The notes under the pieces are model-generated. The model ran no database searches. It was not told the origin of the DNA and saw only the letters and a list, made by a program, of their open reading frames with translations. Made by a program: the position numbers and the translations under genes. From Clostridia bacterium (GTDB lineage Bacteria > CBDUZB01 > JAGLHV01): a stretch of 64,000 nt of DNA. The stretch spans positions 5,802 to 69,801 of the forward strand of contig DAOVVV010000008.1 of the NCBI GenBank assembly GCA_030637025.1. The letters run 5' to 3'. Shown here one piece after another: positions 1 through 64,000 of the stretch. Every line of letters starts with the position of its first letter. Position 1 is the first letter of the stretch.

Positions 1-135
1 ATTTTTAAGCATAGCTTTTAAAAAAGGAAAAAGGACTTAATTTTGCAGTGAAAGATAAGAAATCAATGTGAGATAGACGGGGAATGGAGATTAATAGATG
101 GTTCCTTTTACTAATTGCCTAAAATGCAGGCATAC

Positions 136-151
136 TGGCAACCAAATTGCG
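136..151 (+). promoter_or_regulatory. sigma-54-type -24/-12 promoter-like motif (TGGCAA-N6-TTGC) upstream of glnA
   Basis: ctGGcaaccaaatTGCg: GG at 137-138 and GC at 149-150, a 12-nt offset identical to the TGGCAC-N5-TTGCW consensus. glnA is a classical RpoN target in other bacteria. Confidence 0.3.
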
Positions 152-170
152 TAAATAGAAGTAGAGAGGA

Positions 171-209
171 AAACGGCTATTTTATGGAATTAAGATAAAA
201 TAGCCGTTT
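171..209. terminator. perfect 14-bp stem hairpin (aaacggctatttta / taaaatagccgttt), 11-nt loop, no U-tract
   Basis: Inverted repeat read directly from the sequence. Possible terminator of an upstream gene, or a protein or RNA structural site in the glnA leader. Confidence 0.35.
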
Positions 210-253
210 GATTGCTCAGAAACTATTGGTTAATAAAAACCAAAAAAAATTAA

Positions 254-396
254 GAGTTCTGCGAAATAACGCATTCTGTCATTCCGCACTTGATGCGGAA
301 TCTAAAATGTAATGGATTCCTGCTTTCGCAGGAATGACCCGCCTTACAGACTGGCGGGCAAACAAAAAGGGTAAAAAGGTTATTTTGCAGAAGTCT
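254..396 (+). mobile_element. MITE-like composite repeat copy with TIRs (5' AGAGTTCTGC ... 3' GCAGAAGTCT). Contains REP-like palindromes gtcattccgcacttgatgcggaatc and ggattcctgctttcgcaggaatgac
   Basis: Near-identical copies at 16784-16924, 26596-26735 and 53940-54091. Its 3' end lies 33 nt before the glnA ATG. Confidence 0.6.
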
Positions 397-429
397 AAAA
401 CCAAAAAAAATTAAAAGGAGGAAAAAGAA

Positions 430-1761
430 ATGGGAAGCAGAAGTAAAGAAGAAATTTTGAAATTAGTAAAAGAAAATGATGTTAAATTTATTAGATTGTG
501 GTTTACCGACATTTTAGGACAGGTTAAAAGTTTTGCCATTACTGATAATGAATTAGAAACTGCCTTAGAAAACGGTATGGGTTTTGATGGTTCTTCCATT
601 ACCGGTTATCAATCCATAGAAGAAAGTGATATGATTGCTTTTCCTGATACAAGTACCTTTGAGCTACTTCCCTGGCGGCCAAAAGAAAAAGCAGTGGCCC
701 GTATGATTTGCGATATTTTAACCCCTGATAGAAAACCCTATGAAGGGGATCCCCGTTATATATTAAAAAAAGCCTTAAAAAGAGCTAACGATATGGGATT
801 TGACCATTTTTACATAGGACCGGAATTAGAATTTTTCTATTTTAAGAATGATCAGGGTGCTGAGGTTTTAGATAAAGGAGGGTATTTTGATTTAACTACC
901 TTAGATGTTGCTTCTGATTTAAGACGGGATACGGTACTGGCTTTAGAATCAATGGGAATACAGATTGAGTATAGTCACCATGAAGTAGGACCCAGTCAGC
1001 ACGAAATAGATATGCGTTATGATGATGCCATAAAAATGGCTGATAATGTAATAACTTATCGTATTATTGTTAAGGAAATTGCTCAAAAATACGGGGTGTA
1101 TGCTACATTTATGCCTAAACCGGTTTTTGGAGAAAATGGCAGTGGTATGCATACTCATCAGTCTCTTTTTAAAGGAGATAAAAATTCCTTTTTTTCCAAA
1201 AAGGATAAAAATTACTTAAGCGATACAGCCAAAAAATTTATTGCCGGACAAATAGTACATGCTAAGGAAATGAGTGCAGTATTTGCCCAATGGGTAAATT
1301 CTTACAAAAGACTTGTTCCGGGATATGAAGCCCCGGTTTATATTGCCTGGTCGCGAAGAAACAGATCAGCTTTAATCAGGGTGCCGGAATATCATCCGGG
1401 AAAGGAACAGGCAACGAGAATGGAATTTAGGTCTCCGGATCCTGCTTGCAATCCTTATCTAACCTTTGCGGTGTTACTGAATGCCGGTTTAGACGGTATT
1501 GAGAAAAATTATGAATTACCTGAATCAATAGAGAAGAATTTGTACAATTTAAGTGCGGAAGAGAGAAAAGATTTAGGAGTGGCGTCTCTGCCGGATAGTT
1601 TGGGAGAAGCAGTTAATCTATTGGAGAAGAGCGATTTTATAAAAAAAGCTCTAGGTGAGCATGTATTTTCTCGTTTTGTAACTTTAAAAAGAAAAGAATG
1701 GGATGATTATCGAATTCAATTGACCAAATATGAATTAGATAAGTTACTTCCCATACTCTAA
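430..1761 (+). CDS. glnA: glutamine synthetase type I (443 aa, GSI-alpha-like)
   Basis: Full-length Gln-synt N and C domains. Starts with the MxxxSKEEILKLVKENDVKFIRLWFTDILG pattern typical of GlnA. AAAAGGAGG RBS. Confidence 0.9.
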   Translation: MGSRSKEEILKLVKENDVKFIRLWFTDILGQVKSFAITDNELETALENGMGFDGSSITGYQSIEESDMIAFPDTSTFELLPWRPKEKAVARMICDILTPDRKPYEGDPRYILKKALKRANDMGFDHFYIGPELEFFYFKNDQGAEVLDKGGYFDLTTLDVASDLRRDTVLALESMGIQIEYSHHEVGPSQHEIDMRYDDAIKMADNVITYRIIVKEIAQKYGVYATFMPKPVFGENGSGMHTHQSLFKGDKNSFFSKKDKNYLSDTAKKFIAGQIVHAKEMSAVFAQWVNSYKRLVPGYEAPVYIAWSRRNRSALIRVPEYHPGKEQATRMEFRSPDPACNPYLTFAVLLNAGLDGIEKNYELPESIEKNLYNLSAEERKDLGVASLPDSLGEAVNLLEKSDFIKKALGEHVFSRFVTLKRKEWDDYRIQLTKYELDKLLPIL

Positions 1762-1773
1762 AATAAGGGAGTA

Positions 1774-1824
1774 TATACACAACCTTGGTTTTCTATTTAA
1801 ATAGGGAACCAAGGTGATGTGTTA
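1774..1824. terminator. imperfect long hairpin after glnA (core ccttggtt / aaccaagg)
   Basis: Inverted repeat 13 nt after the glnA stop. No clear U-tract. Confidence 0.3.
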
Positions 1825-1841
1825 TATTAGATTAAACGGTT

Positions 1842-2549
1842 ATGGTTTTAATTATAAAACATGTTACAGTAGAAGGTCCGGGGTTAATTGGTGATTTTTT
1901 TCAAGCTAGCAAATGGCAGATAAAAACGGTTGAATTGGGGAATGGGGATAAATTACCCGAAGACCTTCAAGGAATCAAAGGGATTATTGTTTTAGGTGGA
2001 CCGATGAATGTGGATGAAGAGAAACAATATCCTTTTTTGAAAGAGGAAAATAAGTTCTTAAAAAAAGCAATGATATTTAATATTCCTCTTTTAGGCATAT
2101 GTTTAGGTTCGCAGCTTCTGGCTAAAGCAACAGGAGCGAAAGTGCGAAAAGGTGTGGCGAAGGAAATCGGATGGTACAAAATTAATTTAACCGAAGAAAG
2201 TAAAAAAGATTTACTTTTTGAAGGTTTAGGAAAAAATTTGGAAGTATTTCAATGGCACGAAGACCAATTTGACTTACCGCAAGGAGCTTTATTATTAGCA
2301 AGATCTAAAATTTGTCCGAATCAGGCATTTAAGATAGGAAAGAATGCTTATGGCTTGCAGTTTCATATAGAAATTACTCCCGGGATGATTGAATCTTGGG
2401 TAAAGAAATATTATGTAGAGAATGGTAAGCAGTCGATTAAAATAACAGATGTGCAAAAGATGCTTATAGATACATATAGAAAAAAAGGACAATTAACGAG
2501 ACAGACAAAAAAAATTCTTTCCAATTTTTCTCAAATAATAGCAGGGTAA
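1842..2549 (+). CDS. class I glutamine amidotransferase-like protein (GATase1 / peptidase C26-like)
   Basis: GICLGSQLL nucleophile-elbow Cys and a QFHIE His motif, ~235 aa. Sits immediately after glnA. Confidence 0.65.
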   Translation: MVLIIKHVTVEGPGLIGDFFQASKWQIKTVELGNGDKLPEDLQGIKGIIVLGGPMNVDEEKQYPFLKEENKFLKKAMIFNIPLLGICLGSQLLAKATGAKVRKGVAKEIGWYKINLTEESKKDLLFEGLGKNLEVFQWHEDQFDLPQGALLLARSKICPNQAFKIGKNAYGLQFHIEITPGMIESWVKKYYVENGKQSIKITDVQKMLIDTYRKKGQLTRQTKKILSNFSQIIAG

Positions 2550-2552
2550 AAG

Positions 2553-2702
2553 TGGCAGTCGCAACCTTTAGGTTGCGTTCTCAGAGGAGATTTTCCGCAG
2601 GCTTTAGCCTGCGACTACCAAAAAGGGAGTTATGACACACTCTGTTCGCAGGAATCCATTTTGTCGACGATATCCTGGATTCCCGCTTTCGCGGGAATAA
2701 CA
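2553..2702. repeat. ~70-bp palindromic element (tggcagtcgc-hairpin-hairpin-gcgactacca) followed by REP-like half sites
   Basis: Copies at 4973-5038, 16375-16525, 35596-35627 and 53376-53403. Contains gcaacctttaggttgc and gcaggctttagcctgc hairpins. Confidence 0.6.
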
Positions 2703-2810
2703 ACAATAGGACTTTGGCAATAAATTCATAGTCTTCCGAATATTAAAAAAGGAATATGCTGAAAAATGAAAGTCAGGATCTATCTTGACACTACTTTAGA
2801 AAAAGACAAT

Positions 2811-2839
2811 TTGACAGGTGTTTTTTTTTGATGTATAAT
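2811..2839 (+). promoter_or_regulatory. consensus sigma-70 promoter TTGACA-N17-TATAAT
   Basis: TTGACA at 2811-2816 and TATAAT at 2834-2839. About 22 nt upstream of the 2861 start codon. Confidence 0.6.
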
Positions 2840-2860
2840 GCTTAAAATTTAGGCAGAATA

Positions 2861-3232
2861 ATGATTAATATTTCCATAATCGATAAAGAAAGAAAAGTAT
2901 CCTTACTAATTATTAAAGCCCTTAATGATGCTGGGTATTGCATAAAAAAAATAGATACTGAACAGGAAAAACAAATAATAGAAATAGAAGAGAAAAAAGT
3001 TTCTTTTGAACGATCAGTTAAAGAGCTGGAGGATTTTTTTATCCGCAGTAAAGAAAAAGAGCTTTATAAATTTATTTTAACTGCAATAGAAAAACCTTTA
3101 ATTGAGGATGTTTTAGAAAAATGTAGCGGAAATAAAGTGCAAGCAGCACAAATTTTAGGTATAAATAGGAATACTTTACATACTAAAATTAAAAAGTTAG
3201 GGATTAAAATAGAAAAATGGAAAAAAGAATGA
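2861..3232 (+). CDS. small regulator with C-terminal Fis-type (NtrC C-terminal-like) HTH
   Basis: C-terminal ...NKVQAAQILGINRNTLHTKIKKLGI resembles the HTH_8/Fis motif. No AAA+ or receiver domain. Its stop overlaps the nadE start. Confidence 0.5.
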   Translation: MINISIIDKERKVSLLIIKALNDAGYCIKKIDTEQEKQIIEIEEKKVSFERSVKELEDFFIRSKEKELYKFILTAIEKPLIEDVLEKCSGNKVQAAQILGINRNTLHTKIKKLGIKIEKWKKE

Positions 3233-4905
3233 GAATAGCTCTGGCCCAGATTAATTCTGTAGTGGGGGATTTAGAGGGAAATGTAAATAAAATTGTTCAT
3301 TTTGTGAAAAAAGCGCAAAAATTCAAAGCGGATATAGTAACATTTCCGGAATTAGCTATATGTGGATATCCCCCTGAAGATTTATTATTAAAAGAACATT
3401 TTGTGAAAGATAATCTAAAAGCATTAAATTCATTAGTAAGGAAAATTAGCAATATTGCAGTAATTGTCGGATTTGTAGATAGGGATAAAAAGGGTTATTT
3501 ATATAATGCAGCAGCTGTAATTAGTAAGGGGAAAATAAAAGGAATTTATCACAAGGTCAAGTTACCTAATTACGGAGTTTTTGATGAGAAAAGATATTTT
3601 CAACCAGGCAAAGAATTTCCTTTGTTTGAATTAAATCAGGTTGTTTTCGGAATTAATATTTGTGAAGATATCTGGGAACTAAAAGGAGTAGCGAAATTAC
3701 AGGCGGATGAAGGAGCACAAGTAATTATAAATATTTCCGCTTCTCCGTATTATGCCGGAAAAGAAAATTTAAAAAAGAAAATATTAACTAAGCAGGCAAA
3801 AGAAACAAGAACTTATCTTTGTTATAATAATTTAGTAGGAGGACAGGACGAACTTGTTTTTGACGGAGGCAGTGTTGTTTTTGATTTTGCGGGGAAAGAA
3901 ATAATAAGGGGTAAACAGTTTGAGGAAGATTTAATTATTGCTGATTTGCCAATAAAAAAAATAACAAATAAAATTAGAGGTAAAAAGTGTATTAAAATAA
4001 GTATCCCGGAAAATATTAAAAAACCTGTTTTACCAGAAAGTAAAGTAAAAAAATCAAAACAAATAAATAAAATTTATTCTGCTTTAGTTTTAGGAACGCA
4101 GGACTATATAAGAAAAAATGGTTTCCAGAAAGTAGTTGTTGGATTAAGTGGGGGAATAGATTCTGCTTTAACTGCGGTAATTGCCAGAGATGCAATAGGT
4201 AAAGAAAATGTTATTGGTATTTCAATGCCTTCCCGTTATTCATTAATGGAGACACAAAAAGATGCCCGTATTTTAGCTAAAAATTTAGGGATTAGATTTA
4301 TTACCATATCAATAGAAGATATTTTTAAAGTTTATTTAAGGGTACTGGAAAAGGAGTTTTTAGGGTTAAAAAATGATGTTACCGAAGAGAACTTACAGGC
4401 CAGAATAAGAGGAAATATCTTAATGGCTTTTTCTAATAAGTTTAATTGGCTGGTACTTACTACCGGAAATAAAAGTGAGACATCTGTTGGGTATTGCACC
4501 TTGTATGGTGATATGGCCGGCGGATTTGCCGTAATAAAAGATGTTCCGAAAATAATGGTTTACCGGTTAGCTGAATTTGTAAATGAAAAAGAAAATGAAA
4601 GTTTAATACCGGAAAGTATTCTGGTTCGGGAGCCATCGGCGGAATTGCGGGAAAATCAAAAAGACCGGGATAGTTTGCCTCCTTATACGATTTTAGATAA
4701 AATCATAAAGGGTTATGTGGAAGAAGACAAAAGTTCCAAAAAAATAACTACTAATAAAATCAGTATTGGTACGGTAAGAAAAATTATCCGGATGGTTGAT
4801 AAAAATGAATATAAACGCAGACAATCTTCTCCGGGGATAAAAATTACTTCCAAAGCATTTGGTAAGGACAGAAGATTTCCTATTACTAATAAATATAAAG
4901 AGTAG
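3229..4905 (+). CDS. nadE: glutamine-dependent NAD+ synthetase (nitrilase-like glutaminase domain + NAD synthase domain)
   Basis: MRIALAQIN start typical of the CN-hydrolase domain. The C-terminal half carries the PP-loop SGGIDS. An alternative in-frame ATG lies at 3217. Confidence 0.85.
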   Translation: MRIALAQINSVVGDLEGNVNKIVHFVKKAQKFKADIVTFPELAICGYPPEDLLLKEHFVKDNLKALNSLVRKISNIAVIVGFVDRDKKGYLYNAAAVISKGKIKGIYHKVKLPNYGVFDEKRYFQPGKEFPLFELNQVVFGINICEDIWELKGVAKLQADEGAQVIINISASPYYAGKENLKKKILTKQAKETRTYLCYNNLVGGQDELVFDGGSVVFDFAGKEIIRGKQFEEDLIIADLPIKKITNKIRGKKCIKISIPENIKKPVLPESKVKKSKQINKIYSALVLGTQDYIRKNGFQKVVVGLSGGIDSALTAVIARDAIGKENVIGISMPSRYSLMETQKDARILAKNLGIRFITISIEDIFKVYLRVLEKEFLGLKNDVTEENLQARIRGNILMAFSNKFNWLVLTTGNKSETSVGYCTLYGDMAGGFAVIKDVPKIMVYRLAEFVNEKENESLIPESILVREPSAELRENQKDRDSLPPYTILDKIIKGYVEEDKSSKKITTNKISIGTVRKIIRMVDKNEYKRRQSSPGIKITSKAFGKDRRFPITNKYKE

Positions 4906-4972
4906 TGAAAGTGTCAAAAAAGGAATGGCAAGAAAAACAGAAAGAAGTTTGTAGATAAAGAGAAAATCGGGG

Positions 4973-5038
4973 GGTAGCCGCAGGCTTTAGCCTGCGTTAT
5001 CGTTGGAGATTTTACGCAGGCTAAAGCCTGCGACTACA
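4973..5038. repeat. palindromic element copy (ggtagccgcaggctttagcctgcg...cgcaggctaaagcctgcgactaca)
   Basis: Same architecture as 2553-2620. Two internal 16-bp hairpins flanked by inverted ends. Confidence 0.6.
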
Positions 5039-5109
5039 AAAACAGAAATCAGAACAGAAATATGCAGATATTTTTGACAATACTAAAGGAATATTGAAAG
5101 AGATAAAAA

Positions 5110-8100
5110 ATGAAAAATACATTTTTTCCTAAAAAACAAGGATTATATGATCCACAATTTGAAAAGGATTCCTGTGGTGTAGGATTTGTGTGTGATATAA
5201 AAGGCAGGCAATCTAACGAAATGTTGCATTTGGGGATACAATCTCTTAATCGCCTCCTACATCGTGGTGCTACCGGCGCAGATCCTGAAACCGGAGATGG
5301 TGCGGGTATTCTTATTCAAATCCCCGATGAATTTTTCCAAAAAGAAACTCAAAAAATAGGAATTGATTTACCCCCATTAGGTGAATACGGTACAGGTTTA
5401 ATATTTTTACCTCCGGATAAAAAAGAGCGGCAGTTTTGTAAAGATATTTTTACAAAAATAATCAAACAGGAGCAGCAAAAACTTTTAGGATGGCGCAGGG
5501 TTCCGGTGGATGATTCCAGTATCGGTAAAACTGCCCGCCAGACTCAACCGGTGATTGAACAAATTTTTATTGCTAAAGACCCGAAGGTCAAAAAACAGAT
5601 ATATTTTGAAAGGCGCCTTTATGTAATTAGAAAACAGATAGAAAATATTATTCGTGCTTCTAATTTAAAACAAAAATCATATTTTTATGTTAATAATATT
5701 TCCTCTCGTACTTTTGCTTATAAAGGGCTATTAATTTCTAATCAATTGGAAAACTTTTTTCTGGATCTTAAAGATAAAAGCTTAAAAACCGCTCTTTGTT
5801 TAGTACATGCGCGCTATAGCACCAATACTTTTCCTACATGGGATTTGGCTCAGCCATTTAGGTTCTTAGCTCATAACGGAGAGATTAATACCTTACAGGG
5901 TAATATTAATTGGATGCGGGCCAGAGAAGGTTTACTACAAAGTGAAGTGTTTAGCGATCAAGATATTGAAAAAATAAAATCCATAATTGTTCCGGGTGGA
6001 AGTGATTCTGCAACTATTGATAATGTATTTGAATTACTTGCTTTAACCGATAAGTCCCTTCCACATGCGATGATGATGCTTATTCCCGGTGCCTGGCAGG
6101 AAAATAAATTAATGGATAAAAAATTAAAAGATTTTTATAAGTATCATGCCTGCTTTATGGAACCGTGGGATGGACCGGCTGCTATTGCTTTTACGGATGG
6201 GGTTAAAATCGGTGCTGTATTAGACAGGAATGGTTTGCGCCCGGCACGTTATATTGTAACTAAGAAAAATTTTGTGGTTATGGCGTCAGAAGTAGGGGTT
6301 TTAGATATAGCTCCGGAAGATATTCTTTTATCAGGAAGGTTAGAGCCGGGTAAAATATTTTTTATCGATACGGAAAAGGGGGAAATTGTCGAGGATAATG
6401 AAATAAAATTGGAAATGGCAGAAAGGCATCCCTATGGTCATTGGATGAAAGAACAGATGGTTGATCTTGATAAAATGCCGGCAGTTAAAAATACCCAAAA
6501 AATTATGCAGGATAGAGTAACATTTTTAAAAGCCTTTGGTTATACCCGCGAAGACTTAAAGTTTATTATCAAATTTATGGCTGAAAACGGAGAGGAACCT
6601 ACAGGTTCAATGGGGGATGATACCCCTCCTGCAATTTTATCTAAAGAACCGGAGCTTCTTTATAATTATTTTAAACAACTTTTTGCCCAGGTAACTAATC
6701 CGGCCATTGATCCTATAAGAGAAAACTTAGTAATGAGCCTGGAAAGTTATATCGGTTCTGAAAAGAATATTTTAGCAGAGACATCTTTACATTGTCATAA
6801 ATTAAGAGTAAAGAAACCTGTTTTGAGTAACGAAGATTTAGAAAAAATACGCAACATAAAAAAGAATGATCTTAAAACAAAGACTATTTCCGTTTTGTTT
6901 TCCACTAAGAACAAAGATAATAAGGAATTTATAAAAGCCCTGGATAAAATATGTGCAGAGGCAGTTATGGCAATCAAAGAAGGGTATACTTTTATTATTT
7001 TAAGTGACCGGGGTGTTAATAAAGAATATGCGGCAATACCGATTCTTTTAGCTCTGGGGGCCGTACATCATTTTTTAGTAAAAAAGGCTTTGCGTTCTCA
7101 AATTGGAATTATAATAGAAAGTGCGGAACCACGCGAAGTTCATCACTTTGCTCTTCTTTTTGGATACGGTGCTGATTGTATTAATTCTTATTTGGCCTAT
7201 GATGCAATTAAATATTTAATAGATGAGAACCGGATAGAATTAGATTATGATATTGCTTTGAGTAATTATAGAAAAGCTGTTGATAAAGGAATATTTAAAA
7301 TCCTTTCGAAGATGGGGATATCAACCTTACAAAGTTACAAAGGTGCTCAGATATTTGAAGCCCTGGGTTTAAAGGAAGAGATAATTAACAGGTGTTTTTT
7401 AGGAACGGTTTCCCGTATTGGCGGAGCAGGGTTTGATGTTATTATTAAAGAAACTCTTTTGCGCCACGAAAAAGCCTATTCCCAAAAAGAAACAACAACT
7501 TCTTCTTATCTGGATGCCGGTGGTGTGTACCAATGGAAAAGAAACGAAAAGTTTCATTTATGGAATCCCCAGACTATTTCTGCTTTACAGAATGCAGTCA
7601 GACAAAATAGTTATTCCGGGTATAAAGAATTTGCCCGTACGATAAATGACCAATCAGAAAATCCTGCTACTCTACGCAGTTTATTTAAATTTAAAAAAAC
7701 CGGAGCGATACCAATAAACAAAGTAGAACCGGCAGAAAAAATCCTAAAACGTTTTGTTACCGGGGCAATGAGCTTTGGTTCTATTTCCAAAGGAGCGCAC
7801 GAAAGTATTGCTATTGCGATGAATCGATTAGGTGCCCGTTCCAATACAGGGGAAGGGGGTGAAGATCCTGCACGGTTTAAGCCGTCGACTAATGGTAATT
7901 TTAAGCGTAGTGCAATAAAACAGGTTGCTTCAGGAAGATTTGGAGTAACTACGAATTATTTGGTAAATGCTGATGAGTTACAAATAAAAATAGCACAAGG
8001 GGCAAAACCCGGGGAAGGGGGGCAGCTTCCCGGGCATAAAGTAAGCCCGGCTATTGCCCAAATTCGTTATACTACCCCGGGAGTAATTTTAATTTCTCCT

Positions 8101-9651
8101 CCACCCCATCACGATATTTATTCTATTGAAGATTTAGCTCAATTAATCTTTGACTTAAAAAATACTAATCCCGGTGCCCGGATAAGCGTTAAACTTGTTT
8201 CTGAAATGGGGGTAGGAACAGTTGCGGCCGGAGTAGCTAAGGGACATGCCGATATGATTTTAATTTCCGGAGGAGATGGGGGAACCGGTGCTTCTCCCCG
8301 GAGTTCTATAAGGTATGCCGGTCTTCCCTGGGAATTAGGTATTTCAGAAACACATCAGACCCTGGTTTTGAATGATTTGCGTTCAAGGGTACGTTTACAA
8401 ACCGACGGACAAATGCGTACGGGGCGGGATATAGCCATTGCAGCCCTTTTGGGAGCAGATGAATTTGGTTTCGGTTCAGTTGTTTTGGTTGTTTTGGGAT
8501 GTATGATGCTCAGGCATTGCCATCTTAATAATTGTTCGTTAGGTGTTGCTACTCAAGACGAAGTTTTACAGGAAAGATTTAAAGGTAAACCTGAACACAT
8601 TGAGAATTATTTTCGTTTTGTAGCTGAGGAGATACGAGAAATTATGGCTGAGTTAGGATTTAGTAAAATGGATGAAATGGTCGGACGAACAGATTTATTA
8701 GAAATAAACCAAAATATTATTCCATGGAAAGCTAAAAATATTGATTATTCCGGTATTCTTTATCAGCCGCAAGGAGCTCATAAATTTTCAGGTTCGATTG
8801 AGCAGGATCACGGAATTGAGTACGTTTTGGATAAGAAACTTATTGAATATGCCCGGCCGGCTTTAGAGCAAGCACAAAAAGTTAGCATGGAGTTGAAAAT
8901 CAAAAATGTAAATAGAACCACCGGGGCAATGTTGAGTGGAAAGGTATGTAAAAAATATGGGGAAAAAGCCCTTGCAGAGGATACTATTTGTTTTAAGTTT
9001 AAAGGTGTCGCCGGTCAGAGCTTTGGTGCCTGGTTGGCTAAAGGGATAACCTTTGAATTGGAGGGTTTGGCTAATGATTATATCGGGAAAGGTATATCCG
9101 GAGGAAAAATAATTGTTTATCCGGATAAGAAATCGGATTATAAACCGGAGGAAAATATTATTATTGGGAATACGACTTTTTATGGTGCAATAGCAGGAGA
9201 GGCTTATATTTGCGGGGTTGCCGGGGAGAGATTTTGTATAAGAAATTCCGGTTTATACGCAGTGGTAGAAGGAGTGGGAGATCACGGTTGTGAATATATG
9301 ACCGGGGGAAGAGTGGTTATTTTAGGTAAAACAGGAAGGAATTTTGCTGCCGGAATGTCAGGTGGGATTGCCTATGTTTACGATGAAAAAAATAATTTTA
9401 AAGATAAATGCAATTTGAATATGGTAGAGTTGGAAAAAATAGATAAAGAAGATGAAAAAACCGTTTATGATTTACTGAATAGTCACTATATTTATACGCA
9501 AAGTTCCCGGGCAAAAACGATTTTAGATAATTTTAAAAATAAAATTAAAAAGTTTATTAAAGTAATGCCTGTAGAATACAAGCGTGTTTTAGAAGAAAAG
9601 AGAAAAAAAGAGACATTAGATTTGGAGGGGGTTTCAAATGGGAGATCCTAA
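5110..9651 (+). CDS. gltB: glutamate synthase large subunit (1513 aa)
   Basis: N-terminal Ntn amidotransferase domain (Cys in DSCGVGF), central domain, FMN domain and C-terminal GXGXG domain. Confidence 0.92.
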   Translation: MKNTFFPKKQGLYDPQFEKDSCGVGFVCDIKGRQSNEMLHLGIQSLNRLLHRGATGADPETGDGAGILIQIPDEFFQKETQKIGIDLPPLGEYGTGLIFLPPDKKERQFCKDIFTKIIKQEQQKLLGWRRVPVDDSSIGKTARQTQPVIEQIFIAKDPKVKKQIYFERRLYVIRKQIENIIRASNLKQKSYFYVNNISSRTFAYKGLLISNQLENFFLDLKDKSLKTALCLVHARYSTNTFPTWDLAQPFRFLAHNGEINTLQGNINWMRAREGLLQSEVFSDQDIEKIKSIIVPGGSDSATIDNVFELLALTDKSLPHAMMMLIPGAWQENKLMDKKLKDFYKYHACFMEPWDGPAAIAFTDGVKIGAVLDRNGLRPARYIVTKKNFVVMASEVGVLDIAPEDILLSGRLEPGKIFFIDTEKGEIVEDNEIKLEMAERHPYGHWMKEQMVDLDKMPAVKNTQKIMQDRVTFLKAFGYTREDLKFIIKFMAENGEEPTGSMGDDTPPAILSKEPELLYNYFKQLFAQVTNPAIDPIRENLVMSLESYIGSEKNILAETSLHCHKLRVKKPVLSNEDLEKIRNIKKNDLKTKTISVLFSTKNKDNKEFIKALDKICAEAVMAIKEGYTFIILSDRGVNKEYAAIPILLALGAVHHFLVKKALRSQIGIIIESAEPREVHHFALLFGYGADCINSYLAYDAIKYLIDENRIELDYDIALSNYRKAVDKGIFKILSKMGISTLQSYKGAQIFEALGLKEEIINRCFLGTVSRIGGAGFDVIIKETLLRHEKAYSQKETTTSSYLDAGGVYQWKRNEKFHLWNPQTISALQNAVRQNSYSGYKEFARTINDQSENPATLRSLFKFKKTGAIPINKVEPAEKILKRFVTGAMSFGSISKGAHESIAIAMNRLGARSNTGEGGEDPARFKPSTNGNFKRSAIKQVASGRFGVTTNYLVNADELQIKIAQGAKPGEGGQLPGHKVSPAIAQIRYTTPGVILISPPPHHDIYSIEDLAQLIFDLKNTNPGARISVKLVSEMGVGTVAAGVAKGHADMILISGGDGGTGASPRSSIRYAGLPWELGISETHQTLVLNDLRSRVRLQTDGQMRTGRDIAIAALLGADEFGFGSVVLVVLGCMMLRHCHLNNCSLGVATQDEVLQERFKGKPEHIENYFRFVAEEIREIMAELGFSKMDEMVGRTDLLEINQNIIPWKAKNIDYSGILYQPQGAHKFSGSIEQDHGIEYVLDKKLIEYARPALEQAQKVSMELKIKNVNRTTGAMLSGKVCKKYGEKALAEDTICFKFKGVAGQSFGAWLAKGITFELEGLANDYIGKGISGGKIIVYPDKKSDYKPEENIIIGNTTFYGAIAGEAYICGVAGERFCIRNSGLYAVVEGVGDHGCEYMTGGRVVILGKTGRNFAAGMSGGIAYVYDEKNNFKDKCNLNMVELEKIDKEDEKTVYDLLNSHYIYTQSSRAKTILDNFKNKIKKFIKVMPVEYKRVLEEKRKKETLDLEGVSNGRS

Positions 9652-11083
9652 AGGTTTTTTAAAAATTAAAAAACAAAATAGTCAATACAGGCCAGTCAAA
9701 GAACGAATTGAAGATTTTTGTGAAGTAACAATTTTACCTGATGTTTCCCATTCTCAGGAACAGGCAGCACGTTGTATGGATTGTAGCACTTCCTTTTGTC
9801 ATTGGGGATGTCCGTTGGGAAATTATATTCCGGAATGGAATGACTATGTTTTTAACGGTCATTGGAAAAAGGCATTTGAATTGCTTACGGCTACTAATAA
9901 TTTACCTGAAATTACCGGGAGACTATGTCCTGCTCTTTGTGAATATGCATGTGTTTTGGGATTTAATGACGATGCGGTAACTATAAGAGAGAATGAATTA
10001 GCTGTAGTTGAATATGCTTTTAACACAGGATTAATAAAACCTTCGCTTCCTTTAATGCGAACAGAAAAAAGGGTTGCTGTTGTTGGCTCAGGCCCGGCAG
10101 GATTATCCTGTGCTGTCCAATTAAATCAAGCCGGCCATAAAGTAGTTGTTTTTGAAAAAAACAATAAAATCGGAGGAATTTTACGTTACGGTATTCCTGA
10201 TTTTAAACTGGAAAAAGAAATAATAGACCGGCGACTGGCAATTTATGAAAAAGAGGGAATTGAATTTATCACCGGGGTAAATGTAGGGAATGACTTATCC
10301 GCAGAAAAACTTTTAGCAGAATATGATGCAATATGCCTTGCCGGCGGAAGTTCTGTTCCCCGTGATTTAAAAATCGAAGGCAGGAAAATGGAAGGTATTC
10401 ATTTTGCTATGGATTATTTAGTGCAAGCCAATAAGAAGGTTTCCGGAGAAAAAATTGTTGACGAAAAATTAATTAATGCTAAGGGGAAAAAGGTAGTAGT
10501 TATCGGAGGTGGTGATACCGGTGCTGATTGTGTCGGAACAGCTCATCGGCAGGGTGCAAGGAAGATAGTACAAATTGAGCTTTTACCTAAACCTCCCGAA
10601 TCGCGTAGTCAGGATTTTCCGTGGCCGGTATATCCGGTAATTTTAAAAACTTCTACTTCACATCAGGAAGGTGGAAAACGCTGCTGGTCGGTTTTAACTA
10701 AAAAATTTATAGGAGAAAAAGGGGAAGTAAAAAAAATTATCTGTGTAAAAGTAGAGTTTATTAAAAAAGATGAACATTCTTCTCCGATAATGAAAGAGAT
10801 TCCAGGCAGTGAATTTGAAATAGAAGCGGACTTGATAATTTTAGCAATAGGTTTTATTGGTCCTCAGCAACAGGGATTATTAAAAAAACTCAGCATTGAA
10901 CCGGATAATCGGGGGAATGTAAAAAGCGATGAAAAACAAATGACCTCAAGAAAAGGAATATTTGCTGCCGGTGATATAAGGAGGGGACAATCACTTATTG
11001 TCTGGGCTATATTAGAGGGTAGACGGACCGCTTATTTTATTGATGAGTATCTTATGGGTAAAAGTTGTTTGCCATTTATTTAG
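9638..11083 (+). CDS. gltD: glutamate synthase small subunit, NADPH-dependent
   Basis: Overlaps the gltB end by 14 nt. Two Cys clusters at the N-terminus and two Rossmann GxGxxG motifs (VAVVGSGPAG, VVVIGGGDTG). Confidence 0.9.
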   Translation: MGDPKGFLKIKKQNSQYRPVKERIEDFCEVTILPDVSHSQEQAARCMDCSTSFCHWGCPLGNYIPEWNDYVFNGHWKKAFELLTATNNLPEITGRLCPALCEYACVLGFNDDAVTIRENELAVVEYAFNTGLIKPSLPLMRTEKRVAVVGSGPAGLSCAVQLNQAGHKVVVFEKNNKIGGILRYGIPDFKLEKEIIDRRLAIYEKEGIEFITGVNVGNDLSAEKLLAEYDAICLAGGSSVPRDLKIEGRKMEGIHFAMDYLVQANKKVSGEKIVDEKLINAKGKKVVVIGGGDTGADCVGTAHRQGARKIVQIELLPKPPESRSQDFPWPVYPVILKTSTSHQEGGKRCWSVLTKKFIGEKGEVKKIICVKVEFIKKDEHSSPIMKEIPGSEFEIEADLIILAIGFIGPQQQGLLKKLSIEPDNRGNVKSDEKQMTSRKGIFAAGDIRRGQSLIVWAILEGRRTAYFIDEYLMGKSCLPFI

Positions 11084-11102
11084 TTGTGCTTAAATTGGAT
11101 AT

Positions 11103-11132
11103 TTGACATAAAGATGGAAAATGAAGTATAAT
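11103..11132 (+). promoter_or_regulatory. sigma-70 promoter TTGACA-N18-TATAAT
   Basis: TTGACA at 11103-11108 and TATAAT at 11127-11132. Follows the gltD stop and points into the GIY-YIG unit. Confidence 0.5.
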
Positions 11133-11206
11133 ACAGCGCTGAAAGATAGAAGACACCTAAATCTCTATGGTTACATAGTGCAATTATGGGAAAAAATGGA
11201 TAATTT

Positions 11207-11230
11207 GTCATTCCTGCGAAAGCAGGAATC
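11207..11230. repeat. 24-bp REP-like perfect palindrome gtcattcctgcgaaagcaggaatc (left flank of GIY-YIG ORF)
   Basis: Same palindrome at 317-340, 11542-11565, 16868-16891 and 54038-54061, with variants elsewhere. Confidence 0.7.
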
Positions 11231-11248
11231 TAAAAAAAAAGAATAAAC

Positions 11249-11536
11249 ATGAGAGATTATTATATTTATATATTAGCCAGTAAAAAGAATGGGACATTGT
11301 ATCTTGGAGTTACGAATAATCTTGTAAAAAGAGTATATGAACACAAACAAAACTTTGTAGAAGGATTTACTAAGAAATATAACATTCATAGTTTGGTATA
11401 TTATGAACAGACCAATGATAGCTACAGTGCTATTCAACGCGAAAAAAGGATGAAAAGATGGAAGAGGGAGTGGAAGATAGAATTAATTGAAAGATTTAAT
11501 CCTGGATGGAAAGATTTACATTATGATTTGATATAA
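11249..11536 (+). CDS. small GIY-YIG nuclease family protein (95 aa)
   Basis: YIYILAS...GTLYLGVTNNLVKRVYEH is a GIY-YIG core (YhbQ/UPF0213-like). Flanked within 18 nt and 5 nt by inverted copies of the REP-like palindrome. Confidence 0.7.
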   Translation: MRDYYIYILASKKNGTLYLGVTNNLVKRVYEHKQNFVEGFTKKYNIHSLVYYEQTNDSYSAIQREKRMKRWKREWKIELIERFNPGWKDLHYDLI

Positions 11537-11541
11537 TTATG

Positions 11542-11685
11542 GATTCCTGCTTTCGCAGGAATGACAGAATGGAAAAAGGAATGACAGAATAAGAACAGGA
11601 ATGACCCTCCTTATTCTCCGCCTCAGGCGGATGAGGCGGAACGGAGAGGCACGTAGAATAAGAATAGAATCAGTGCGGAATGATT
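11542..11685. repeat. cluster of repeat modules (REP-like palindrome, ggaatgac repeats, ccgcctcaggcgg palindrome, cagtgcggaatga)
   Basis: Right flank of the GIY-YIG ORF. Its modules are shared with the other repeat loci. Confidence 0.6.
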
Positions 11686-11725
11686 TGCATTTTTGACATT
11701 ACTAATATTTAGAGAAAGGATTGTA

Positions 11726-12802
11726 ATGAAAGCAATAATTGCTCTGGAAGATGGAACTATATTTGAAGGTAGTTCCTTTGGTGCATCCGGTGAAAGGACA
11801 GGAGAAATAGTTTTTAATACCAGTATGATGGGATACCAGGAAATTTTAACCGATCCTTCCTATAAAGGACAAATAGTTGCTATGACTTATCCTTTAATCG
11901 GAAATTACGGAGTAAATAAAGAGGATTATGAATCAATAAGGCCTTTTATGGAGGGATTTGTAGTTAAAGAATGCAGTCAGGTTACCAGTAATTGGCGGGC
12001 ACAAGACAGTTTAATTAATTTCCTTAAAAAGCACAATGTTATGGGAATAGAAGGGATTGATACCCGCGCACTGACTAAACATATACGTGATAAAGGAGCA
12101 ATGAAAGCAGTCATATCTACCGAATGCCTGGATAAGAGTTTTTTAGTGGAAAAAGCAAAAAAATCCCTCTCTTTAATTGGGAGGGATTTAGTAAAAGAAG
12201 TTGCTGCCCAAAAACCTTATGAATGGGAGAAAAAAGGGAAATATAAAGTAGTAGTTATTGATTGTGGAGTGAAATATAATATATTACGGGAATTGGCATT
12301 ACATGACTGTGCGGTAAAAGTTGTTCCGGCTAAAACAAAAGCTGCTGATATATTAAAATTAAAGCCGGATGGATTATTGATTTCTAATGGTCCGGGTGAT
12401 CCGCAGGGGGTTCCCTATGTAATAGAGACAGCAAGGCACTTACTGGATAAATTACCTATTTTTGGAATTTGCCTGGGACACCAAATCTTAAGTTTAGCTA
12501 TGGGTGGAAAAACTTATAAACTTAAATTCGGCCATCGGGGGGGAAATCATCCGGTGAAGGATTTAAAAACTAACAAAATAATTATAACCGTCCAAAATCA
12601 TGGTTTTTGTGTAGATATAGAATCATTGAACAAGGAAGTGGAAATGACCCATATAAATCTTAATGACCGGACTTTAGCCGGAATACGACATAAAAAACTT
12701 CCTGTATTTTCTGTTCAGTTTCATCCGGAAGCTTCTCCCGGTCCGCAGGATGCGCAGTATTTATTTAAGGAATTTATTGATTTAATTTCTTTTTCGGTCT
12801 AA
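11726..12802 (+). CDS. carA: carbamoyl-phosphate synthase small (glutaminase) subunit
   Basis: [11 protein letters not shown] start, a GICLGHQ catalytic Cys and an HPE motif. The ORF-track start at 11693 is probably too far upstream. Confidence 0.9.
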
Positions 12803-12886
12803 TTCCCCGCGGCTTGTGGTAGTGTCAAAAATTAGATGAAAGAATGTGAAAGGCTTACGATAAGTAATTAGAAAATAGGAGTATTT

Positions 12887-12965
12887 GTCATTTCCGTGTA
12901 AACGGGAATCCTTGAGTAAATATTAGCAAAAGAATAGATTCCTTCTTTCGCAGGAATGACAGAAT
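12887..12965. repeat. two REP-like palindromes (variant gtcatttccgtgtaaacgggaatc and gattccttctttcgcaggaatgac)
   Basis: Lies between carA and carB. Palindrome family as above. Confidence 0.55.
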
Positions 12966-13122
12966 AAAAAAAGAAAAAGCACTTATTTTAACATAAATGA
13001 AAAATCATAAACTAAATGTCAAAAATATTTGACATTACTTAGCTTGCGGTAGGAAGCTACGAATAAATAAAATAGTTGGGAATGGAATACAAATATAAAC
13101 CTTTACATTAAGGACGATAAAA

Positions 13123-16100
13123 ATGCCTAAAAGAACAGATATAAAAAAGATATTAATTATTGGGTCGGGACCGATTATAATTGGTCAGGCCTGTGAGTTT
13201 GATTATTCCGGAACACAGGCATGCAAAGCATTAAAAGCGGAAGGATACGAAGTTGTTTTAGTCAACAGTAATCCGGCAACGATTATGACCGACCCTGAAA
13301 TGGCTGATCATACTTATGTTGAAGCAATAGTTCCTGAAATGATAGAAAAAATTATTGCCCAAGAAAAACCGGATGCCGTACTGCCTACATTGGGGGGACA
13401 AACAGCACTTAATGTGGCAATAAAATTAGAAGAAAAAGGTGTTTTTAAAAAATATAACGTAGAAATGATTGGAGCAAATTGTGAGGTAATTAAAAAGGCG
13501 GAAGACAGAAAATTATTTAAAAAAGCAATGGAAAAAATTGGTATGGATTTACCGAAAAGCGGACCGGCGTATAGTTTAAACGAAGCTGAAGAAGTAGCGG
13601 TAAAGATAGGTTTTCCGGTGATTATTCGTCCCAGTTTTACCATGGGGGGAACCGGTGGAGGGGTGGCATATAATATTGAAGAATTCAAAGAAATGGCAAT
13701 TAAAGCTTTAGATAGTAGTTTAATTAATGAGATATTGATAGAAGAGTCAGTAATTGGTTGGAAAGAATTTGAATTAGAAGTAATGAGGGATAGAAAAGAT
13801 AATGTAATTATTGTTTGTTCTATAGAAAATTTAGACCCTATGGGAGTTCATACCGGGGACAGTATTACTGTTGCCCCTATCCAAACTCTCACCGATAAAG
13901 AATATCAACAGATGCGTAATGCGGCGATAAAAATAATCAGGGAAATCGGGGTGGAGACAGGGGGGTCTAATGTACAGTTTGCGGTTAATCCGGAAGACGG
14001 AAAAATGGTAGTGATTGAAATGAACCCGCGTGTATCACGTAGTTCCGCTCTAGCTTCTAAAGCAACCGGTTTTCCCATAGCTAAAATAGCAGCTAAATTA
14101 GCCGTAGGATATACTCTGGATGAAATACCTAACGACATTACCCAAAAAACGCCTGCTTGTTTTGAACCGACTATCGATTACTGTGTAGTTAAAATTCCCC
14201 GTTTCAATTTTGAAAAATTTCCTTCCGCGAGTAAAATATTAACTACTTCTATGAAAGCAGTAGGCGAGGTTATGGCTATCGGAAGGACATTTAAAGAAGC
14301 ATTGCAAAAGGCTTTGCGTTCTATGGAAACAGGAAGTTATGGATTAGATAAAAAGTTCAACTCTTTAACCAGGGAAAAAATATCGGAGAAATTGGGAATT
14401 CCTTCCACGGATAGAATTTTTTATATAAAAAGTGCGTTGGATGAAGGTTTTAGTATAGAAGAAATTTACGATTTGTCGAAAATAGATAAATGGTTTTTAT
14501 ATAATATTAAACAAATTGCCGATTTGGAAGAAGAAATTATTAATTATTCCAATCAGGATAAGTTCCCTCTTGATTTATTAATAAAAGCAAAAAAATATGG
14601 TTTTTCCGATAGACAATTAGCCTTTCTTTTAAAAAAAGATGAAAGTTATATCCGCAACTTACGCAAAGAAAAAAATATTTTTCCTACATTCAGACAGGTG
14701 GATACCTGTGGGGCGGAATTTGAAGCGTATACACCATATTATTATTCTACTTACAATGCAAAAGCTGAGGATAAAGTTTCGGTTTCCTTAAATAAAAAAG
14801 TGATGATTTTAGGTGGTGGTCCGAATAGAATCGGGCAGGGTATAGAATTTGATTACACCTGTGTGCATGCGGCTTTTGCTCTGGGTGATGAAAAATATGA
14901 GTCAATTATGGTCAATTGTAACCCTGAAACAGTATCCACTGATTATGACACTTCCGATAGACTTTATTTTGAGCCGCTGACCGTTGAAGATGTTCTGGCA
15001 ATTTATGAGAAAGAAAAGCCGGAAGGGGTGATTGTTCAGTTTGGCGGGCAGACTCCCTTGAATATTGCTAAGGAATTAGAAAATAACGGAGTGAAAATTT
15101 TGGGCACATCACCGGAGAGCATTCATTTAGCCGAAGATAGAGAACATTTTTGTAAAAAAATGATTGTTCTTGGTGTTCCCCAACCGGAAAGCGGCATAGC
15201 CCGTTCATTGGAAGAAGCTGTTACTATTGCCGGAAAAATAGACTATCCCCTAATGGTAAGGCCTTCTTTTGTATTAGGCGGTCGAGGTATGGAGATTATT
15301 TATGATGAAACTATGCTGCTAAAGTATGCCCGGGAAGCGATTAAGGTTAGCCCGGAATATCCGATGCTTATTGACCGATTTCTTGAACAGGCCATTGAAA
15401 TAGAAGTTGATGCTCTTTCCGATGGAGAGAATACATTTGTTGCTGCCATTATGGAGCACATAGAGTTGGCCGGTGTTCATTCAGGAGATTCTGCCTGTGC
15501 TATTCCCACCAGAACGATTAAAGAAAAGTGTTTAAGGACAATAGAAAAATATACAGTTCAAATTGCAAAAGAATTGAAGGTTGTGGGTTTAATGAATATC
15601 CAATATGCTATCTGTGATGATAAGGTCTATATTCTTGAAGCAAATCCCAGAGCTTCGCGTACAGTTCCTTTTGTTTCCAAAGTTACGGGAATTCCTATAG
15701 CCCGTATAGCAACTCAGGTCATGTTAGGTAAAAAAATTAAAGATTTACCTGGGTTAAAAAAACATAAACTTCCTTATGTAGGAGTAAAAGAAGCGGTTTT
15801 TTCTTTTAATATGTTCCCCGAGGTGGATCCGCTGTTAGGGCCGGAAATGAGGGCTACCGGGGAGGTGATGGGAATTGCTGAAACCTTTGGACTTGCTTTC
15901 TATAAAGCACAAGAAGCTGCAGGCACTAAACTTCCCCTGGAAGGAAATGTTCTTTTAACCGTAGCCGATAAAGATAAAAAGGGTTTGGTTTCCATTGCCC
16001 GACAGCTTAAGAAAATGGGGTTTAATATTTATGCTACAGGAGGTACCAGCTGTTTCTTAAAAGAAAAAGGTATAGAGAATATAACGGTAAAGAAATTACA

Positions 16101-16344
16101 TGAAGGCAAACCCAATATCACCGATGCGATTAAAAACAAAAAAATCAATCTTATAATAAATACACCTATTGGCCGCAGCAGCAAATACGATGATAGTTTT
16201 ATTCGTATAAAAGCGATACAATATAAAATTCCTTATATTACTTCATTAATGGCTGCTCAAGCTAGTGTTGAAGGTGTTCAAGCTGTAACTAAAGCCAAAA
16301 ATTCACCTAAGTCCCTGCAAAATTATTACACGAAACTTATTTAA
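13123..16344 (+). CDS. carB: carbamoyl-phosphate synthase large subunit (1073 aa)
   Basis: Duplicated ATP-grasp halves, oligomerisation domain and MGS-like C-terminal domain. Confidence 0.95.
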
Positions 16345-16374
16345 AAAAAATCATAACTTACTCATATTTATATG

Positions 16375-16525
16375 TGGTAGCCGCAACCTTTAGGTTGCGT
16401 TATCGCCGGAGATTTTCCGCAGGCTACTTGTTCGCTCCGCCTCAGGCGGATTTGGAGGAAAGCCTGTGACTACCAAAAAGGGAGTTATGACACAGTCTGT
16501 TTGCAAGAATGACGCAGCAAGCTGC
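16375..16525. repeat. palindromic element copy carrying a nested insertion of the ccgcctcaggcgg module (16427-16460) inside its second hairpin, plus a 3' REP-like tail
   Basis: The consensus aggctaaagcct hairpin is split as aggcta[34-nt insert]agcct. The ends tggtagccgc / gtgactacca are retained. Confidence 0.6.
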
Positions 16526-16649
16526 AGATAATTAGACCCAAAGAGAAATTATTAAATTTCATTAAGTATAATTTAGCAGGCTTACAGTCTGCCATTATGT
16601 TTGGTGGAAAGATGAAAATATTGCAAGAGAAATTTGGGTGATTAAAAGC

Positions 16650-16678
16650 TTGACAATGTTACATTTAATATTTATACT
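16650..16678 (+). promoter_or_regulatory. sigma-70 promoter TTGACA-N17-TATACT
   Basis: TTGACA at 16650-16655 and TATACT at 16673-16678. About 280 nt upstream of the 16956 gene. Confidence 0.45.
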
Positions 16679-16744
16679 AAGACATATTTTGAAGAATAAA
16701 ATGGCACAATGATGTGCATTATAAGGACAAAGGGGTCCGATATT

Positions 16745-16767
16745 AAAGGGGCACCTTTTATTTTTTT
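16745..16767 (+). terminator. short hairpin (aaagg-ggca-ccttt) plus U-tract, a possible attenuator in the leader
   Basis: 5-bp stem, 4-nt loop, then tattttttt. Preceded by a 22-codon mini-ORF (ATGATGTGC...). Confidence 0.25.
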
Positions 16768-16783
16768 AAAGGTGTGAAGTTAA

Positions 16784-16924
16784 AGAGTTCTGCAAAATAC
16801 AATATTCTGTCATTTCGCTCTGCCTGAGGCAGATGATGCGGAATCTATAATGTTTTTAAATATCAATAGATTCCTGTTTTCGCAGGAATGACAAAAAAGA
16901 TAAAAAGCTATTTTGCAGAAGTCT
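16784..16924 (+). mobile_element. MITE-like composite repeat copy (TIRs agagttctgc / gcagaagtct)
   Basis: Same modules as 254-396. Its 3' end lies 31 nt before the 16956 ATG. Confidence 0.6.
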
Positions 16925-16955
16925 ATGTGAAGTTATTAAAAGGAGGAAAGGAAAA

Positions 16956-18545
16956 ATGAATTTACAACAACCAAATGCAAATGAAGCAATACAGACCTCA
17001 AACCGGTCAAGAAATGTTTCTCCGGTATCGGGACTTTGTACCCGTTGTATTGACGGATGTCGTGGTAACTGCGATGTTTTTAAAGCAACATTTAGAGGAC
17101 GGGAAGTAATTTATCCGGGACCTTTCGGAGATATTACTGCAGGAGGAGATAAAGAGTATCCTATAGATTATTCACATCTTAATATTTTAGGATATGCAAT
17201 GGGTGCGAAGGGACTTCCCGAAGGAGTCGAAGCCGGACCGGATACGGCAACTTTTCCGGCTGTAAAAACTGAAACCGAATATGGTTGGGACAAGAAAGTA
17301 AAACTGAAAGTACCTATTTTTACCGGGGCATTAGGTTCTACGGAAATTGCCCGCAAAAATTGGGAACATTTTGCCATTGGGGCCGCAATTTCCGGGGTAA
17401 CCCTGGTTTGCGGAGAAAATGTCTGTGGAATTGATCCAAAACTCGAGTTAGATGCTAAAGGTAAAGTTAAAAATGCTCCTGATATGGATCGTAGAATCGA
17501 AACTTACAGAAGATTTCACGGCGGCTATGGTGAAATATTAGTTCAAATGAATGTAGAAGATACCCGTCTGGGTGTTGCCGAATATGTGTTAAATAAACAT
17601 AAATTGGAGACGATTGAGCTGAAATGGGGACAAGGGGCAAAATGTATCGGTGGAGAAATTAAAGTAAAAAGTATTGAAAGGGCATTGGAACTCAAAAAAC
17701 GCGGGTATATTGTTACGCCGGATCCAACAGTTCATTCAGTGAAAGAAGCATATAAAGTTGGAGAAATTAAGGAATTTGAACGGCATTCCCGTCTTGGATT
17801 TGTTTCCGAAGAAGGTTTTTTGGCTGAGGTAGAACGTTTAAGAAAAATTGGTTTTAAACGTGTTACTTTAAAAACAGGTGCTTATCCAATGAGAGAACTG
17901 GCCATGGCGATTAAATACTGTTCAATTGCTAATATTGACCTCTTAACCATTGATGGTGCTCCGGGTGGAACAGGAATGAGCCCCTGGAGAATGATGCAGG
18001 AATGGGGTATTCCCACATTCTATTTACAGTCGATGACCCAGGAGATTTGTGAGAAGTTAACTAAAAAAGGAATGCGTGTTCCTGATATTGCTATCGCCGG
18101 TGGTTTTTCTACTGAAGATCATGTATTTAAGGTGCTTGCTATGGGTGCGCCTTATACAAAAGCTGTTTGTATGGGTAGAGCACTAATGATTCCCGGAATG
18201 GTAGGTAAAAATATTGGCCAATGGATGAAAGAAAACAACTTACCCAAAACAGTTTCTCAATATGGAAAGACAGCAGAAGAAATCTTTGTTTGTTATGAAG
18301 AGCTGGTTGATGAATATGGGAAAGACATGAAAGATATTCCATTAGGTGCTATTGGTATTTATTGCTTTTCACAGAAAATAAAAGTAGGGCTACAGCAATT
18401 AATGGCTGGTACCCGAAATTTTAAACTTTCAACTATTACCAGAAAAGATGTTACCGCTCTTACTCAGGAAGCAGCTAAAGTATCGGGAATACCTTATGTG
18501 ATGGACGCTTATCGTCAGGAAGCAGAGGCTATTCTGGAAGGTTAA
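16956..18545 (+). CDS. glutamate synthase FMN-binding domain-2-like protein (archaeal-type standalone GltB subunit) with N-terminal 4Fe-4S Cys cluster
   Basis: N-terminal Cys-rich CTRCIDGCRGNC motif, GltS FMN-domain signature and a glycine-rich FMN/phosphate loop. Confidence 0.7.
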   Translation: MNLQQPNANEAIQTSNRSRNVSPVSGLCTRCIDGCRGNCDVFKATFRGREVIYPGPFGDITAGGDKEYPIDYSHLNILGYAMGAKGLPEGVEAGPDTATFPAVKTETEYGWDKKVKLKVPIFTGALGSTEIARKNWEHFAIGAAISGVTLVCGENVCGIDPKLELDAKGKVKNAPDMDRRIETYRRFHGGYGEILVQMNVEDTRLGVAEYVLNKHKLETIELKWGQGAKCIGGEIKVKSIERALELKKRGYIVTPDPTVHSVKEAYKVGEIKEFERHSRLGFVSEEGFLAEVERLRKIGFKRVTLKTGAYPMRELAMAIKYCSIANIDLLTIDGAPGGTGMSPWRMMQEWGIPTFYLQSMTQEICEKLTKKGMRVPDIAIAGGFSTEDHVFKVLAMGAPYTKAVCMGRALMIPGMVGKNIGQWMKENNLPKTVSQYGKTAEEIFVCYEELVDEYGKDMKDIPLGAIGIYCFSQKIKVGLQQLMAGTRNFKLSTITRKDVTALTQEAAKVSGIPYVMDAYRQEAEAILEG

Positions 18546-18585
18546 TTTTTGGAGAAAAAACCTGAAATTGAAACTTTAATTTAAT

Positions 18586-18616
18586 CGGGGTAACTGGATA
18601 GTATTCGGTTACCCCG
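18586..18616. terminator. 9-bp stem hairpin cggggtaac / gttaccccg after the 16956-18545 gene
   Basis: Inverted repeat 40 nt after the stop codon. No U-tract. Confidence 0.25.
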
Positions 18617-18746
18617 GTAATATGTATATTAAGATAGTAGACATTGATTTGTTTCCTCTGGTTGCCATTGTTTGTTTCTGACCGTTATTTATTAAATATT
18701 TTCACCTAAAATATAATCAATTCTTAGCAAGCAAAGGAGAAAACTT

Positions 18747-19460
18747 ATGAATTTGTTATTGTTTTTAGTTACTCTTATTGTATCTTTTATTGTGATAAAA
18801 ATAGGTGCTATTGCTTTTCAATTGACCGGGTTAGAATGGTCTTTAGCTCAATTTCAAGCTTTATCCTGCTTTACCGGAACCGGTTTTACTACCAAGGAAT
18901 CAGAACTAATTACCGGTAATCTTCAAAGAAGACGCATTGCTTCTGTTCTTATTATTTTGGGTTATGCCGGATTAGTTACCATAATTGTCACTTTTGCTAA
19001 TTCTTTAAGGCCGTCTCCTACCTTTGATGTTCCTTTTTTATCCTCATTTTTTTCGCCGGGGGTGTTACCATGGATAAATTTCGTTATCATCATTATCTCT
19101 GTATATATTATTTATAAAATCGCTACTTACGCTAAATTTACTAAACGATTAACCGATATTTTAAGAGCGCGTATGGTAAAAAAAGAAATTATTAAAGCGG
19201 TATCCTTTGAAGAATTAATGGTTGCTACAGGTGGTTACGGAGTATCCAGCATAGAAATTTGTAAGGGCAGTCCTATATTAAATAAAACTATGATTGAAGC
19301 GGCCTTAAGAAAACAGGATATTACAATTTTGGCCATAGAGAGAGCAGGGGAAATAATTCCTAATCCTTCTGCAAAAATTAAATTTCTTTTAGGTGATAAA
19401 CTGGTGTGTTTCGGAAAGTTAGAAAATATTAGAACTAAGCTGTGTTTAATCCCTGAATAA
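18747..19460 (+). CDS. 2-TM pore-loop cation-channel-like protein with C-terminal TrkA-C (RCK_C) domain and an atypical TGTGF filter
   Basis: TM1, then a pore-helix-like WSLAQFQALSCFTGTGFTT, then TM2, then a RCK_C-like domain (GSPILNKTMIEAALRKQDITILAIERAG). Confidence 0.45.
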   Translation: MNLLLFLVTLIVSFIVIKIGAIAFQLTGLEWSLAQFQALSCFTGTGFTTKESELITGNLQRRRIASVLIILGYAGLVTIIVTFANSLRPSPTFDVPFLSSFFSPGVLPWINFVIIIISVYIIYKIATYAKFTKRLTDILRARMVKKEIIKAVSFEELMVATGGYGVSSIEICKGSPILNKTMIEAALRKQDITILAIERAGEIIPNPSAKIKFLLGDKLVCFGKLENIRTKLCLIPE

Positions 19461-19511
19461 ATTTCAAAAAACAATTAACCTCCCCACAAAAAGCTATGGG
19501 GTATCAATCAA

Positions 19512-19590
19512 TGTCACTCCTGCGAAAACAGGAGTCTATCCCTGTAGATTCCCTCCTTCGCGGGAATGACGCAGCAAGCTGTGGGAAATT
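19512..19590. repeat. REP-like palindrome variants (gtcactcctgcgaaaacaggagtc; gattccctccttcgcgggaatgacgcagcaagctgtgg)
   Basis: The shared tail gaatgacgcagcaagctg also occurs at 16505-16522. Confidence 0.55.
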
Positions 19591-19610
19591 AGCCACAAAA
19601 AGAAATTAAA

Positions 19611-20627
19611 ATGAATGACAAAAATATTAATGATTGGGAAAATTTAAAAGATGAGGAATTACTGGATTTTCGACTTTGTGATTTTCATTTAAATATTAAG
19701 GGAACAGAGCTGGAAATTTATGTACAACAACTTTATCGGGAACTTACCCAAAAAAATATCATTTTTCATCCTGCCTGTTATTTAGCAGATGAATGGCTCT
19801 GTCCTGACCTGGAGCCGGTAATTGGAATTCCTTTCTATCTGGCTCATCCCCGTTTAAAAAAAATAGAACATAAAATAATGCTGGATGTAGAGGGGGAAAC
19901 AAAATCTTCCTGTATGCGCCTTTTAAGGCACGAAGCCGGACATACTATCAACTATGCTTATCGTTTATACCGAAGAAAACGATGGAAAGAATTATTTGGT
20001 TTGTTTTCTAAAGACTATCCGGAAAAATACCGCTTTCGGCCTTATAGCAAAGGTTATGTGCGACATTTAGAAGACTGGTATGCTCAGTATCATCCTGATG
20101 AGGATTTTGCTGAAACCTTTGCTGTATGGCTGACTCCTAAAAGTAAATGGAGAGAGGAATATCTCGGATGGAAAGCCCTGGAAAAACTGGAATATGTTGA
20201 TCATTTAATGAAAGAAATCAGCAATAAACAGCCCTTAATAAAAACAGGTAAAAAATTATGGCAGGTTTCCCGGCTGACATTAAAATTAAAAACTTATTAT
20301 CGACGAAAAAGGAAACTTTACGAAGAAGAATACCCGGATTTTCATGATTCCAATCTTAAAGAAATATTTTGTCCTACCGTAACTGCCGGAAAAGCATCAT
20401 CATTTTTAAAACATCATCAAAAACAAATCTTAGATAATGTTTCTATGTGGACCGGAGAAAAAAAATATATAATCAATCGTATTATAAAAGATTTAATTAA
20501 ACGTTGTAATGAATTAAATTTATATACCGGAAATAACGAATGTAATACAGTTTCTAAAGTAACGGCTTACATAACAACATTAATTATGAATTATCTTTAT
20601 ACCGGAGGATTTAAAAAAAGACGATGA
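19611..20627 (+). CDS. putative zinc metallopeptidase-like protein (HEAGH ... E zincin motif), function unknown
   Basis: HEAGHTINYAY with a downstream DEDFAETFAVW. Forms an operon with the following ATP-grasp gene (4-nt overlap). Confidence 0.5.
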   Translation: MNDKNINDWENLKDEELLDFRLCDFHLNIKGTELEIYVQQLYRELTQKNIIFHPACYLADEWLCPDLEPVIGIPFYLAHPRLKKIEHKIMLDVEGETKSSCMRLLRHEAGHTINYAYRLYRRKRWKELFGLFSKDYPEKYRFRPYSKGYVRHLEDWYAQYHPDEDFAETFAVWLTPKSKWREEYLGWKALEKLEYVDHLMKEISNKQPLIKTGKKLWQVSRLTLKLKTYYRRKRKLYEEEYPDFHDSNLKEIFCPTVTAGKASSFLKHHQKQILDNVSMWTGEKKYIINRIIKDLIKRCNELNLYTGNNECNTVSKVTAYITTLIMNYLYTGGFKKRR

Positions 20628-21640
20628 GAAAAAAATTAAAAATTTTAGTTTTATTTGATAGTGCCGGTTCTCCGCCACCGGACCAGAATTTCAAGGAAGC
20701 GTTAAAAACGGAAGGATGGGAAACAGAAGCAGAAGTTATTAATACTCTAAAAAAATTAAGCTATGAAGTAAGGATATTAGGAATTTATGATGATGTAAGT
20801 TTAATTATCAAAGAAGTTGAAGAGCATAAACCAGATGTAGTTTTTAATCTGGCTGAAGTTTTTTTAGGTAAAGCTCGTTTTGACAAAAATGTCCCTTCTA
20901 TTCTGGAAATGTTACCAATACCTTATACCGGTTCAGGCCCGGTAGGTATGATGTTATGTAACAACAAAGCAATTAGTAAAAAAATACTAACTTTTCACCG
21001 GATTAAAGTACCCGGTTTTTATGTGTTTCAGAGAGGAAAACGCATATGGCAACCTAAAAAATTACGCTTTCCTCTTATCGTTAAACCTTTACGAGAAGAA
21101 GCTTCTACAGGCATTGTTCAGGCTTCTTTTGTAGAAAATGAAAAGGAACTTTGTGATAGAGTCGGATTTACTCACGAACAACTTAAAATGGATGCTATTG
21201 CCGAAGAATATATTGAAGGCCGTGAATTGTATGTAAGTATTCTGGGCAGTAAAAAATTAATGGTTTTTCCTTTGCGTGAGATAAAATTTACTCAAGTAAA
21301 TGATAATGAACATAAAATAGCTACTTATAAAGCAAAATGGGATGAAGAATATCGAAAAAAATGGGGCATTAAAAATGAATTTGCCGGGCGTCTTCCTGCG
21401 GATATCCCGGAAAAAATAGAGGAAATTTGTAAAAAAGCCTACCGGGTTTTACAACTCCAGGGATATGCCAGATTTGATATAAAACTGACTCCGGAAAATG
21501 AAATTTTTATTCTGGAAGCAAATGCCAATCCTTCACTGGCCCCGGATGATGAATTTGCCTTATCTGCGGAAAAGGCAGGTATTTCTTATACGCAGTTAAT
21601 CCGGAAAATATTGTATTTTGCTTTCAAACGGAACAGATAA
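20624..21640 (+). CDS. ATP-grasp family ligase (D-alanine--D-alanine ligase-like)
   Basis: Ddl-like N-domain. The ATP-grasp motifs EEYIEGRELYVSILG and FDIKLTPENEIFILEANANP are present. Confidence 0.7.
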   Translation: MRKKLKILVLFDSAGSPPPDQNFKEALKTEGWETEAEVINTLKKLSYEVRILGIYDDVSLIIKEVEEHKPDVVFNLAEVFLGKARFDKNVPSILEMLPIPYTGSGPVGMMLCNNKAISKKILTFHRIKVPGFYVFQRGKRIWQPKKLRFPLIVKPLREEASTGIVQASFVENEKELCDRVGFTHEQLKMDAIAEEYIEGRELYVSILGSKKLMVFPLREIKFTQVNDNEHKIATYKAKWDEEYRKKWGIKNEFAGRLPADIPEKIEEICKKAYRVLQLQGYARFDIKLTPENEIFILEANANPSLAPDDEFALSAEKAGISYTQLIRKILYFAFKRNR

Positions 21641-21760
21641 AAGATAAAGACGGTGCATTGGTTATATTGGTTTCTATTGGTTAGATTGGTTGAAAGATAA
21701 AAGAGAAAAGACAGGCATCCGCCTTAAAGATTGGCGGACTTCCGTTTTGCTTCAGCAGTC

Positions 21761-22135
21761 GATAGTCCATAGACAACAAACAACAGAAAGTTATAAGTTA
21801 ATAGTTATGAGTTATAAGTTAAAAGAAAATTGAAAGACAAGAATAAAAAACAGGCACAAAGGCATCAAGGCACAGAGGCACAAAGTAAAAGACAAGACAA
21901 CAGATAGTCCATAGACAACAAACAACAGAAAGTTATAAGTTACTAGTTATGAGTTATAAGTTAAAAAAAAATTGAAAGACAAGAATAAAAGACAGGCACA
22001 AAGGCATCAAGGCACAGAGGCACAAAGTAAAAGACAAGACAACAGATAAAAGATAAAAGAAAGTTATTAGTTAATAGTTATGAGTTATAAGTTAAAGAAA
22101 TAAAAAACAAAGACAAAGACAAAAGAAAAAAGACG
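21761..22135. repeat. tandem array: two full 142-bp units (21761-21902, 21903-22044), a degenerate third, and a degenerate unit upstream
   Basis: Units are more than 95% identical. Each contains an 8-bp-periodic AGGCACAA x4 sub-repeat and a gttataagtta sub-repeat. The + strand is strongly T-depleted. Confidence 0.8.
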
Positions 22136-22145
22136 GGAGAATATA

Positions 22146-22481
22146 ATGTTTTGTCCAGAGTGTCGAGCTGAATTCATAGAGGGAATAACCGTTTGCAGTG
22201 ATTGTGGAATTACCTTAGTCGAAGAATTATCTCCCCAGCCAAAACCGGAATATCATAAATTAGTGAAAGTTTTTTCCACCGGAAAAAGTATCGAAGCGGG
22301 ATTTGTTAAATCATTGTTAGAGGCAAATGAGATTAATTGTTTCATTAAAAATATGCATTATCCTTCGCTTATACCTGTAGGAATTGCAGCTGTTCCGATA
22401 AAAATAATGGTAGAAGAAAAAGACAAAGTTAATGCGGAAGAAATTATTAATCAATATTATAAAGATTTGAAAAACGAGTAA
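22146..22481 (+). CDS. zinc-ribbon (CPEC...CSDC) protein with C-terminal DUF2007-like domain
   Basis: N-terminal CxxC-x11-CxxC. The C-terminal LVKVFSTGKSIEAGFVKSLLEANEINCFIKN resembles the DUF2007 pattern. Confidence 0.5.
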   Translation: MFCPECRAEFIEGITVCSDCGITLVEELSPQPKPEYHKLVKVFSTGKSIEAGFVKSLLEANEINCFIKNMHYPSLIPVGIAAVPIKIMVEEKDKVNAEEIINQYYKDLKNE

Positions 22482-22583
22482 GAATATTTTTGGGAAATAA
22501 TAATTTTTATAATTTTATTGGTTTTTATAAATAGGGTATATAATTTAATAATATAAGACTTGTATAGATATAGTGGGAATAAA

Positions 22584-23945
22584 ATGAACAATAATAATTT
22601 GCGTGATAAAAATAATAATTTCCATTTAATTAATGGAAATATTCATAAAAGCGTACTTTCCATAGCTTTGCCTTTGATAGTTGTGAATACCTTTAATATT
22701 GCCCTGGAACTTATTGATGCCTTTTTTGTGGGGCGTTTAGGTGCGGAAGCACTGGCGGCTATTGCCCTGGCCAGTGTGATAATGTTTTTTTTAGCCACTT
22801 TTGGAATAGGTTTAGGAATAGGGACAATAGCTTTGGTATCTGCTGCCTTTGGAGAAGGAGACTTTGAAAAGGGAGATAAGATTGCCCTGCAATCTTTATA
22901 TTTAGGGATAGTCGTTTCGCTTGTTTTAGGAGCACTTGGTTTCTTCTTTTCGCCATGGTTGCTAAATTTTCTGGGAGCAAAGGGGAATGTTCTCATAATC
23001 GGGAGCAAATATCTTAAAATTTTATTTACGGGAATATTGGCAATGTTTTTTATGTTTTTGGGTAACGCTGTTTTTCAGGGAGCAGGGGATACTAAAATCC
23101 CGATGAAAATCGGAGCGATAACAGTCATAATAAATATTATACTTGATCCGTTAATGATATTTGGGTTGTTAGGTTTTCCGCGACTGGGAATTTCCGGAGC
23201 AGCATGGGCTACAGTTATAGCACGTACTATAGGTGGTATAATAATGCTAAGTATTTTTTTTAGAGGGAAACATTTGGTACAAATAAAATTAGATGATTTA
23301 GGTTTGAATTTTAAAATAATTAAGAAAATATTATTGATTGGTTTTCCCGGTTCTATTCAAATGTTACTGAGAAGCTTTTCAGCCGTGGTACTAATTAAAA
23401 TAGTTGCTGTGTTTGGCACTACCGTAATAGCTGCTTACGGAATAGGGGGGAGAATATTTCATTTTTTTCTTTTGCCCGGGTTTTGTTTTGGCGGGGCAGC
23501 AGCGACTTTAGTGGGACAAAATTTAGGGGCAAAAAATCCTCACCGAGCTTACAAAAGTGCTTTGTTATCTTCTTATTATTACCTTGTATTTTTATTAATA
23601 AGCGGCACAATTGTTTTTATTTTCTCTTCTCCCATCGCTGCTCTTTTTAATCCGGATAAAGAATTTGTAAAGGTTTGTTCCTTATTTCTTAAATATCTGT
23701 CGGTTGGCTCTGTTTTTCTTAGTTCCGGGGTAGTATTTTCCCGGGCATTACAAGGAGCAGGAGATACAATTTCTCCGATGTTAATGACCGGACTTTCTTT
23801 GTATATATTTCAAATACCCCTTGCTTATTTTTTGTCTACGCATTTAAGATTTAACGAAAGAGGCATCTGGATGGCCGGTCTGATAGGAAGTCTTATCCAT
23901 GGATTATTAATGGCCGTTATTTTTTTAAATGGTAAATGGAAATAG
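22584..23945 (+). CDS. MATE family efflux transporter
   Basis: 12 predicted TM segments in duplicated halves. The ORF-track start at 22560 is a TTG; ATG 22584 is more likely. Confidence 0.8.
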   Translation: MNNNNLRDKNNNFHLINGNIHKSVLSIALPLIVVNTFNIALELIDAFFVGRLGAEALAAIALASVIMFFLATFGIGLGIGTIALVSAAFGEGDFEKGDKIALQSLYLGIVVSLVLGALGFFFSPWLLNFLGAKGNVLIIGSKYLKILFTGILAMFFMFLGNAVFQGAGDTKIPMKIGAITVIINIILDPLMIFGLLGFPRLGISGAAWATVIARTIGGIIMLSIFFRGKHLVQIKLDDLGLNFKIIKKILLIGFPGSIQMLLRSFSAVVLIKIVAVFGTTVIAAYGIGGRIFHFFLLPGFCFGGAAATLVGQNLGAKNPHRAYKSALLSSYYYLVFLLISGTIVFIFSSPIAALFNPDKEFVKVCSLFLKYLSVGSVFLSSGVVFSRALQGAGDTISPMLMTGLSLYIFQIPLAYFLSTHLRFNERGIWMAGLIGSLIHGLLMAVIFLNGKWK

Positions 23946-24007
23946 CGAAAGGTTGGAGTGAAAATAAATTAAATTATAATATAATTTAATTTTAAAAAAA
24001 ACATAAA

Positions 24008-25279
24008 ATGTTTAAAAAATTCTACGATGTAATTGTAATTGGCGGCGGTGCTTCAGGAATGTTTGCTGCCGGATGTGCAGCAGCTAAGGGTGCTGATACT
24101 CTCTTGTTAGAAAAAACTAATCAATTAGGTAAAAAATTAAGCATTACCGGAAAAGGCAGATGTAATCTTACTAATATTGGCGAGGTAAATGATTTTATTG
24201 AAAGTTATGGAAAAAACGGCAAATTTTTATACCGGTCTTTTAAAAACTTTTTCAACCAGTCTTTAATTGCCTTTTTTAATAGTTATGGTATTGAAACGAA
24301 AGTAGAAAGAGGAGGAAGGATTTTTCCGGTTAGTGATAATTCTGAAAGCATTGTAAATGCTTTAAGAAATTATCTTAAAGAAAACAAAGTGACTTTAGGT
24401 TTAAATCTACAAGTTAAAGAAATTGTACTTGGCGACAATAAAACAGATAGAAATAATAAAGTCATAGGAATAAAACTAAGTGAAAGAAAAGAAATTATAA
24501 AAACAGATAAAGTTATTCTGGCTACCGGCGGACTTTCTTATCCTAAGACAGGGGCTACCGGAGATGGGTACCGAATGGCAAAGAAATTAGGGCACAGTAT
24601 TGTTTCTCTTACGCCGGCACTGGTGCCTTTAGAAACTAAAGAAGATTTTGTTAAAGACTTACAGGGATTAGCCTTAAAAAATGTCAGTGTTACTGTTTTT
24701 ACTAACGGCAGGAAGATTGGTGAAGACTTTGGTGAAATGTTATTTACTCATTTTGGTCTTTCAGGTCCGATTATATTAAAAATGAGTAGTTTAGTCATTG
24801 AACATTTAAACAAAAACCAAGAAGTAAGTATTGTAATTAATTTTAAACCCGCATTAGATGAAAAGAAGCTTGCAGACCGATTATTACGTGAAACTAAAAA
24901 TTTTGGTCTTAAATCAGTCAATAATGTAATGAAAAATTTCCTTCCCCGAAAACTTGTTCCTGTCTTCCTGAAATTAGCTAATATAAATACTGATAAAAAA
25001 TTCAAACAAATCACTCATCAGGAAAAAGAAAAAATAATCAATCTTTTAACTAATTTTAGTTTAAAAATAACTAAATCCAGACCAATTGATGAAGCTATTA
25101 TTACCAAAGGAGGGATTTCTTTAAAAGAAATCAATCCTTACACTATGGAATCGAAAAAAATTAAAGGGCTATATTTTTGTGGAGAAATAATTGACCTTGA
25201 CGGTAAAACCGGAGGATATAATCTGCAGTTAGCCTTTTCTACCGCACACCTTGCCGCACAATCAGCATTCAACCCTTGA
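24008..25279 (+). CDS. HI0933/YhiN-family FAD-dependent oxidoreductase
   Basis: N-terminal DVIVIGGGASGMFAA Rossmann motif. Its length and C-terminal GGYNLQLAFSTA are typical of the family. Confidence 0.8.
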   Translation: MFKKFYDVIVIGGGASGMFAAGCAAAKGADTLLLEKTNQLGKKLSITGKGRCNLTNIGEVNDFIESYGKNGKFLYRSFKNFFNQSLIAFFNSYGIETKVERGGRIFPVSDNSESIVNALRNYLKENKVTLGLNLQVKEIVLGDNKTDRNNKVIGIKLSERKEIIKTDKVILATGGLSYPKTGATGDGYRMAKKLGHSIVSLTPALVPLETKEDFVKDLQGLALKNVSVTVFTNGRKIGEDFGEMLFTHFGLSGPIILKMSSLVIEHLNKNQEVSIVINFKPALDEKKLADRLLRETKNFGLKSVNNVMKNFLPRKLVPVFLKLANINTDKKFKQITHQEKEKIINLLTNFSLKITKSRPIDEAIITKGGISLKEINPYTMESKKIKGLYFCGEIIDLDGKTGGYNLQLAFSTAHLAAQSAFNP

Positions 25280-25454
25280 CATAAGATAAAGTAGAAATAT
25301 ATAATATTACACAGAATAAAAATATTATCTAAAAAAAAGAAGATATTTTCTCGATTTAAAAAAAAACACGACTAAACTCCTTTCCTTTATAAGTATCGGG
25401 AAGTAATAAAAATAGATAAGGATTTTAAAAGATTCGACTTTGAGGGTTTTAAAA

Positions 25455-26591
25455 ATGGCCTGGATTCAAAAAACTTTAGATATAAACGAAAAACTTTCAG
25501 TTTTATCACATGATTCACAATACGATCTGGCATGTTCCTGCAGTATAAATGATGATGATCGCCGGCATCGCTCAAAAGAGGACAAGTGGATATATCCGGT
25601 TACTTTTCCTAATGGCGGCCGGTCTTTTTTGTTTAAGACTTTAATTTCTAATGTATGTGTTAATGATTGTAAATATTGTCCTTTGCGTGAAGGACAGAAT
25701 ACCAGAAGATGTACACTGCAGGCATATGAACTGGTAAAAGCCTTTCTTCAGTATTATCAAAAAGGTAAAGTGATGGGGCTTTTTTTAAGTAGTGGCGTAA
25801 TGGGTAATCCCGATAAAACAATGGAGCAAATAAATAAAATTGCTCTTATTTTAAGAAAAAAACATTTTAAAGGATACATTCATCTAAAAGTTATTCCCGG
25901 TGCTTCTAATGCAGCGATAGAGGAAACTGTTTCTTTAGCCAGTGCAGTTTCAATAAATATCGAAACTGCCGGCGAAAAGAATTTTAACCAACTTTCTAAC
26001 AGCAAAAACTATTTACAGGATATTATTAGGCCGCTTAAATTAATCAGCCGGCTTACCGGAAAAGGTTCTCGTTATAGTAGAGTAAAAAAAACGACGCAAT
26101 TTGTGGTTGGTGCATCTGAAGAAACTGACCAGGAAATTATTAAATATTCCTGGAACTTATACCGGCGATTGGGTTTAAACCGTATTTATTTTAGTGCTTA
26201 TCAACGGGGTTTAGGCGAACCTGATTTACCCGGGGAGATTTCCGGTCAAAGCAATAATGATATTTTAACTCGAGAGCATCGTTTATATCAGGCGGATTGG
26301 TTAATCAGAAAATATGGTTTTACGGAAAAAGAAATTCTTTTTCAAGCTGATGGTAATTTATCATTGACTCTGGACCCCAAGGAAACTTGGGCTAAGAATC
26401 ATCCGGAATTTTTTCCGGTTGATATTAATAAAGCAGATAAGTTAAAATTACTACGGGTCCCGGGTTTAGGATTGGTTACCGTTAATTATATACTTAAATA
26501 CAGGGAAAAGGGTGGATATATTCGTTATCTGGAAAACTTAGGAAAATTAGGAAAAAGACTGATCAAGGCAAAACAGTATTTAAAAATTTAG
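25455..26591 (+). CDS. radical SAM protein with C-terminal helix-hairpin-helix (putative DNA modification/repair radical SAM family)
   Basis: CVNDCKYC (CxxxCxxC) and a C-terminal LLRVPGLGLVTVNYIL HhH. No partner gene lies adjacent. Confidence 0.65.
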   Translation: MAWIQKTLDINEKLSVLSHDSQYDLACSCSINDDDRRHRSKEDKWIYPVTFPNGGRSFLFKTLISNVCVNDCKYCPLREGQNTRRCTLQAYELVKAFLQYYQKGKVMGLFLSSGVMGNPDKTMEQINKIALILRKKHFKGYIHLKVIPGASNAAIEETVSLASAVSINIETAGEKNFNQLSNSKNYLQDIIRPLKLISRLTGKGSRYSRVKKTTQFVVGASEETDQEIIKYSWNLYRRLGLNRIYFSAYQRGLGEPDLPGEISGQSNNDILTREHRLYQADWLIRKYGFTEKEILFQADGNLSLTLDPKETWAKNHPEFFPVDINKADKLKLLRVPGLGLVTVNYILKYREKGGYIRYLENLGKLGKRLIKAKQYLKI

Positions 26592-26595
26592 ATAG

Positions 26596-26735
26596 ACTTC
26601 TGCGGAATGACACATTCTGTCATTCCGCTCCGCCTCAGGCGGATGATGCGGAATCTATAATATTCTTAAATATCAATAAATTCCTGCTTCCGCAGGAATG
26701 ACAATAAAAGGAAAAAGGTTGTTTTGCAGAACTCT
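26596..26735 (+). mobile_element. MITE-like composite repeat copy (5' TIR agacttctgc, 3' gcagaactct)
   Basis: The 5' TIR is an exact reverse complement of the canonical 3' end. Its 3' end lies 30 nt before the 26766 ATG. Confidence 0.6.
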
Positions 26736-26765
26736 TAAAAATTCAGAAATAAAGGAGGGGGAATT

Positions 26766-27488
26766 ATGCGTACAGGCAATCCGGCTTTAAAATCTAATGT
26801 TTTTACTTCTGCTGCTTCTTTTGGTTCAGCAGAGGTGATGAGTATTCAGGGAACAGTAAACAAAACAATGTTTTTACTTTTACTTACCCTGGTTAGTGCT
26901 TCGTGGGTATGGAGCAATGCCGCCCAGTGGATGCCGTTTATGTTTCCGTTGGTTATTGGTGGGTTCATTGTAGCCTTAATAACAATTTTTAAAAAAGAAT
27001 GGGCAATGATAACTGCACCTGTTTATGCAGTAGTAGAGGGACTGTTTTTAGGGGTCATTTCAGCTTTTATGGAAAGGGCATATCCCGGTATTGTTATTCA
27101 GGCAGTAGCTTTAACTTTTGGTACATTATTTTGTTTGCTTATTGCTTATAAATCAAAGTTGATTAAAGTTACTGATAATTTTAGGCTTGGCGTGGTTTCG
27201 GCAACAGGAGCTATAGCGTTAATATATTTTGTTACGATTATTTTGGGTTTTTTTGGTATTCGAATGCCTTTTATCCATGAAAGCGGACTTATTGGCATAG
27301 GATTCAGTTTGTTTGTAGTGGTGATTGCTTCCCTTAATCTGGTGCTTGATTTTGACTTCATTGAAAAGGGAGCAGAATCAAATGCACCCAAATATATGGA
27401 ATGGTATGCAGCATTTGGATTAATGGTTACTCTTATCTGGCTTTATCTTGAAATGTTGAGGTTGTTAAGTAAAATGAGAAGGAGATAA
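26766..27488 (+). CDS. BI-1/YccA-like multi-pass membrane protein
   Basis: About seven hydrophobic segments. The size and N-terminal pattern fit the Bax-inhibitor/YccA family. Assignment tentative. Confidence 0.45.
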   Translation: MRTGNPALKSNVFTSAASFGSAEVMSIQGTVNKTMFLLLLTLVSASWVWSNAAQWMPFMFPLVIGGFIVALITIFKKEWAMITAPVYAVVEGLFLGVISAFMERAYPGIVIQAVALTFGTLFCLLIAYKSKLIKVTDNFRLGVVSATGAIALIYFVTIILGFFGIRMPFIHESGLIGIGFSLFVVVIASLNLVLDFDFIEKGAESNAPKYMEWYAAFGLMVTLIWLYLEMLRLLSKMRRR

Positions 27489-27533
27489 TCCTATTTAAGA
27501 TAATATTAAATCTAAAGAAAAGGGGTAATAACA

Positions 27534-27698
27534 GTGAAAACAAAAGTGTTGTTTATTCTTACAATTTTTTTTGCAATGGCAATTATCAGTGCTTGCAGCA
27601 GAAGTGATAAAACAACCGAAGAGATGCAAAAAAAAATGGAAGTAAGATGTGGTATCCGAAATGCACCGGATTTTATTCCTGCACCAGGTACGGAATAA
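27534..27698 (+). CDS. small predicted lipoprotein (54 aa, GTG start, lipobox IISAC)
   Basis: RBS aagggg, then a signal peptide with an LSAC-like lipobox. Not in the ORF track because it is under 60 aa. Confidence 0.3.
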   Translation: MKTKVLFILTIFFAMAIISACSRSDKTTEEMQKKMEVRCGIRNAPDFIPAPGTE

Positions 27699-27756
27699 TA
27701 TGATATAATATTAAATCAGTTTTTAATCTTATAAAAAGGAGAATTAAAATAACATA

Positions 27757-28836
27757 ATGGATTACCGGATTTTACACGTAAATACAGCAAATACCTGGAG
27801 GGGTGGAGAACAACAGGTAGTTTATCTGGTTGAAGGGTTACAATCAAGAGGACACAATAATTTTGTTGTCTGCCAACCAAAAAGTGTTCTGAGGGAAAAA
27901 TTATTTTCTTCGAAAACACCTGTTTTCCCCTTAGCAATGCACGGAGAGTGGGACTTAATTGCGGCTATTAAATTAGCCATGATTATAAAAAAAAATAATA
28001 TCCAAATTCTTCATCTGCATACTGCACATGCTCATACATTAGGATTGTTAGCGGCAAAATTTAATCCCGCTTGTAAGGTAATTGTATCCCGCCGGGTTGA
28101 TTTTCATATTCATTCCCGGTTCAAATATAAAAGGGGAATTAATAAAATAATTACCGTTAGTGAAAGAATCAGGCAGGTACTGATAGAAGATAAAATAGAC
28201 GCAGAAAAAATTGTTGCTGTACATAGCGGGGTTGATTTAGAAAGATTTAATGGAATAAAAAGCAACGGTTATATTTATAAAGAATTCAAACTTGATGGTA
28301 AAACCCCTATAGTAGGAATTGTGGCTGCTTTAGCTCCTCATAAAGATCATCAGAACTTTTTATATGCAGCCGGAAAGTTAAAAGAAAAATATCCTAGGGT
28401 AAAGTTTTTAATCGTAGGAGAAGGAGAATTAAAACAAGATTTAAAAATTTTAACCCGGCAGCTGGGACTGGAAAAAGAAGTAATTTTTACCGGCTTTAGA
28501 AAGGATTCTTTAGAAATTATATCAACCTTTGATGTTTTTGTTTTAAGTTCTTGTCTGGAAGGAATGGGTAGTGTTTTACTGGAAGCAATGGCTTTGGCTA
28601 AACCTATTGTTGCAACCAGAACCGGTGGCATTCCGGAAGTTGTTTTAAACGGAGTAACCGGTATTCTTGTTTCTCCGGGAGATTCCGGAGAATTAGCAAA
28701 TGGGATTATGCAATTGCTTGGAGATAATGCTTTAGCTAAAGAGATGGGTCTAAAGGGAAAGGAAAGAGTAAAAGAATTTAGTAAAGATAAAATGGTAGAA
28801 AAAACCGAAGGGATATATAAAAAAATAATGAGTTAA
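27757..28836 (+). CDS. GT4-family glycosyltransferase (GT-B, retaining)
   Basis: N-terminal HVNTANTWRGGEQQV and a C-terminal EGMGSVLLEAMALAKPIVATRTGGIPEVV EX7E-type motif. Confidence 0.8.
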   Translation: MDYRILHVNTANTWRGGEQQVVYLVEGLQSRGHNNFVVCQPKSVLREKLFSSKTPVFPLAMHGEWDLIAAIKLAMIIKKNNIQILHLHTAHAHTLGLLAAKFNPACKVIVSRRVDFHIHSRFKYKRGINKIITVSERIRQVLIEDKIDAEKIVAVHSGVDLERFNGIKSNGYIYKEFKLDGKTPIVGIVAALAPHKDHQNFLYAAGKLKEKYPRVKFLIVGEGELKQDLKILTRQLGLEKEVIFTGFRKDSLEIISTFDVFVLSSCLEGMGSVLLEAMALAKPIVATRTGGIPEVVLNGVTGILVSPGDSGELANGIMQLLGDNALAKEMGLKGKERVKEFSKDKMVEKTEGIYKKIMS

Positions 28837-28992
28837 GACAAAAACTTAATCTTTCTTCAATTGTCAAGAAAAAAAATGGCAATCTAAAAAAAACAAAGGG
28901 ATTATGACTTGTTTTATCCATTAAAAAATAGTAAAATAAATTGTATTAATTTAAAAATAAAAGCTTTTGATAAATTCTGGAAAGGGGAGATT

Positions 28993-30606
28993 ATGCAGAA
29001 ATATTCTTTTGATGCTGTTATTTTTGACTTGGATGGTGTTGTTACTAAAACAGCCCTTCTACATTCTGAAGCATGGAAAGAAACTTTTGATCAATATTTA
29101 CAACAAAGAAAAAACAAGAACAATAAACCTTTTCGCGAGTTTACCCATGAGGATGATTATCTTCCTTTTGTTGATGGTAAACCTAAATACGAGGGGGTTA
29201 AGAGTTTTTTTCAATCACGCGGAATTAATATTCCCTTTGGTGACCCCTCCGATACTGCCGATAAAAATACTATTTGTGGTGTTGGCAATAAAAAAAATAT
29301 TCTTTTTAGACAATTACTTAAAAAAAGGGGAGCAGAGACTTATCCTAGTACCATTCAATTTATAAAAAATCTGAAGGAATCAGGCATCAGAGTAGGGGTT
29401 GCTTCGTCTTCGAGAAATTGTGAAACCATTCTGGAATCCGTAGGTTTAGAAAAATTGTTCGAGACAAGAGTTGACGGGGTAGTTTCTGCACAACTTAAGC
29501 TTAAAGGTAAACCGGAAGGAGATATTTTTGTTAAAGCGTCACGTAATTTAAATGCCGTCCCATCCAAAACTGTTATAGTGGAAGATGCTATTTCAGGAAT
29601 TCAGGCAGGAAGAAACGGAGGATTTGGATTGGTTCTTGGTGTAGCAAGGAACAATAATGAATCTGAGCTTATTGAAAACGGGGCAGATATTGTAGTTAGC
29701 GATTTAGCAAAAATAAGCATGGAATATATTGAAAAGTGGTTTCACCGCAAGCCGTTATCTTTACCTTCTTTTTTAGAAAGCAACAAAGAAACAATAAATA
29801 ATTTATCCGAAAACAGAACGAATGGAAAAGATGTAATTATTAATTCCCACTATAATCACAATAATATATCCACCCTTTTTAACAAAAAAAAAGTTGTATT
29901 TCTGGATTATGACGGCACTTTGACTCCCATTGTAGAACGGCCGGAACTGGCTGTTTTGTCATCGGAAATGAGAGCGGCGATAAAACATCTTGCTGAAAAA
30001 TATACTGTTGCTATTGTTAGCGGAAGAATGAGAGAAGATGTAGAAAAACTTGTTGGAATTAAGGGGATTTTTTATGCAGGAAGTCATGGTTTTGATATTA
30101 TGGGCCCCGGTTTTTCTATGATGCATCCTAAAGTTAAAGAAATTATGCCGGTTATTTCGCAAATAATCAAACAGCTTTCTGAAAAATTGAGTGATATACA
30201 GGGGATATTAATTGAAGAAAAAAAATTTAGTGTAGCTGTTCACTATCGTCTTGTTGAGCAACAATATTTGCCTCGGATTAAAGAAATTATCGATGAGATT
30301 ATTAAAGACCAAAATAAAATTTGTTTAATGAGCGGGAAAAAAGTTTTTGAAATTTTACCTGATATTGATTGGGATAAAGGCAAGGCAGTACGATGGATTA
30401 TAGACGCTTTAAAAGTTTCCTGGCAAGATGTCTGTGTGGTCTACATCGGAGATGATGTTACCGATGAATATGCCTTTAGAACGCTCCGTACAAGAGGGTT
30501 TGGAATTTTAGTTTCTAACGAATCTAAAGAATCGGCTGCGGATTTTAGACTATCTTCAACAGAAGAAGTAAAAAAATTGTTTGAGAAGGTTGTTGCTCAT
30601 GCCTGA
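28993..30606 (+). CDS. fusion: beta-phosphoglucomutase-like HAD hydrolase (N) + trehalose-6-phosphate phosphatase (C)
   Basis: Two HAD DxD motifs: AVIFDLDGVVT (beta-PGM-like, with cap) and VVFLDYDGTLTP (OtsB-like). Start chosen at the ATG after aaaggggag. Confidence 0.7.
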   Translation: MQKYSFDAVIFDLDGVVTKTALLHSEAWKETFDQYLQQRKNKNNKPFREFTHEDDYLPFVDGKPKYEGVKSFFQSRGINIPFGDPSDTADKNTICGVGNKKNILFRQLLKKRGAETYPSTIQFIKNLKESGIRVGVASSSRNCETILESVGLEKLFETRVDGVVSAQLKLKGKPEGDIFVKASRNLNAVPSKTVIVEDAISGIQAGRNGGFGLVLGVARNNNESELIENGADIVVSDLAKISMEYIEKWFHRKPLSLPSFLESNKETINNLSENRTNGKDVIINSHYNHNNISTLFNKKKVVFLDYDGTLTPIVERPELAVLSSEMRAAIKHLAEKYTVAIVSGRMREDVEKLVGIKGIFYAGSHGFDIMGPGFSMMHPKVKEIMPVISQIIKQLSEKLSDIQGILIEEKKFSVAVHYRLVEQQYLPRIKEIIDEIIKDQNKICLMSGKKVFEILPDIDWDKGKAVRWIIDALKVSWQDVCVVYIGDDVTDEYAFRTLRTRGFGILVSNESKESAADFRLSSTEEVKKLFEKVVAHA

Positions 30607-33451
30607 AAAAGCGAATGAGGATATTAATAAAACTTCTAATTGGAAATTATCTTATAACCAATTTCAACCGGTGCAGGAGGGACTAAGAGAATCGCTTTGT
30701 ACTCTGGGGAATGGTTATTTAGGAACCAGGGGAGCTATTTATGAATCTCCTGCTTCCAGGGTACATTATCCGGGTACTTACATTGCCGGAGTTTATAACG
30801 AATTGCCTACAATTATTGCCGGGAGAAAAACATTAAACGAAGATTTTGTTAATTGTCCTAATTGGTTGTTTTTAACTTTTAAAAATGAAAAAGGAAATTG
30901 GGTTTCTCTTTCCACCAGTAAAATTCTTTTTTATCATCAAGAACTTGATTTTCGCCGGGGAGTTCTTATAAGAAAGGTCCGGCTTCAGAATGATAATGGA
31001 CAAATAACCACTATTGAAACAGAAAGGATTGTCCATTTAGTATATCCGCATTGTGTTGCAATTAAATATACCGTTATTCCTGAAAATTATGAAGGTTTCA
31101 TAACAATAAAATCAGCACTTGATGGAACAGTACAAAATACCGGTGTTCCTAGATATAGACAATTAAACTCTAAACATCTGATGCCTTCTTCCCTGGGAAG
31201 CTTTGATAATAACGGGGTTTATCTGGCAATGAAAACGACCCAATCCAATATTAAAATTTGCCAGGCAGCAAAAGTGCTGATATCTATTAACGGCAAAAAA
31301 ATTAAATCAGTAAATAAAGTTTCGACTAAAAAGAAAGAAAAAATTGAGCAGGAATTTAAAGTATTTGTGCGTCAACAACAACGCTGTGAGATTGAAAAAA
31401 TCGTTACTATTTATACCTCTAAAGATAAAGATATTAGTAATCCGCTTTCTTCCGCTATTAATTCAGTAAAAAAACATCCCGGATTTGATGTGCTTTTTAA
31501 AACTCATCAATCTGCGTGGAAAGATTTATGGAAAAAATTTGATATTCAAATTAACGGTGATGCTTTTTCCCAAAAAGTACTAAGACTGCATATTTTCCAT
31601 TTATTGCAAACAGCCTCTATTCATAATACTAAGATTGATGCCGGACTTCCAGCCAGAGGATTACATGGAGAAGCTTATCGCGGGCATATTTTTTGGGATG
31701 AACTTTTTGTTATGTCTTTTTTTGATTTCCATAGTCCGGAAATATCAAAAGCATTGCTTTTATATAGATACCAGCGTCTTATACCTGCCAGAAAATCTGC
31801 GAAAAAAAGCGGATATAAGGGAGCAATGTTTCCCTGGCAGAGCGGTTCTGACGGCAAGGAAAAAACTCAGTTTATTCATTTGAATCCAATGTCAGGTAAA
31901 TGGGGGCCCGATCATACTTATGTGCAAAGGCATGTTTCCTTTGCTATTGCTTATAATGTATGGCAATATTGGAAAAAATCTAACGACCTGGATTTTCTTG
32001 TAAATTACGGGGCTGAAATAATACTGTCAATTGCTCAATTCGGAGCCAGTCTTGCCCAATATGACGTTGAAGATAGTAGATATCATACCCATGACCTTAT
32101 GGGCCCCGATGAATTTCACGAAAAAGTTTCTAATTCACAAAAGCCCGGATTTAAAGATAATGCTTATACTAATTTGTTAATTGTGTGGACATTACTTAAA
32201 GCAAAAGAAGTTATTGCTATTTTACCTCCACAGCATCGAACCAAGATAATTAAGAAATTAAAACTTGATCAAACTGAATTACTGCGATGGAAAGATATTA
32301 CCCGTAAGATGAAGATATCTATCAATAATGAAGGCATTATTGGCCAGTTTGACGGATATTTTAAATTAAAAGAATTAAATTGGGATGCTTACAGAAGAAA
32401 ATATGATAAAATCGAACGTATGGATAGAATTTTAAAAGCGGAAGGAAAATCACCGAACGATTATAAAGCAGCCAAGCAAGCAGATGTTTTGATGCTCTTT
32501 TACTTATTTCCTTTATTTGAAATAAAAGATTTGTTTCATCGGTTAGGATATAGGTTTGATCGGTACGTTTTGAAAAGAAATTATGAATATTATATAAAAA
32601 GAACTTCACATGGCTCAAGTTTGAGTAAAGTTGTTCACTGTTACATTTCTTATTTATTAGGAAAGTCAAAAGAAGGATGGCAGTGGTTTTCCAGTGTTCT
32701 CAAATCAGATATTTATGATGTTCAGGGAGGAACAACTGTTGAGGGTATTCATACCGGCATAATGGGTGGTTCCATTGATATGGTGGTAAGAGGATTCGCC
32801 GGAGTATATATGGGGGAGCAGATAATTAATATTACTCCTAATCTTCCTCCTCATTGGCAAAGTCTCAGGCTTAAATTTTGTTATAGGAGAAATTGGTTTT
32901 CTTTATTTATAACTAAAGAACAAATTACTATTTCTATAGCCGGATCCAAATCCAAAGAATTTGCTGTTCCCGTTAAAATCCATGGAAAATTATATCATTT
33001 CTTTTTTGGAAAAAAATATAGTATTTCTCTTGAAAAAAATATTAAGGGGAAAGGGAATTCGAAAATGATACAAAAAAGGATATTAATTGTTGACGGAAAT
33101 ATTACTCAAACGGAAATACTAAAAACAAGATTACAAGCTATGGGTTATTTAATAGATTGTGCCCACACGGGTAAAGAAGCTTTGGATGTTTTAGAAACCA
33201 AATGGGTAGATTTAATTATATCTGCTATTATTTTTCAAGGAGGAATGAACGGTTTTCAATTTTTTAAAGAAGTAAAAAAGAGGAAACGGCTTTCAAAAAT
33301 ACCTATTGCTATGCAAAGCAGTAAAGCTGCAATGAAAAAAATATTTGAGATAATGGGAGTAGATATCTTTTTTGTTAAACCGTATTCTGTAGATTTATTT
33401 TTGAACGAAGTAAAAAATATTTTAAATAAAGAAGATATTTGTTCTCAGTAG
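30599..33451 (+). CDS. GH65 glycoside phosphorylase (trehalose/kojibiose/maltose phosphorylase family) fused to a C-terminal degenerate receiver (pseudo-REC) domain
   Basis: GH65 N-terminal, catalytic (alpha/alpha)6 and C-terminal domains. An in-frame CheY-like domain at the last ~125 aa has DD->DG and phospho-Asp->Ala changes. The ATG at 30599 overlaps the upstream stop (ATGCCTGA). Confidence 0.7.
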   Translation: MPEKANEDINKTSNWKLSYNQFQPVQEGLRESLCTLGNGYLGTRGAIYESPASRVHYPGTYIAGVYNELPTIIAGRKTLNEDFVNCPNWLFLTFKNEKGNWVSLSTSKILFYHQELDFRRGVLIRKVRLQNDNGQITTIETERIVHLVYPHCVAIKYTVIPENYEGFITIKSALDGTVQNTGVPRYRQLNSKHLMPSSLGSFDNNGVYLAMKTTQSNIKICQAAKVLISINGKKIKSVNKVSTKKKEKIEQEFKVFVRQQQRCEIEKIVTIYTSKDKDISNPLSSAINSVKKHPGFDVLFKTHQSAWKDLWKKFDIQINGDAFSQKVLRLHIFHLLQTASIHNTKIDAGLPARGLHGEAYRGHIFWDELFVMSFFDFHSPEISKALLLYRYQRLIPARKSAKKSGYKGAMFPWQSGSDGKEKTQFIHLNPMSGKWGPDHTYVQRHVSFAIAYNVWQYWKKSNDLDFLVNYGAEIILSIAQFGASLAQYDVEDSRYHTHDLMGPDEFHEKVSNSQKPGFKDNAYTNLLIVWTLLKAKEVIAILPPQHRTKIIKKLKLDQTELLRWKDITRKMKISINNEGIIGQFDGYFKLKELNWDAYRRKYDKIERMDRILKAEGKSPNDYKAAKQADVLMLFYLFPLFEIKDLFHRLGYRFDRYVLKRNYEYYIKRTSHGSSLSKVVHCYISYLLGKSKEGWQWFSSVLKSDIYDVQGGTTVEGIHTGIMGGSIDMVVRGFAGVYMGEQIINITPNLPPHWQSLRLKFCYRRNWFSLFITKEQITISIAGSKSKEFAVPVKIHGKLYHFFFGKKYSISLEKNIKGKGNSKMIQKRILIVDGNITQTEILKTRLQAMGYLIDCAHTGKEALDVLETKWVDLIISAIIFQGGMNGFQFFKEVKKRKRLSKIPIAMQSSKAAMKKIFEIMGVDIFFVKPYSVDLFLNEVKNILNKEDICSQ

Positions 33452-33502
33452 AATAAAAATATCTTAAAACAGAATAATTTTTTTCTAAAGGAGGTTTTTA
33501 AA

Positions 33503-33979
33503 ATGATAAAAAGCACAAAATTCAGATTAAAAGATTTAACCAAGAAATTAAAAGCAATTAAAGCAGAAGATATTATGACTAAAAAAGTTATTACCACGAC
33601 GGAAAGCACAACTTTAGCCGATATTGCTGAAATAATGATTAAAGAAAAAATAAACGGGATACCGGTAATAGGAAAAAAAGGTAAAATAATCGGGTTAATT
33701 ACTAATACTGATCTTTTTCTGGTGATGGATATGATAAAGTCAGGAGAGGTTATAAAAAACGGAATGGAACCGATTTCTAATCCAACGGTAAAATTTGCTA
33801 TGTCCACCGAAGTTATTAAGATAAAAAAAGACACAACCCTGGATGAAATTCTTACCTTAATGAAATACAAAAATGCACATACTTTTCCTGTTTTTGAAGG
33901 AAGTAAAATGGTTGGAGTAATTGGAAGACGCGATGTTTTTAAAAACTTTTACGCTATAGAAAAAGATTTGTATCTATAA
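33503..33979 (+). CDS. CBS-pair domain protein
   Basis: Two CBS motifs (DIMTKKVITT...; VKFAMSTEVIKI...). Confidence 0.7.
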   Translation: MIKSTKFRLKDLTKKLKAIKAEDIMTKKVITTTESTTLADIAEIMIKEKINGIPVIGKKGKIIGLITNTDLFLVMDMIKSGEVIKNGMEPISNPTVKFAMSTEVIKIKKDTTLDEILTLMKYKNAHTFPVFEGSKMVGVIGRRDVFKNFYAIEKDLYL

Positions 33980-34027
33980 AAAAACATGGTAAATCAATTC
34001 AATAAATTTAAGTTTACGGGGAAAAAA

Positions 34028-35494
34028 ATGAAAATTTCAGTAAAAATAATATTGTCAATGATTTTATGCTGCCTGGCTACTGTTAATGTACAGGCCAAAA
34101 CTAATATAAAAGAAGCTATCGTAAAAATATATACTGTTTGCAACCGATATAATTATTATGAACCATGGCAAATGCGCGGTCAAAGAAGAGGAACGGGTTC
34201 AGGGTGCATAATTAATGGCAACAGAATATTAACTAATGCTCATGTAATTGCGGACCAAACCTTTATCCAGGTAAAACGGGCCGGACAATCAAAGAAATAT
34301 ACAGCAGAAGTAGAAATTGTAGCTCACGAATGTGACCTTGCTATTTTGAAGGTTAAAGACGATTCATTTTTTACAGGGGTTAAACCGTTGCAGATTGGGA
34401 AATTAGCAGAAGTGAGAGATAAAGTTGCTGTTTATGGTTTTCCGGTAGGTGGTGATGAATTGTGTATTACCGAAGGGGTAGTTTCTCGCATAGAACATCA
34501 GGCATATACTCATAGTAAGGCCCATTTATTAACCTGTCAAATTGATGCTACCATTAATCCCGGGAATAGCGGGGGACCTGTAGTCAAAAATAATAAAATA
34601 GTTGGAATAGCCTTTCAAGCAGGTGCAGGTGAAAATATTGGATATATGGTTTCTGTGCCGGTTATTAATCATTTTTTACAGGACATAAAAAATAATAAGT
34701 ACGATGGAATCCCTGATATTGGTATTTCCTGTCAAAAAATGGAAAATTATGCCCTCAGAAAAAAATATAATATGAACTCTAAACAAACAGGATTGTTGAT
34801 AAATAAAATTTATCCCGGCTCTTCTGCCGAGGGAAGATTAAAATCCGAAGATATAATCCTTGCTGTAGACAATAAAAATGTCGAAAATGACGGAACAATA
34901 GAATTCCGAGAAAATGAAAGAACATTTTTTATATATGTAATTCAAAATAAATATATCAATGATACTGTTAATTTTAATATTCTAAGAGAGAGTAAAATTA
35001 TTAATGTAAAAATAAAATTGACCACCCCGGTAAATTTTTGGCGGTTAGTTCCGCATCAACAGTATGATATTGCTCCGACTTATTATATTTTAGGCGGATT
35101 GGTGTTTGAACCTTTAACTCTGGATTTTTTAAATGAATGGGGTGGAGATTGGAATAATGATGCCCTTAAGAATTTAATCAACTATTATTATTCCGGAGAA
35201 ATATTATCCGAGCGAAAAGAAATAGTCATACTGGTGCAGGTTTTAGCCGATGAAATTAATACAGGCTATCATGATTGGAAATATAATGTAATTTCTTATG
35301 TTAATGGCCAAAAGGTAAGCATCATAAGTGATTTGGTGACCGCGATTGAAAAACATAAAGGAAAATATCATACAATAGTAGATGAACGCGGATATAAAAT
35401 AGTTTTAGATAAAAATGAAGTTGATAAGAACAATCAAAGAATTTTAAAAAAATATAAAATTAATTTTGACCGTTCGGAAGATTTAAAAAAATGA
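34028..35494 (+). CDS. secreted trypsin-like (S1/HtrA-like) serine protease
   Basis: Signal peptide, catalytic His (LTNAHV), Asp (CDLAIL) and Ser (GNSGGPV), then a ~250-aa C-terminal extension. Confidence 0.7.
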   Translation: MKISVKIILSMILCCLATVNVQAKTNIKEAIVKIYTVCNRYNYYEPWQMRGQRRGTGSGCIINGNRILTNAHVIADQTFIQVKRAGQSKKYTAEVEIVAHECDLAILKVKDDSFFTGVKPLQIGKLAEVRDKVAVYGFPVGGDELCITEGVVSRIEHQAYTHSKAHLLTCQIDATINPGNSGGPVVKNNKIVGIAFQAGAGENIGYMVSVPVINHFLQDIKNNKYDGIPDIGISCQKMENYALRKKYNMNSKQTGLLINKIYPGSSAEGRLKSEDIILAVDNKNVENDGTIEFRENERTFFIYVIQNKYINDTVNFNILRESKIINVKIKLTTPVNFWRLVPHQQYDIAPTYYILGGLVFEPLTLDFLNEWGGDWNNDALKNLINYYYSGEILSERKEIVILVQVLADEINTGYHDWKYNVISYVNGQKVSIISDLVTAIEKHKGKYHTIVDERGYKIVLDKNEVDKNNQRILKKYKINFDRSEDLKK

Positions 35495-35496
35495 AT

Positions 35497-35730
35497 AGAG
35501 TTCTGCAAAATAACGCATTCTGTCATGCGGAATCTGTAATGTGTTTAAAATATCAATAGATTTCTGCTTTCCAGACTGTGTCGCAATCCCTTTTTTGGTA
35601 GTAGCAGGCTTTAGCCTGCGGCTACCACATGAAAATATGAGTTATGACACAGTCTGTTCGCAGGAATGACTTGCCTTATCCGCCAGTCTTTAAGGCGGAG
35701 CGGGCAGGCAAACTACTTCGCAGAAAGATT
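35497..35730 (+). mobile_element. MITE-like composite repeat (5' TIR agagttctgc) with the short palindromic element (35596-35627) and ccgccagtctttaaggcgg module nested inside
   Basis: Largest copy (~235 bp). Its 3' end lies 30 nt before the 35761 ATG. Confidence 0.55.
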
Positions 35731-35760
35731 AAAAAATAAACTAAAAGGAGGAAATTAGTA

Positions 35761-35937
35761 TGACAAAACCTGTAAGTGATTTGATTAAAGCAGTATTTAG
35801 AGTTCTGGCTTTTTTGGGCCTATATTTTTTAATAGCCGGTACATTGCTAAATACACTGGCTCTAATTTTAATCGGAGGAGTATTAATGACTGCAGGAGCA
35901 GTCCTCGGTTGGATGAATGAAAAAATAGAAAAATAGG
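35761..35937 (+). CDS. small membrane protein (58 aa)
   Basis: AAAAGGAGG RBS and one or two hydrophobic helices. Confidence 0.35.
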
Positions 35938-36173
35938 AACTAATTTCCTGGAATGATTAAATTTATTTATATAAGTCGGAATATAAAAAATTGGGATGTA
36001 AATGCCAGGAAATAATTGTGTATTGTCAACACTGCCCGGAGTGTGACCGATAGTAGATCATTGGCAAAATTGGGTTTTAAAAGGGTTAAAACCTGGTGGT
36101 AAAATTATTACCTGGAAAAAAGTAGGTCTTTAAGTCATATCCGGAGGAAAGCAAGATTAGAGAAGAACAAATT

Positions 36174-36818
36174 ATGCTTGAGAAAACGGCAACAATTCGA
36201 TTCGTTTTTTACAGATATGACTTAAACACAAATTATGATAAAAATTTGTTTTGTCCTTTTGAAATATTTATCGATGATAAACTGGTTCTTGATAAAACCC
36301 TGGGTTGTACGATAAAACCCGGTTCTGATCCGATAATAAATGTAACTACAGGAACAGAACACACTTTAACTGTAAAGTTAAAAGAAACGGATGTTGTTAA
36401 AAAAATTAAAAGGGTGTTCAATAAGAACGCTACCTTAGTAATATTCTACGATTTAAATGCTAAGGATTTAGTAATCAAGATTATCCCAGATAAAGTAAAA
36501 ATTAAAATTGATTTTTCAAATGAAATATGTTTTCAATTCGAAGATTCTATTAAAATATTTCTTGATAATGAATTAGTTTTTGACAAAATTTCATTAAATA
36601 AAAATCAAAATAATAAAATACAGGAGCACAGTTCTCAGCCGGTATTGATATTAGAATTAAAACAAGGGGAGCACTGTATAGCTGTAAAATCAAAAAAAAA
36701 TAAAATCACTAAAAAAATAAAAAGAATTTTTCATAGAAACGGAACTCTATATATTTCTTATGCGGAAAAAGATACTAAAAGCGGCAAAAAACAATTGATA
36801 GTTGATTTTAATTATTAA
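36174..36818 (+). CDS. hypothetical protein with two internally repeated ~50-aa modules (KIKRVFNKNATLVIFYD... / KIKRIFHRNGTLYISYA...)
   Basis: Internal duplication seen in the translation. No recognisable family. Confidence 0.4.
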   Translation: MLEKTATIRFVFYRYDLNTNYDKNLFCPFEIFIDDKLVLDKTLGCTIKPGSDPIINVTTGTEHTLTVKLKETDVVKKIKRVFNKNATLVIFYDLNAKDLVIKIIPDKVKIKIDFSNEICFQFEDSIKIFLDNELVFDKISLNKNQNNKIQEHSSQPVLILELKQGEHCIAVKSKKNKITKKIKRIFHRNGTLYISYAEKDTKSGKKQLIVDFNY

Positions 36819-36833
36819 AAGGAAAACATAAAA

Positions 36834-37250
36834 ATGCAGGTAAAAAAAGGCAGATTGTTTATGGGAAGATTTAAATCAAAAGTAGATCTTTTAGCTTCTT
36901 TAACTGAATTTTGTAAAGAAAAAAATATAAAATTAGGCACATTTTCCGTTATCGGAGCTTTAACTCAAGTAAAATTAGGATATTATGATCAGGACAATAA
37001 AAAATATACCGGGTGTGTAAGTTTAAATAAAAAATTGGAAATAACCACCTGTGTAGGCAACATATCCTTAAAAGATTCGGAAATTTTTGTTCATGCCCAC
37101 ATAACCTTAGCTGACCATCAGGGACAATGTTACGGAGGACATCTTATGCCTGAATCGGTTGTGTTTGCTGCTGAATATTATATTCAGGAACTTATCGGCG
37201 GCAAATTAGAAAGAAAAAATGACTCGGAAACAGGGCTGAGTTTATGGTAA
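36834..37250 (+). CDS. PPC (DUF296) domain protein
   Basis: FSVIGALTQVKLGYYD...EITTCVGNISLKD...FVHAHITLADHQGQCYGGHL matches the PPC/DUF296 pattern. Confidence 0.55.
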   Translation: MQVKKGRLFMGRFKSKVDLLASLTEFCKEKNIKLGTFSVIGALTQVKLGYYDQDNKKYTGCVSLNKKLEITTCVGNISLKDSEIFVHAHITLADHQGQCYGGHLMPESVVFAAEYYIQELIGGKLERKNDSETGLSLW

Positions 37251-37272
37251 ACTATAAAAAGCAGAGGGTGAA

Positions 37273-38013
37273 GTGAATAGAAAAAGTATTTTAATTATGA
37301 TGATAATACTTTGTTTTTTAAGTGGTTGCAAAGGAGAAACAAATAAAATGCAAGAATTTAATAGGAGTGAAGAAACGATTTTTGCTCAAGCCAGAAAAGA
37401 AATGATAGAAACCCAGATAAAGAGAAGAGGAATTAAAGACCAACGCGTGCTGGAAGCAATGTTTAAGGTCAAAAGGCATAAATTTGTTCCTCAAAGTGAA
37501 CAAAAACTTGCTTATGAAGATTATCCTTTACCCATTGGGAAAGAACAAACCATTTCTCAGCCGTATATAGTTGCCTTAATGACTGAATTATTACAGCTGG
37601 AGGGCAAAGAGAAGGTTTTGGAAATTGGAACAGGTTCCGGGTATCAGGCGGCTATATTAGCGGAATTAGCTAATGAAGTTTATACTATTGAAATATTAGA
37701 ACCCTTAGCCATAAATGCGGAAAAAGTACTCCGGGAACTGGATTACAGTAATGTTACTGTAAAATGTGGTGACGGCTATTTGGGCTGGGAAGAATATGCT
37801 CCTTTTGATAGTATTATTGTCACCTGCGCTCCACCCTATATTCCCCAACCTTTAATTGACCAATTAGCTGAGGGCGGAAAAATGGTTATTCCGGTGGGAA
37901 TACACTATCAGGAATTAAAATTGTTAAAAAAAATAAAGGGAAAAATAAAAACCACTAATATCATCCCGGTCAGGTTCGTACCAATGACCAGGGAAAGTGA
38001 TGAAGATAATTAA
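37273..38013 (+). CDS. pcm: protein-L-isoaspartate O-methyltransferase with N-terminal lipoprotein signal peptide (GTG start)
   Basis: VLEIGTGSGYQAAILA motif I plus the PIMT pre- and post-motifs. N-terminal MNRKSILIMMIILCFLSGC lipobox. Confidence 0.8.
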   Translation: MNRKSILIMMIILCFLSGCKGETNKMQEFNRSEETIFAQARKEMIETQIKRRGIKDQRVLEAMFKVKRHKFVPQSEQKLAYEDYPLPIGKEQTISQPYIVALMTELLQLEGKEKVLEIGTGSGYQAAILAELANEVYTIEILEPLAINAEKVLRELDYSNVTVKCGDGYLGWEEYAPFDSIIVTCAPPYIPQPLIDQLAEGGKMVIPVGIHYQELKLLKKIKGKIKTTNIIPVRFVPMTRESDEDN

Positions 38014-38038
38014 TCAATACAGAAGAAAGTTAATTTAA

Positions 38039-38728
38039 ATGTCTAAAGAAAAAATCTTAGTTATTGAGGACGATAAACATCTTTCCAAACTTATCAAGTA
38101 TAACATGGAAAAGGCTGGTTTTGACTGTGTAGCAACTCCAACCGGAGAAATAGCATTAAAAACCTTAGACAGACAACCAGTTGATTTGATTATATTGGAT
38201 ATAATGCTTCCTAAAATGGACGGACTTCAGGTTTGTAAACAAATAAAACAAGATAAAAAATTAGCTGCCATTCCCATCATTATGTTAACCGCCAAAGGTG
38301 AAGAAATAGATAGGATTGTCGGATTTGAGCTGGGTGCGGATGATTATATAGTTAAACCGTTTAGTGTGCGGGAATTAATTTTGAGAATAAAAGCAATCCT
38401 GAAACGAAATAAAAAAGAAAAAACTCTGCAAAACATATTAACTGCAGGCAAACTAACCATTGATATTCCCCGGCATAAAGTAATGGTAAATAAAAAAGAA
38501 ATAGAATTAACCCTGATTGAATTTAAGCTTTTAGTTACTCTTATAGAAAGAAAAGGCAGGGTTCAATCACGGGATCGATTATTAGATGATGTATGGGATA
38601 TATCCTCTGAGGTTACTACCCGAACTGTAGATACGCATGTTAAAAGGCTAAGACAAAAATTAGGCCCGGCGGGAAACTTAATTGAAACTGTGAGGGGAAT
38701 CGGATACAGGTTTGCTGACGGGGGATAA
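38039..38728 (+). CDS. phoB: OmpR-family response regulator, phosphate regulon
   Basis: REC domain with an intact DD...D...K set, plus a winged-helix C-terminus. Adjacent to phoR and pst. Confidence 0.85.
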   Translation: MSKEKILVIEDDKHLSKLIKYNMEKAGFDCVATPTGEIALKTLDRQPVDLIILDIMLPKMDGLQVCKQIKQDKKLAAIPIIMLTAKGEEIDRIVGFELGADDYIVKPFSVRELILRIKAILKRNKKEKTLQNILTAGKLTIDIPRHKVMVNKKEIELTLIEFKLLVTLIERKGRVQSRDRLLDDVWDISSEVTTRTVDTHVKRLRQKLGPAGNLIETVRGIGYRFADGG

Positions 38729-38733
38729 TTATT

Positions 38734-40506
38734 TTGAAAATTAATATTCATTATAAAATTACAATTATTTTTACTATAATTCTGGCGATTATTCTTTTTG
38801 GTATTTACTTATCTCTTAATGATAATTTAAAGACTAATACTTACCAACGGATTAAAACAAATCTGTTTAAAGAAACTGCTTTATGCAAATCCTTTATAGA
38901 ACAACACTATATTCAAAACCTTCAATCTCAGGAATTAGATAATTTTTTACATGAAATAGCTGATGATTTAAATTTAAGGGTCACTATTATCAACCTGGAA
39001 GGAACTGTTTTGGCTGATTCGGAAGTAAACCGGGATATTCTGGGTAAAGTGGAAAATCATCTCTATCGGCCTGAGATTCAACAGGCTCTGCATTCCGGCA
39101 TTGGAGAAAGCAGGCGTTTCAGCACCACGGTAAAAAAAGATATGCTTTATGTTGCCAGTACTATTGGCCGAAATAAGCCGGAGGGAATAATCAGATTATC
39201 TATGCCTCTAGCTGAAATTGAATTAATATCCAATCATTTAAAGAAATTGTTGATTGTTTCTCTTTTATTTGCTTTTTTTCTGGCAATTATAATTAGTTTT
39301 GCTGCTTCTATGTTTATTTCTCAACCAATAAAAAAGATGTCTTTGTTTGCCCAAGATATAGCCAAAGGTGATTTTTCTAAAAGAATTTTAAATTTAACCA
39401 ACGACGAATTCGGTGACATGGCTAAAGCTTTTAATTATATGTCTGAGCAAATTAAATTAAAAATTAACGAAGTCAACTTGAGCAAATCAAGATTTGAAGC
39501 AATTCTTTTGAGTATGTTTGAAGGGGTAATGGTTGTTGATACAAAGGGAACTATTTTATTGATGAACCGGGCACTAAAAGATTTATTGAAAGTTAAAGAC
39601 GAATTTGTAAATAAAAAACCATTGGAAATACTTCGTAACATCGAAATTCAGGAAATAGTTGATAATACATTAAAATTAAAACAGGGGGTTGAATCCCGCG
39701 AAATATCTGTTTTATTCCCGGAAGAAAAGATTTTGTTAATTCATGCAACACCGGTGGTTCGGGAAAATGAGACAGAAGGGGCTGTTTTAGTATTTCATGA
39801 TATAACAAGTTTGCGAGAGCTGGAAAAAATCCGTAAGGATTTTGTAGCTAATGTTTCCCACGAATTAAGGACCCCTGTAGCCAGCATTAAAGGTTATGCA
39901 GAGACATTATTGGATGGAGCACTGGAAGATAAAAATAATGCTAAAGATTTTTTAAAAATAATTTATACTGATATCGACCGCCTGGCAAGATTGATTGACG
40001 ATTTGCTTAATTTATCCAGGATAGAATCAGGTAAATTCAAAATGAATTTACAACTCTGTGCTATTGCTCCCATAATTAAAGGCGTTGTTTCCAGATTGAA
40101 TAAACAAGCCCGGGATAAATCCATTACTATTAAAACAAATATTCCTGAAAAGCTGGATTCTCTTTTAATTGACGAAACAAGAATTGCCCAGGTTTTATTC
40201 AATCTTATTGATAATGCCATCAAATATATACCTGAGAAGGGGAATATTATTATTTCAGTTAATGAAAAAGATGGTTTTATTCAAATAAATATTGCTGATA
40301 CCGGATCCGGCATTGCTCAGGAACATATTCCCCGGCTTTTTGAACGATTTTACCGGGTAGATAAATCCCGTTCCCAGGAATTAGGGGGAACAGGATTGGG
40401 ATTGGCTATCGTTAAACACATTATTCAAGCTCATCAGGGAGAAGTTTTTGTACAAAGCATTTTAGGACAGGGTTCTGTTTTTAGTTTTACTCTGCCTAAG
40501 GCTTAG
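38734..40506 (+). CDS. phoR: phosphate regulon sensor histidine kinase (TM-HAMP-PAS-HisKA-HATPase)
   Basis: H-box VSHELRTPV, plus N, G1 and G2 boxes. TTG start follows the phoB stop. Confidence 0.85.
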   Translation: MKINIHYKITIIFTIILAIILFGIYLSLNDNLKTNTYQRIKTNLFKETALCKSFIEQHYIQNLQSQELDNFLHEIADDLNLRVTIINLEGTVLADSEVNRDILGKVENHLYRPEIQQALHSGIGESRRFSTTVKKDMLYVASTIGRNKPEGIIRLSMPLAEIELISNHLKKLLIVSLLFAFFLAIIISFAASMFISQPIKKMSLFAQDIAKGDFSKRILNLTNDEFGDMAKAFNYMSEQIKLKINEVNLSKSRFEAILLSMFEGVMVVDTKGTILLMNRALKDLLKVKDEFVNKKPLEILRNIEIQEIVDNTLKLKQGVESREISVLFPEEKILLIHATPVVRENETEGAVLVFHDITSLRELEKIRKDFVANVSHELRTPVASIKGYAETLLDGALEDKNNAKDFLKIIYTDIDRLARLIDDLLNLSRIESGKFKMNLQLCAIAPIIKGVVSRLNKQARDKSITIKTNIPEKLDSLLIDETRIAQVLFNLIDNAIKYIPEKGNIIISVNEKDGFIQINIADTGSGIAQEHIPRLFERFYRVDKSRSQELGGTGLGLAIVKHIIQAHQGEVFVQSILGQGSVFSFTLPKA

Positions 40507-40715
40507 TAAAAAAGGAGATATTTTATTAATTGTAATAGGAACAAAAATAATAAGTCCTTTATGCCGTAAAATATATATATTTCTAACTGCGTAATTTTTT
40601 TGGAGTGCATTAACCCTGTTAATGTATGCATCGTTAGGAACAATGTATTGCACACATACAGATATTTTTTTCACCTCGACAAATCTTTTCTGTAAACCAA
40701 ATCACAAAAAAACAT

Positions 40716-40732
40716 TTCACAAAAAATTCACA
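40716..40732 (+). promoter_or_regulatory. direct repeat TTCACA-N5-TTCACA (11-bp period), a PhoB/PhoP-box-like element
   Basis: Sits in the phoR-porin intergenic region, with an additional ATCACA 15 bp upstream. Separated from the porin gene by a repeat insertion. Confidence 0.3.
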
Positions 40733-40810
40733 CAAATGCTCTTTTTTTGCCACACCGATAATATATACTTTTCTTGAAAATAAAAAAAATTAAAGTATAA
40801 ATATTTTTTA

Positions 40811-40964
40811 AATTCCTGTTTTCCAGACTATGGCACAACTCTGATTTTTAAAGCAATTGTAGGGGCAACATTTATGACGCCCGTCGGAAAAAGTATTCAT
40901 CAGCCCAATCCTCCAAATCCGCCTGAGGCGGAGCGGGCAGGCAATAAAGGTAGAAAGGCTATTT
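40811..40964 (+). mobile_element. 5'-truncated MITE-like composite repeat (retains 3' end ggctattttacaaaagatt)
   Basis: Contains ccgcctgaggcgg and gagcgggcaggc modules. Followed by AAAGGAGG and an ATG-TAA mini-ORF (41005-41010). Confidence 0.5.
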
Positions 40965-41066
40965 TACAAAAGATTTAAAGTTAAAAATAAAGGAGGACAA
41001 GAAAATGTAAAACATAAGCGGTATAAAGAAGTAGAAAACAAAAACGATAAAAAGGAGAATTGAAAA

Positions 41067-42299
41067 ATGAAAACAAAATTTTTAATTTTAATGGCAGGAA
41101 TATTATTAACGGTTACATTTGGTTCCATCCACTCTTTTGCCGGTGAAGTTGAGATTTTAGTAAATAAACTGGTAGAGAAAGAAATACTTAATCCGGTAGA
41201 AGCACAAATTATTATGGATGAAACTAAACAAGCGATAGCTAATGAATTAAGTCAGGGTAAATCAGTTAGTACTCCCGGATGGGTTCAGAAAATGACCTTT
41301 AAAGGGGATTTGCGTCTGCGTTACCAATGGAACAAAAAAGAAGCAAAGGTTGAACGTCATCGGGGAAGATACAGATTTAGACTTGGTGCAAAAGCAAATG
41401 TAGTGGATAAAGTCAAAGTAGGATTTGGATTTTGCTCCGGGGGAACGGATCCCCGTTCTACTAACCAGACCATGACTAACACCTTTGAAACTCCGGATTT
41501 GCGATTGGATTATGCCTATATGCAATGGTCACCTAAGACATGGCTTGATTTTTATGGTGGTAAATCTAAGAGAAAAGCAATAATTCGACAAAATTCCGAC
41601 CTTTTGTGGGATTCCGATATTAATATTGAGGGGGGTGCTTTTGTTATCAATAAATCCTGCGGAATGAAAACAGATTTATTGATAAGTTTTGGAAGTCTTG
41701 TTTTGGATGAATCAAGTAGTGATATATCCGATCCTGTAATGTATTTTAGTCAGGCAGGAATAAATTGGAAAACAGGAAATTCTTTTTCTTTAAAGCCCAC
41801 AATTACTTATTATGATGCATATAACGTAAAAGACGATTCGCTTGACCATTCTGAAGGAACTAACAGTTTGGACAGCAATGATTGTTTTATCTATGATTAT
41901 AATGTCGTTAATCCGGAATTGGAATTAGCTGTTAAAACATCTTGTAGTAAAGTGCCTTATTTTTCCTTATTCGGTGGATATGCTTCTAACCTTGATCCGG
42001 ATGAAGATAATGAGGGGTATCTTTTCGGATTGAAATTCGGAGATAAAAAAGTAAAAAAGAAAGGGCAATGGCAATTCAAATACACCTGTCGCCAACTGGA
42101 AAAAGATGCCTGGCTGGATACATTTCCTGATTCTGATTTTCATGGCGGAAAAACAGGTGTAAAAGGTTCAGAAGTAATATTACAGTATGCACTAGCGAAA
42201 AATGTAATTTTAGGGTTTGATTATTATTGCAGTGAAAAAATAAACGCTCCGGTAGTAACCGAAGAGATACTGCAGGTTGATTTATTGTTGAAATTTTAA
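41067..42299 (+). CDS. phosphate-selective porin O/P family outer-membrane protein
   Basis: Signal peptide, N-terminal coiled segment, a KGDLRLRYQW motif and a C-terminal Phe. Confidence 0.65.
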   Translation: MKTKFLILMAGILLTVTFGSIHSFAGEVEILVNKLVEKEILNPVEAQIIMDETKQAIANELSQGKSVSTPGWVQKMTFKGDLRLRYQWNKKEAKVERHRGRYRFRLGAKANVVDKVKVGFGFCSGGTDPRSTNQTMTNTFETPDLRLDYAYMQWSPKTWLDFYGGKSKRKAIIRQNSDLLWDSDINIEGGAFVINKSCGMKTDLLISFGSLVLDESSSDISDPVMYFSQAGINWKTGNSFSLKPTITYYDAYNVKDDSLDHSEGTNSLDSNDCFIYDYNVVNPELELAVKTSCSKVPYFSLFGGYASNLDPDEDNEGYLFGLKFGDKKVKKKGQWQFKYTCRQLEKDAWLDTFPDSDFHGGKTGVKGSEVILQYALAKNVILGFDYYCSEKINAPVVTEEILQVDLLLKF

Positions 42300-42341
42300 A
42301 CAATATAATGCTTAACTAAAATTTACATAGAGTTTGCTAAG

Positions 42342-42358
42342 TTGTCACAAAATTGTCA
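42342..42358 (+). promoter_or_regulatory. Pho box: TTGTCA-N5-TTGTCA direct repeat (matches the E. coli CTGTCAT 11-bp-period consensus)
   Basis: tTGTCAcaaaatTGTCATat, ~45 nt upstream of the pstS start. Confidence 0.55.
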
Positions 42359-42401
42359 TATTTGAATGTTATTGTTTATTAAACAAAGGGAGGAATTTAA
42401 A

Positions 42402-43280
42402 ATGAAAAAGCGTTTACAGGTTTTAACAGGAATTGGATTGGGATTGATTTTAACTACAAGCCTTTATGCCCAGGAAATGGTGCAAATAAAAGGTTCGGAT
42501 ACGTTGATTAATCTTGTACAACGATTATCTGAAGTATATATGGAAAAAAATCCGGGCAAATTTATTGCCATAACCGGTGGAGGTTCGGGAACAGGAATTG
42601 CAGGATTGATTAACGGAAAGTGTGATATTGCCAATGCTTCCCGTTTGATGAAATCCAAAGAAATAAAGCAAGCCAACAGCAGAAAAATAACACCTAAAAG
42701 AATCGTAATTGCTATGGATGGTTTAAGTGTTATTGTTAATGACCGGAATCCGGTTGATAAATTAACCAAGGATGAACTCGGCAGAATATTTCGTGGAGAA
42801 GTTACTAATTGGAAGGAAATCGGCGGAAAAGATATGTCCATTACTCTTTACGGCAGGCAATCTAATTCGGGAACTTTTGTTTTCTTTAAAGAAGCAATAT
42901 TAAAAGCTGATTATTCACAGAAAATGAATCGTATGAATGGTAACGCACAAATAGTAGAAGCAGTAAAGCAGGATGTTAGCGGCATTGGTTATGTCGGAGT
43001 AGGGTATGTAAAAAAAGTAACCGGACTTACTGTTGTAAGGGTTGCTTCTGCTTCCGAAAAAAAATACATCAGCCCGCTTGATGCCGAAGATGTTAAAAGC
43101 GGAAAATATCCTATTACCCGTCCGCTTAATCAGTATCTAAATGGCATACCTAAAGGTGCGGTTAGTCATTTTATTGCTTTTGAATTGAGTAAAGAGGGAC
43201 AAAGAATCGTGGAGGAAGAAGGATTTTTCCCTATACCTTCCGAATATAGAGATTTTAACAATAAAAATTTGGGAATGTAG
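42402..43280 (+). CDS. pstS: phosphate ABC transporter substrate-binding protein
   Basis: Start moved to the ATG after aaagggagg. MKKRLQVLTGIGLGLILTTSLYA signal peptide. Confidence 0.85.
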   Translation: MKKRLQVLTGIGLGLILTTSLYAQEMVQIKGSDTLINLVQRLSEVYMEKNPGKFIAITGGGSGTGIAGLINGKCDIANASRLMKSKEIKQANSRKITPKRIVIAMDGLSVIVNDRNPVDKLTKDELGRIFRGEVTNWKEIGGKDMSITLYGRQSNSGTFVFFKEAILKADYSQKMNRMNGNAQIVEAVKQDVSGIGYVGVGYVKKVTGLTVVRVASASEKKYISPLDAEDVKSGKYPITRPLNQYLNGIPKGAVSHFIAFELSKEGQRIVEEEGFFPIPSEYRDFNNKNLGM

Positions 43281-43310
43281 ATAAAATAAAAACAAGAGGA
43301 GAAAGAGGTT

Positions 43311-44195
43311 ATGAATATGAATAAATTTAAAGAAAAAGTAATCCATAGCCTCTTTTTCTTTAATGGATTATTAGTGGTATTAGTACTCTTGGGAATATTT
43401 GCTCTTTTGGTTTTTACGGCTCTTCCCGGGTTTAAAGAAATAAAAGTAACCGAGTTTTTATTTAAATCACATTGGAATCCAACGTCTTACATTAAATCAT
43501 CTTATGGAATTGTTTCTATGCTGGTAAGCACCTTAATGGTTACTTTCGGAGCACTTTTAATTGCTATTCCTTTAGGTATCGGAACTGCCGCTTACTTAAC
43601 GGATTTAGCCAGTCCCAGGGTAAGAGAAATTGCTAAGCCCATTATTGAAATATTAGCGGGAATTCCATCGGTGGTTATCGGTTTTCTGGGCATTCTTCTG
43701 ATAGGACCTTTTATTGCCCGGCTTTTTGGTTTACATAATGGACTTAACGCAATAAATGGGTCCGTTCTTCTGTCAATAATGGCTTTACCCACTATTATCA
43801 GTTTGTCCGAAGATGCTTTAAAAAGCGTTCCTAAATCGTATACGCAAGCCTCTCTGGCACTGGGGGCAACTAAATGGCAAACCCTGGTAAAAATAAAAAT
43901 CCCGGCGGCCTGTTCAGGGATATTAGCGGCATGTATGTTAGGGATGGGCAGGGCAATAGGGGAAACAATGACGGTTCTTATGGCTACAGGGTGTGCACCT
44001 GCAATGCCTAAAAGTTTTTTGGGTTCAGTGCGGACAATGACTTCTACCATTGCCATTGAATTGGGAGAAGTACCTTATAATACCACTCATTATTATGCCC
44101 TTTTTGGTATTGGTCTGGTATTATTTGTGATAACTTTTATTGTCAATATGATTTCCGATATTATTTTGCATAGGCACGAAAGGAAAACAAGATGA
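43311..44195 (+). CDS. pstC: phosphate ABC transporter permease
   Basis: Six TM segments and an EAA-like loop. Confidence 0.9.
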   Translation: MNMNKFKEKVIHSLFFFNGLLVVLVLLGIFALLVFTALPGFKEIKVTEFLFKSHWNPTSYIKSSYGIVSMLVSTLMVTFGALLIAIPLGIGTAAYLTDLASPRVREIAKPIIEILAGIPSVVIGFLGILLIGPFIARLFGLHNGLNAINGSVLLSIMALPTIISLSEDALKSVPKSYTQASLALGATKWQTLVKIKIPAACSGILAACMLGMGRAIGETMTVLMATGCAPAMPKSFLGSVRTMTSTIAIELGEVPYNTTHYYALFGIGLVLFVITFIVNMISDIILHRHERKTR

Positions 44196-45046
44196 AAAAC
44201 AAAGAATTGCAGGAAATATTAGGCTTTAATCTGTTAAGAATATGTGTGGGGATTGTCGGCATAATCCTGGCAATTATTTTATATGATTTAACCAGCAAAG
44301 GGATAAGTAAAATAAGCTGGGAATTTTTTACTGCGATGCCCCGTAAGGGAATGACAGAGGGGGGTATCCTACCTGCCATTATCGGCACTTTTCTGGTAAC
44401 CGTTATTACAGCAGTTTTAGCTATACCGTTAGGTATGGGGTGTGCTATATACTTGAATGAATACGCTAAAAAAAATAAAATAACCCGGATTATTCGGATG
44501 TCGATCAGAAATCTATCCGGAGTTCCTTCCATAGTGTATGGATTATTCGGGGTGATATTATTTGTGCAGTTAATGCACCTTGGTACTTGTGTTTTATCAG
44601 CTGGTTTGACTTTAGGATTAATGACTCTTCCCTGGACTATTACTGCCAGCGAGGAATCTTTAAAGAATATACCAAATTCTTATCGGGAAGGTTCTTTGGC
44701 TTTGGGTGCCACCAAATGGCAAATGATTAAAACCAATGTGTTACCTTATGCTGCCGGAGGGATGCTTACCGGAACGATTCTTGGTTTGGCCCGTGCTGCC
44801 GGAGAAACAGCTCCCATTCTTTTTACCGGGGCTGCTTTTTACCTTCCTTTTATTCCGAAGTCACTATTCAGTCAGTTTATGGCATTACCTTACCATCTTT
44901 ATATAATGTCCACTCAACACCATGCAATAACTAAAGTGCGGCCGATCGCTTATGCAACGGCTCTGGTATTAATAATGTTAGTATTAACTATAAATCTATC
45001 AGCCGTAATTTTAAGATATCGTTTACGAAAACTTAAAAGGGAGTAA
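44192..45046 (+). CDS. pstA: phosphate ABC transporter permease
   Basis: ATGA overlap with pstC. Permease fold. Confidence 0.9.
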
Positions 45047-45050
45047 TCAT

Positions 45051-45809
45051 ATGAATGACACGAAAATCGATGTAATTAATTTCAATTTTTATTATAGCGG
45101 AGAGAAAGCCTTAAACAATGTAACAATTAGTATACAACAAAATATGGTTACCGGAATAATCGGTCCTTCAGGATGTGGAAAGTCTACTTTTTTACGCTGC
45201 CTTAATCGGATGAATGATGTTATTCCAGGAATAAAAGTAGAGGGGGAAGTTTTGCTGGATAACGAAGATATTTATGCTTCGAATGTTGATGTAGTGAAGA
45301 TAAGAAGACAAATAGGGATGGTTTTTCAAAAATCTAATCCTTTTCCTAAGTCAATCTTCGATAATGTTGCTTATGGTTTAACTATAAATGGAATAAGGGA
45401 TAAAAATTATATTGTTGAGAAGGTAGAGAAAAGTCTGAAAGATGCTGCTTTATGGGATGAAGTTAAAGACAGATTGAATAAAAGTGCTTTTGATTTATCA
45501 GGCGGGCAGCAACAAAGATTATGTATTGCCCGGGCTTTGGCGGTAGAACCGGAAGTATTGCTTATGGATGAACCGGCTTCAGCTTTGGACCCTAAAGCTA
45601 CTTTAAAAATAGAAGAACTTATTCAGGAATTAAAGAAAAAATATACCATAATTATTGTTACTCATAATATGCAGCAAGCGGCACGTATTTCGGATTTTAC
45701 TGCTTTTTTTATGATGGGAGAATTAATTGAATATGATACAACAAGCAAAATTTTTACTACACCCTCGATGAAAGTTACTGAGGATTATATTACAGGTAGG
45801 TTTGGATAG
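45051..45809 (+). CDS. pstB: phosphate ABC transporter ATP-binding protein
   Basis: Walker [10 protein letters not shown], signature LSGGQQQR, Walker B LLMDEP. Confidence 0.95.
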
Positions 45810-45847
45810 ATTTTAAATTTGAATTAAATTGAAGGGGGAGGAAAAAA

Positions 45848-46522
45848 ATGGAACGGCATTTTGATGAGGAATTAAAAAATTTAAAAGAGTTATTATTGAA
45901 AATGAGTATTTTAGTAGAAAAAGCAATTAATTATTCAATAAAAGCTTTAGTTGAACGCAAAACGAAATTGGCTGAAAAAGTGATTAAGTCTGATAATGCC
46001 ATAAATATGATGGAAATAGAAATAGATGATTTTTGCCATATGCTTTTGGCTCTTCGCCAACCGGCAGCAATTGATTTGAGATTTATTACTGCGGCAATGA
46101 AAATTAATAATGATCTTGAACGCATAGGAGATCAAGCAGTTAACATTGCTGAACGTACCCGTGAAATAATCAAAGAACCCTTACTTAAACCTTTGATAGA
46201 TATCCCCCTCATGGCCACCCTGGCTAAAAAAATGATTAAGGATTCCATTGATGCTCTGGTAAATAAAGATGAATCGTTAGCCAGGGATATATGTAAAAGA
46301 GACGATAAAGTCGATGATTTAAACAATCAGATATTTAGAGAATTATTAACCTATATGATGCAGGATCCTAAAACAATTACCAGAGCTGTGGAACTTATTT
46401 TAGTCGGAAGGCATTTAGAACGAATAGCAGACCATGCTACTAATATCTCGGAAGAAGTTATTTATTTTCTGAGCGGAAAAACTATAATGCATCATATGGA
46501 AGATATTAAAAAACAGCAATAA
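45848..46522 (+). CDS. phoU: phosphate signalling complex protein PhoU
   Basis: Duplicated three-helix PhoU repeats, 224 aa. Confidence 0.9.
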   Translation: MERHFDEELKNLKELLLKMSILVEKAINYSIKALVERKTKLAEKVIKSDNAINMMEIEIDDFCHMLLALRQPAAIDLRFITAAMKINNDLERIGDQAVNIAERTREIIKEPLLKPLIDIPLMATLAKKMIKDSIDALVNKDESLARDICKRDDKVDDLNNQIFRELLTYMMQDPKTITRAVELILVGRHLERIADHATNISEEVIYFLSGKTIMHHMEDIKKQQ

Positions 46523-46667
46523 AATGGTAAATGTCTATCCTTGATAATTGGCCACATACGATATTCTTTATTTATCCGAACGAATAAAAATTTCTATTTT
46601 TTAATTGCATATTTAAAAATATTTTATTAAAATAAATATCAACAAAAATAAATAATATTTTTGTTAA

Positions 46668-46728
46668 AGAGTTATGACGAAATTTTGATTATATTTTTAG
46701 GAAATAGAATATTGTATTTTGCAGAATT
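46668..46728 (+). mobile_element. miniature copy of the MITE-like element: only the two TIR regions (aaagagttatgac ... tattttgcagaat)
   Basis: Both termini are recognisable about 35 bp apart. The 3' end lies 29 nt before the ATG at 46758. Confidence 0.4.
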
Positions 46729-46757
46729 ATTTTTTAGAAAACAAAAAGGAGGAAAAA

Positions 46758-46967
46758 ATGTTAGGATATTGGTCAGTAATAATTCTTTTGGGTATTCTTA
46801 TGTGTTATAATTTAATTAATGCTTACAAGGATTATACTTCAGATAATAAAACATTAAAATTTGCCGGTCATTTAATTCTTTTGTTGGTGCTTTTTATTAT
46901 CATCTTAAATTCTCTTTTTACTGTAATGGAATTCGGTCTCGAAACAACAACAATTTTCTCAAAATAA
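46758..46967 (+). CDS. small two-TM membrane protein (69 aa)
   Basis: AAAAAGGAGG RBS. The ORF-track start at 46719 is probably too far upstream. Confidence 0.35.
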   Translation: MLGYWSVIILLGILMCYNLINAYKDYTSDNKTLKFAGHLILLLVLFIIILNSLFTVMEFGLETTTIFSK

Positions 46968-47025
46968 AAGTTGAATAAATTTAACGCAAGTTTTTTTTAA
47001 CCGGGAATAAATAAACATAAGCAAA

Positions 47026-48135
47026 TTAGCTTTTATTGTTTGAAATTAAAATAATTTTTACGATTTCTGAACGGGAAAAGAGACGCATTGGAGGGCCCCA
47101 GGTTCCTGTACCACAGGTTGTATAAATATAAGAATCTTCAAATTGATATAATCCCCATGGGTATTTAAAGGCTAACCAGACTATCAAATCCAGTGGGGGA
47201 ATTTGTCCTGCGTGAGTATGTCCGGATAATTGTAAATCAACACCTTTTTTAACTGCCTGCCGGAAGTATTTTGGTTGGTGAGAAAGAAGAATAACCGGTT
47301 TGTTTAAATTGCAATTTTTCATTGCTTTTTTAAGATTCGGACCGGCAAGAGAAAACCTTTTCCCTGTTTCATCATCAATGCCGATTATTTCAACTGTATC
47401 GGCAATAGTTATTTTTTCATTTCTTAAAACAGTGATATTCGATTGTTCGGCAATTTCCAGAAAATGACTGACTCCGGCATAAAACTCATGATTTCCGGTA
47501 ATAGCCAGCACCCCGTGTTTTGATTTTAATTCTTTCAATATAGGATAGAATTTTTCAAAATTGTGAACACTCTGATCTATCAAGTCTCCGGTAATAACTA
47601 TTAAATCCGGATTTAATTTATTTGTTTTATCTACTATAGATTTTAACCATCGGGTCGAGGTTAAGGAATCTAAATGTAAATCGGATAATTGAACAATAGA
47701 AAATCCTGATTTTTCAAAGGGTAGTTTTTTTGTTGTTATTCGAATTTCTTTTATTTTTACTTCTCTGGCGGCATTATAAAGTGAAAATACACTGCTGAAT
47801 AAAACAAGAATAAGAGTAATCATAGTCCAAACTTTGTTGTGATGGATAAAAAATAATCCTGCAATATCTTTAAGAAAAAACAGAAAAAAAGCAATAGATA
47901 TTACCCCTAACCAGACAGAACTAAAATAAACCAGCAAATAAACTAAAAAATATCTACTTAATAGTTTTCCCAACACAAACGATAATGCGGCAAACAAGAA
48001 AAAAAGTCTCAGATAATTACCAATTAAAGGAGAAAGGGCTAATCCTTTTATGATACGCATACAAATATAGTAATGCATTCCTAAGTAAAAAGAAGCAGCT
48101 ATTAAAATAAAAATAAAAAGATACAGGATATTCAT
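47026..48135 (-). CDS. membrane-anchored calcineurin-like metallophosphoesterase
   Basis: Four N-terminal TM helices and the phosphoesterase motifs (VQLSDLH, GDLID, GNHE, GHTH). RBS aaggtg precedes the internal MNILY start. The ORF extends to 48219. Confidence 0.75.
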   Translation of the reverse strand: MNILYLFIFILIAASFYLGMHYYICMRIIKGLALSPLIGNYLRLFFLFAALSFVLGKLLSRYFLVYLLVYFSSVWLGVISIAFFLFFLKDIAGLFFIHHNKVWTMITLILVLFSSVFSLYNAAREVKIKEIRITTKKLPFEKSGFSIVQLSDLHLDSLTSTRWLKSIVDKTNKLNPDLIVITGDLIDQSVHNFEKFYPILKELKSKHGVLAITGNHEFYAGVSHFLEIAEQSNITVLRNEKITIADTVEIIGIDDETGKRFSLAGPNLKKAMKNCNLNKPVILLSHQPKYFRQAVKKGVDLQLSGHTHAGQIPPLDLIVWLAFKYPWGLYQFEDSYIYTTCGTGTWGPPMRLFSRSEIVKIILISNNKS

Positions 48136-48234
48136 TTTTGTAACACCTTGATTTATTTGTTCAGTTATAGATAATAAAAATGTTTTTATGATTTTACAAA
48201 AAACGAGCATTTTTTGCAATTAAATAAAATTGTA

Positions 48235-48264
48235 TTGAAGTGAATAATAAAAAATTTGTATAAT
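48235..48264 (+). promoter_or_regulatory. candidate promoter TTGAAG-N18-TATAAT for mtnA
   Basis: TATAAT at 48259-48264, preceded by TG two nt upstream. Weak -35. Confidence 0.35.
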
Positions 48265-48304
48265 ATGTTATATTAAAAAAAATATTGTTTAATCTGGTAT
48301 AAAA

Positions 48305-49357
48305 ATGAAAGTTAACGGTAAACATTACAGAACTGTCTGGATGAAAGATTCATCCGTGTTTTTAATCGAACAAAATCTCCTGCCTTTTGATTTTAAAATT
48401 TATGAAGCAAAAAATTATCCGGATACTTGCCGGGCAATTAAAACAATGATGGTAAGGGGTTCTATGGCTATTGGTGCAGCAGCGGGATTTGCTATGGCAC
48501 AAGCTTTCTTAGAAGCCCCTGAAAAAAATTTCTCCCAATTTATTGAAAAGGCTAAAAGAGACATCGAGTTAACACGGCCCACTGCTCAGAATTTATTTCA
48601 TGCAGTGAATCATGTTTATAATGCTGCAAAAAAATCAAAAAAACCAAGAGAAACCGCAATGTTTACCGCACAAAAATTTGCTGATGATGATGCTGCCGCT
48701 TGCAGGAAAATAGGTGAACATGGAAACACTTTAATCAAAGATAATTATAATATTGAAACCCATTGTAATGCCGGCTGGCTTGCCTGCGTTGATTATGGTA
48801 GTGCTTTATCTCCCATATATATTGCTCATCAAAACGGAAAAAAAGTTTTTGTCTATGTTGATGAAACAAGACCCCGAAATCAAGGGGCAAAGCTTACTGC
48901 CTGGGAACTTAAAAACGAAGAAATACCACATCTTATTTTGCCTGATAATGCCGGAGCTTATTTAATGTCACAGGGAAAAGTAGATATGATGATTGTCGGG
49001 GCAGACAGGATTGCCCAAAACGGTGATGTAGCAAATAAAATCGGTACACTGGAAAAAGCCATTGTGGCCAAAGAATTTGATGTACCATTTTATGTTACTG
49101 CCACAATTCCGACGTTTGACCTAAATTGTAATTCTGGCAGGGACATTCCCATTGAAGAGAGAAGTGAAGAGGAAGTTTTGTATCAAACCGGTCGCTCGAT
49201 AAAAGGAAAGTTAGAAAAAATTTTGGTGTGCTCACCCGGGTCAAAGGCTATAAACCCGGCTTTTGATATAACCCCGGCAAAATATATTACCGGATTTATT
49301 ACTGAAAAAGGAATAATTAAACCGGATGCATCTGCCATAAAAAAATTATTTGCTTAA
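48305..49357 (+). CDS. mtnA: S-methyl-5-thioribose-1-phosphate isomerase (eIF2B-like family)
   Basis: eIF-2B-related fold: conserved MMVRGSMAIGAAAGFAMA and C-terminal GADRIAQNGDVANKIGT. Confidence 0.85.
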   Translation: MKVNGKHYRTVWMKDSSVFLIEQNLLPFDFKIYEAKNYPDTCRAIKTMMVRGSMAIGAAAGFAMAQAFLEAPEKNFSQFIEKAKRDIELTRPTAQNLFHAVNHVYNAAKKSKKPRETAMFTAQKFADDDAAACRKIGEHGNTLIKDNYNIETHCNAGWLACVDYGSALSPIYIAHQNGKKVFVYVDETRPRNQGAKLTAWELKNEEIPHLILPDNAGAYLMSQGKVDMMIVGADRIAQNGDVANKIGTLEKAIVAKEFDVPFYVTATIPTFDLNCNSGRDIPIEERSEEEVLYQTGRSIKGKLEKILVCSPGSKAINPAFDITPAKYITGFITEKGIIKPDASAIKKLFA

Positions 49358-49375
49358 CTAAAGGTTAAAGGTTAT

Positions 49376-49960
49376 ATGATTTACCAAGGTATAAAGTTTA
49401 AAACTAAAATTATCAATAAAGAAATTCCAAAACATCCCGGACTGGAAGAGTTAAAATACTGGTGTAGGGAATTTCACAAGTTTCATCTGGCACCACCATA
49501 TAGTGGTGGTTCTTATGGTAATTTAAGTTTTCGGGTAAAAAAGGGGGAGGATTCTTTTATAATTACCGGGTCCAAAATCGGTTTAAAAGAAAAATTATCC
49601 GATGATTGTTTTGTAAAAGTTCTCTCATCTAATTTAAAAGCAAAAACTATTTTTATCTCAGGCATAAAAGAACCTTCTTCTGAAAGCAAGCTTCATTTAG
49701 CTATTTACCGGCAAAGAAAAGATATAAATGCCATATTTCACGGACATTGCAAAAAAATTTTATCTAATGCAGACAGATTAAAAATACCCCAAACCCAAAA
49801 AGAAGAACTCTATGGAACAATGGAATTAGTTCAGAGGGTTTTGGAGATATTAGATGATAAATCTTTCCTGATAATGAAAAATCATGGATTTATTTCTTTA
49901 GGTAAAACAATGGAGAAAGCAGGAAAATTAGCTTTGGAAATTCATAAAAAATGTTTATAA
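49376..49960 (+). CDS. class II aldolase/adducin-family protein (MtnB dehydratase or Ald2-type methylthioribulose-1-P aldolase)
   Basis: Class II aldolase fold with metal-binding His residues (HGHC, KNHG). Adjacent to mtnA. Confidence 0.6.
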   Translation: MIYQGIKFKTKIINKEIPKHPGLEELKYWCREFHKFHLAPPYSGGSYGNLSFRVKKGEDSFIITGSKIGLKEKLSDDCFVKVLSSNLKAKTIFISGIKEPSSESKLHLAIYRQRKDINAIFHGHCKKILSNADRLKIPQTQKEELYGTMELVQRVLEILDDKSFLIMKNHGFISLGKTMEKAGKLALEIHKKCL

Positions 49961-49976
49961 AAAAGGAGGAATAATT

Positions 49977-50378
49977 ATGCGAGTAGCAATATCTACAGAT
50001 GCAGACTCTGTATCTGCTCATTTTGGTCGATGTCCGTCTTTTACTATTGTGGACATTGAAGAGGGGAAGATTATAAAAAAAGAAGTTATTGATAATCCGG
50101 GGCATCATCCCGGGTTTATCCCGCAGTTTTTAAACGAAAAAGGGGTTAAATGTATTGTTGCCGGGGGTATGGGAATGAGAGCAACCGGACTTTTTAATGA
50201 ATTCGGTATTCAGACTATTATCGGTATAAGTGGAAAAATTGATGAAGTTATCGATAAACTACAAAAAGGGACCCTGCAAAGCGGTGAAAGTCTATGCCGG
50301 CCTGGTGCAGGAAAGGGTTATGGTTTGGATAAAACTGAATGTAACCACCCTGCCGAAGATGATTGTGACCACAAATAA
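49977..50378 (+). CDS. NifX/NifB-C-terminal-like dinitrogenase FeMo-cofactor-binding-fold protein with Cys/His-rich tail
   Basis: MRVAISTD...HFGRCPSFTIVDIEEGK pattern of PF02579. The tail CRPGAGKGYGLDKTECNHPAEDDCDHK is Cys/His-rich. Confidence 0.6.
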   Translation: MRVAISTDADSVSAHFGRCPSFTIVDIEEGKIIKKEVIDNPGHHPGFIPQFLNEKGVKCIVAGGMGMRATGLFNEFGIQTIIGISGKIDEVIDKLQKGTLQSGESLCRPGAGKGYGLDKTECNHPAEDDCDHK

Positions 50379-50441
50379 AAGAAAAATTCAAGATAAAAAA
50401 ATCCGGATATAAAAATAAGCAACAGAATAATAGGGGGAATT

Positions 50442-51044
50442 TTGGAAAAAGAGGTAATAGAAAACCATCAACGGTATTTAGAGAGAATAAATGTTTATAA
50501 AAAATTTGGCTATGATAATGAAAAAGAAAGGGATTTTATTATCCAAAAAGCACAACCTATAGGTGGTCGTATATTAGAGGTTGGCACAGGGAAGGGACAT
50601 CTAAGCATTGCTTTAGCCAAGAAGGGCTATAGCTTTGTTAGTGTTGATATTTCAAAAGAAGAGCAAGAGTTTGCCCAACTGAGCATTCAATATTTAGAGT
50701 TGAATAAACAAGTAGATTTTAAAATAGAAAGTGCCAAACATTTAAATTTTGACAACGGAAGCTTTGATACAATTATTTCCGTTAATTTAGTTCATCACCT
50801 TACAAATTTGTTTGAAGTTGTAGATGAATGGCTCCGAATTGTTTCTTCGGACGGTAAGATTATTTTAAGTGATTTTACCCGGGAGGGGCTGGAAGTAATC
50901 GATAAAGTTCATTTAAATGAAGGAAGAAAACACCCTGTTGGTGAAATTAATTTAACAGATATAGATAATTACTTAATAGCAAAAAAAATCAGGGTAGAAA
51001 AGTATAGAAGCAAATTTCAGGAAATATCGATAATAAAAATTTAG
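50442..51044 (+). CDS. class I SAM-dependent methyltransferase (TTG start)
   Basis: Motif I ILEVGTGKGHLSIALAKKG and post-I DIS. RBS tagggggaa. Confidence 0.65.
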   Translation: MEKEVIENHQRYLERINVYKKFGYDNEKERDFIIQKAQPIGGRILEVGTGKGHLSIALAKKGYSFVSVDISKEEQEFAQLSIQYLELNKQVDFKIESAKHLNFDNGSFDTIISVNLVHHLTNLFEVVDEWLRIVSSDGKIILSDFTREGLEVIDKVHLNEGRKHPVGEINLTDIDNYLIAKKIRVEKYRSKFQEISIIKI

Positions 51045-51052
51045 GGTTAAGA

Positions 51053-51631
51053 ATGAATATACTGGCAATTAACGGTAGTCCGAAAAAAAATGGGAAGATA
51101 AGTAGAATAGTTAAGGAAATCATAAAAGGAGCATCAGAAGAAAACAATAAATGTGAAATTTTATATTTATCAGATATTAAAAACATAAATGATTGTAAGG
51201 GTTGTATGCAATGCCAGGAACAAGGAAAATGCATAATAAGAGATGATATTCTGATTGTTGAAGAGGCGATAAAAAGAAATGAAGTAATAATATTTGCTAC
51301 GCCAACACACTGGGGAAATGTTTCCGGAATAATGCTGCGAATGATAGAACGATTATTCGGTTTTTTAATCGAAGAAAAACCATTAGGATTTCCTGTTGCT
51401 AAGGCAGGAAAGGGAAAGAAGGCTATATTGGTTACTGCCTGCAGTACATCCTGGCCGTTTAATTGGATATTTAATCAATCACGAGCTTGTTTTGGCCGGT
51501 TAAAGGAAGTTTGTAAATACAGCGGCATAAAGATAATAAAAACTTTTACTTTGCCTGGAACAACAAAGATGGATAAAATACCGCAAAAATATTTAATTAA
51601 AGCTTTTATGCTCGGAAGAAAGATTAAATAA
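51053..51631 (+). CDS. iron-sulfur flavoprotein (Isf) of the NADPH-dependent FMN reductase family
   Basis: Flavodoxin-like fold with the compact CxxCxxCx5C motif (CKGCMQCQEQGKC) characteristic of Isf. Confidence 0.6.
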   Translation: MNILAINGSPKKNGKISRIVKEIIKGASEENNKCEILYLSDIKNINDCKGCMQCQEQGKCIIRDDILIVEEAIKRNEVIIFATPTHWGNVSGIMLRMIERLFGFLIEEKPLGFPVAKAGKGKKAILVTACSTSWPFNWIFNQSRACFGRLKEVCKYSGIKIIKTFTLPGTTKMDKIPQKYLIKAFMLGRKIK

Positions 51632-51697
51632 AAATATGTTTTATTTTTTTATTGACAAATGATATTAATTTAGTATCATAAAGTAAAGGAGACAAAC

Positions 51698-52099
51698 ATG
51701 ATGCTGATTAACAGGGATACAGACTATGCCGTTAGGGCCCTTTGTTTTATTGCGCAGAGTAAAAAAAACAAAGTGTCAGTTGGTGAATTAGTGAAAGAGT
51801 TAAAAATACCCAGGCCCTTTTTAAGAAAGATACTTCAAATTTTAAACAAGAAAAAAATGCTCAAATCATCCAAAGGACCACACGGTGGCTTTATCCTGGC
51901 TAAACCCGGCAATAAAATCCTTTTAACTGATTTAATGAAAATCTTCCAGGGGGTGCTAAAACTAAATAAATGTATTTTTAAAAAACAAGTTTGTCCGAAC
52001 ATGAAAACTTGTAAACTCAAAAAGAAAATTGACAAAATAGAAAAACATGTTATTTCCGAATTAAAAGGCATTACATTAGAACAGTTATCAGAAAAATAA
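51698..52099 (+). CDS. Rrf2-family transcriptional regulator with Cx6Cx5C putative Fe-S ligands
   Basis: N-terminal wHTH (DYAVRALCFIAQ...VSVGELVKELKIP) and a C-terminal CIFKKQVCPNMKTC cluster. Confidence 0.8.
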   Translation: MMLINRDTDYAVRALCFIAQSKKNKVSVGELVKELKIPRPFLRKILQILNKKKMLKSSKGPHGGFILAKPGNKILLTDLMKIFQGVLKLNKCIFKKQVCPNMKTCKLKKKIDKIEKHVISELKGITLEQLSEK

Positions 52100-52117
52100 A
52101 GATATAAAGGGATAAAA

Positions 52118-53167
52118 ATGGATACACTAAAAATTGCTTTTTTTGATACAAAACCATATGACCAAAAATTTTTTGATCTGGTAAATAGCGATTATAATTT
52201 TGAACTAAAATATTTCAAAAATCACTTAAGCAAAGAAACTGTTGAACAGGTGCAAGGATTTAACGTCGTATGTGCATTCGTTAACGATACTGTTGACAAA
52301 GATGTTATAAGGATACTAAAACAAGAAGGTGTTAAATTAATTGCTTTGCGTTGTGCCGGATATAACAACGTTGATTTAAGAGCGGCATTTAAAAATATTC
52401 ATATTATGCGCGTACCGGAATATTCTCCTTATGCAGTTGCTGAACATGCGGTAGCCTTGATGTTGGGATTAAACAGAAAAATCTATCGGGCTTATTATCG
52501 TACCCGGGATAATAATTTTAGTATCAACGGATTACTCGGTTTTGATATGCACGGCAAAACAGCAGGCATTATCGGAACAGGAAAAATCGGAAAATGTCTG
52601 ATTTCTATTCTTAAAGGCTTTGGGATGAATATTATTTGTTTTGATCTTCATCCGGATGAGTCATATGCAAAGGCTGTGGGGATTAATTATGTTCCTCTTG
52701 CTCAGCTTTATAGTCAATCGAATATTATTTCTTTACATTGTCCCTTAACCCCTCAAACCCAGTATATGATTAATCATGAAAGTATTGCCCAAATGAAAGA
52801 GGGAATAATGATTATAAATACGGGTAGGGGAAAATTGATTAAGACACAGGCATTGATAGAGGGTCTTAAAAGCGGAAAAATCGGGGGAGCGGGGCTTGAT
52901 GTATATGAGGAAGAAAGTAATTACTTTTTCGAGGACTTTTCTGCTTCAATGATCAGTGACGATGTATTAGCACGGCTACTGACTTTTTCCAATGTGCTGA
53001 TAACTTCCCATCAGGGTTTTTTTACCAAAGAAGCATTGACTAATATAGCTCAGACAACTTTTGATAATATTGTTGAATTTTTTAACGGCGGATATTTAAA
53101 AAATGAGATTTGTTATCATTGCGGAGAAACATGTATAAAAAAAGATAAAAAACGTTGTTTTGATTAA
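52118..53167 (+). CDS. ldhA: D-lactate dehydrogenase (D-2-hydroxyacid dehydrogenase, LdhA-like)
   Basis: Collinear similarity to E. coli LdhA (ALRCAGYNNVDL; RAYYRTRDNNFSINGLLGFDMHGKTAGIIGTGKIG). Extra C-terminal Cys-rich tail. Confidence 0.85.
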   Translation: MDTLKIAFFDTKPYDQKFFDLVNSDYNFELKYFKNHLSKETVEQVQGFNVVCAFVNDTVDKDVIRILKQEGVKLIALRCAGYNNVDLRAAFKNIHIMRVPEYSPYAVAEHAVALMLGLNRKIYRAYYRTRDNNFSINGLLGFDMHGKTAGIIGTGKIGKCLISILKGFGMNIICFDLHPDESYAKAVGINYVPLAQLYSQSNIISLHCPLTPQTQYMINHESIAQMKEGIMIINTGRGKLIKTQALIEGLKSGKIGGAGLDVYEEESNYFFEDFSASMISDDVLARLLTFSNVLITSHQGFFTKEALTNIAQTTFDNIVEFFNGGYLKNEICYHCGETCIKKDKKRCFD

Positions 53168-53375
53168 AATTGTAATAAAGGGTAATGTCAAAAATAAAAT
53201 GATAAATACTCAGAGAAGGGTTATAAATAAAAAAGAATTTTTTCATAATGTAGGACGGAAAGCGTATAATCTATACTTTGGATACTTCCATAAGAAAAGG
53301 TTTAATTGATAATTGGAAAGAGTATGTGTTTAAATGTTCGTTGGATTTTGATTTAGAAGGAATTATTAAATAAAA

Positions 53376-53403
53376 ACGCAGGCTAAAGCCTGCGACTACC
53401 AAA
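53376..53403. repeat. half-copy of the palindromic element (cgcaggctaaagcctgcgactacca) abutting the RBS of the 53419 gene
   Basis: The 16-bp hairpin gcaggctaaagcctgc lies 10 nt upstream of AAAGGAGG. Confidence 0.5.
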
Positions 53404-53418
53404 GAAAGGAGGAAAAGT

Positions 53419-53928
53419 ATGCAAGTGTATCGTTGTCGTGTATGTGGAGAAGTGTATATCGGAGATGAAAAACCCACAAGTTGTCCTTTTTGCGGTGCTC
53501 ATGAGGGGTATTTTGTTTTAGCTAAAGAATGGAAATTAATACATAGTGAGGTCTTATCCGATACAAGTAAAGAAAATTTAAAAAAAGCATTGGATTTGGA
53601 AATAAATAATACTAATTTTTACAAAGCCGCTTCGGAAAAAAGCAAAGATGTACATTTTTCCAGTATGTTTAAAGGTTTGTCCAAGGTGGAAAGAGAGCAT
53701 GCTTCAACTATATGTAAACATCTTAGAATAGCCAAACCGGAATCGAGTGTAGGAGCGGATAAGGCAGTTGATTCCGACCGGGCAAATATAGAAGAAGCTA
53801 ATCGCAGGGAAAAAAGTGCGGTTAAATTTTATGGGGAAGCAATTAATCAGGCACCGGAAGAAGCCATTAAAGAGTTTTTTAAAGCATTAATGCAGATAGA
53901 ATCAGACCATATAGCTTTAACCGACTAA
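53419..53928 (+). CDS. reverse rubrerythrin-like protein (N-terminal rubredoxin-like CxxC...CxxC + C-terminal ferritin-like diiron domain)
   Basis: N-terminal CRVCGEVY...CPFCGA and C-terminal E...ExxH ferritin-like helices. Confidence 0.65.
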   Translation: MQVYRCRVCGEVYIGDEKPTSCPFCGAHEGYFVLAKEWKLIHSEVLSDTSKENLKKALDLEINNTNFYKAASEKSKDVHFSSMFKGLSKVEREHASTICKHLRIAKPESSVGADKAVDSDRANIEEANRREKSAVKFYGEAINQAPEEAIKEFFKALMQIESDHIALTD

Positions 53929-53939
53929 AAATATTTAAG

Positions 53940-54091
53940 AGTTATGCAAAATACAATATTCTGCCTGCCCGCCAGTCTTTAAGGAGGGTCATTCCGCACT
54001 TGATGCGGAATCTATAATGTTTTTAAATATCAATAGATTCCTGCTTTCGCAGGAATGACAAAAAAGATAAAAAGCTATTTTGCAGAAGTTT
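53940..54091 (+). mobile_element. MITE-like composite repeat copy (TIRs agagttatgc / gcagaagttt)
   Basis: Near-identical to 254-396 and 16784-16924. Its 3' end lies 29 nt before the dfx ATG. Confidence 0.6.
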
Positions 54092-54120
54092 AAAAAATCT
54101 TTAATAAAGGAGGGAAGAAG

Positions 54121-54501
54121 ATGACTAAATTAAGAGAGCTTTACCGTTGTAATATTTGTGGAAATGTTGTGGAAATAACCCATGAAGGGGCACCGGCACT
54201 GGTATGTTGTAATCAGCCAATGGTAAAACTGGAGGCCAAAACCGAGGATACCGGAAGCGAAAAACATGTTCCGGTAATAGAAGAAATCGATGGTGGAACC
54301 ACCATAAAAGTAGGAAGTATTGCCCATCCTATGGAGGAAAAACACTATATCAAATTTATCGAAGTCCTGACCAAGGATAAAGTTTTACGGATAGAATTAA
54401 AACCCGGACAAAATCCCGAGGTTCAATCTTGTGTATCAAAAGAGGATATATTAGAAGTACGGGAATTTTGTACTGTACATGGCCTATGGAAGAATAAATA
54501 A
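54121..54501 (+). CDS. dfx: desulfoferrodoxin (2Fe superoxide reductase)
   Basis: Domain I CxxC-x15-CC (CNICGN...VCCNQPM). Domain II carries the SOR His/Cys ligands. Confidence 0.85.
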   Translation: MTKLRELYRCNICGNVVEITHEGAPALVCCNQPMVKLEAKTEDTGSEKHVPVIEEIDGGTTIKVGSIAHPMEEKHYIKFIEVLTKDKVLRIELKPGQNPEVQSCVSKEDILEVREFCTVHGLWKNK

Positions 54502-54546
54502 AAAGGCTAAAATCTTTTAACTATTAATCTAAAGGAGGAATTTAAA

Positions 54547-55122
54547 ATGGGAAGTATAAAAGGAACAAAAACAGAAAAAAATCTTTTGGCATCTTTTGCC
54601 GGAGAATCACAAGCAAGAAATCGTTATACTTATTTTTCTTCTGTCGCCAGAAAAGAAGGATATGAACAAATAGCAGCGATATTCTTAGAAACTGCGGACA
54701 ATGAAAAGGAACATGCTAAAAGATTCTTTAAATTCCTGGAAGGCGGGGAAATAGAAATTGCAGCAAGCTATCCTGCCGGAGTTATTAATGATACCGCAGC
54801 TAATCTGGAAGCTGCCGCAGCAGGGGAAAATATGGAATGGACCAAACTTTATAAAGAAGCGGAAAAAACGGCCGGAGAGGAAGGATTTGAAGAAATAGCT
54901 GATTTATTTAAAGAAATAGCTGAAGTAGAAGAAGAGCATGAAAAACGCTACCGAAAATTACTTAAAAATATAAAAGAATGCAAGGTTTTTCAAAAAGATA
55001 CCGTGGTTAAATGGAAATGCCGCAATTGTGGATATGTTCACGAAGGAAAAGAGGCCCCTCAACTATGCCCGGCTTGTGCCCATCCGCAAAGTTATTACGA
55101 ATTGCTCTGTGAAAATTATTAA
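54547..55122 (+). CDS. rbr: rubrerythrin
   Basis: N-terminal diiron four-helix bundle (ExxH x2) and a C-terminal rubredoxin domain (CRNCGY...CPAC). Confidence 0.9.
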
Positions 55123-55145
55123 AAATCTTCTCAAAGGAGAACAAA

Positions 55146-55376
55146 ATGGAGATAAAGATTTATTCTACACCAACCTGTCCTTATTGCAAAATGGCTAAAG
55201 AATATCTTTCTTCTAAAGGGATTGCTTACCAGGATTTAGATATTTCTGCTAATAATGTTGATAAGGAAGAAATGCTAAAAGTATCAGGACAAATGGGGGT
55301 TCCTGTTATCGTGATTAACAGTGAAGTAATTGTTGGATTTGACCGAGCCCGTATAGATTCTCTTATCGGTAAATAA
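55146..55376 (+). CDS. glutaredoxin-like / NrdH-like small redoxin
   Basis: CPYC active site in a 76-aa thioredoxin fold. Confidence 0.7.
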   Translation: MEIKIYSTPTCPYCKMAKEYLSSKGIAYQDLDISANNVDKEEMLKVSGQMGVPVIVINSEVIVGFDRARIDSLIGK

Positions 55377-55391
55377 AAAGAGGATATTTTT

Positions 55392-56306
55392 ATGAGTAAA
55401 ATTTATGATTTAATAATTTTAGGAGCAGGTCCTGCCGGAATAACTGCTGCGGTGTATGCAGCAAGAAAGAAATTAGATTTTTTGTTAATTACTTTGGATA
55501 TCGGCGGTCAGGCTGCGTTAAGCGGATATATTAAAAATTATACCGGTTATCAGTTTATTAGCGGACCGGAACTTGCTTTAAAATTTCAGGAACATATGAA
55601 TTCTTTTGCAATAGAAATAAAAATGCCGGAAAGAGTAAAGGAAATAAAACAGGAAAATAATTTAATAAAAACAATCACCGAAAAGGAAACGTATGGGTCA
55701 AAAACTCTCATTGTGGCTACCGGAAAACGGTCAAGGGAATTAAATGTAGAAGGAGAAAAGGAGTTTAAAAACAAAGGAGTTACTTATTGTGCTACTTGCG
55801 ACGGACCTATATTTAAAGAAAAAAATGTAGCGATAATCGGGGGGGGAAACTCCGGGCTGGATGCCGCCCTGCAAATGATGAAAATTTCTCCCAAAGTATA
55901 TTTAATTAATGCCACAGCCCAACTTACCGGTGATGAGGTAATGATAGAAAAAGTAAAAGAAGCCGATAATGTGGAAATATGGAATAATTCTCAAGTAAAG
56001 AAAATTTACGGGAATGTTTTTGTAAGAGGAATAGAAATAGATAAAGAAGGTAAATTATACAATTTTAATGTAGAAGGCATTTTTGTAGAAATTGGTTTGA
56101 TTCCCAGCTCGGAATTTGCTAATTGTCTAAAACAAAATCAGTGGAAAGAAATACTTATTGATTGTTATAATAAAACAAGTATAGAGGGTATTTTCGCTGC
56201 AGGAGATGTGACTAATGTACCGGAAAAACAAATTATTATTGCTTGCGGCGAAGGTTCTAAATCTTGTTTGTCAGCCTTTAAATATTTATCAACCCGTAAA
56301 TTCTAG
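55392..56306 (+). CDS. thioredoxin reductase-like FAD/NAD(P) disulfide oxidoreductase
   Basis: GAGPAG FAD motif, CATC redox-active disulfide, GGGNSG NADPH motif. Confidence 0.75.
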   Translation: MSKIYDLIILGAGPAGITAAVYAARKKLDFLLITLDIGGQAALSGYIKNYTGYQFISGPELALKFQEHMNSFAIEIKMPERVKEIKQENNLIKTITEKETYGSKTLIVATGKRSRELNVEGEKEFKNKGVTYCATCDGPIFKEKNVAIIGGGNSGLDAALQMMKISPKVYLINATAQLTGDEVMIEKVKEADNVEIWNNSQVKKIYGNVFVRGIEIDKEGKLYNFNVEGIFVEIGLIPSSEFANCLKQNQWKEILIDCYNKTSIEGIFAAGDVTNVPEKQIIIACGEGSKSCLSAFKYLSTRKF

Positions 56307-56314
56307 AGGATAAT

Positions 56315-57358
56315 ATGCAAATTATCTTAAATATTATTAAAGAAGCATATTTTTTATTAAACCAAATGTCAGTATATCTGGTTTTTGGTTTTTTATTTGC
56401 CGGGATTTTACATATTTTTATACGAGAAGAAATAATTGCTAAACATCTGGGTAAAAATAATTTTCTGTCGGTAATAAAAGCATCTCTATTTGGTATTCCT
56501 TTACCTCTTTGCTCCTGTGGGGTAATTCCTGCAGCGTTGTCTTTACGCAAAAGCGGAGCAAGCAGGGGGGCGGTACTTTCTTTTTTGATTTCCACTCCCA
56601 CCACCGGAATTGATTCTATTTTTGCTACCTACGCTTTGCTGGGTGGAGTTTTTACTGTTTATCGGGTATTGGCTTCTTTTGTCATTGCCGTATTTGCCGG
56701 GATATTGGCCAATTTATTTTTAAAAAAAGAAGAGCCCCCTTTTAATTCCAGCGATAATAAATATAAGTGCAAACTTTGTCATAATAATGAGCATTCTCCG
56801 TTAAAACATAGTATTTCAAAGAGAATTAAAGGTGTTTTTACTTACGCCTTTGGCGATCTTTTAGGGGATGTTAGTAAATGGCTGCTAATCGGTATTTTAA
56901 TTGGCGGAATAATATCATATCTTATTCCGGAAACATTGGTTATGCGTTATCTTGGCTCCGGATGGCAATCGATATTTATTATGCTTTTGGTGGGAATACC
57001 AATGTATGTATGTTCTTCCGGTTCCCTGCCTATAGCAGCAGCATTAATCTTAAAAGGAATGAACCCCGGAGCAGCCTTTGTCTTTCTTTTAGCCGGTCCG
57101 GCTACAAATTCAGTAGCTCTCACCGTTATTGCTAATCAGTTTGGAAAAAAAACTGTTTTTATTTTTTTAATTTCAATTATCGGATGCGGGCTGGGATTGG
57201 GTTTTTTGTTAAATTATGTATGGGGTTTTTTAAATATTGATATCACCCAACACATAGCACAGCATACTGCTATGATTCCTTTCTGGATGAGCACCATAGC
57301 CAGTATTTTTTTATTATCAGGTATGTTATTTAATATCATCAAACAAAAAAAACAATAA
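56315..57358 (+). CDS. permease of the DUF318/YraQ (ArsP-like) family with CSCG motif
   Basis: Eight or more TM segments. PLCSCGVIPAALSL is characteristic of the family. Confidence 0.55.
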   Translation: MQIILNIIKEAYFLLNQMSVYLVFGFLFAGILHIFIREEIIAKHLGKNNFLSVIKASLFGIPLPLCSCGVIPAALSLRKSGASRGAVLSFLISTPTTGIDSIFATYALLGGVFTVYRVLASFVIAVFAGILANLFLKKEEPPFNSSDNKYKCKLCHNNEHSPLKHSISKRIKGVFTYAFGDLLGDVSKWLLIGILIGGIISYLIPETLVMRYLGSGWQSIFIMLLVGIPMYVCSSGSLPIAAALILKGMNPGAAFVFLLAGPATNSVALTVIANQFGKKTVFIFLISIIGCGLGLGFLLNYVWGFLNIDITQHIAQHTAMIPFWMSTIASIFLLSGMLFNIIKQKKQ

Positions 57359-57434
57359 TTTTATTAATTGTATTGCAAACAATAACAAAAGCTTGTATAA
57401 TGCACTACATGTAAAAAAAAAGGAAAATCTAATT

Positions 57435-57506
57435 ATGATGGTAATTATTGTATTAATATTAATTATTATTGGGATCATTTTGTTTTTACAACAAAAGAAG
57501 GATTAG
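57435..57506 (+). CDS. candidate 23-aa hydrophobic micropeptide (MMVIIVLILIIIGIILFLQQKKD)
   Basis: AAGGAAAA RBS 9 nt upstream and a single TM helix. Upstream of nox. Confidence 0.2.
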   Translation: MMVIIVLILIIIGIILFLQQKKD

Positions 57507-57575
57507 CTTTTTCCCTGGCATTCTCATATTTATTTTTAAATTTTAAATAAAATAATAGGAAGGAGTAAATTGTAG

Positions 57576-58922
57576 ATGCGTAAAGAAACAGATGTTTTAG
57601 TCTTAGGAGGAGGTCCTGCCGGAATAATAAGCGCGGTTACTGCCCGAAAATATTATCCCAACAAGAAAATTGTAGTAATCAAAAGTATAGAAAAAGGCGT
57701 TGTCCCCTGTGGTATTCCCTATATGTTTTCTACCTTAAAAAATCCGGAAGAAAATAAACTGGGTAATGCCGCACTGGAAAAAAACAATGTTGAAGTATTC
57801 GTAGATGAAGCGGTTAAAATAGAACGCAAAGATAGAGTTGTTACTACTAAAAAGAAAGATACCTATCATTATGAAAAATTAATTTTAGCAGTTGGTTCAG
57901 ACCCGATTGTACCACCTATTCCCGGTATTGATAAAAAGGGTATTTATCCTGTGTATAAAGAAATGGATTATCTTAAAAATGCTGTGGAAACTTTTAAAAA
58001 AGCAAAAAATATTTTAGTCCTGGGTGGGGGATTTATCGGCATAGAATTTGCTGATGAATTGGCTAAATTAGATGGAGTTAATGTTTGCTTAGCAGAAATG
58101 TTACCCGATTTATTAAATAATTCTTTTGATAGCGAATTTTCTGAATTAGTAGAGGAGAAGTTAAAAGCAAACGGGGTAAAAGTATTGACTAATGTAAAGG
58201 TGGAAGGTTTTTTAGGCAATGACGCAGTAGAAAAGGTTAAATTATCTAATGGGAGCGAAATAGCCGTTGATTGTGTTGTTTTAGGCATTGGGGCCTTTCC
58301 CAATACAAAAATAGCTAACGAAGCAAACTTAAGATTGGGTATGGGTAAAGGAATATGGGTAGATGAATATATGAGAACGGTAGATTCAAATATTTTTGCA
58401 GTAGGGGATTGTGCCGGAAAAAGAGATTTTTTTACGCGCAAAGATGCTCCGGTAATGCTTGCTTCAACCGCAACTGCAGAAGCCAGGATCGCAGGCTCGA
58501 ATCTCTATCAATTAAAAGTTGTTCGTGAAATTAAAGGAACAATTGCTATATATTCAACGTATATCAATGATTTAGCCTTAGCTTCAGCCGGCCTTACCGA
58601 AAATAATGCCAGAAAAGAAGGTTTTGAAATTGTAGTGGGTATGGCTAATAGCGTTGATAAACACCCGGCTACTATGCCTGATGCAAGTAAACTGAAAGTC
58701 AAATTGATTTTTTCCAGACAATCGGGAATTATAATGGGTGGACAGGTTGCCGGAGGAATATCCTGTGGTGAAATAATTAATATTATTGGAATAGCAATAC
58801 AAAAAAGGATTTCTTTAACCGAATTGGAAACATTACAAATGGCTACTCATCCTTGTTTAACCAGTGCCCCGACGATGTATCCGCTGGTATTAGCTGCCCA
58901 GGATGCAACAAGCAAAATTTAA
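57576..58922 (+). CDS. NADH oxidase / CoA-disulfide reductase family flavoprotein
   Basis: Active-site Cys in VVPCGIPY. FAD and NAD Rossmann motifs. C-terminal dimerisation domain. Confidence 0.8.
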   Translation: MRKETDVLVLGGGPAGIISAVTARKYYPNKKIVVIKSIEKGVVPCGIPYMFSTLKNPEENKLGNAALEKNNVEVFVDEAVKIERKDRVVTTKKKDTYHYEKLILAVGSDPIVPPIPGIDKKGIYPVYKEMDYLKNAVETFKKAKNILVLGGGFIGIEFADELAKLDGVNVCLAEMLPDLLNNSFDSEFSELVEEKLKANGVKVLTNVKVEGFLGNDAVEKVKLSNGSEIAVDCVVLGIGAFPNTKIANEANLRLGMGKGIWVDEYMRTVDSNIFAVGDCAGKRDFFTRKDAPVMLASTATAEARIAGSNLYQLKVVREIKGTIAIYSTYINDLALASAGLTENNARKEGFEIVVGMANSVDKHPATMPDASKLKVKLIFSRQSGIIMGGQVAGGISCGEIINIIGIAIQKRISLTELETLQMATHPCLTSAPTMYPLVLAAQDATSKI

Positions 58923-59061
58923 ATTGTTCATTAAAAAATTTAAAAATAAAATTATTTTTGAAAAAGGCATATAATGTGCAACGCATATAAAAAGAGGGAT
59001 TTAGTATGAACAAAGAATATATTCAAGTAATTACTACTACAGAAAAAAGTAAGGGGAGAAA

Positions 59062-59589
59062 GTGAAGATTTTTAAATTTATATTCGGCACAGTGATTTTA
59101 TTGTTAATCTTTAGTATGGTTATTTTACCCCAAAGCCGGCAAATTATCGCAAAAGAAACAATAACCGATATCATTAATCCTTCGGAAAAAATCAATGAAG
59201 TATTAGATTGGTTCAGGGATGTTTATCTTAAACAACAGGATAAATTAGAAGAGGCTATTACTAAACTGAAAAATCGCACAATAGGTAAAACAGATAAAGC
59301 AAAAAGAAAAGAAATAAAAACGATTGTTAGTAAAAAAGAATTAGTAAATTTAAACAAGTTAACATGGGAATATACAAATGTTGGTATTCCTAACGCTTTA
59401 ATCAAGATAGAAACTGTTTTTTTAAAGCAGGAAGAAAAAATCGCAAAACTGGAATATTTATTAATAAAAGAAAAATCCGGAAAATCTAAAAAAAATATGA
59501 GCAAAGAAATAAAAGAAAAAAAGAAAGCATATAAAGAAGCAAAGAAAAAATATAGGGAATTTTTAAAAAAAGCAAGACAGATTGATTAA
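59062..59589 (+). CDS. hypothetical N-terminally anchored, Lys-rich coiled-coil protein (GTG start)
   Basis: AAGGGGAG RBS, an N-terminal TM/signal segment and a highly charged C-terminal half. Confidence 0.4.
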   Translation: MKIFKFIFGTVILLLIFSMVILPQSRQIIAKETITDIINPSEKINEVLDWFRDVYLKQQDKLEEAITKLKNRTIGKTDKAKRKEIKTIVSKKELVNLNKLTWEYTNVGIPNALIKIETVFLKQEEKIAKLEYLLIKEKSGKSKKNMSKEIKEKKKAYKEAKKKYREFLKKARQID

Positions 59590-59740
59590 AATAATAATAA
59601 AAATCTTTACTGAAACGTTTTTATATAGTACAATCAAAAAGAGGTTTTTGTATTTGGGATTTACTTATAATTATATTTAAAAATCTATTTAGATTTATTC
59701 CGGTAATTACGGAAAACCAAAAAAAGAAGGGGGTGTAAAA

Positions 59741-59875
59741 ATGCATAATCAAGCTTATATGATGGGCGGATTTATGATCATTGTATGGTGGGCAGTTTTT
59801 ACTTGGTTGGTCATATTTACTATAATGGTTGTTAAGAAATTAGATAAAATTGTTAAGTTACTTGAAAAAAAATAA
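59741..59875 (+). CDS. small membrane protein (44 aa)
   Basis: RBS aagaagggggtg and a single TM helix. Followed by a large hairpin. Confidence 0.3.
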   Translation: MHNQAYMMGGFMIIVWWAVFTWLVIFTIMVVKKLDKIVKLLEKK

Positions 59876-59888
59876 TTTTTAGTAAAAT

Positions 59889-59980
59889 AAAAAGGGGCGT
59901 TCACAAAAGTATAAATTTATAGAGTTATTAATTAATCCTATTTTTTTTATTATTTATACTTTTATTAACGCCCCTTTTAT
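59889..59980. terminator. long inverted repeat (~27-bp arms aaaaggggcgttcacaaaagtataaat / atttatacttttattaacgcccctttt, ~35-nt AT loop). Possible bidirectional terminator
   Basis: Read directly from the sequence. A- and T-tracts flank both sides. Confidence 0.45.
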
Positions 59981-60081
59981 AGCCTTCGTGAATTCTTTCT
60001 TAAAGTTATACAGGTATAGGAAATAAAATTGATTTGGTTCATATAGTAAAAAATATTTACTTTTAAAAAACCTTTTAATAA

Positions 60082-60498
60082 ATGAAAAATAAAGAATGTA
60101 CTAATTGTGCGGAATATAAACGCTGTAAAGATAATCATACTTCCTGGATATTTTTTATAATAGGGATAGTTGCTACAATATCTTTACGGGTTGTTACGGT
60201 TTTAATTTATATTAATCCTCTTTATGGAAAAATTGCATGGTATGTCGGTGTCGGAGGATTCTTTATTTTTTTCGTTTATAAATTCAAGGTGACGCAAACA
60301 AGGGCTAAACTGATTAACCAACAGAATATAGTCAATAAAATTAGACAAGAAGAACAGTTAACAAAAGAAGACTACTCTCTGATAGGGAATATTTTATGCA
60401 GCATAAGTTCTAATAAAGATAGAATAAATTATTTTTTTATATTTGTTTTATCGGCACTGGCTTTAATAATAGCTCTCTATTTCGATTTTGTAAAATAA
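60082..60498 (+). CDS. hypothetical membrane protein with N-terminal Cys-rich motif (CTNCAEYKRC)
   Basis: CxxC-x5-C then three TM helices. Confidence 0.4.
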   Translation: MKNKECTNCAEYKRCKDNHTSWIFFIIGIVATISLRVVTVLIYINPLYGKIAWYVGVGGFFIFFVYKFKVTQTRAKLINQQNIVNKIRQEEQLTKEDYSLIGNILCSISSNKDRINYFFIFVLSALALIIALYFDFVK

Positions 60499-60541
60499 GT
60501 CAATTCCAATGCAGGTTTGAAAGAGGATTTTAGGAAAGTAA

Positions 60542-61285
60542 ATGAAACGCATTTTTAACCGGCAAATTATTTTAGGTTTGGTTTTAGTGATATTATCTGC
60601 AGTAGTTTATCTTGTTCATTATTTAGTTTTCAGGGATGCTCATCATATTTTTATCTATCTAGTGGGGGATGTTGCTTTTGTTTTCCTGGAAGTTTTACTG
60701 GTTTCTCTGATTATTCACAGTATACTTGTTTATAGAGAAAAGCAGGTAATGTTAAAAAAGCTCAACATGGTAATCGGTGTTTTTTTTAGTGAAATAGGGA
60801 CCATCTTACTTAAAAAACTTTCCGATTTTGATTTGGAAGCTTTTAAAATTACCAAAGAACTGATTATTACTAATGATTGGTCTAATCAAGAATTTTTAAG
60901 AGCGCATAAATATCTCAAGGAACATACAATTAATATCGATACTAAAAAAGGAGAATTAGAAGAAATAAAAAAAAATTTGTTAGGAAAAAGGAATTTTTTA
61001 CTTAATCTATTGGAAAATCCCAATTTATTAGAACATGATTCTTTTACCGACCTTCTTTTTGGAGTATTCCATTTAACGGACGAACTGGATAAAAGAAAAG
61101 ATTTAAAACACCTGCCTCAAACGGATTACAAACATCTCGCCGGGGATATTAAAAGGGCATATCATTTGTTGATTTTTGAATGGTTAAATTATATGAAACA
61201 TTTAAAATACGATTATCCCTATCTTTTCTCTTTGGCTATAAGAACAAATCCTTTTGATGCTAAAGCTACGATAGAAGTAAAATAA
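60542..61285 (+). CDS. hypothetical membrane protein (2 TM + ~170-aa cytoplasmic helical domain)
   Basis: Topology read from the translation. No recognisable family. Confidence 0.4.
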   Translation: MKRIFNRQIILGLVLVILSAVVYLVHYLVFRDAHHIFIYLVGDVAFVFLEVLLVSLIIHSILVYREKQVMLKKLNMVIGVFFSEIGTILLKKLSDFDLEAFKITKELIITNDWSNQEFLRAHKYLKEHTINIDTKKGELEEIKKNLLGKRNFLLNLLENPNLLEHDSFTDLLFGVFHLTDELDKRKDLKHLPQTDYKHLAGDIKRAYHLLIFEWLNYMKHLKYDYPYLFSLAIRTNPFDAKATIEVK

Positions 61286-61870
61286 AGATTATTAACACGA
61301 TTAATAAGGAATAATCTTAAGACCGTCCTTCAAATTCCCATTTATAGAGGTTATCACTTCAAATAACTAAGTTATCATTAGAATGTCAAATTTTCTTTAT
61401 TCATTGTAACTTTCCTGTTTTTCATCGGAGAGTGTTCCGGAAGATATTATGGATTTTACATTTTCTACACCTTTAAAAAAGTCCCCCGAGTAGACAAATA
61501 GTTTAAAATTTTATTTTTTTTACTTGACTGTTTTGTATTAAAATGTTAAAAACAGATTTCATTTAATATCAGATTTAGAAAGCAAGTTATACCGAAGAAG
61601 GGAAGAAGTAACTAAAAACAAATAAAAAGTAATACAAATAATAATTAGTTAATAAGGACACAATGTTCCCTGTGTTCTATTCAGTAAAAGTCCGATTAGT
61701 GAATTTTTGAGATAAAAAACTAATGTAAAAAGAAAATTAAAAACGTTTGAAAATAAATTAGGATTAACAGATTAACAGGGGGAAGAGAAGTTTTTTAGAG
61801 AAAATTGTTTTAACTTAAGAATATTGTTAAAAGATTTTAACATTATCACCAAATATTAAAGGAGATAGGT

Positions 61871-62968
61871 ATGACACGCGTTTACAATTTTAGTGCAGGT
61901 CCGGCGGTTTTACCGGAAGAGGTTTTGCTAAAAGCGGCTCAGGAGATGTTGGATTATAAAGGATCAGGAACGTCTGTGATGGAAATGTCTCATCGGGGCA
62001 AAGAATTTAAACAAATTATTGAAACTGCGGAGGCGAATTTAAAAGACTTGATGAATATTCCTAAAAATTATAAGGTGTTGTTTCTTCAGGGTGGTGCGTC
62101 TTTACAGTTTGCTATGGTACCATTAAATTTAATGAAAAAAAATAAAAAAGCTGATTTCGTTCATACCGGACAGTGGACAAAAAAGGCAATAGCGGAAGCT
62201 AAAAAATTTGGTGAGGTAAACATTGTCGCGAGTTCCGAGGAGGATAATTTCACCTGCATTCCGAAACTGGATCCGGCAACCTTTTCAAAGGATGCGGATT
62301 ATTTTCATATTGCGACCAATAATACTATATACGGAACGGCATATAAAGATATGCCTCAAACAGGGGATGTTCCTCTTGTTGCAGATATGTCTTCCAATAT
62401 TTTGTCGGAGCCGATTGATGTATCTAAATTCGGGATAATATTTGCGGGTGCTCAGAAAAATATCGGGCCGGCAGGGGTGACTATAGTGATTATCCGTGAA
62501 GATCTTGTTGGCGGAGCAGCCAAGGATATTCCAACTCTTTTGAATTATCAAACTCAGGTTGACAATGGTTCTCTATACAATACGCCGCCGTGTTATTCGA
62601 TTTATATAGCCGGATTAGTTTTTGAATGGATCAAGCAAAACGGTGGTCTGATTGGTATGCAAAAGAGCAATAAAGAAAAAGCTCAAATTTTGTATGATTA
62701 TTTGGAGCATTCAACCCTTTTCAGCAGTCCCGTCCAAAAGATGAGTCGCTCAATGATGAATATTCCTTTTGTAACCGGAAACAAAGAGGTTGATGCGGAA
62801 TTTATTGAACAGAGTGCTCAACACGGATTGAAGACTCTAAAAGGGCACCGGACAATAGGGGGGATGCGGGCAAGTATTTACAATGCAATGCCGATAGCAG
62901 GGGTTAAGGCTCTTGTTTCGTTTATGAAAGAATTTGAAACTAATAAAGGAGGAGGGAATAATGTATAA
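61871..62968 (+). CDS. serC: phosphoserine aminotransferase
   Basis: MTRVYNFSAGPAVLPEEVL start. PLP Lys in a GAQKNIGPAG-type motif. 365 aa. Confidence 0.9.
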   Translation: MTRVYNFSAGPAVLPEEVLLKAAQEMLDYKGSGTSVMEMSHRGKEFKQIIETAEANLKDLMNIPKNYKVLFLQGGASLQFAMVPLNLMKKNKKADFVHTGQWTKKAIAEAKKFGEVNIVASSEEDNFTCIPKLDPATFSKDADYFHIATNNTIYGTAYKDMPQTGDVPLVADMSSNILSEPIDVSKFGIIFAGAQKNIGPAGVTIVIIREDLVGGAAKDIPTLLNYQTQVDNGSLYNTPPCYSIYIAGLVFEWIKQNGGLIGMQKSNKEKAQILYDYLEHSTLFSSPVQKMSRSMMNIPFVTGNKEVDAEFIEQSAQHGLKTLKGHRTIGGMRASIYNAMPIAGVKALVSFMKEFETNKGGGNNV

Positions 62969-64000
62969 AATTTTAAAACTCAATAAGATTTCAGCAGACG
63001 GGCTGGCTGTTTTTCCTTTGGATAGATATGAAATCGGGACAGAAATTATAAATCCGGATGTAATAGTGATACGAAGCTCTAATATGTGCGATATGGATTT
63101 ACCAGAAGCATTACTATCCGTAGGACGGGCTGGTGCGGGAGTGAATAATATCCCTGTTTCACGATGCTCAGAGAAAGGGATTGTCGTTTTTAATACTCCG
63201 GGGGCAAATGCCAACGCAGTTAAGGAAATGGCGATAGCCGGTTTATTTTTGGCGTCTCGAGATATTGCAGAAGGAATCAGTTTCTCACAATCTCTAAAAG
63301 GAAAAGGAGCTGAAGTTCCCGCTCTCGTTGAAGGGAACAAAAAAAAGTTTGCAGGGCAGGAGATCAAGGGAAAAACTCTTGGCGTGATTGGGCTTGGAAA
63401 GATTGGTGTAATGGTTGCCAACAGTGCTATTGATTTAGGGATGCGTGTAATCGGATATGACCCGTTTCTTTCAGTAGAATCCGCATGGGGATTGTCCAGG
63501 GAAGTTCAGCGTGCGGACGGAATGGATGCGTTGATAAGTGATGCCGACTATATTTCGGTACATACTCCTTTAACGGATAAAACCCGCGGGATGATTGATG
63601 CTAAAAAATTTGCTCTCATGAAAAAAGGGGTGCGTCTTTTAAATTTTTCGCGAGGGGGAATTATTAACAATGACGACTTGCGGGCGGCTATTAATAATGG
63701 GACGGTTTGGCGTTATGTAACGGATTTTCCTGATGACAAACTTCTTAATATGGAAAATGTTATCGCGATTCCGCATTTAGGTGCGTCAACCCAAGAGGCT
63801 GAAAGGAATTGTGCCGTTATGGTTGCTGAACAGATTAAGGATTTTATCGAGAATGGAAATATCAGAAATTCGGTAAATTATCCTGACAGCAAGTTGGCAA
63901 TAAATTCCGATTTTCGTTTAATGATCATGAACAAAAATATTCCCAACATGGTCGGGCAGATTTCCACAATTCTTGCGACAGCCAATATTAATATTGTTGA
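62962..64000 (+). CDS. serA: D-3-phosphoglycerate dehydrogenase, 5' partial (runs off window end)
   Basis: ATG at 62962 overlaps the serC stop. GVIGLGKIGVMVA NAD motif, the catalytic RGG...H region and the start of a C-terminal ACT domain. No stop codon before 64000. Confidence 0.85.

Follow-up and report, generated by a model that had tools for sequence, protein, structure and literature searches.

A conserved pairing of mtnA with a minimal class II aldolase most likely recycles sugar from S-adenosylmethionine reactions without oxygen

Every organism that uses S-adenosylmethionine (SAM) must dispose of 5′-deoxyadenosine and MTA, a task for which the majority of strict anaerobes, CPR bacteria and DPANN archaea have no known route. 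A 64-kb stretch of DNA from a Clostridia bacterium, hereafter called the window, raises the question of whether such a route is encoded by an mtnA gene and the class II aldolase-fold gene directly behind it. An earlier note had read this pair, together with three genes downstream, as an anaerobic DHAP shunt for MTA salvage. On sequence comparisons, the combination of mtnA with an unusually small aldolase, which recurs in many uncultured bacteria and archaea, most likely serves the oxygen-free recycling of sugar from SAM reactions.

Layout of the locus and its host

Five open reading frames (ORFs) follow one another on the plus strand, with coordinates that agree with the earlier note. They encode MtnA (48305-49357, 350 amino acids (aa), Pfam IF-2B), the class II aldolase-fold protein (49376-49960, 194 aa, Pfam Aldolase_II PF00596 at 78 bits), a small NifX/NafY-type protein of the Nitro_FeMo-Co family (49977-50378, 133 aa, PF02579 at 78 bits), a class I SAM methyltransferase (50442-51044, 200 aa, TTG start, Methyltransf_11/25/23) and an Isf-like FMN reductase (51053-51631, 192 aa, FMN_red 60 bits, Flavodoxin_2 53 bits). 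The spacers between consecutive genes measure 18, 16, 63 and 8 nt, and purine runs resembling ribosome-binding sites lie upstream of the starts. A plus-strand promoter-like site (TTGAAG-18-TATAAT, 48235..48264, 10 of 12 matches) is found 41 nt 5′ of mtnA, within an 85-nt divergent spacer that has a minus-strand metallophosphoesterase gene on its other side, and is weak evidence, as such sites are no commoner in the region than shuffled expectation. The view of the host as an anaerobe holds on the strength of two further genes whose products score above their equivalog cutoffs, desulfoferrodoxin (54121-54501; 167 bits, cutoff 147) and rubrerythrin (54547-55122; 308 bits, cutoff 200).

Judged by its profile scores, the first gene is a bona fide mtnA: its product reaches 372 bits on the NCBIfam model TIGR00512 salvage_mtnA (cutoff 279) and 397 bits on PRK05720 (cutoff 271). 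It keeps the MtnA catalytic residues, namely the Cys of T-H-C-N-A-G and the Asp of V-G-A-D-R, and is 45% identical to the MtnA of the E. coli S88 DHAP shunt and 41% identical to Bacillus DrdI. Assignment as a ribose-1,5-bisphosphate (R15P) isomerase (e2b2) was rejected, with 198 bits on TIGR00511 falling below the cutoff of 314.

A minimal class II aldolase fold

The 194-aa protein retains the three metal-binding histidines, the catalytic glutamate and the phosphate pocket of its fold. Among 77 members of its clade, H107, H122, H124 and H170 are invariant, as are N49 and S101 (77/77 each), and E103 (76/77), T64 (76/77) and S102 (75/77) are nearly so. A joint alignment of the aldolase with FucA, with Ald2 from E. 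coli, DrdA from Bacillus and four sequences of MtnB shows N49, S51, P100, S101, E103, H107, Y111, H122, H124, H170 and G171 to be invariant throughout, and these positions are also invariant or nearly so within the 77 clade members. Of the references in this alignment, Ald2 from E. coli S88 comes closest, at 33% identity.

The clade departs from known relatives around this core. It lacks a segment of about 20 residues after H-x-H, where FucA carries Tyr113, as well as a C-terminal tail of about 35 residues, and it has a clade-specific N-terminus of about 20 residues in which K7 and C30 are each conserved in 76/77 and F8, W29 and F33 are invariant. An AF2 model of the protein (pLDDT 91.8) matches FucA with TM 0.69-0.72 and DrdA 6BTD with TM 0.69 in Foldseek, with AraD, POD and HMPDdc also among the fold matches, and a PDB sequence search places DrdA 6BTD first (E 4e-8), followed by FucA. 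Because the loop and tail are missing and the N-terminus is unique, the aldehyde pocket cannot be deduced from known structures.

Relation to curated subfamilies

The 194-aa protein scores about 50 bits on all curated subfamilies, equidistant from them, and reaches no NCBIfam equivalog cutoff among the FucA/Ald2/DrdA, MtnB and ribulose-1-phosphate (Ru1P) aldolase models. Since no curated subfamily cutoff is reached, the functional assignment draws on genomic context and a small set of residues instead of orthology. By these comparisons the protein is part of a separate, previously unnamed clade and is not an Ald2 or DrdA orthologue. Our literature search found no biochemically characterized member of this clade.

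The closest comparisons are with enzymes of the DHAP shunt. Ald2 (EC 4.1.2.62), the aldolase for 5-methylthioribulose-1-phosphate (MTRu-1-P) and 5-deoxyribulose-1-phosphate of R. rubrum and of the ExPEC E. coli cluster mtnK-mtnA-ald2, shares the class II fold with its Glu, its three His and its phosphate residues, and the position of its gene directly downstream of mtnA. However, genuine Ald2 is a 213-aa FucA-type protein that scores 366 bits on NF005984, on which the window protein reaches 48; in the window clade the Tyr113-type loop and the C-terminal tail are missing and an additional N-terminal segment is present, and the window cluster contains no mtnK or mtnP. DrdA of B. thuringiensis (PDB 6BTD/6BTG) is likewise encoded next to an MtnA paralogue, and its Glu76, the catalytic base (PMC6079011), aligns with Glu103. 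At 215 aa it scores 404 bits on NF005302, compared with 50 for the window protein; its pocket architecture differs from that of the window clade, and its three-gene cluster drdK-drdI-drdA includes a kinase. FucA has the same fold, metal ligands, phosphate site and an equivalent glutamate (Glu73), but it carries the Tyr113 loop and C-terminal tail that the clade lacks. Assignment as FucA was rejected at 43 bits on TIGR01086 (cutoff 400), with no fucI, fucK or fucO among the Pfam matches of the scanned window ORFs and no fucose genes nearby. The haloarchaeal Ru1P aldolase of the non-carboxylating pentose bisphosphate pathway (NF053831) also acts after an IF-2B-family isomerase as a DHAP-forming pentulose-1-phosphate aldolase; it is DrdA-like (DrdA scores 191 bits on NF053831) and works with an R15P-type isomerase, which the window MtnA is not. 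The window protein was rejected as such an enzyme at 35.8 bits against a cutoff of 300.

MtnB, the other candidate partner, belongs to the same superfamily, is supplied with substrate by MtnA and shares the Glu and His residues of the core. The earlier note had proposed an active-site comparison with MtnB, and its outcome is split: the core set is common to bacterial MtnB and the aldolases, so that dehydratase chemistry is still compatible with the core taken by itself, whereas an MtnB signature element is missing. This element, a G-x-E-[MI]-x-K loop after H-x-H, which we take to be the site of the catalytic Glu139 in human APIP, is present in four annotated MtnB sequences, and the entire segment is absent from the clade. 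The clade also has PSSE and Y-G-T motifs, as in aldolases, where MtnB has PSAE and x-[DYA]-N. The HMM of the clade gives DrdA 45.4, Ald2 43.7 and FucA 38.8 bits, as against 31.4, 27.7, 21.5 and 15.1 for the four MtnB sequences, and in tblastn against 81 sequences the Ald2 and DrdA probes match the clade gene in 80/81, compared with 24 for the B. velezensis MtnB probe and 0 for that from Turneriella. Structural likeness to Aquifex aq_1979 (2IRP), presumably an MtnB although its PDB entry is titled fuculose-phosphate aldolase, is TM 0.60-0.63, below the 0.69-0.72 noted above. On the MtnB equivalog model TIGR03328, the protein was rejected at 48.2 bits (cutoff 137), with coverage of only profile positions 15-90 of 194. 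Taken on sequence and modelled structure, the clade looks nearer to DHAP-shunt aldolases than to MtnB.

Distribution and coupling to mtnA

The aldolase clade is tight, comprising about 200 clusters at 50% identity, and its hosts are metagenome-assembled genomes of CPR bacteria, DPANN archaea, Cloacimonadota, Omnitrophota, Bacteroidales and Syntrophales. In 40/80 related loci the gene immediately 5′ of the aldolase, with the same orientation, is an mtnA; these loci come from Patescibacteria, Omnitrophota, Cloacimonadota, Margulisiibacteriota, Bacteroidota, Planctomycetia and one archaeon, and the synteny spans at least 8 bacterial phyla plus archaea; the other half, including most archaeal and Syntrophales loci, has no adjacent mtnA. 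Furthermore, one ORF of 561 aa (P0170), located well within an archaeal contig of 17 kb, is an MtnA-aldolase fusion, with a full-length MtnA part 62% identical and an aldolase part 48% identical to those of the window, and two further sequences (P0122 and P0061) also run from the MtnA C-terminus into the aldolase. With adjacency in so many loci from many phyla and with gene fusions, the arrangement is far beyond chance, and the synteny and fusions together argue that mtnA and the aldolase are functionally coupled, which bears out and extends the pairing that had been noticed in the window. A homologue of the MtaD/DadD nucleoside deaminase family follows the aldolase in three Cloacimonadota loci.

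Genes of the oxygen-dependent pathway are missing from the stretches searched: neither the window nor the 6-kb surroundings of the 80 loci contain mtnC, mtnD, mtnW or mtnX, and likewise no MtnE or RLP homologue and no MtnK or DeoD-like match. The first step of the DHAP shunt would call for MtnP, or for MtnN together with MtnK. These are found neither among the Pfam matches of the scanned window ORFs nor among the most frequent families of 150 neighbour proteins, MtnP being judged from these Pfam and family listings.

The three downstream genes

In the product of 49977-50378, PF02579 covers residues 10-97 and the tail behind it contains three Cys and two His; the protein resembles the C-terminal domain of MrpORP. 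The methyltransferase reaches no NCBIfam cutoff, and the flavoprotein matches no NCBIfam model. Isf proteins are defined by a flavodoxin-like FMN domain and a compact CX2CX2CX4-7C motif; the 51053-51631 product has both the FMN domain and an Isf-like C48-x2-C51-x2-C54-x5-C60 motif. Its gene adjoins those for Rrf2, rubrerythrin, desulfoferrodoxin and thioredoxin reductase, and the Cys motif and these neighbours together point to a redox-stress context.

The suggestion that the operon continues functionally through these three genes did not survive comparison with other loci. None of the three occurs in any of the 80 related loci, including the closest relatives (L001 and L002, with aldolases 86% and 83% identical), in which unrelated genes lie downstream. 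That all five genes of 48305-51631 form one pathway, with the last three processing the aldehyde or thiol product, is thus a most improbable reading on this record, even though the genes are co-directional and tightly spaced with no terminator-like site in the intergenic spacers, a nitrogenase-like enzyme, MAR, completes the DHAP-ethylene shunt of R. rubrum (PMC13474568), and one Nanoarchaeota locus has PF02579 genes within 3 kb. No nitrogenase-like MarHDK is found among the Pfam matches of the scanned window ORFs. The three genes look like neighbours that fit the adjacent oxidative-stress genes instead, and should not be drawn into the pathway.

Proposed reaction and alternatives

The module probably consists of two genes, mtnA and a minimal class II aldolase, that carry out an oxygen-independent, DHAP-shunt-type cleavage of the MtnA product. 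This is the best reading in view of the greater proximity to DHAP-shunt aldolases, the missing MtnB loop and the lack of nearby mtnC, mtnD, mtnW, mtnX and mtnK. From the same comparisons we infer the aldolase's reaction type, substrates and physiological role. MtnA would convert 5-substituted ribose-1-phosphates, namely 5-deoxyribose-1-phosphate (from 5′-deoxyadenosine, a by-product of radical-SAM enzymes) and/or 5-methylthioribose-1-phosphate (from MTA), to the matching ribulose-1-phosphates. This ketose-1-phosphate would be bound in the 194-aa protein by a divalent metal on His122, His124 and His170, with Asn49, Thr64-Gly65 and Ser101-Ser102 making up the phosphate pocket. Retro-aldol cleavage of the C3-C4 bond would then have Glu103 as its base, yielding DHAP and either acetaldehyde or 2-(methylthio)acetaldehyde, and the outcome would be a DHAP-shunt-type disposal or salvage that needs no oxygen. 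The known DHAP shunt follows the same logic and handles MTA and 5′-deoxyadenosine about equally well (PMC13474568; PMC6079011). The substrate may be 5-deoxyribulose-1-phosphate as much as MTRu-1-P, and the earlier focus on MTA and sulfur salvage rather than disposal of 5′-deoxyadenosine lacks justification. The DHAP-shunt interpretation itself is retained in part: the HMM scores, the PSSE and Y-G-T motifs and the missing loop favour an aldolase over MtnB, but at about 50 bits, compared with 366-404 for the genuine enzymes, orthology to Ald2 or DrdA does not hold. The lack of a first-step enzyme in the window and near the homologues, and the half of the loci in which mtnA is not adjacent, also count against it.

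Other reactions have been weighed against this one. A divergent MtnB that dehydrates MTRu-1-P, with the later genes of a canonical or modified methionine salvage located elsewhere, would be the textbook partner of MtnA; the Glu, the three His and the phosphate residues shared with bacterial MtnB, a partial TIGR03328 match and a fusion to MtnA that is compatible with either enzyme fit it. The low score on that profile and its truncated coverage, the absent loop, the motifs, the HMM and tblastn rankings, the lower TM to 2IRP and the lack of mtnC, mtnD, mtnW and mtnX in the window and the 80 neighbourhoods all speak against it, as do hosts from strict-anaerobe, CPR and DPANN lineages, and we consider it very unlikely. 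It is quite unlikely that the protein carries out another reaction on the MtnA product, as an epimerase, isomerase, decarboxylase or oxygenase-type enzyme that would open a new branch for MTA or 5′-deoxyadenosine. The class II aldolase fold does host epimerases, decarboxylases and dioxygenases, with AraD, POD and HMPDdc among the fold matches, and such a change would suit a clade equidistant from curated subfamilies, whose pocket has been remodelled and whose N-terminus is unique and almost invariant. Yet the full FucA-type set of Glu, three His and phosphate pocket is kept, the nearest relatives in sequence and structure are true aldolases, and an oxygenase is improbable in strict anaerobes.

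The pair might also degrade the ribose of ordinary nucleosides, from ribose-1-phosphate through ribulose-1-phosphate to DHAP and glycolaldehyde, as a RuBisCO-independent pentose salvage for the reduced genomes of CPR bacteria and DPANN archaea. The frequency of the clade in Patescibacteria and in Nano-, Woese- and Altiarchaeota is consistent with this, as are a DeoA-like phosphorylase 5 kb away in one Woesearchaeota locus, pyrE and pyrF after the pair in one Patescibacteria locus, the haloarchaeal Ru1P aldolase in the same superfamily, and methionine salvage enzymes that are reportedly promiscuous enough to accept ribose (review PMC6302742). We regard it as unlikely, because the isomerase fits the mtnA equivalog and not R15P isomerase, on the Ru1P aldolase model (cutoff 300) the window protein gets no more than some 36 bits, deaminase neighbours of the MtaD/DadD type indicate 5′-deoxy or methylthio nucleosides, and a nucleoside phosphorylase is not a conserved neighbour. 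There is a small but appreciable chance of a broader scenario, in which an enzyme distinct from Ald2 and DrdA and its MtnA, sometimes as one polypeptide, constitute an ancient two-step pentose-1-phosphate shunt of CPR bacteria, DPANN and other archaea and many anaerobes. Such a shunt would either cleave ribulose-1-phosphate from ordinary nucleosides, giving RuBisCO-independent carbon salvage, or perform a non-aldolase reaction on MTRu-1-P, giving a new anaerobic methionine or sulfur salvage.

Implications

If the DHAP-shunt-type cleavage by MtnA and the minimal aldolase is correct, the shunt would reach archaea and candidate phyla in a stripped-down form of two genes or a single polypeptide. 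Hundreds of proteins now annotated as 'class II aldolase/adducin family protein' would gain a function, and biocatalysis would have at its disposal a DHAP-dependent aldolase scaffold that is compact, at about 190 residues, and has an unusual pocket.

A minimal class II aldolase-fold protein encoded next to mtnA

Five co-directional open reading frames (ORFs) occupy positions 48305–51631, exactly where the earlier note had placed them, with successive spacers of 18, 16, 63 and 8 nt and purine-rich runs resembling ribosome-binding sites ahead of their starts. The first (48305–49357, + strand) encodes a 350-aa protein identified as MtnA by both Pfam and NCBIfam, scoring 372 bits on TIGR00512 (cutoff 279) and 198 bits, below the cutoff of 314, on the NCBIfam ribose-1,5-bisphosphate isomerase model. 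It is followed on the same strand by a 194-aa class II aldolase/adducin-fold gene (49376–49960; 78 bits), a 133-aa PF02579 ‘Nitro_FeMo-Co’ gene with a Cys/His tail (49977–50378), a 200-aa class I SAM methyltransferase gene with a TTG start (50442–51044) and a 192-aa FMN_red/flavodoxin-like gene whose Isf-like product carries a C-x2-C-x2-C-x5-C motif (51053–51631). From its gene content the host looks anaerobic, in line with the same note: desulfoferrodoxin (54121–54501) and rubrerythrin (54547–55122) both exceed their equivalog cutoffs.

The 194-aa protein falls under every curated subfamily cutoff among the NCBIfam models. FucA-type models give about 50 bits (cutoffs 264–400), the MtnB model TIGR03328 gives 48 bits and matches the N-terminal half only (cutoff 137), and the haloarchaeal ribulose-1-phosphate (Ru1P) aldolase model gives 36 bits (cutoff 300). 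Genuine Ald2 from the mtnK-mtnA-ald2 cluster of E. coli S88 and DrdA from the drdK-drdI-drdA cluster of Bacillus reach 366 and 404 bits on the FucA-type models, so the window's protein is an orthologue of neither. An HMM of its family scores DrdA, Ald2 and FucA at 45.4, 43.7 and 38.8 bits, against 31.4, 27.7, 21.5 and 15.1 bits for MtnB sequences. Likewise, Ald2 and DrdA probes detect the family's gene in 80 of 81 searched sequences, compared with 24 for one MtnB probe and none for the other. Judged by these scores and by the discriminating motifs described below, the protein branches deeply and separately within the superfamily, nearer to DHAP-forming ketose-1-phosphate aldolases than to MtnB.

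Members of this tight clade are 187–217 aa long. At E ≤ 1e-5 a word-indexed search returned 267 relatives. Scanning 1.84 billion cluster representatives exhaustively with a profile gave 203 at E ≤ 1e-30, and a one-genome-per-species search gave 216, from which 80 loci, all in MAGs, were kept. Among complete genomes, OY761459.1, OY782882.1, CAXXKT010000001.1 and JBAZSB010000001.1 are examples with the clade. Source labels include Patescibacteria/Parcubacteria, Omnitrophota, Cloacimonadota, Margulisiibacteriota/Saganbacteria, Bacteroidales, Syntrophales, Desulfobacterales, Dehalococcoidia, Planctomycetia and Chlorobiota, together with archaeal Nano-, Woese-, Alti- and Bathyarchaeia. We found no paper on the clade; North et al. 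2020, the survey likeliest to mention it, lies outside the literature searched.

Fold and active site

A confident AlphaFold model of the 194-aa protein (pLDDT 91.8; 77 clade members as input) superposes best on FucA (TM 0.69–0.72) and DrdA (6BTD, 0.69), and more poorly (0.60–0.63) on Aquifex aq_1979 (2IRP), which we take to be an MtnB and whose PDB entry is titled fuculose-phosphate aldolase. When the protein is aligned together with FucA, Ald2, DrdA and four MtnB sequences annotated by PGAP, N49, S51, P100, S101, E103, H107, Y111, H122, H124, H170 and G171 (numbering of the 194-aa protein) are invariant, and they are invariant or nearly so across the clade. This set covers the phosphate pocket, the three metal-binding histidines and the equivalent of FucA Glu73 and DrdA Glu76, the catalytic base (PMC6079011). 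The glutamate is useless for telling aldolase from dehydratase, because bacterial MtnB keeps it too.

Other positions do discriminate. The clade shares P-S-S-E and [YF]-G-[TS] with the aldolases; the MtnB counterparts are P-S-A-E and x-[DYA]-N. The segment that follows H-x-H contains G-x-E-[MI]-x-K in all four MtnB sequences, presumably where human APIP has its catalytic Glu139, whereas aldolases have I-P-A-[IV]-[HS]-Y, which includes FucA Tyr113. Unlike both, the clade lacks this entire segment of about 20 residues, and it also lacks a C-terminal tail of about 35 residues. Its N-terminus, about 20 residues, is unique to it: F8, W29 and F33 never vary, and each of K7 and C30 is present in 76 of 77 members.

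Coupling of the two genes

The mtnA gene lies immediately upstream of the aldolase gene, on the same strand, in half of the related loci (40 of 80); these carry at least eight phylum-level labels from bacteria, plus one archaeon. The aldolase has no other conserved companion, as judged by clustering 840 neighbouring ORFs and by counting Pfam families in 150 neighbours; what accompanies it is lineage-specific, such as a two-component system (Bacteroidales) or NadE, YbaK and thioredoxin (Syntrophales). Gene fusions support functional coupling. In the 561-aa clade protein P0170, a full-length MtnA (62% identity to the window's) continues into the aldolase (48% identity). A single ORF encodes it, well within a 17-kb contig whose neighbouring genes, prefoldin and UPF0147 among them, are archaeal. 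A 282-aa protein, P0122, also runs from an MtnA C-terminus into the aldolase, and its N-terminus is possibly truncated. P0061 has the same arrangement, but as fusion evidence it is weakened by an internal frameshift in its mtnA and superseded by the intact P0170.

Some apparent fusions are artefacts. In several Cloacimonadota a small gene for an endonuclease-like DUF559 protein separates mtnA from the aldolase gene and is in frame with the latter (5494–6000 in locus L010, 5527–6000 in L027; also P0043 and P0123), which yields falsely long ‘aldolase’ calls by read-through. Separately, clade members P0252, P0137 and P0066 (locus L013) bear a C-terminal HD phosphohydrolase, DSP-PTPase-like phosphatase or ASCH domain; the phosphatase fusions might mean that those organisms remove the phosphate from the phosphorylated product.

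Genes downstream of the pair

The earlier note had the same operon continuing with the PF02579, methyltransferase and flavoprotein genes. A genuine five-gene pathway across 48305–51631 would fit the contiguity of these genes with the pair and the lack of a terminator-like site in the intervening spacers, but we regard it as highly improbable: the three genes occur in none of the 80 related loci. Moreover, the closest relatives (aldolases 86% and 83% identical) have unrelated large repeat proteins downstream, and the Isf-like flavoprotein forms a coherent redox-stress neighbourhood with Rrf2, rubrerythrin, desulfoferrodoxin, glutaredoxin-like and thioredoxin-reductase genes. On these grounds we treat the three as neighbours, not pathway members. 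Of the closest relatives, L001 shares the window's upstream metallophosphoesterase. Ahead of Rrf2, a promoter-like site at 51652–51679 ranks second across the scanned region and first on the + strand.

The redox set is dense (51053–58922), and further includes a D-2-hydroxyacid dehydrogenase, a ferritin/rubrerythrin-like protein with an N-terminal CxxC pair, an ArsP_1 permease (56315–57358) and a second pyridine-nucleotide disulfide oxidoreductase. On a Nanoarchaeota contig (L098, 10854–13391), an aldolase homologue lies just upstream of DUF5320-DUF134-Fer4-PF02579-ArsP_1-PF02579, paralleling the window's PF02579 gene right after the aldolase and its ArsP_1 permease; this link is probably coincidence, as the arrangement recurs in none of the 80 loci.

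Other salvage genes and wider context

Probes for MtnK, MtnW, MtnX, MtnC, MtnD, MtnE, RLP and DeoD found no match in the 64-kb window or the 80 loci, the available sequence yielded neither MtnP nor MtnN/MtnK, and no Rfam family reached its gathering threshold across 1–64000, leaving no SAM riboswitch ahead of mtnA. An MtaD/DadD-family aminohydrolase is the next gene after the aldolase in three Cloacimonadota loci, to which this link is confined; its best models, all below cutoff, include TRZ/ATZ hydrolase, 5′-deoxyadenosine deaminase and MTA/SAH deaminase. The amidohydrolase near the pair in L015 and L100 is unrelated. Plasmid-borne mtnA clusters are a different variant (mtnK-mtnA-transketolase-RLP) and not relevant to the window; in Brucella anthropi plasmid pOANT04 (L081, 2733–8154), the genes after mtnK-mtnA encode a split transketolase and then a RuBisCO-like protein, with neither aldolase nor MtnB, a different downstream fate for the MtnA product.

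The window ORFs examined with Pfam, which include no further methionine salvage gene, cover glutamine/glutamate and carbamoyl-phosphate metabolism, trehalose-type genes, a Pst-PhoU operon and redox-stress genes. Among them, a glycoside phosphorylase with the N-terminal, catalytic and C-terminal domains of GH65 ends in a response-regulator receiver domain (30581–33451), an unusual enzyme–receiver fusion that adjoins a GT4 glycosyltransferase (27757–28836) and a HAD(beta-PGM-like)-trehalose-phosphatase fusion (28909–30606). Of the GOGAT domains, a stand-alone 529-aa protein (16956–18545) has only the FMN/‘Glu_synthase’ one. At 19611–21640 lie a Peptidase_Mx-like gene and a D-Ala-D-Ala-ligase-like ATP-grasp gene, the end of the first overlapping the start of the second.

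Proposed reaction and alternatives

With moderate confidence, we infer that MtnA and the minimal aldolase carry out a DHAP-shunt-type cleavage of 5-substituted ribulose-1-phosphates. MtnA would convert 5-deoxyribose-1-phosphate and/or 5-methylthioribose-1-phosphate to the matching ribulose-1-phosphates; the aldolase would hold the C1-phosphate, C2=O and C3-OH at its His3-metal site, and Glu103 would start retro-aldol cleavage to DHAP and acetaldehyde or 2-(methylthio)acetaldehyde. Anaerobes are rich in radical SAM enzymes, and no gene for sulfur recovery lies near the pair; 5′-deoxyadenosine disposal is therefore at least as likely a role as methionine salvage. Characterised DHAP shunts handle MTA and 5′-deoxyadenosine about equally well (PMC13474568, PMC6079011, PMC10986504). 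The DHAP-shunt reading of the earlier note is partly supported: the identity of MtnA, the fold and catalytic residues of its partner, the coupling of the two genes and the partner's closer resemblance to aldolases than to MtnB are shown here, and the reaction, substrates and role are inferred. The partner is not an orthologue of Ald2 or DrdA.

Other readings carry less weight. A Ru1P aldolase that would help reduced-genome organisms to break down nucleoside ribose is unlikely given the haloarchaeal model score, and we think it quite unlikely that the versatile class II fold performs some other reaction on the MtnA product. That the protein is a divergent MtnB seems very doubtful, with its low TIGR03328 score, the missing motif-bearing segment and the preference of both HMM and probes for aldolases.

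The proposed cleavage would work as in the known DHAP shunt, whose clusters have three genes, among them one for a FucA-like aldolase and one for either a kinase or a phosphorylase; here there are two genes, or one fused gene, with a remodelled aldolase of about 190 residues, spread through uncultured anaerobes and archaea. A specialist would guess the pathway assignment from annotation. What is new and directly testable is the distinct enzyme architecture, its wide occurrence in CPR and DPANN, and the fusion of the Rosetta-stone kind.

Follow-up and report, generated by a model that had tools for sequence, protein, structure and literature searches.

A putative iron–sulfur Rrf2 repressor with a single operator at the head of an oxygen-defence operon in an uncultured anaerobe

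Among the closest described systems is NsrR, a [4Fe-4S] NO-sensing repressor of Streptomyces coelicolor, Bacillus and enterobacteria, which has the same Rrf2 fold as the regulator described here. The putative operator of our locus resembles that of NsrR in being a dyad of ~23 bp that starts with ATG, ends with CAT and overlaps the promoter, but its sequence (ATGATAC-N7-GTATCAT) differs from that of the NsrR site (gATGyAT-N5-ATrCATc; PMC1274295). Genes for hcp, an hcr-like reductase, a flavodiiron protein and hemerythrin/RIC-like proteins, commonly controlled by NsrR or HcpR (PMC1274295), are found in relatives of our locus, whereas the locus in the window (the whole 64-kb stretch of DNA that we analysed) carries O2/ROS enzymes without hmp or hcp. 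Unlike NsrR, the Rrf2 protein of the window apparently has one local target, its own gene included.

RsrR, IscR and RirA are Fe–S Rrf2 regulators with the same fold and dimeric winged-helix architecture as the window protein, but they are at most 24% identical to it and have other ligand sets, operators and regulons. The IscR cluster is held by Cys3His, and that of RsrR by Cys2 plus Glu/His. In C. acetobutylicum, the oxidative-stress regulon is repressed by PerR. The clostridial PerR regulon, including the rbr-perR-sor locus of C. difficile, contains the same strict-anaerobe kit of reverse rubrerythrin, desulfoferrodoxin/SOR and rubrerythrin as the window. Two sources describe this kit as repressed by a metal-dependent regulator whose gene lies within or next to the cluster (10.1101/2024.09.17.613384; PMC8546684). 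PerR belongs to the Fur family and senses peroxide by metal-catalysed His oxidation, whereas the window encodes an Rrf2 protein with a putative Cys3Asp site, and the two families are unrelated. The Cp34/Cp9 proteins of Clostridium pasteurianum and the Grx-like/TrxR proteins of Thermotoga are products of adjacent gene pairs in the oxidative-stress clusters of anaerobes. The window likewise pairs a YruB-type Grx-like protein (CPYC) with a low-Mr TrxR/AhpF-C-like protein (CATC), but its island has no peroxiredoxin partner.

The ORF list of the window places ten ORFs, all on the + strand, where the first-pass annotation had put them, and the cluster that they form is an ordinary oxygen/ROS-defence gene set of an uncultured anaerobe. 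These ORFs, the gene upstream and the non-coding features are as follows:

51053..51631, + strand, Flavodoxin_2/FMN_red flavoprotein (Pfam families) with a CxxCxxCx5C motif, CKGCMQCQEQGKC
51652..51679, + strand, predicted sigma-70-type promoter of the rrf2 operon, TTGACA-16-TATCAT (11/12, the best promoter match of the region)
51658..51680, no strand, putative 23-bp palindromic operator, AATGATAT-TAATTTA-GTATCATA, lying across the promoter spacer and the -10 box
51698..52099, + strand, rrf2 regulator, 133 aa (PF02082, 98 bits; TIGR00738, 98.9 > 73.3)
52118..53167, + strand, D-isomer-specific 2-hydroxyacid dehydrogenase, LdhA-like (PF02826, PF00389; D-LDH cut-offs not reached)
53181..53400, no strand, 220-nt lineage-specific insertion in the ldhA–revRbr spacer, missing from sister species L011 (24-nt spacer), its 3' end a hairpin repeat
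53376..53403, no strand, hairpin repeat module, CGCAGGC-TAAA-GCCTGCG plus ACTACC, one arm of a two-hairpin palindromic element
53419..53928, + strand, reverse-rubrerythrin-like protein, revRbr (PF21349, residues 4–32; PF02915, residues 52–164)
53932..54090, no strand, 159-nt MITE-like element carrying terminal inverted repeats and, in its interior, hairpin modules (empty site in L011)
54121..54501, + strand, desulfoferrodoxin (2Fe superoxide reductase), dfx (TIGR00320, 166.7 > 146.9; PF06397, PF01880)
54547..55122, + strand, rubrerythrin, rbr (NF045767, 307.6 > 200)
55146..55376, + strand, glutaredoxin-like protein of the YruB family, CPYC (TIGR02196, 103 > 88.55)
55392..56306, + strand, low-Mr TrxR/AhpF-C-like flavoprotein disulfide reductase, CATC (PF07992; TIGR01292, 281.6 < 343.45)
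56315..57358, + strand, ArsP_1 permease of the SO_0444 Cu/Zn efflux family, CSCG (NF033936, 387.1 > 300; PF03773)
57373..57401, + strand, predicted separate promoter for the small ORF and nox, TTGCAA-17-TATAAT (10/12)
57435..57506, + strand, 23-aa hydrophobic ORF, MMVIIVLILIIIGIILFLQQKKD (ORF list; conserved in L007)
57576..58922, + strand, Nox/CoA-disulfide-reductase-family flavoprotein, nox (PF07992, PF02852; all CoADR/Nox models below cut-off)

The model that we favour, and that we consider fairly probable when taken as a whole, is an NsrR-like Fe–S repressor controlling one operon (51652–57358), the core of the finding. A single near-consensus promoter would drive its entire coding part (51698–57358) in the order rrf2, LdhA-like dehydrogenase, reverse rubrerythrin, desulfoferrodoxin, rubrerythrin, Grx-like protein, TrxR-like reductase and SO_0444-type metal efflux permease. 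As parts of the same explanation, the 220-nt segment and the 159-nt MITE would belong to a genome-wide repeat family that inserted into spacers with an ancestral length of 24–30 nt, and the small ORF and nox would form a neighbouring unit with its own promoter, independent of the rrf2 operon. The intercistronic gaps of the operon are short (18, 45, 23, 15 and 8 nt) except for two; in L011 these two measure only 24 and 30 nt, the layout there being ldhA-24 nt-revRbr-30 nt-dfx. Such operon-like spacing supports the reading of one operon, and the ArsP_1 permease gene is the last of this tightly packed string.

Most gene names of the first-pass annotation stand: Rrf2, dfx, rbr, the CPYC redoxin and the reverse-rubrerythrin architecture, in which an N-terminal rubredoxin-like domain precedes a C-terminal diiron four-helix (rubrerythrin/ferritin-like) domain. 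Two ExxH motifs (EREH and ESDH) can be read from the revRbr translation; the gene is present in L011 and missing from the related locus L007. The names ‘ldhA’, ‘TrxR’ and ‘nox’ hold at the family level only: none of the three proteins reaches any NCBIfam equivalog cut-off. The ‘CSCG permease’ belongs to the SO_0444 type. The LdhA-like protein has a C-terminal CxxCxxxCx7C tail, which is kept in L007, L010 and L011, and its gene occupies the second place of the operon only within its own clade. The TrxR-like reductase is the probable partner of the neighbouring Grx-like protein, and the Grx–TrxR gene pair is found again in related operons. Directly 5' of the operator lies the flavoprotein gene 51053..51631, whose synteny is kept in L007 and L010 and whose CxxCxxCx5C motif presumably makes the product Isf-like; it shares the theme of the operon, yet it is not part of the regulated unit.

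The Cx6Cx5C ligand motif reported for the regulator (C-IFKKQV-C-PNMKT-C) is present and is conserved among 25 aligned orthologues, in which Cys99 and Cys105 are invariant, Cys92 is found in 24, and Asp9 is also conserved. These four residues align with Asp8, Cys93, Cys99 and Cys105 of ScNsrR, the three C-terminal cysteines and the N-terminal aspartate that are the ligands of the Streptomyces NsrR [4Fe-4S] cluster, although the spacing in NsrR is Cx5Cx5C. The AlphaFold2 model (pLDDT 83.8) has the Rrf2 fold, its top structural matches being RsrR, CymR and IscR (TM 0.7–0.8), and the DNA-reading helix PFLRKILQ is invariant in the orthologue alignment. All NCBIfam equivalog cut-offs are missed, including those of NsrR (53 bits against a cut-off of 182), IscR, RirA and the SUF regulator. 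Identity is 17–19% to NsrR structures and at most 24% to any solved Rrf2 structure. The NsrR analogy is thus weak at the sequence level, and the regulator is probably an uncharacterised iron–sulfur Rrf2 repressor that switches the gene cluster. In anoxia, the holo-dimer would sit on the operator and block RNA polymerase; damage to the cluster by O2, ROS or NO would make the protein leave the operator, and the entire operon, rrf2 included, would then be derepressed. In this scheme we infer the binding of a cluster and its type, the holo form as the one that binds DNA and represses, and the identity of the signal.

Comparative genomics backs the claim that an Fe–S-type Rrf2 heads an oxygen/ROS-defence cluster. 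In about 75 species, an Rrf2 orthologue stands at the head of a same-strand gene string (genes in relatives were called with our own ORF caller), and these strings abound in SOR/dfx, rubrerythrins, flavodiiron protein, rubredoxin, hybrid-cluster protein, Grx plus TrxR and Tpx. At least one O2/NO-detoxification family occurs in 48 of the 59 strings of at least three genes, and such families follow the operator in 26/29 loci and precede it in 4/29. By sequence comparison, the Rrf2–operator pairing is linked phylum-wide to O2/NO-detoxification genes.

The related operons also hold NifU, ferritin, VIT1 and metal permeases, with which an iron or Fe–S-status signal would fit equally well. We regard it as unlikely, but as the most serious alternative, that the regulator reports iron or Fe–S cluster status in the manner of IscR, RirA or the SUF regulator and not O2/NO, the operon serving metal homeostasis and the detoxification genes being iron-containing clients. 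The best partial NCBIfam matches of the protein are indeed the SUF regulator (69 bits) and RirA (64 bits), but both are far under cut-off. The operons and their flanks contain YHS-ArsP_1, Zip, FeoAB and CbiMQO in addition to NifU, ferritin and VIT1, YHS-ArsP_1 genes are frequent neighbours of the Rrf2 orthologues, and the last gene of the window operon encodes a Cu/Zn efflux permease; however, related operons have no isc/suf biosynthesis genes, and their main cargo is HCP, FDP, SOR, Rd, Rbr, Tpx and Grx/TrxR. A sensor of cluster occupancy would in any case answer both kinds of signal.

The palindrome, conserved in about 80 species, appears to serve as operator for the Rrf2 protein that the first gene of the operon encodes. 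Its family consensus, AATGATAC-N7-GTATCATT preceded by TTGACA, is near-invariant, although the Rrf2 orthologues share only 58–83% protein identity. A scan of 83 related loci (1.18 Mb, mostly Omnitrophota) found exactly one copy per locus in 80, each time heading the Rrf2 unit; the nox control loci (477 kb) gave no match. Both promoter hexamers are conserved in 50 of 79 regions upstream of Rrf2 orthologues. That the conserved sequence is a strong promoter alone, the palindrome being incidental and Rrf2 acting on distant genes or being no autoregulator, is very unlikely. The -10 hexamer lies inside the right arm, so promoter function explains part of the arm conservation. Promoter spacers are normally not conserved, yet the left arm ATGATAC, within the spacer, is kept at 46–47 of 47 sites and mirrors GTATCAT. 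The motif occurs only beside this Rrf2 subfamily (in the 83 related loci as against the nox control loci), the PFLRKILQ helix does not vary, and the NsrR operator fragment of the solved structure is likewise 23 bp in size, according to the title of PDB entry 7b0c.

Under the favoured model of one operator and one operon, Rrf2 binding before ldhA, revRbr and dfx, as the first-pass annotation proposed, is not predicted: the site at 51658 in the rrf2 promoter is the sole PWM match of at least 8 bits in the 64-kb window, with none before revRbr, dfx or nox. We find least probable of all its model of separate binding, in which the repeats lie within the leaders of the most inducible genes and may tune them. 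Repeats do lie directly upstream of revRbr and dfx, and the 220-nt insertion contains a promoter-like hexamer pair, but the rrf2–ldhA gap is just 18 nt, the L011 junctions lack repeats, such repeats occupy 12 of the 20 intergenic spacers in the window that measure 100 nt or more, and promoter-like matches in the region are as frequent as in shuffled sequence (41 against 37.4 expected).

The repeats themselves are as described. The hairpin GCAGGCTAAAGCCTGC (53378–53393) ends 2 nt ahead of the revRbr Shine–Dalgarno sequence, which stays free when the module 53376–53403 folds (-14.3 kcal/mol); the module is not followed by a U-tract on the + strand. Its family is represented at five loci of the window, where chance would give 0.22, with a complete two-arm copy at 4973–5042. 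The 3' 100 nt of the 220-nt insertion are found again, with a compensatory hairpin change, in an unrelated spacer of L007. The full MITE ends 29 nt ahead of the dfx ATG. It has terminal inverted repeats (53938–53953 and 54076–54091) and is flanked by a TAAAAA target duplication (53926–53931 and 54091–54096) that includes the revRbr stop codon, and its sister copies (253–396, 16784–16924 and 26590–26735) each have a flanking duplication of their own.

Given 12 of 20 long spacers with repeats, two of three in the island is the background rate, and nothing in the sequence backs the claim that inducibility is highest in the genes with repeats. Nor are the spacers leaders: the repeat-free L011 junctions mark the insertions as lineage-specific, secondary and intercistronic within one operon. 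The two insertions are read here as selfish DNA unrelated to regulation, not as regulator targets. Like MITEs and REP/BIME (Neisseria Correia elements, enterobacterial REP/BIME), the repeats are short, non-coding, strictly intergenic and multicopy; they have terminal inverted repeats, target duplications and stable hairpin modules, and they insert between genes that are transcribed together. They differ in being modular, with hairpins interchangeable inside common termini, and in flanking duplications that appear to vary from 6 to 17 nt. No cognate transposase was identified, and the repeats show no sequence relation to named families, Rfam giving no match. The promoter-like site inside the 220-nt insertion (53242–53270, 10/12) could have released revRbr and the genes after it from control by Rrf2 in the window species.

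Although nox, whose product has a single Cys motif (VVPCGIP), adjoins the operon and had been counted as part of the Rrf2-headed island, it is predicted to have its own promoter, and no operator was found at the window gene or near 80 nox orthologues. The proposed 23-aa hydrophobic micropeptide does have an ORF (57435–57506), which was not found upstream of 76 more distant nox orthologues. In L007 its counterpart is 24 aa long, with the SD sequence GAGGAG; frame, hydrophobic core and SD are all kept, and the promoter of the unit is conserved there despite a different upstream gene.

The ten ORFs that the first-pass annotation placed at 51698-58922 all lie on the plus strand with the coordinates it reported, and its observations on the genes, the Cys motif and the repeats are correct. 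The family assignments are as follows.

Genes of the cluster and its upstream neighbour (window coordinates; scores in bits)
51053-51631, directly upstream of the rrf2 unit: flavodoxin_2/FMN_red protein with a compact CxxCxxCx5C motif
51698-52099, + strand: Rrf2-family regulator (PF02082, 98.3, cut-off 30; TIGR00738, 98.9, cut-off 73.3)
52118-53167, + strand: D-isomer 2-hydroxyacid dehydrogenase, under every D-LDH cut-off (ldhA)
53419-53928, + strand: protein of reverse-rubrerythrin architecture (PF21349 at residues 4-32, PF02915 at residues 52-164; revRbr)
54121-54501, + strand: desulfoferrodoxin, 2Fe-SOR (TIGR00320, 166.7, cut-off 146.9; PF06397 and PF01880, both iron-centre domains; dfx)
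54547-55122, + strand: rubrerythrin (NF045767, 307.6, cut-off 200)
55146-55376, + strand: YruB-type glutaredoxin-like protein with CPYC (TIGR02196, 103, cut-off 88.55)
55392-56306, + strand: TrxR/AhpF-C-like reductase with CATC (TIGR01292, 281.6, cut-off 343.45)
56315-57358, + strand: ArsP_1 permease of the SO_0444 Cu/Zn efflux family (NF033936, 387.1, cut-off 300)
57435-57506, + strand: 23-aa small ORF
57576-58922, + strand: Nox/CoA-disulfide-reductase-family flavoprotein, below equivalog cut-offs (nox)

The enzyme cluster is ordinary for an anaerobe. The revRbr product consists of an N-terminal Cys4 (CxxC...CxxC) rubredoxin-like domain followed by a rubrerythrin/ferritin-like diiron four-helix domain with EREH and ESDH; its Rubrerythrin-domain score is modest (38 bits), and it has the features of a reverse rubrerythrin. 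The LdhA-like protein can be placed only in the 2-Hacid_dh superfamily, as it misses the D-LDH models NF006374 (198 vs 356) and NF009127 (187 vs 579). The TrxR-like protein, which misses the TIGR01292 equivalog cut-off, matches the C-terminal half of AhpF best and contains the CATC redox motif. The nox product falls below the CoADR (230.5 vs 578.8) and Nox (185.9 vs 600) equivalogs and keeps the fold of the family and its single-Cys motif. At its C-terminus the LdhA-like dehydrogenase carries a Cys-rich tail (about 53110-53164), CYHCGETCIKKDKKRC (CxxCxxxCx7C), a possible metal or redox site that is conserved in L007, L010 and L011 (L-numbers denote genomic loci of relatives carrying Rrf2 orthologues). 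The flavodoxin-like protein upstream of rrf2 resembles iron-sulfur flavoproteins.

The regulator scores above both family cut-offs, and its AF2 model (pLDDT 83.8) has the Rrf2 fold, with winged helix and dimerisation helix, and superimposes on the structures of RsrR, CymR, IscR and NsrR with TM scores of 0.7-0.83; the Cys loop is modelled with low confidence (block pLDDT 57). No solved family member shares more than 24% identity with the regulator. The Cys motif, C-IFKKQV-C-PNMKT-C (Cx6Cx5C), is almost fully conserved across an alignment of 25 orthologues; C99 and C105, like D9, occur in every one of them and C92 in 24. In a profile alignment to the NsrR structure, D9, C92, C99 and C105 fall on D8, C93, C99 and C105 of Streptomyces NsrR, the four [4Fe-4S] ligands of that protein. 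The regulator thus has the residues of the Fe-S subgroup (NsrR/IscR/RirA type), namely three loop cysteines and a fourth ligand. Its scores are nevertheless below the cut-offs for NsrR (NF008240, 53 bits vs 182), IscR (54 vs 207.55), RirA (64 vs 193), the SUF regulator (69 vs 110.65), CymR (31 vs 195) and HypR (41 vs 180). Judged by its residues, the protein is a putative NsrR-type sensor outside every named subfamily.

The closest named relatives of this protein are almost all from Candidatus Omnitrophota MAGs, and the window DNA itself recurs at >99.6% identity in several metagenome assemblies of one study. Omnitrophota are widespread, uncultured and mostly anaerobic bacteria, and to our knowledge no experiment has addressed how they regulate their genes. 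Eighty genomic loci with Rrf2 orthologues (57-83% identical) were collected, together with three obtained by exact-protein look-ups. Within 130 nt upstream of rrf2, an almost invariant CTTGACAAATGATACTAATATGGTATCATTA is found in 50 of 79 cases. In it, a -35 hexamer runs straight into a 23-bp palindrome, AATGATAC-N7-GTATCATT, whose right arm includes the -10 hexamer. The left arm sits in the promoter spacer, a region that normally shows no sequence conservation; 46-47 of 47 sites share this arm unchanged. A scan of all 83 loci (1.18 Mb) with a matrix (PWM) for the motif finds exactly one such palindrome in 80 loci. Its place is always at the head of the Rrf2 unit, which can put it 150-2500 nt ahead of rrf2 where other genes come first, and it is absent from 477 kb of unrelated control loci.

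The dyad therefore lies on the regulator's own core promoter and is specific to loci with the regulator, as the operator of an autoregulated repressor would, and we conclude that it is the predicted operator of this Rrf2 subfamily. Since it covers the spacer and the -10 hexamer of a near-consensus promoter, repression by occlusion and autoregulation are implied: Rrf2 bound here would block the promoter of its own transcription unit. The likeness to NsrR, which lies in the aligned three cysteines and aspartate, does not extend to the equivalog score or to the DNA site, as the NsrR operator consensus gATGyAT-N5-ATrCATc (PMC1274295) is not matched by AATGATAC-N7-GTATCATT.

The first-pass annotation had envisaged separate Rrf2 sites at ldhA, revRbr and dfx. 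None is predicted: the 64-kb window contains a single operator, at 51658-51680 at the head of the operon, and no other match of at least 8 bits by the PWM. A search for extra operators before revRbr, dfx and nox (regular expression with three mismatches, and the PWM down to 8 bits) likewise returned only the rrf2 site.

The region between operator and rrf2 varies among species. The rrf2 leader of the window is 18 nt long and includes an AAGGAG Shine-Dalgarno sequence. In about ten species (L017, L030, L031, L039, L051, L063, L064, L075, L079 and L089) the Rrf2 ATG lies 6-7 nt past the -10 hexamer, which implies leaderless mRNAs. About 20 species (including L020, L028, L029, L033, L034, L043, L056, L066, L069, L072, L081, L083, L084 and L088) carry a tiny conserved ORF between operator and rrf2, roughly 130 nt ahead of the Rrf2 start codon; the window does not have it. 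It encodes about 25-27 residues (MDITI[KR]YMLRPVAHCKEGCSxLSWA), ends in TGA or RR-stop and is followed by a nucleotide-conserved, hairpin-like motif, GGGCA-TGACGTTAAAC-TGCCC, with apparent compensatory changes (AGGCA..TGCCT in L023). L087 keeps the motif without the ORF. A leader peptide and an RNA element are both possible readings.

The genes linked to the operator were identified by calling same-strand gene strings downstream of it, clustering the proteins and naming the large clusters by Pfam; three loci carry independent annotation for the downstream families.

Protein families in the strings downstream of the operator
78-aa zinc-ribbon protein, 37 loci
FrdX-like ferredoxin, 32 loci
Hybrid-cluster protein, 27 loci
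FNR-type reductase, 23 loci
SOR/desulfoferrodoxin, 22-23 loci
Flavodiiron protein, 19 loci
Rubredoxin, 18 loci
NifU, 14 loci
Rubrerythrin-like, 14 loci
PNPOx-like, 13 loci
Ferritin, 11 loci
Rubrerythrin, 10-11 loci
Grx-like, 10-11 loci
Tpx, 9-10 loci
Hemerythrin/DUF438, 9 loci
TrxR-like, 8-10 loci

A family of O2/NO detoxification is present in 48 of the 59 strings of at least three genes. Where the operator has at least 8 kb of sequence on each side (29 loci), such families lie downstream of it in 26 and upstream in 4. This linkage across relatives supports, phylum-wide and at the level of gene order, the central idea of the first-pass annotation, an Fe-S Rrf2 protein heading an oxidative-stress cluster. 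The outline of its regulatory model stands, and the detail is replaced by one operator at the operon head, unrelated repeats and a separate nox. Given the hcp, frdX, flavodiiron protein and hemerythrin genes (compare PMC1274295), NO is as possible a signal as O2. The commonest partner, the Cys-rich 78-aa zinc-ribbon protein (e.g. L025 3130-3366), belongs to no Pfam family; the FrdX-like partner (e.g. L083 10409-11245) has 278 residues and an N-terminal 2x[4Fe-4S] domain. Both are absent from the window.

From rrf2 to the permease, the gaps between the window genes are 18, 251, 192, 45, 23, 15 and 8 nt. The same genes occur in the sister species L011, whose Rrf2 is 82% identical, but there ldhA and revRbr are 24 nt apart and revRbr and dfx 30 nt apart; in L007, which lacks revRbr, ldhA and dfx are separated by 33 nt. 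The two long spacers of the window are therefore insertions. The first (220 nt, 53181-53400) ends in a hairpin repeat. The second (159 nt, 53932-54090) behaves as a MITE because it has terminal inverted repeats (AGAGTTATGCAAAATA and AAACTTCTGCAAAATA), a TAAAAA duplication at its flanks, which includes the revRbr stop codon, and an orthologous empty site in L011. At least four full copies with flanking duplications are present (253-396, 16784-16924, 26590-26735 and 53938-54091), sharing the termini AGAGTTCTGCAAAATA and differing in their internal hairpin modules. No transposase gene was noted in the 64 kb of the window. The duplications appear to differ in length, at about 17 nt (AAAACCAAAAAAAATTA), about 10 (TGTGAAGTTA), about 8 (TAAAAATT) and 6 (TAAAAA), a variability that is unusual for a cut-and-paste transposon. 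A supposed insertion polymorphism between contigs of the same species proved to be a scaffolding gap: the extra 159 nt of L002 (18154-18253) are a run of N with duplicated flanks.

The first-pass annotation had placed these repeats in the leaders of the island's most highly inducible genes. They are better described as unrelated selfish insertions, present in most long spacers. All repeat modules lie between genes, in 12 of the 20 window spacers of at least 100 nt, so that finding them in two of the three long spacers of the island matches the background rate; it is the insertions that made these spacers long, rather than long spacers that drew the insertions. The hairpins have no U-tract on the plus strand and the revRbr Shine-Dalgarno sequence stays unpaired, so transcriptional read-through is plausible from the sequence. 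The hairpin at 53377-53394 was considered as an ldhA/revRbr terminator and rejected, as its T-run is on the minus strand only. The repeats may affect the processing or stability of the mRNA. The one route by which this species could have uncoupled the distal genes is a promoter-like pair of hexamers within the 220-nt insertion (53242-53270), which does not stand out from chance matches. A 31-aa ORF in the same insertion (53278-53373) is not considered coding, as its L007 copy differs by non-synonymous changes only (by hand reading). The 100 nt that end in the hairpin repeat (53304-53406) have a ~82% identical copy in another species, at an unrelated spacer (L007 3462-3565), with the stem changed in a compensatory way from CAGGC/GCCTG to CCGCC/GGCGG. 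This points to selection for the structure or to hairpin modules that can be exchanged. Rfam at gathering thresholds finds no known RNA family for hairpins or leaders in the 64 kb. Elsewhere in the window, a 505-nt spacer (ORF end 21640 to ORF start 22146) contains two tandem 142-nt units (98% identical) and a partial third copy (21761-22100), the unit carrying AGTTATAAGTTA-type sub-repeats.

The nox gene, previously counted in the Rrf2-controlled island, does not belong to it. The 217-nt gap between permease and nox contains a promoter, TTGCAA-17-TATAAT (57373-57401), and the 23-aa ORF, both conserved in L007, where the upstream gene encodes an [FeFe]-hydrogenase, and there is no operator within +-3 kb of 80 nox orthologues. 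With its own promoter and operator-free orthologues, nox is an adjacent, independently promoted unit.

The 23-aa ORF is restricted to the window clade (window, L007/L012), and nothing comparable lies upstream of 76 more distant nox orthologues, so it was rejected as a widely conserved gene. The L007 version reads MIMIVVLILVIIGVMLLLRQKDNK and is preceded by GAGGAG. The two species differ by about six synonymous changes and about nine conservative replacements (codons counted by hand), a pattern that, with two species only, cannot prove coding; directly past the ORF, conservation of the DNA is poor and there is an indel. The micropeptide is a reasonable clade-restricted candidate. A 44-aa hydrophobic ORF downstream of nox (59741-59875), MHNQAYMMGGFMIIVWWAVFTWLVIFTIMVVKKLDKIVKLLEKK, preceded by GAAGGGGG and annotated as a gene in several of the contig's public assemblies, is a second small membrane-protein candidate.

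We hold with about even confidence that an undescribed Rrf2 subfamily (Cx6Cx5C plus Asp) is a dedicated O2/NO switch that drives a variable detoxification operon in Omnitrophota and a few neighbouring uncultured lineages, through one near-invariant 23-bp operator joined to a consensus promoter, often with a leaderless mRNA, and that in the window species MITE/REP insertions split the operon and may shift the relative expression of its parts. That a regulator-operator pair, previously undescribed, is conserved across an uncultured phylum is well supported by the comparative sequence evidence. A search of an available literature collection returned no account of an Rrf2 regulator for rubrerythrin or dfx (SOR) genes, nor of oxidative-stress regulation in Omnitrophota. 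The functional analogues are PerR in clostridia (10.1101/2024.09.17.613384) and HcpR/NsrR for hcp (PMC1274295); if the reading is true, the subfamily is a third regulatory solution for oxidative stress in anaerobes beside them. One protein and one 23-bp site, nearly invariant in about 80 species, offer a directly testable handle, and linkage to the operator defines the gene set of the phylum against oxygen and nitric oxide, including two frequent partners without known function, the zinc-ribbon protein and the FrdX-like ferredoxin. As regards the window, the outcome is chiefly a correction: an ordinary operon with selfish insertions.

Several public records, among them L012 (JAUVLC010000011.1), L014, L015, L018 and L019, are titled Clostridia, Planctomycetales, Atribacterota or Aminicenantes. 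Since their genes nevertheless share 77-94% identity with the Omnitrophota-type window, mis-binning or mis-classification of these MAGs is probable.
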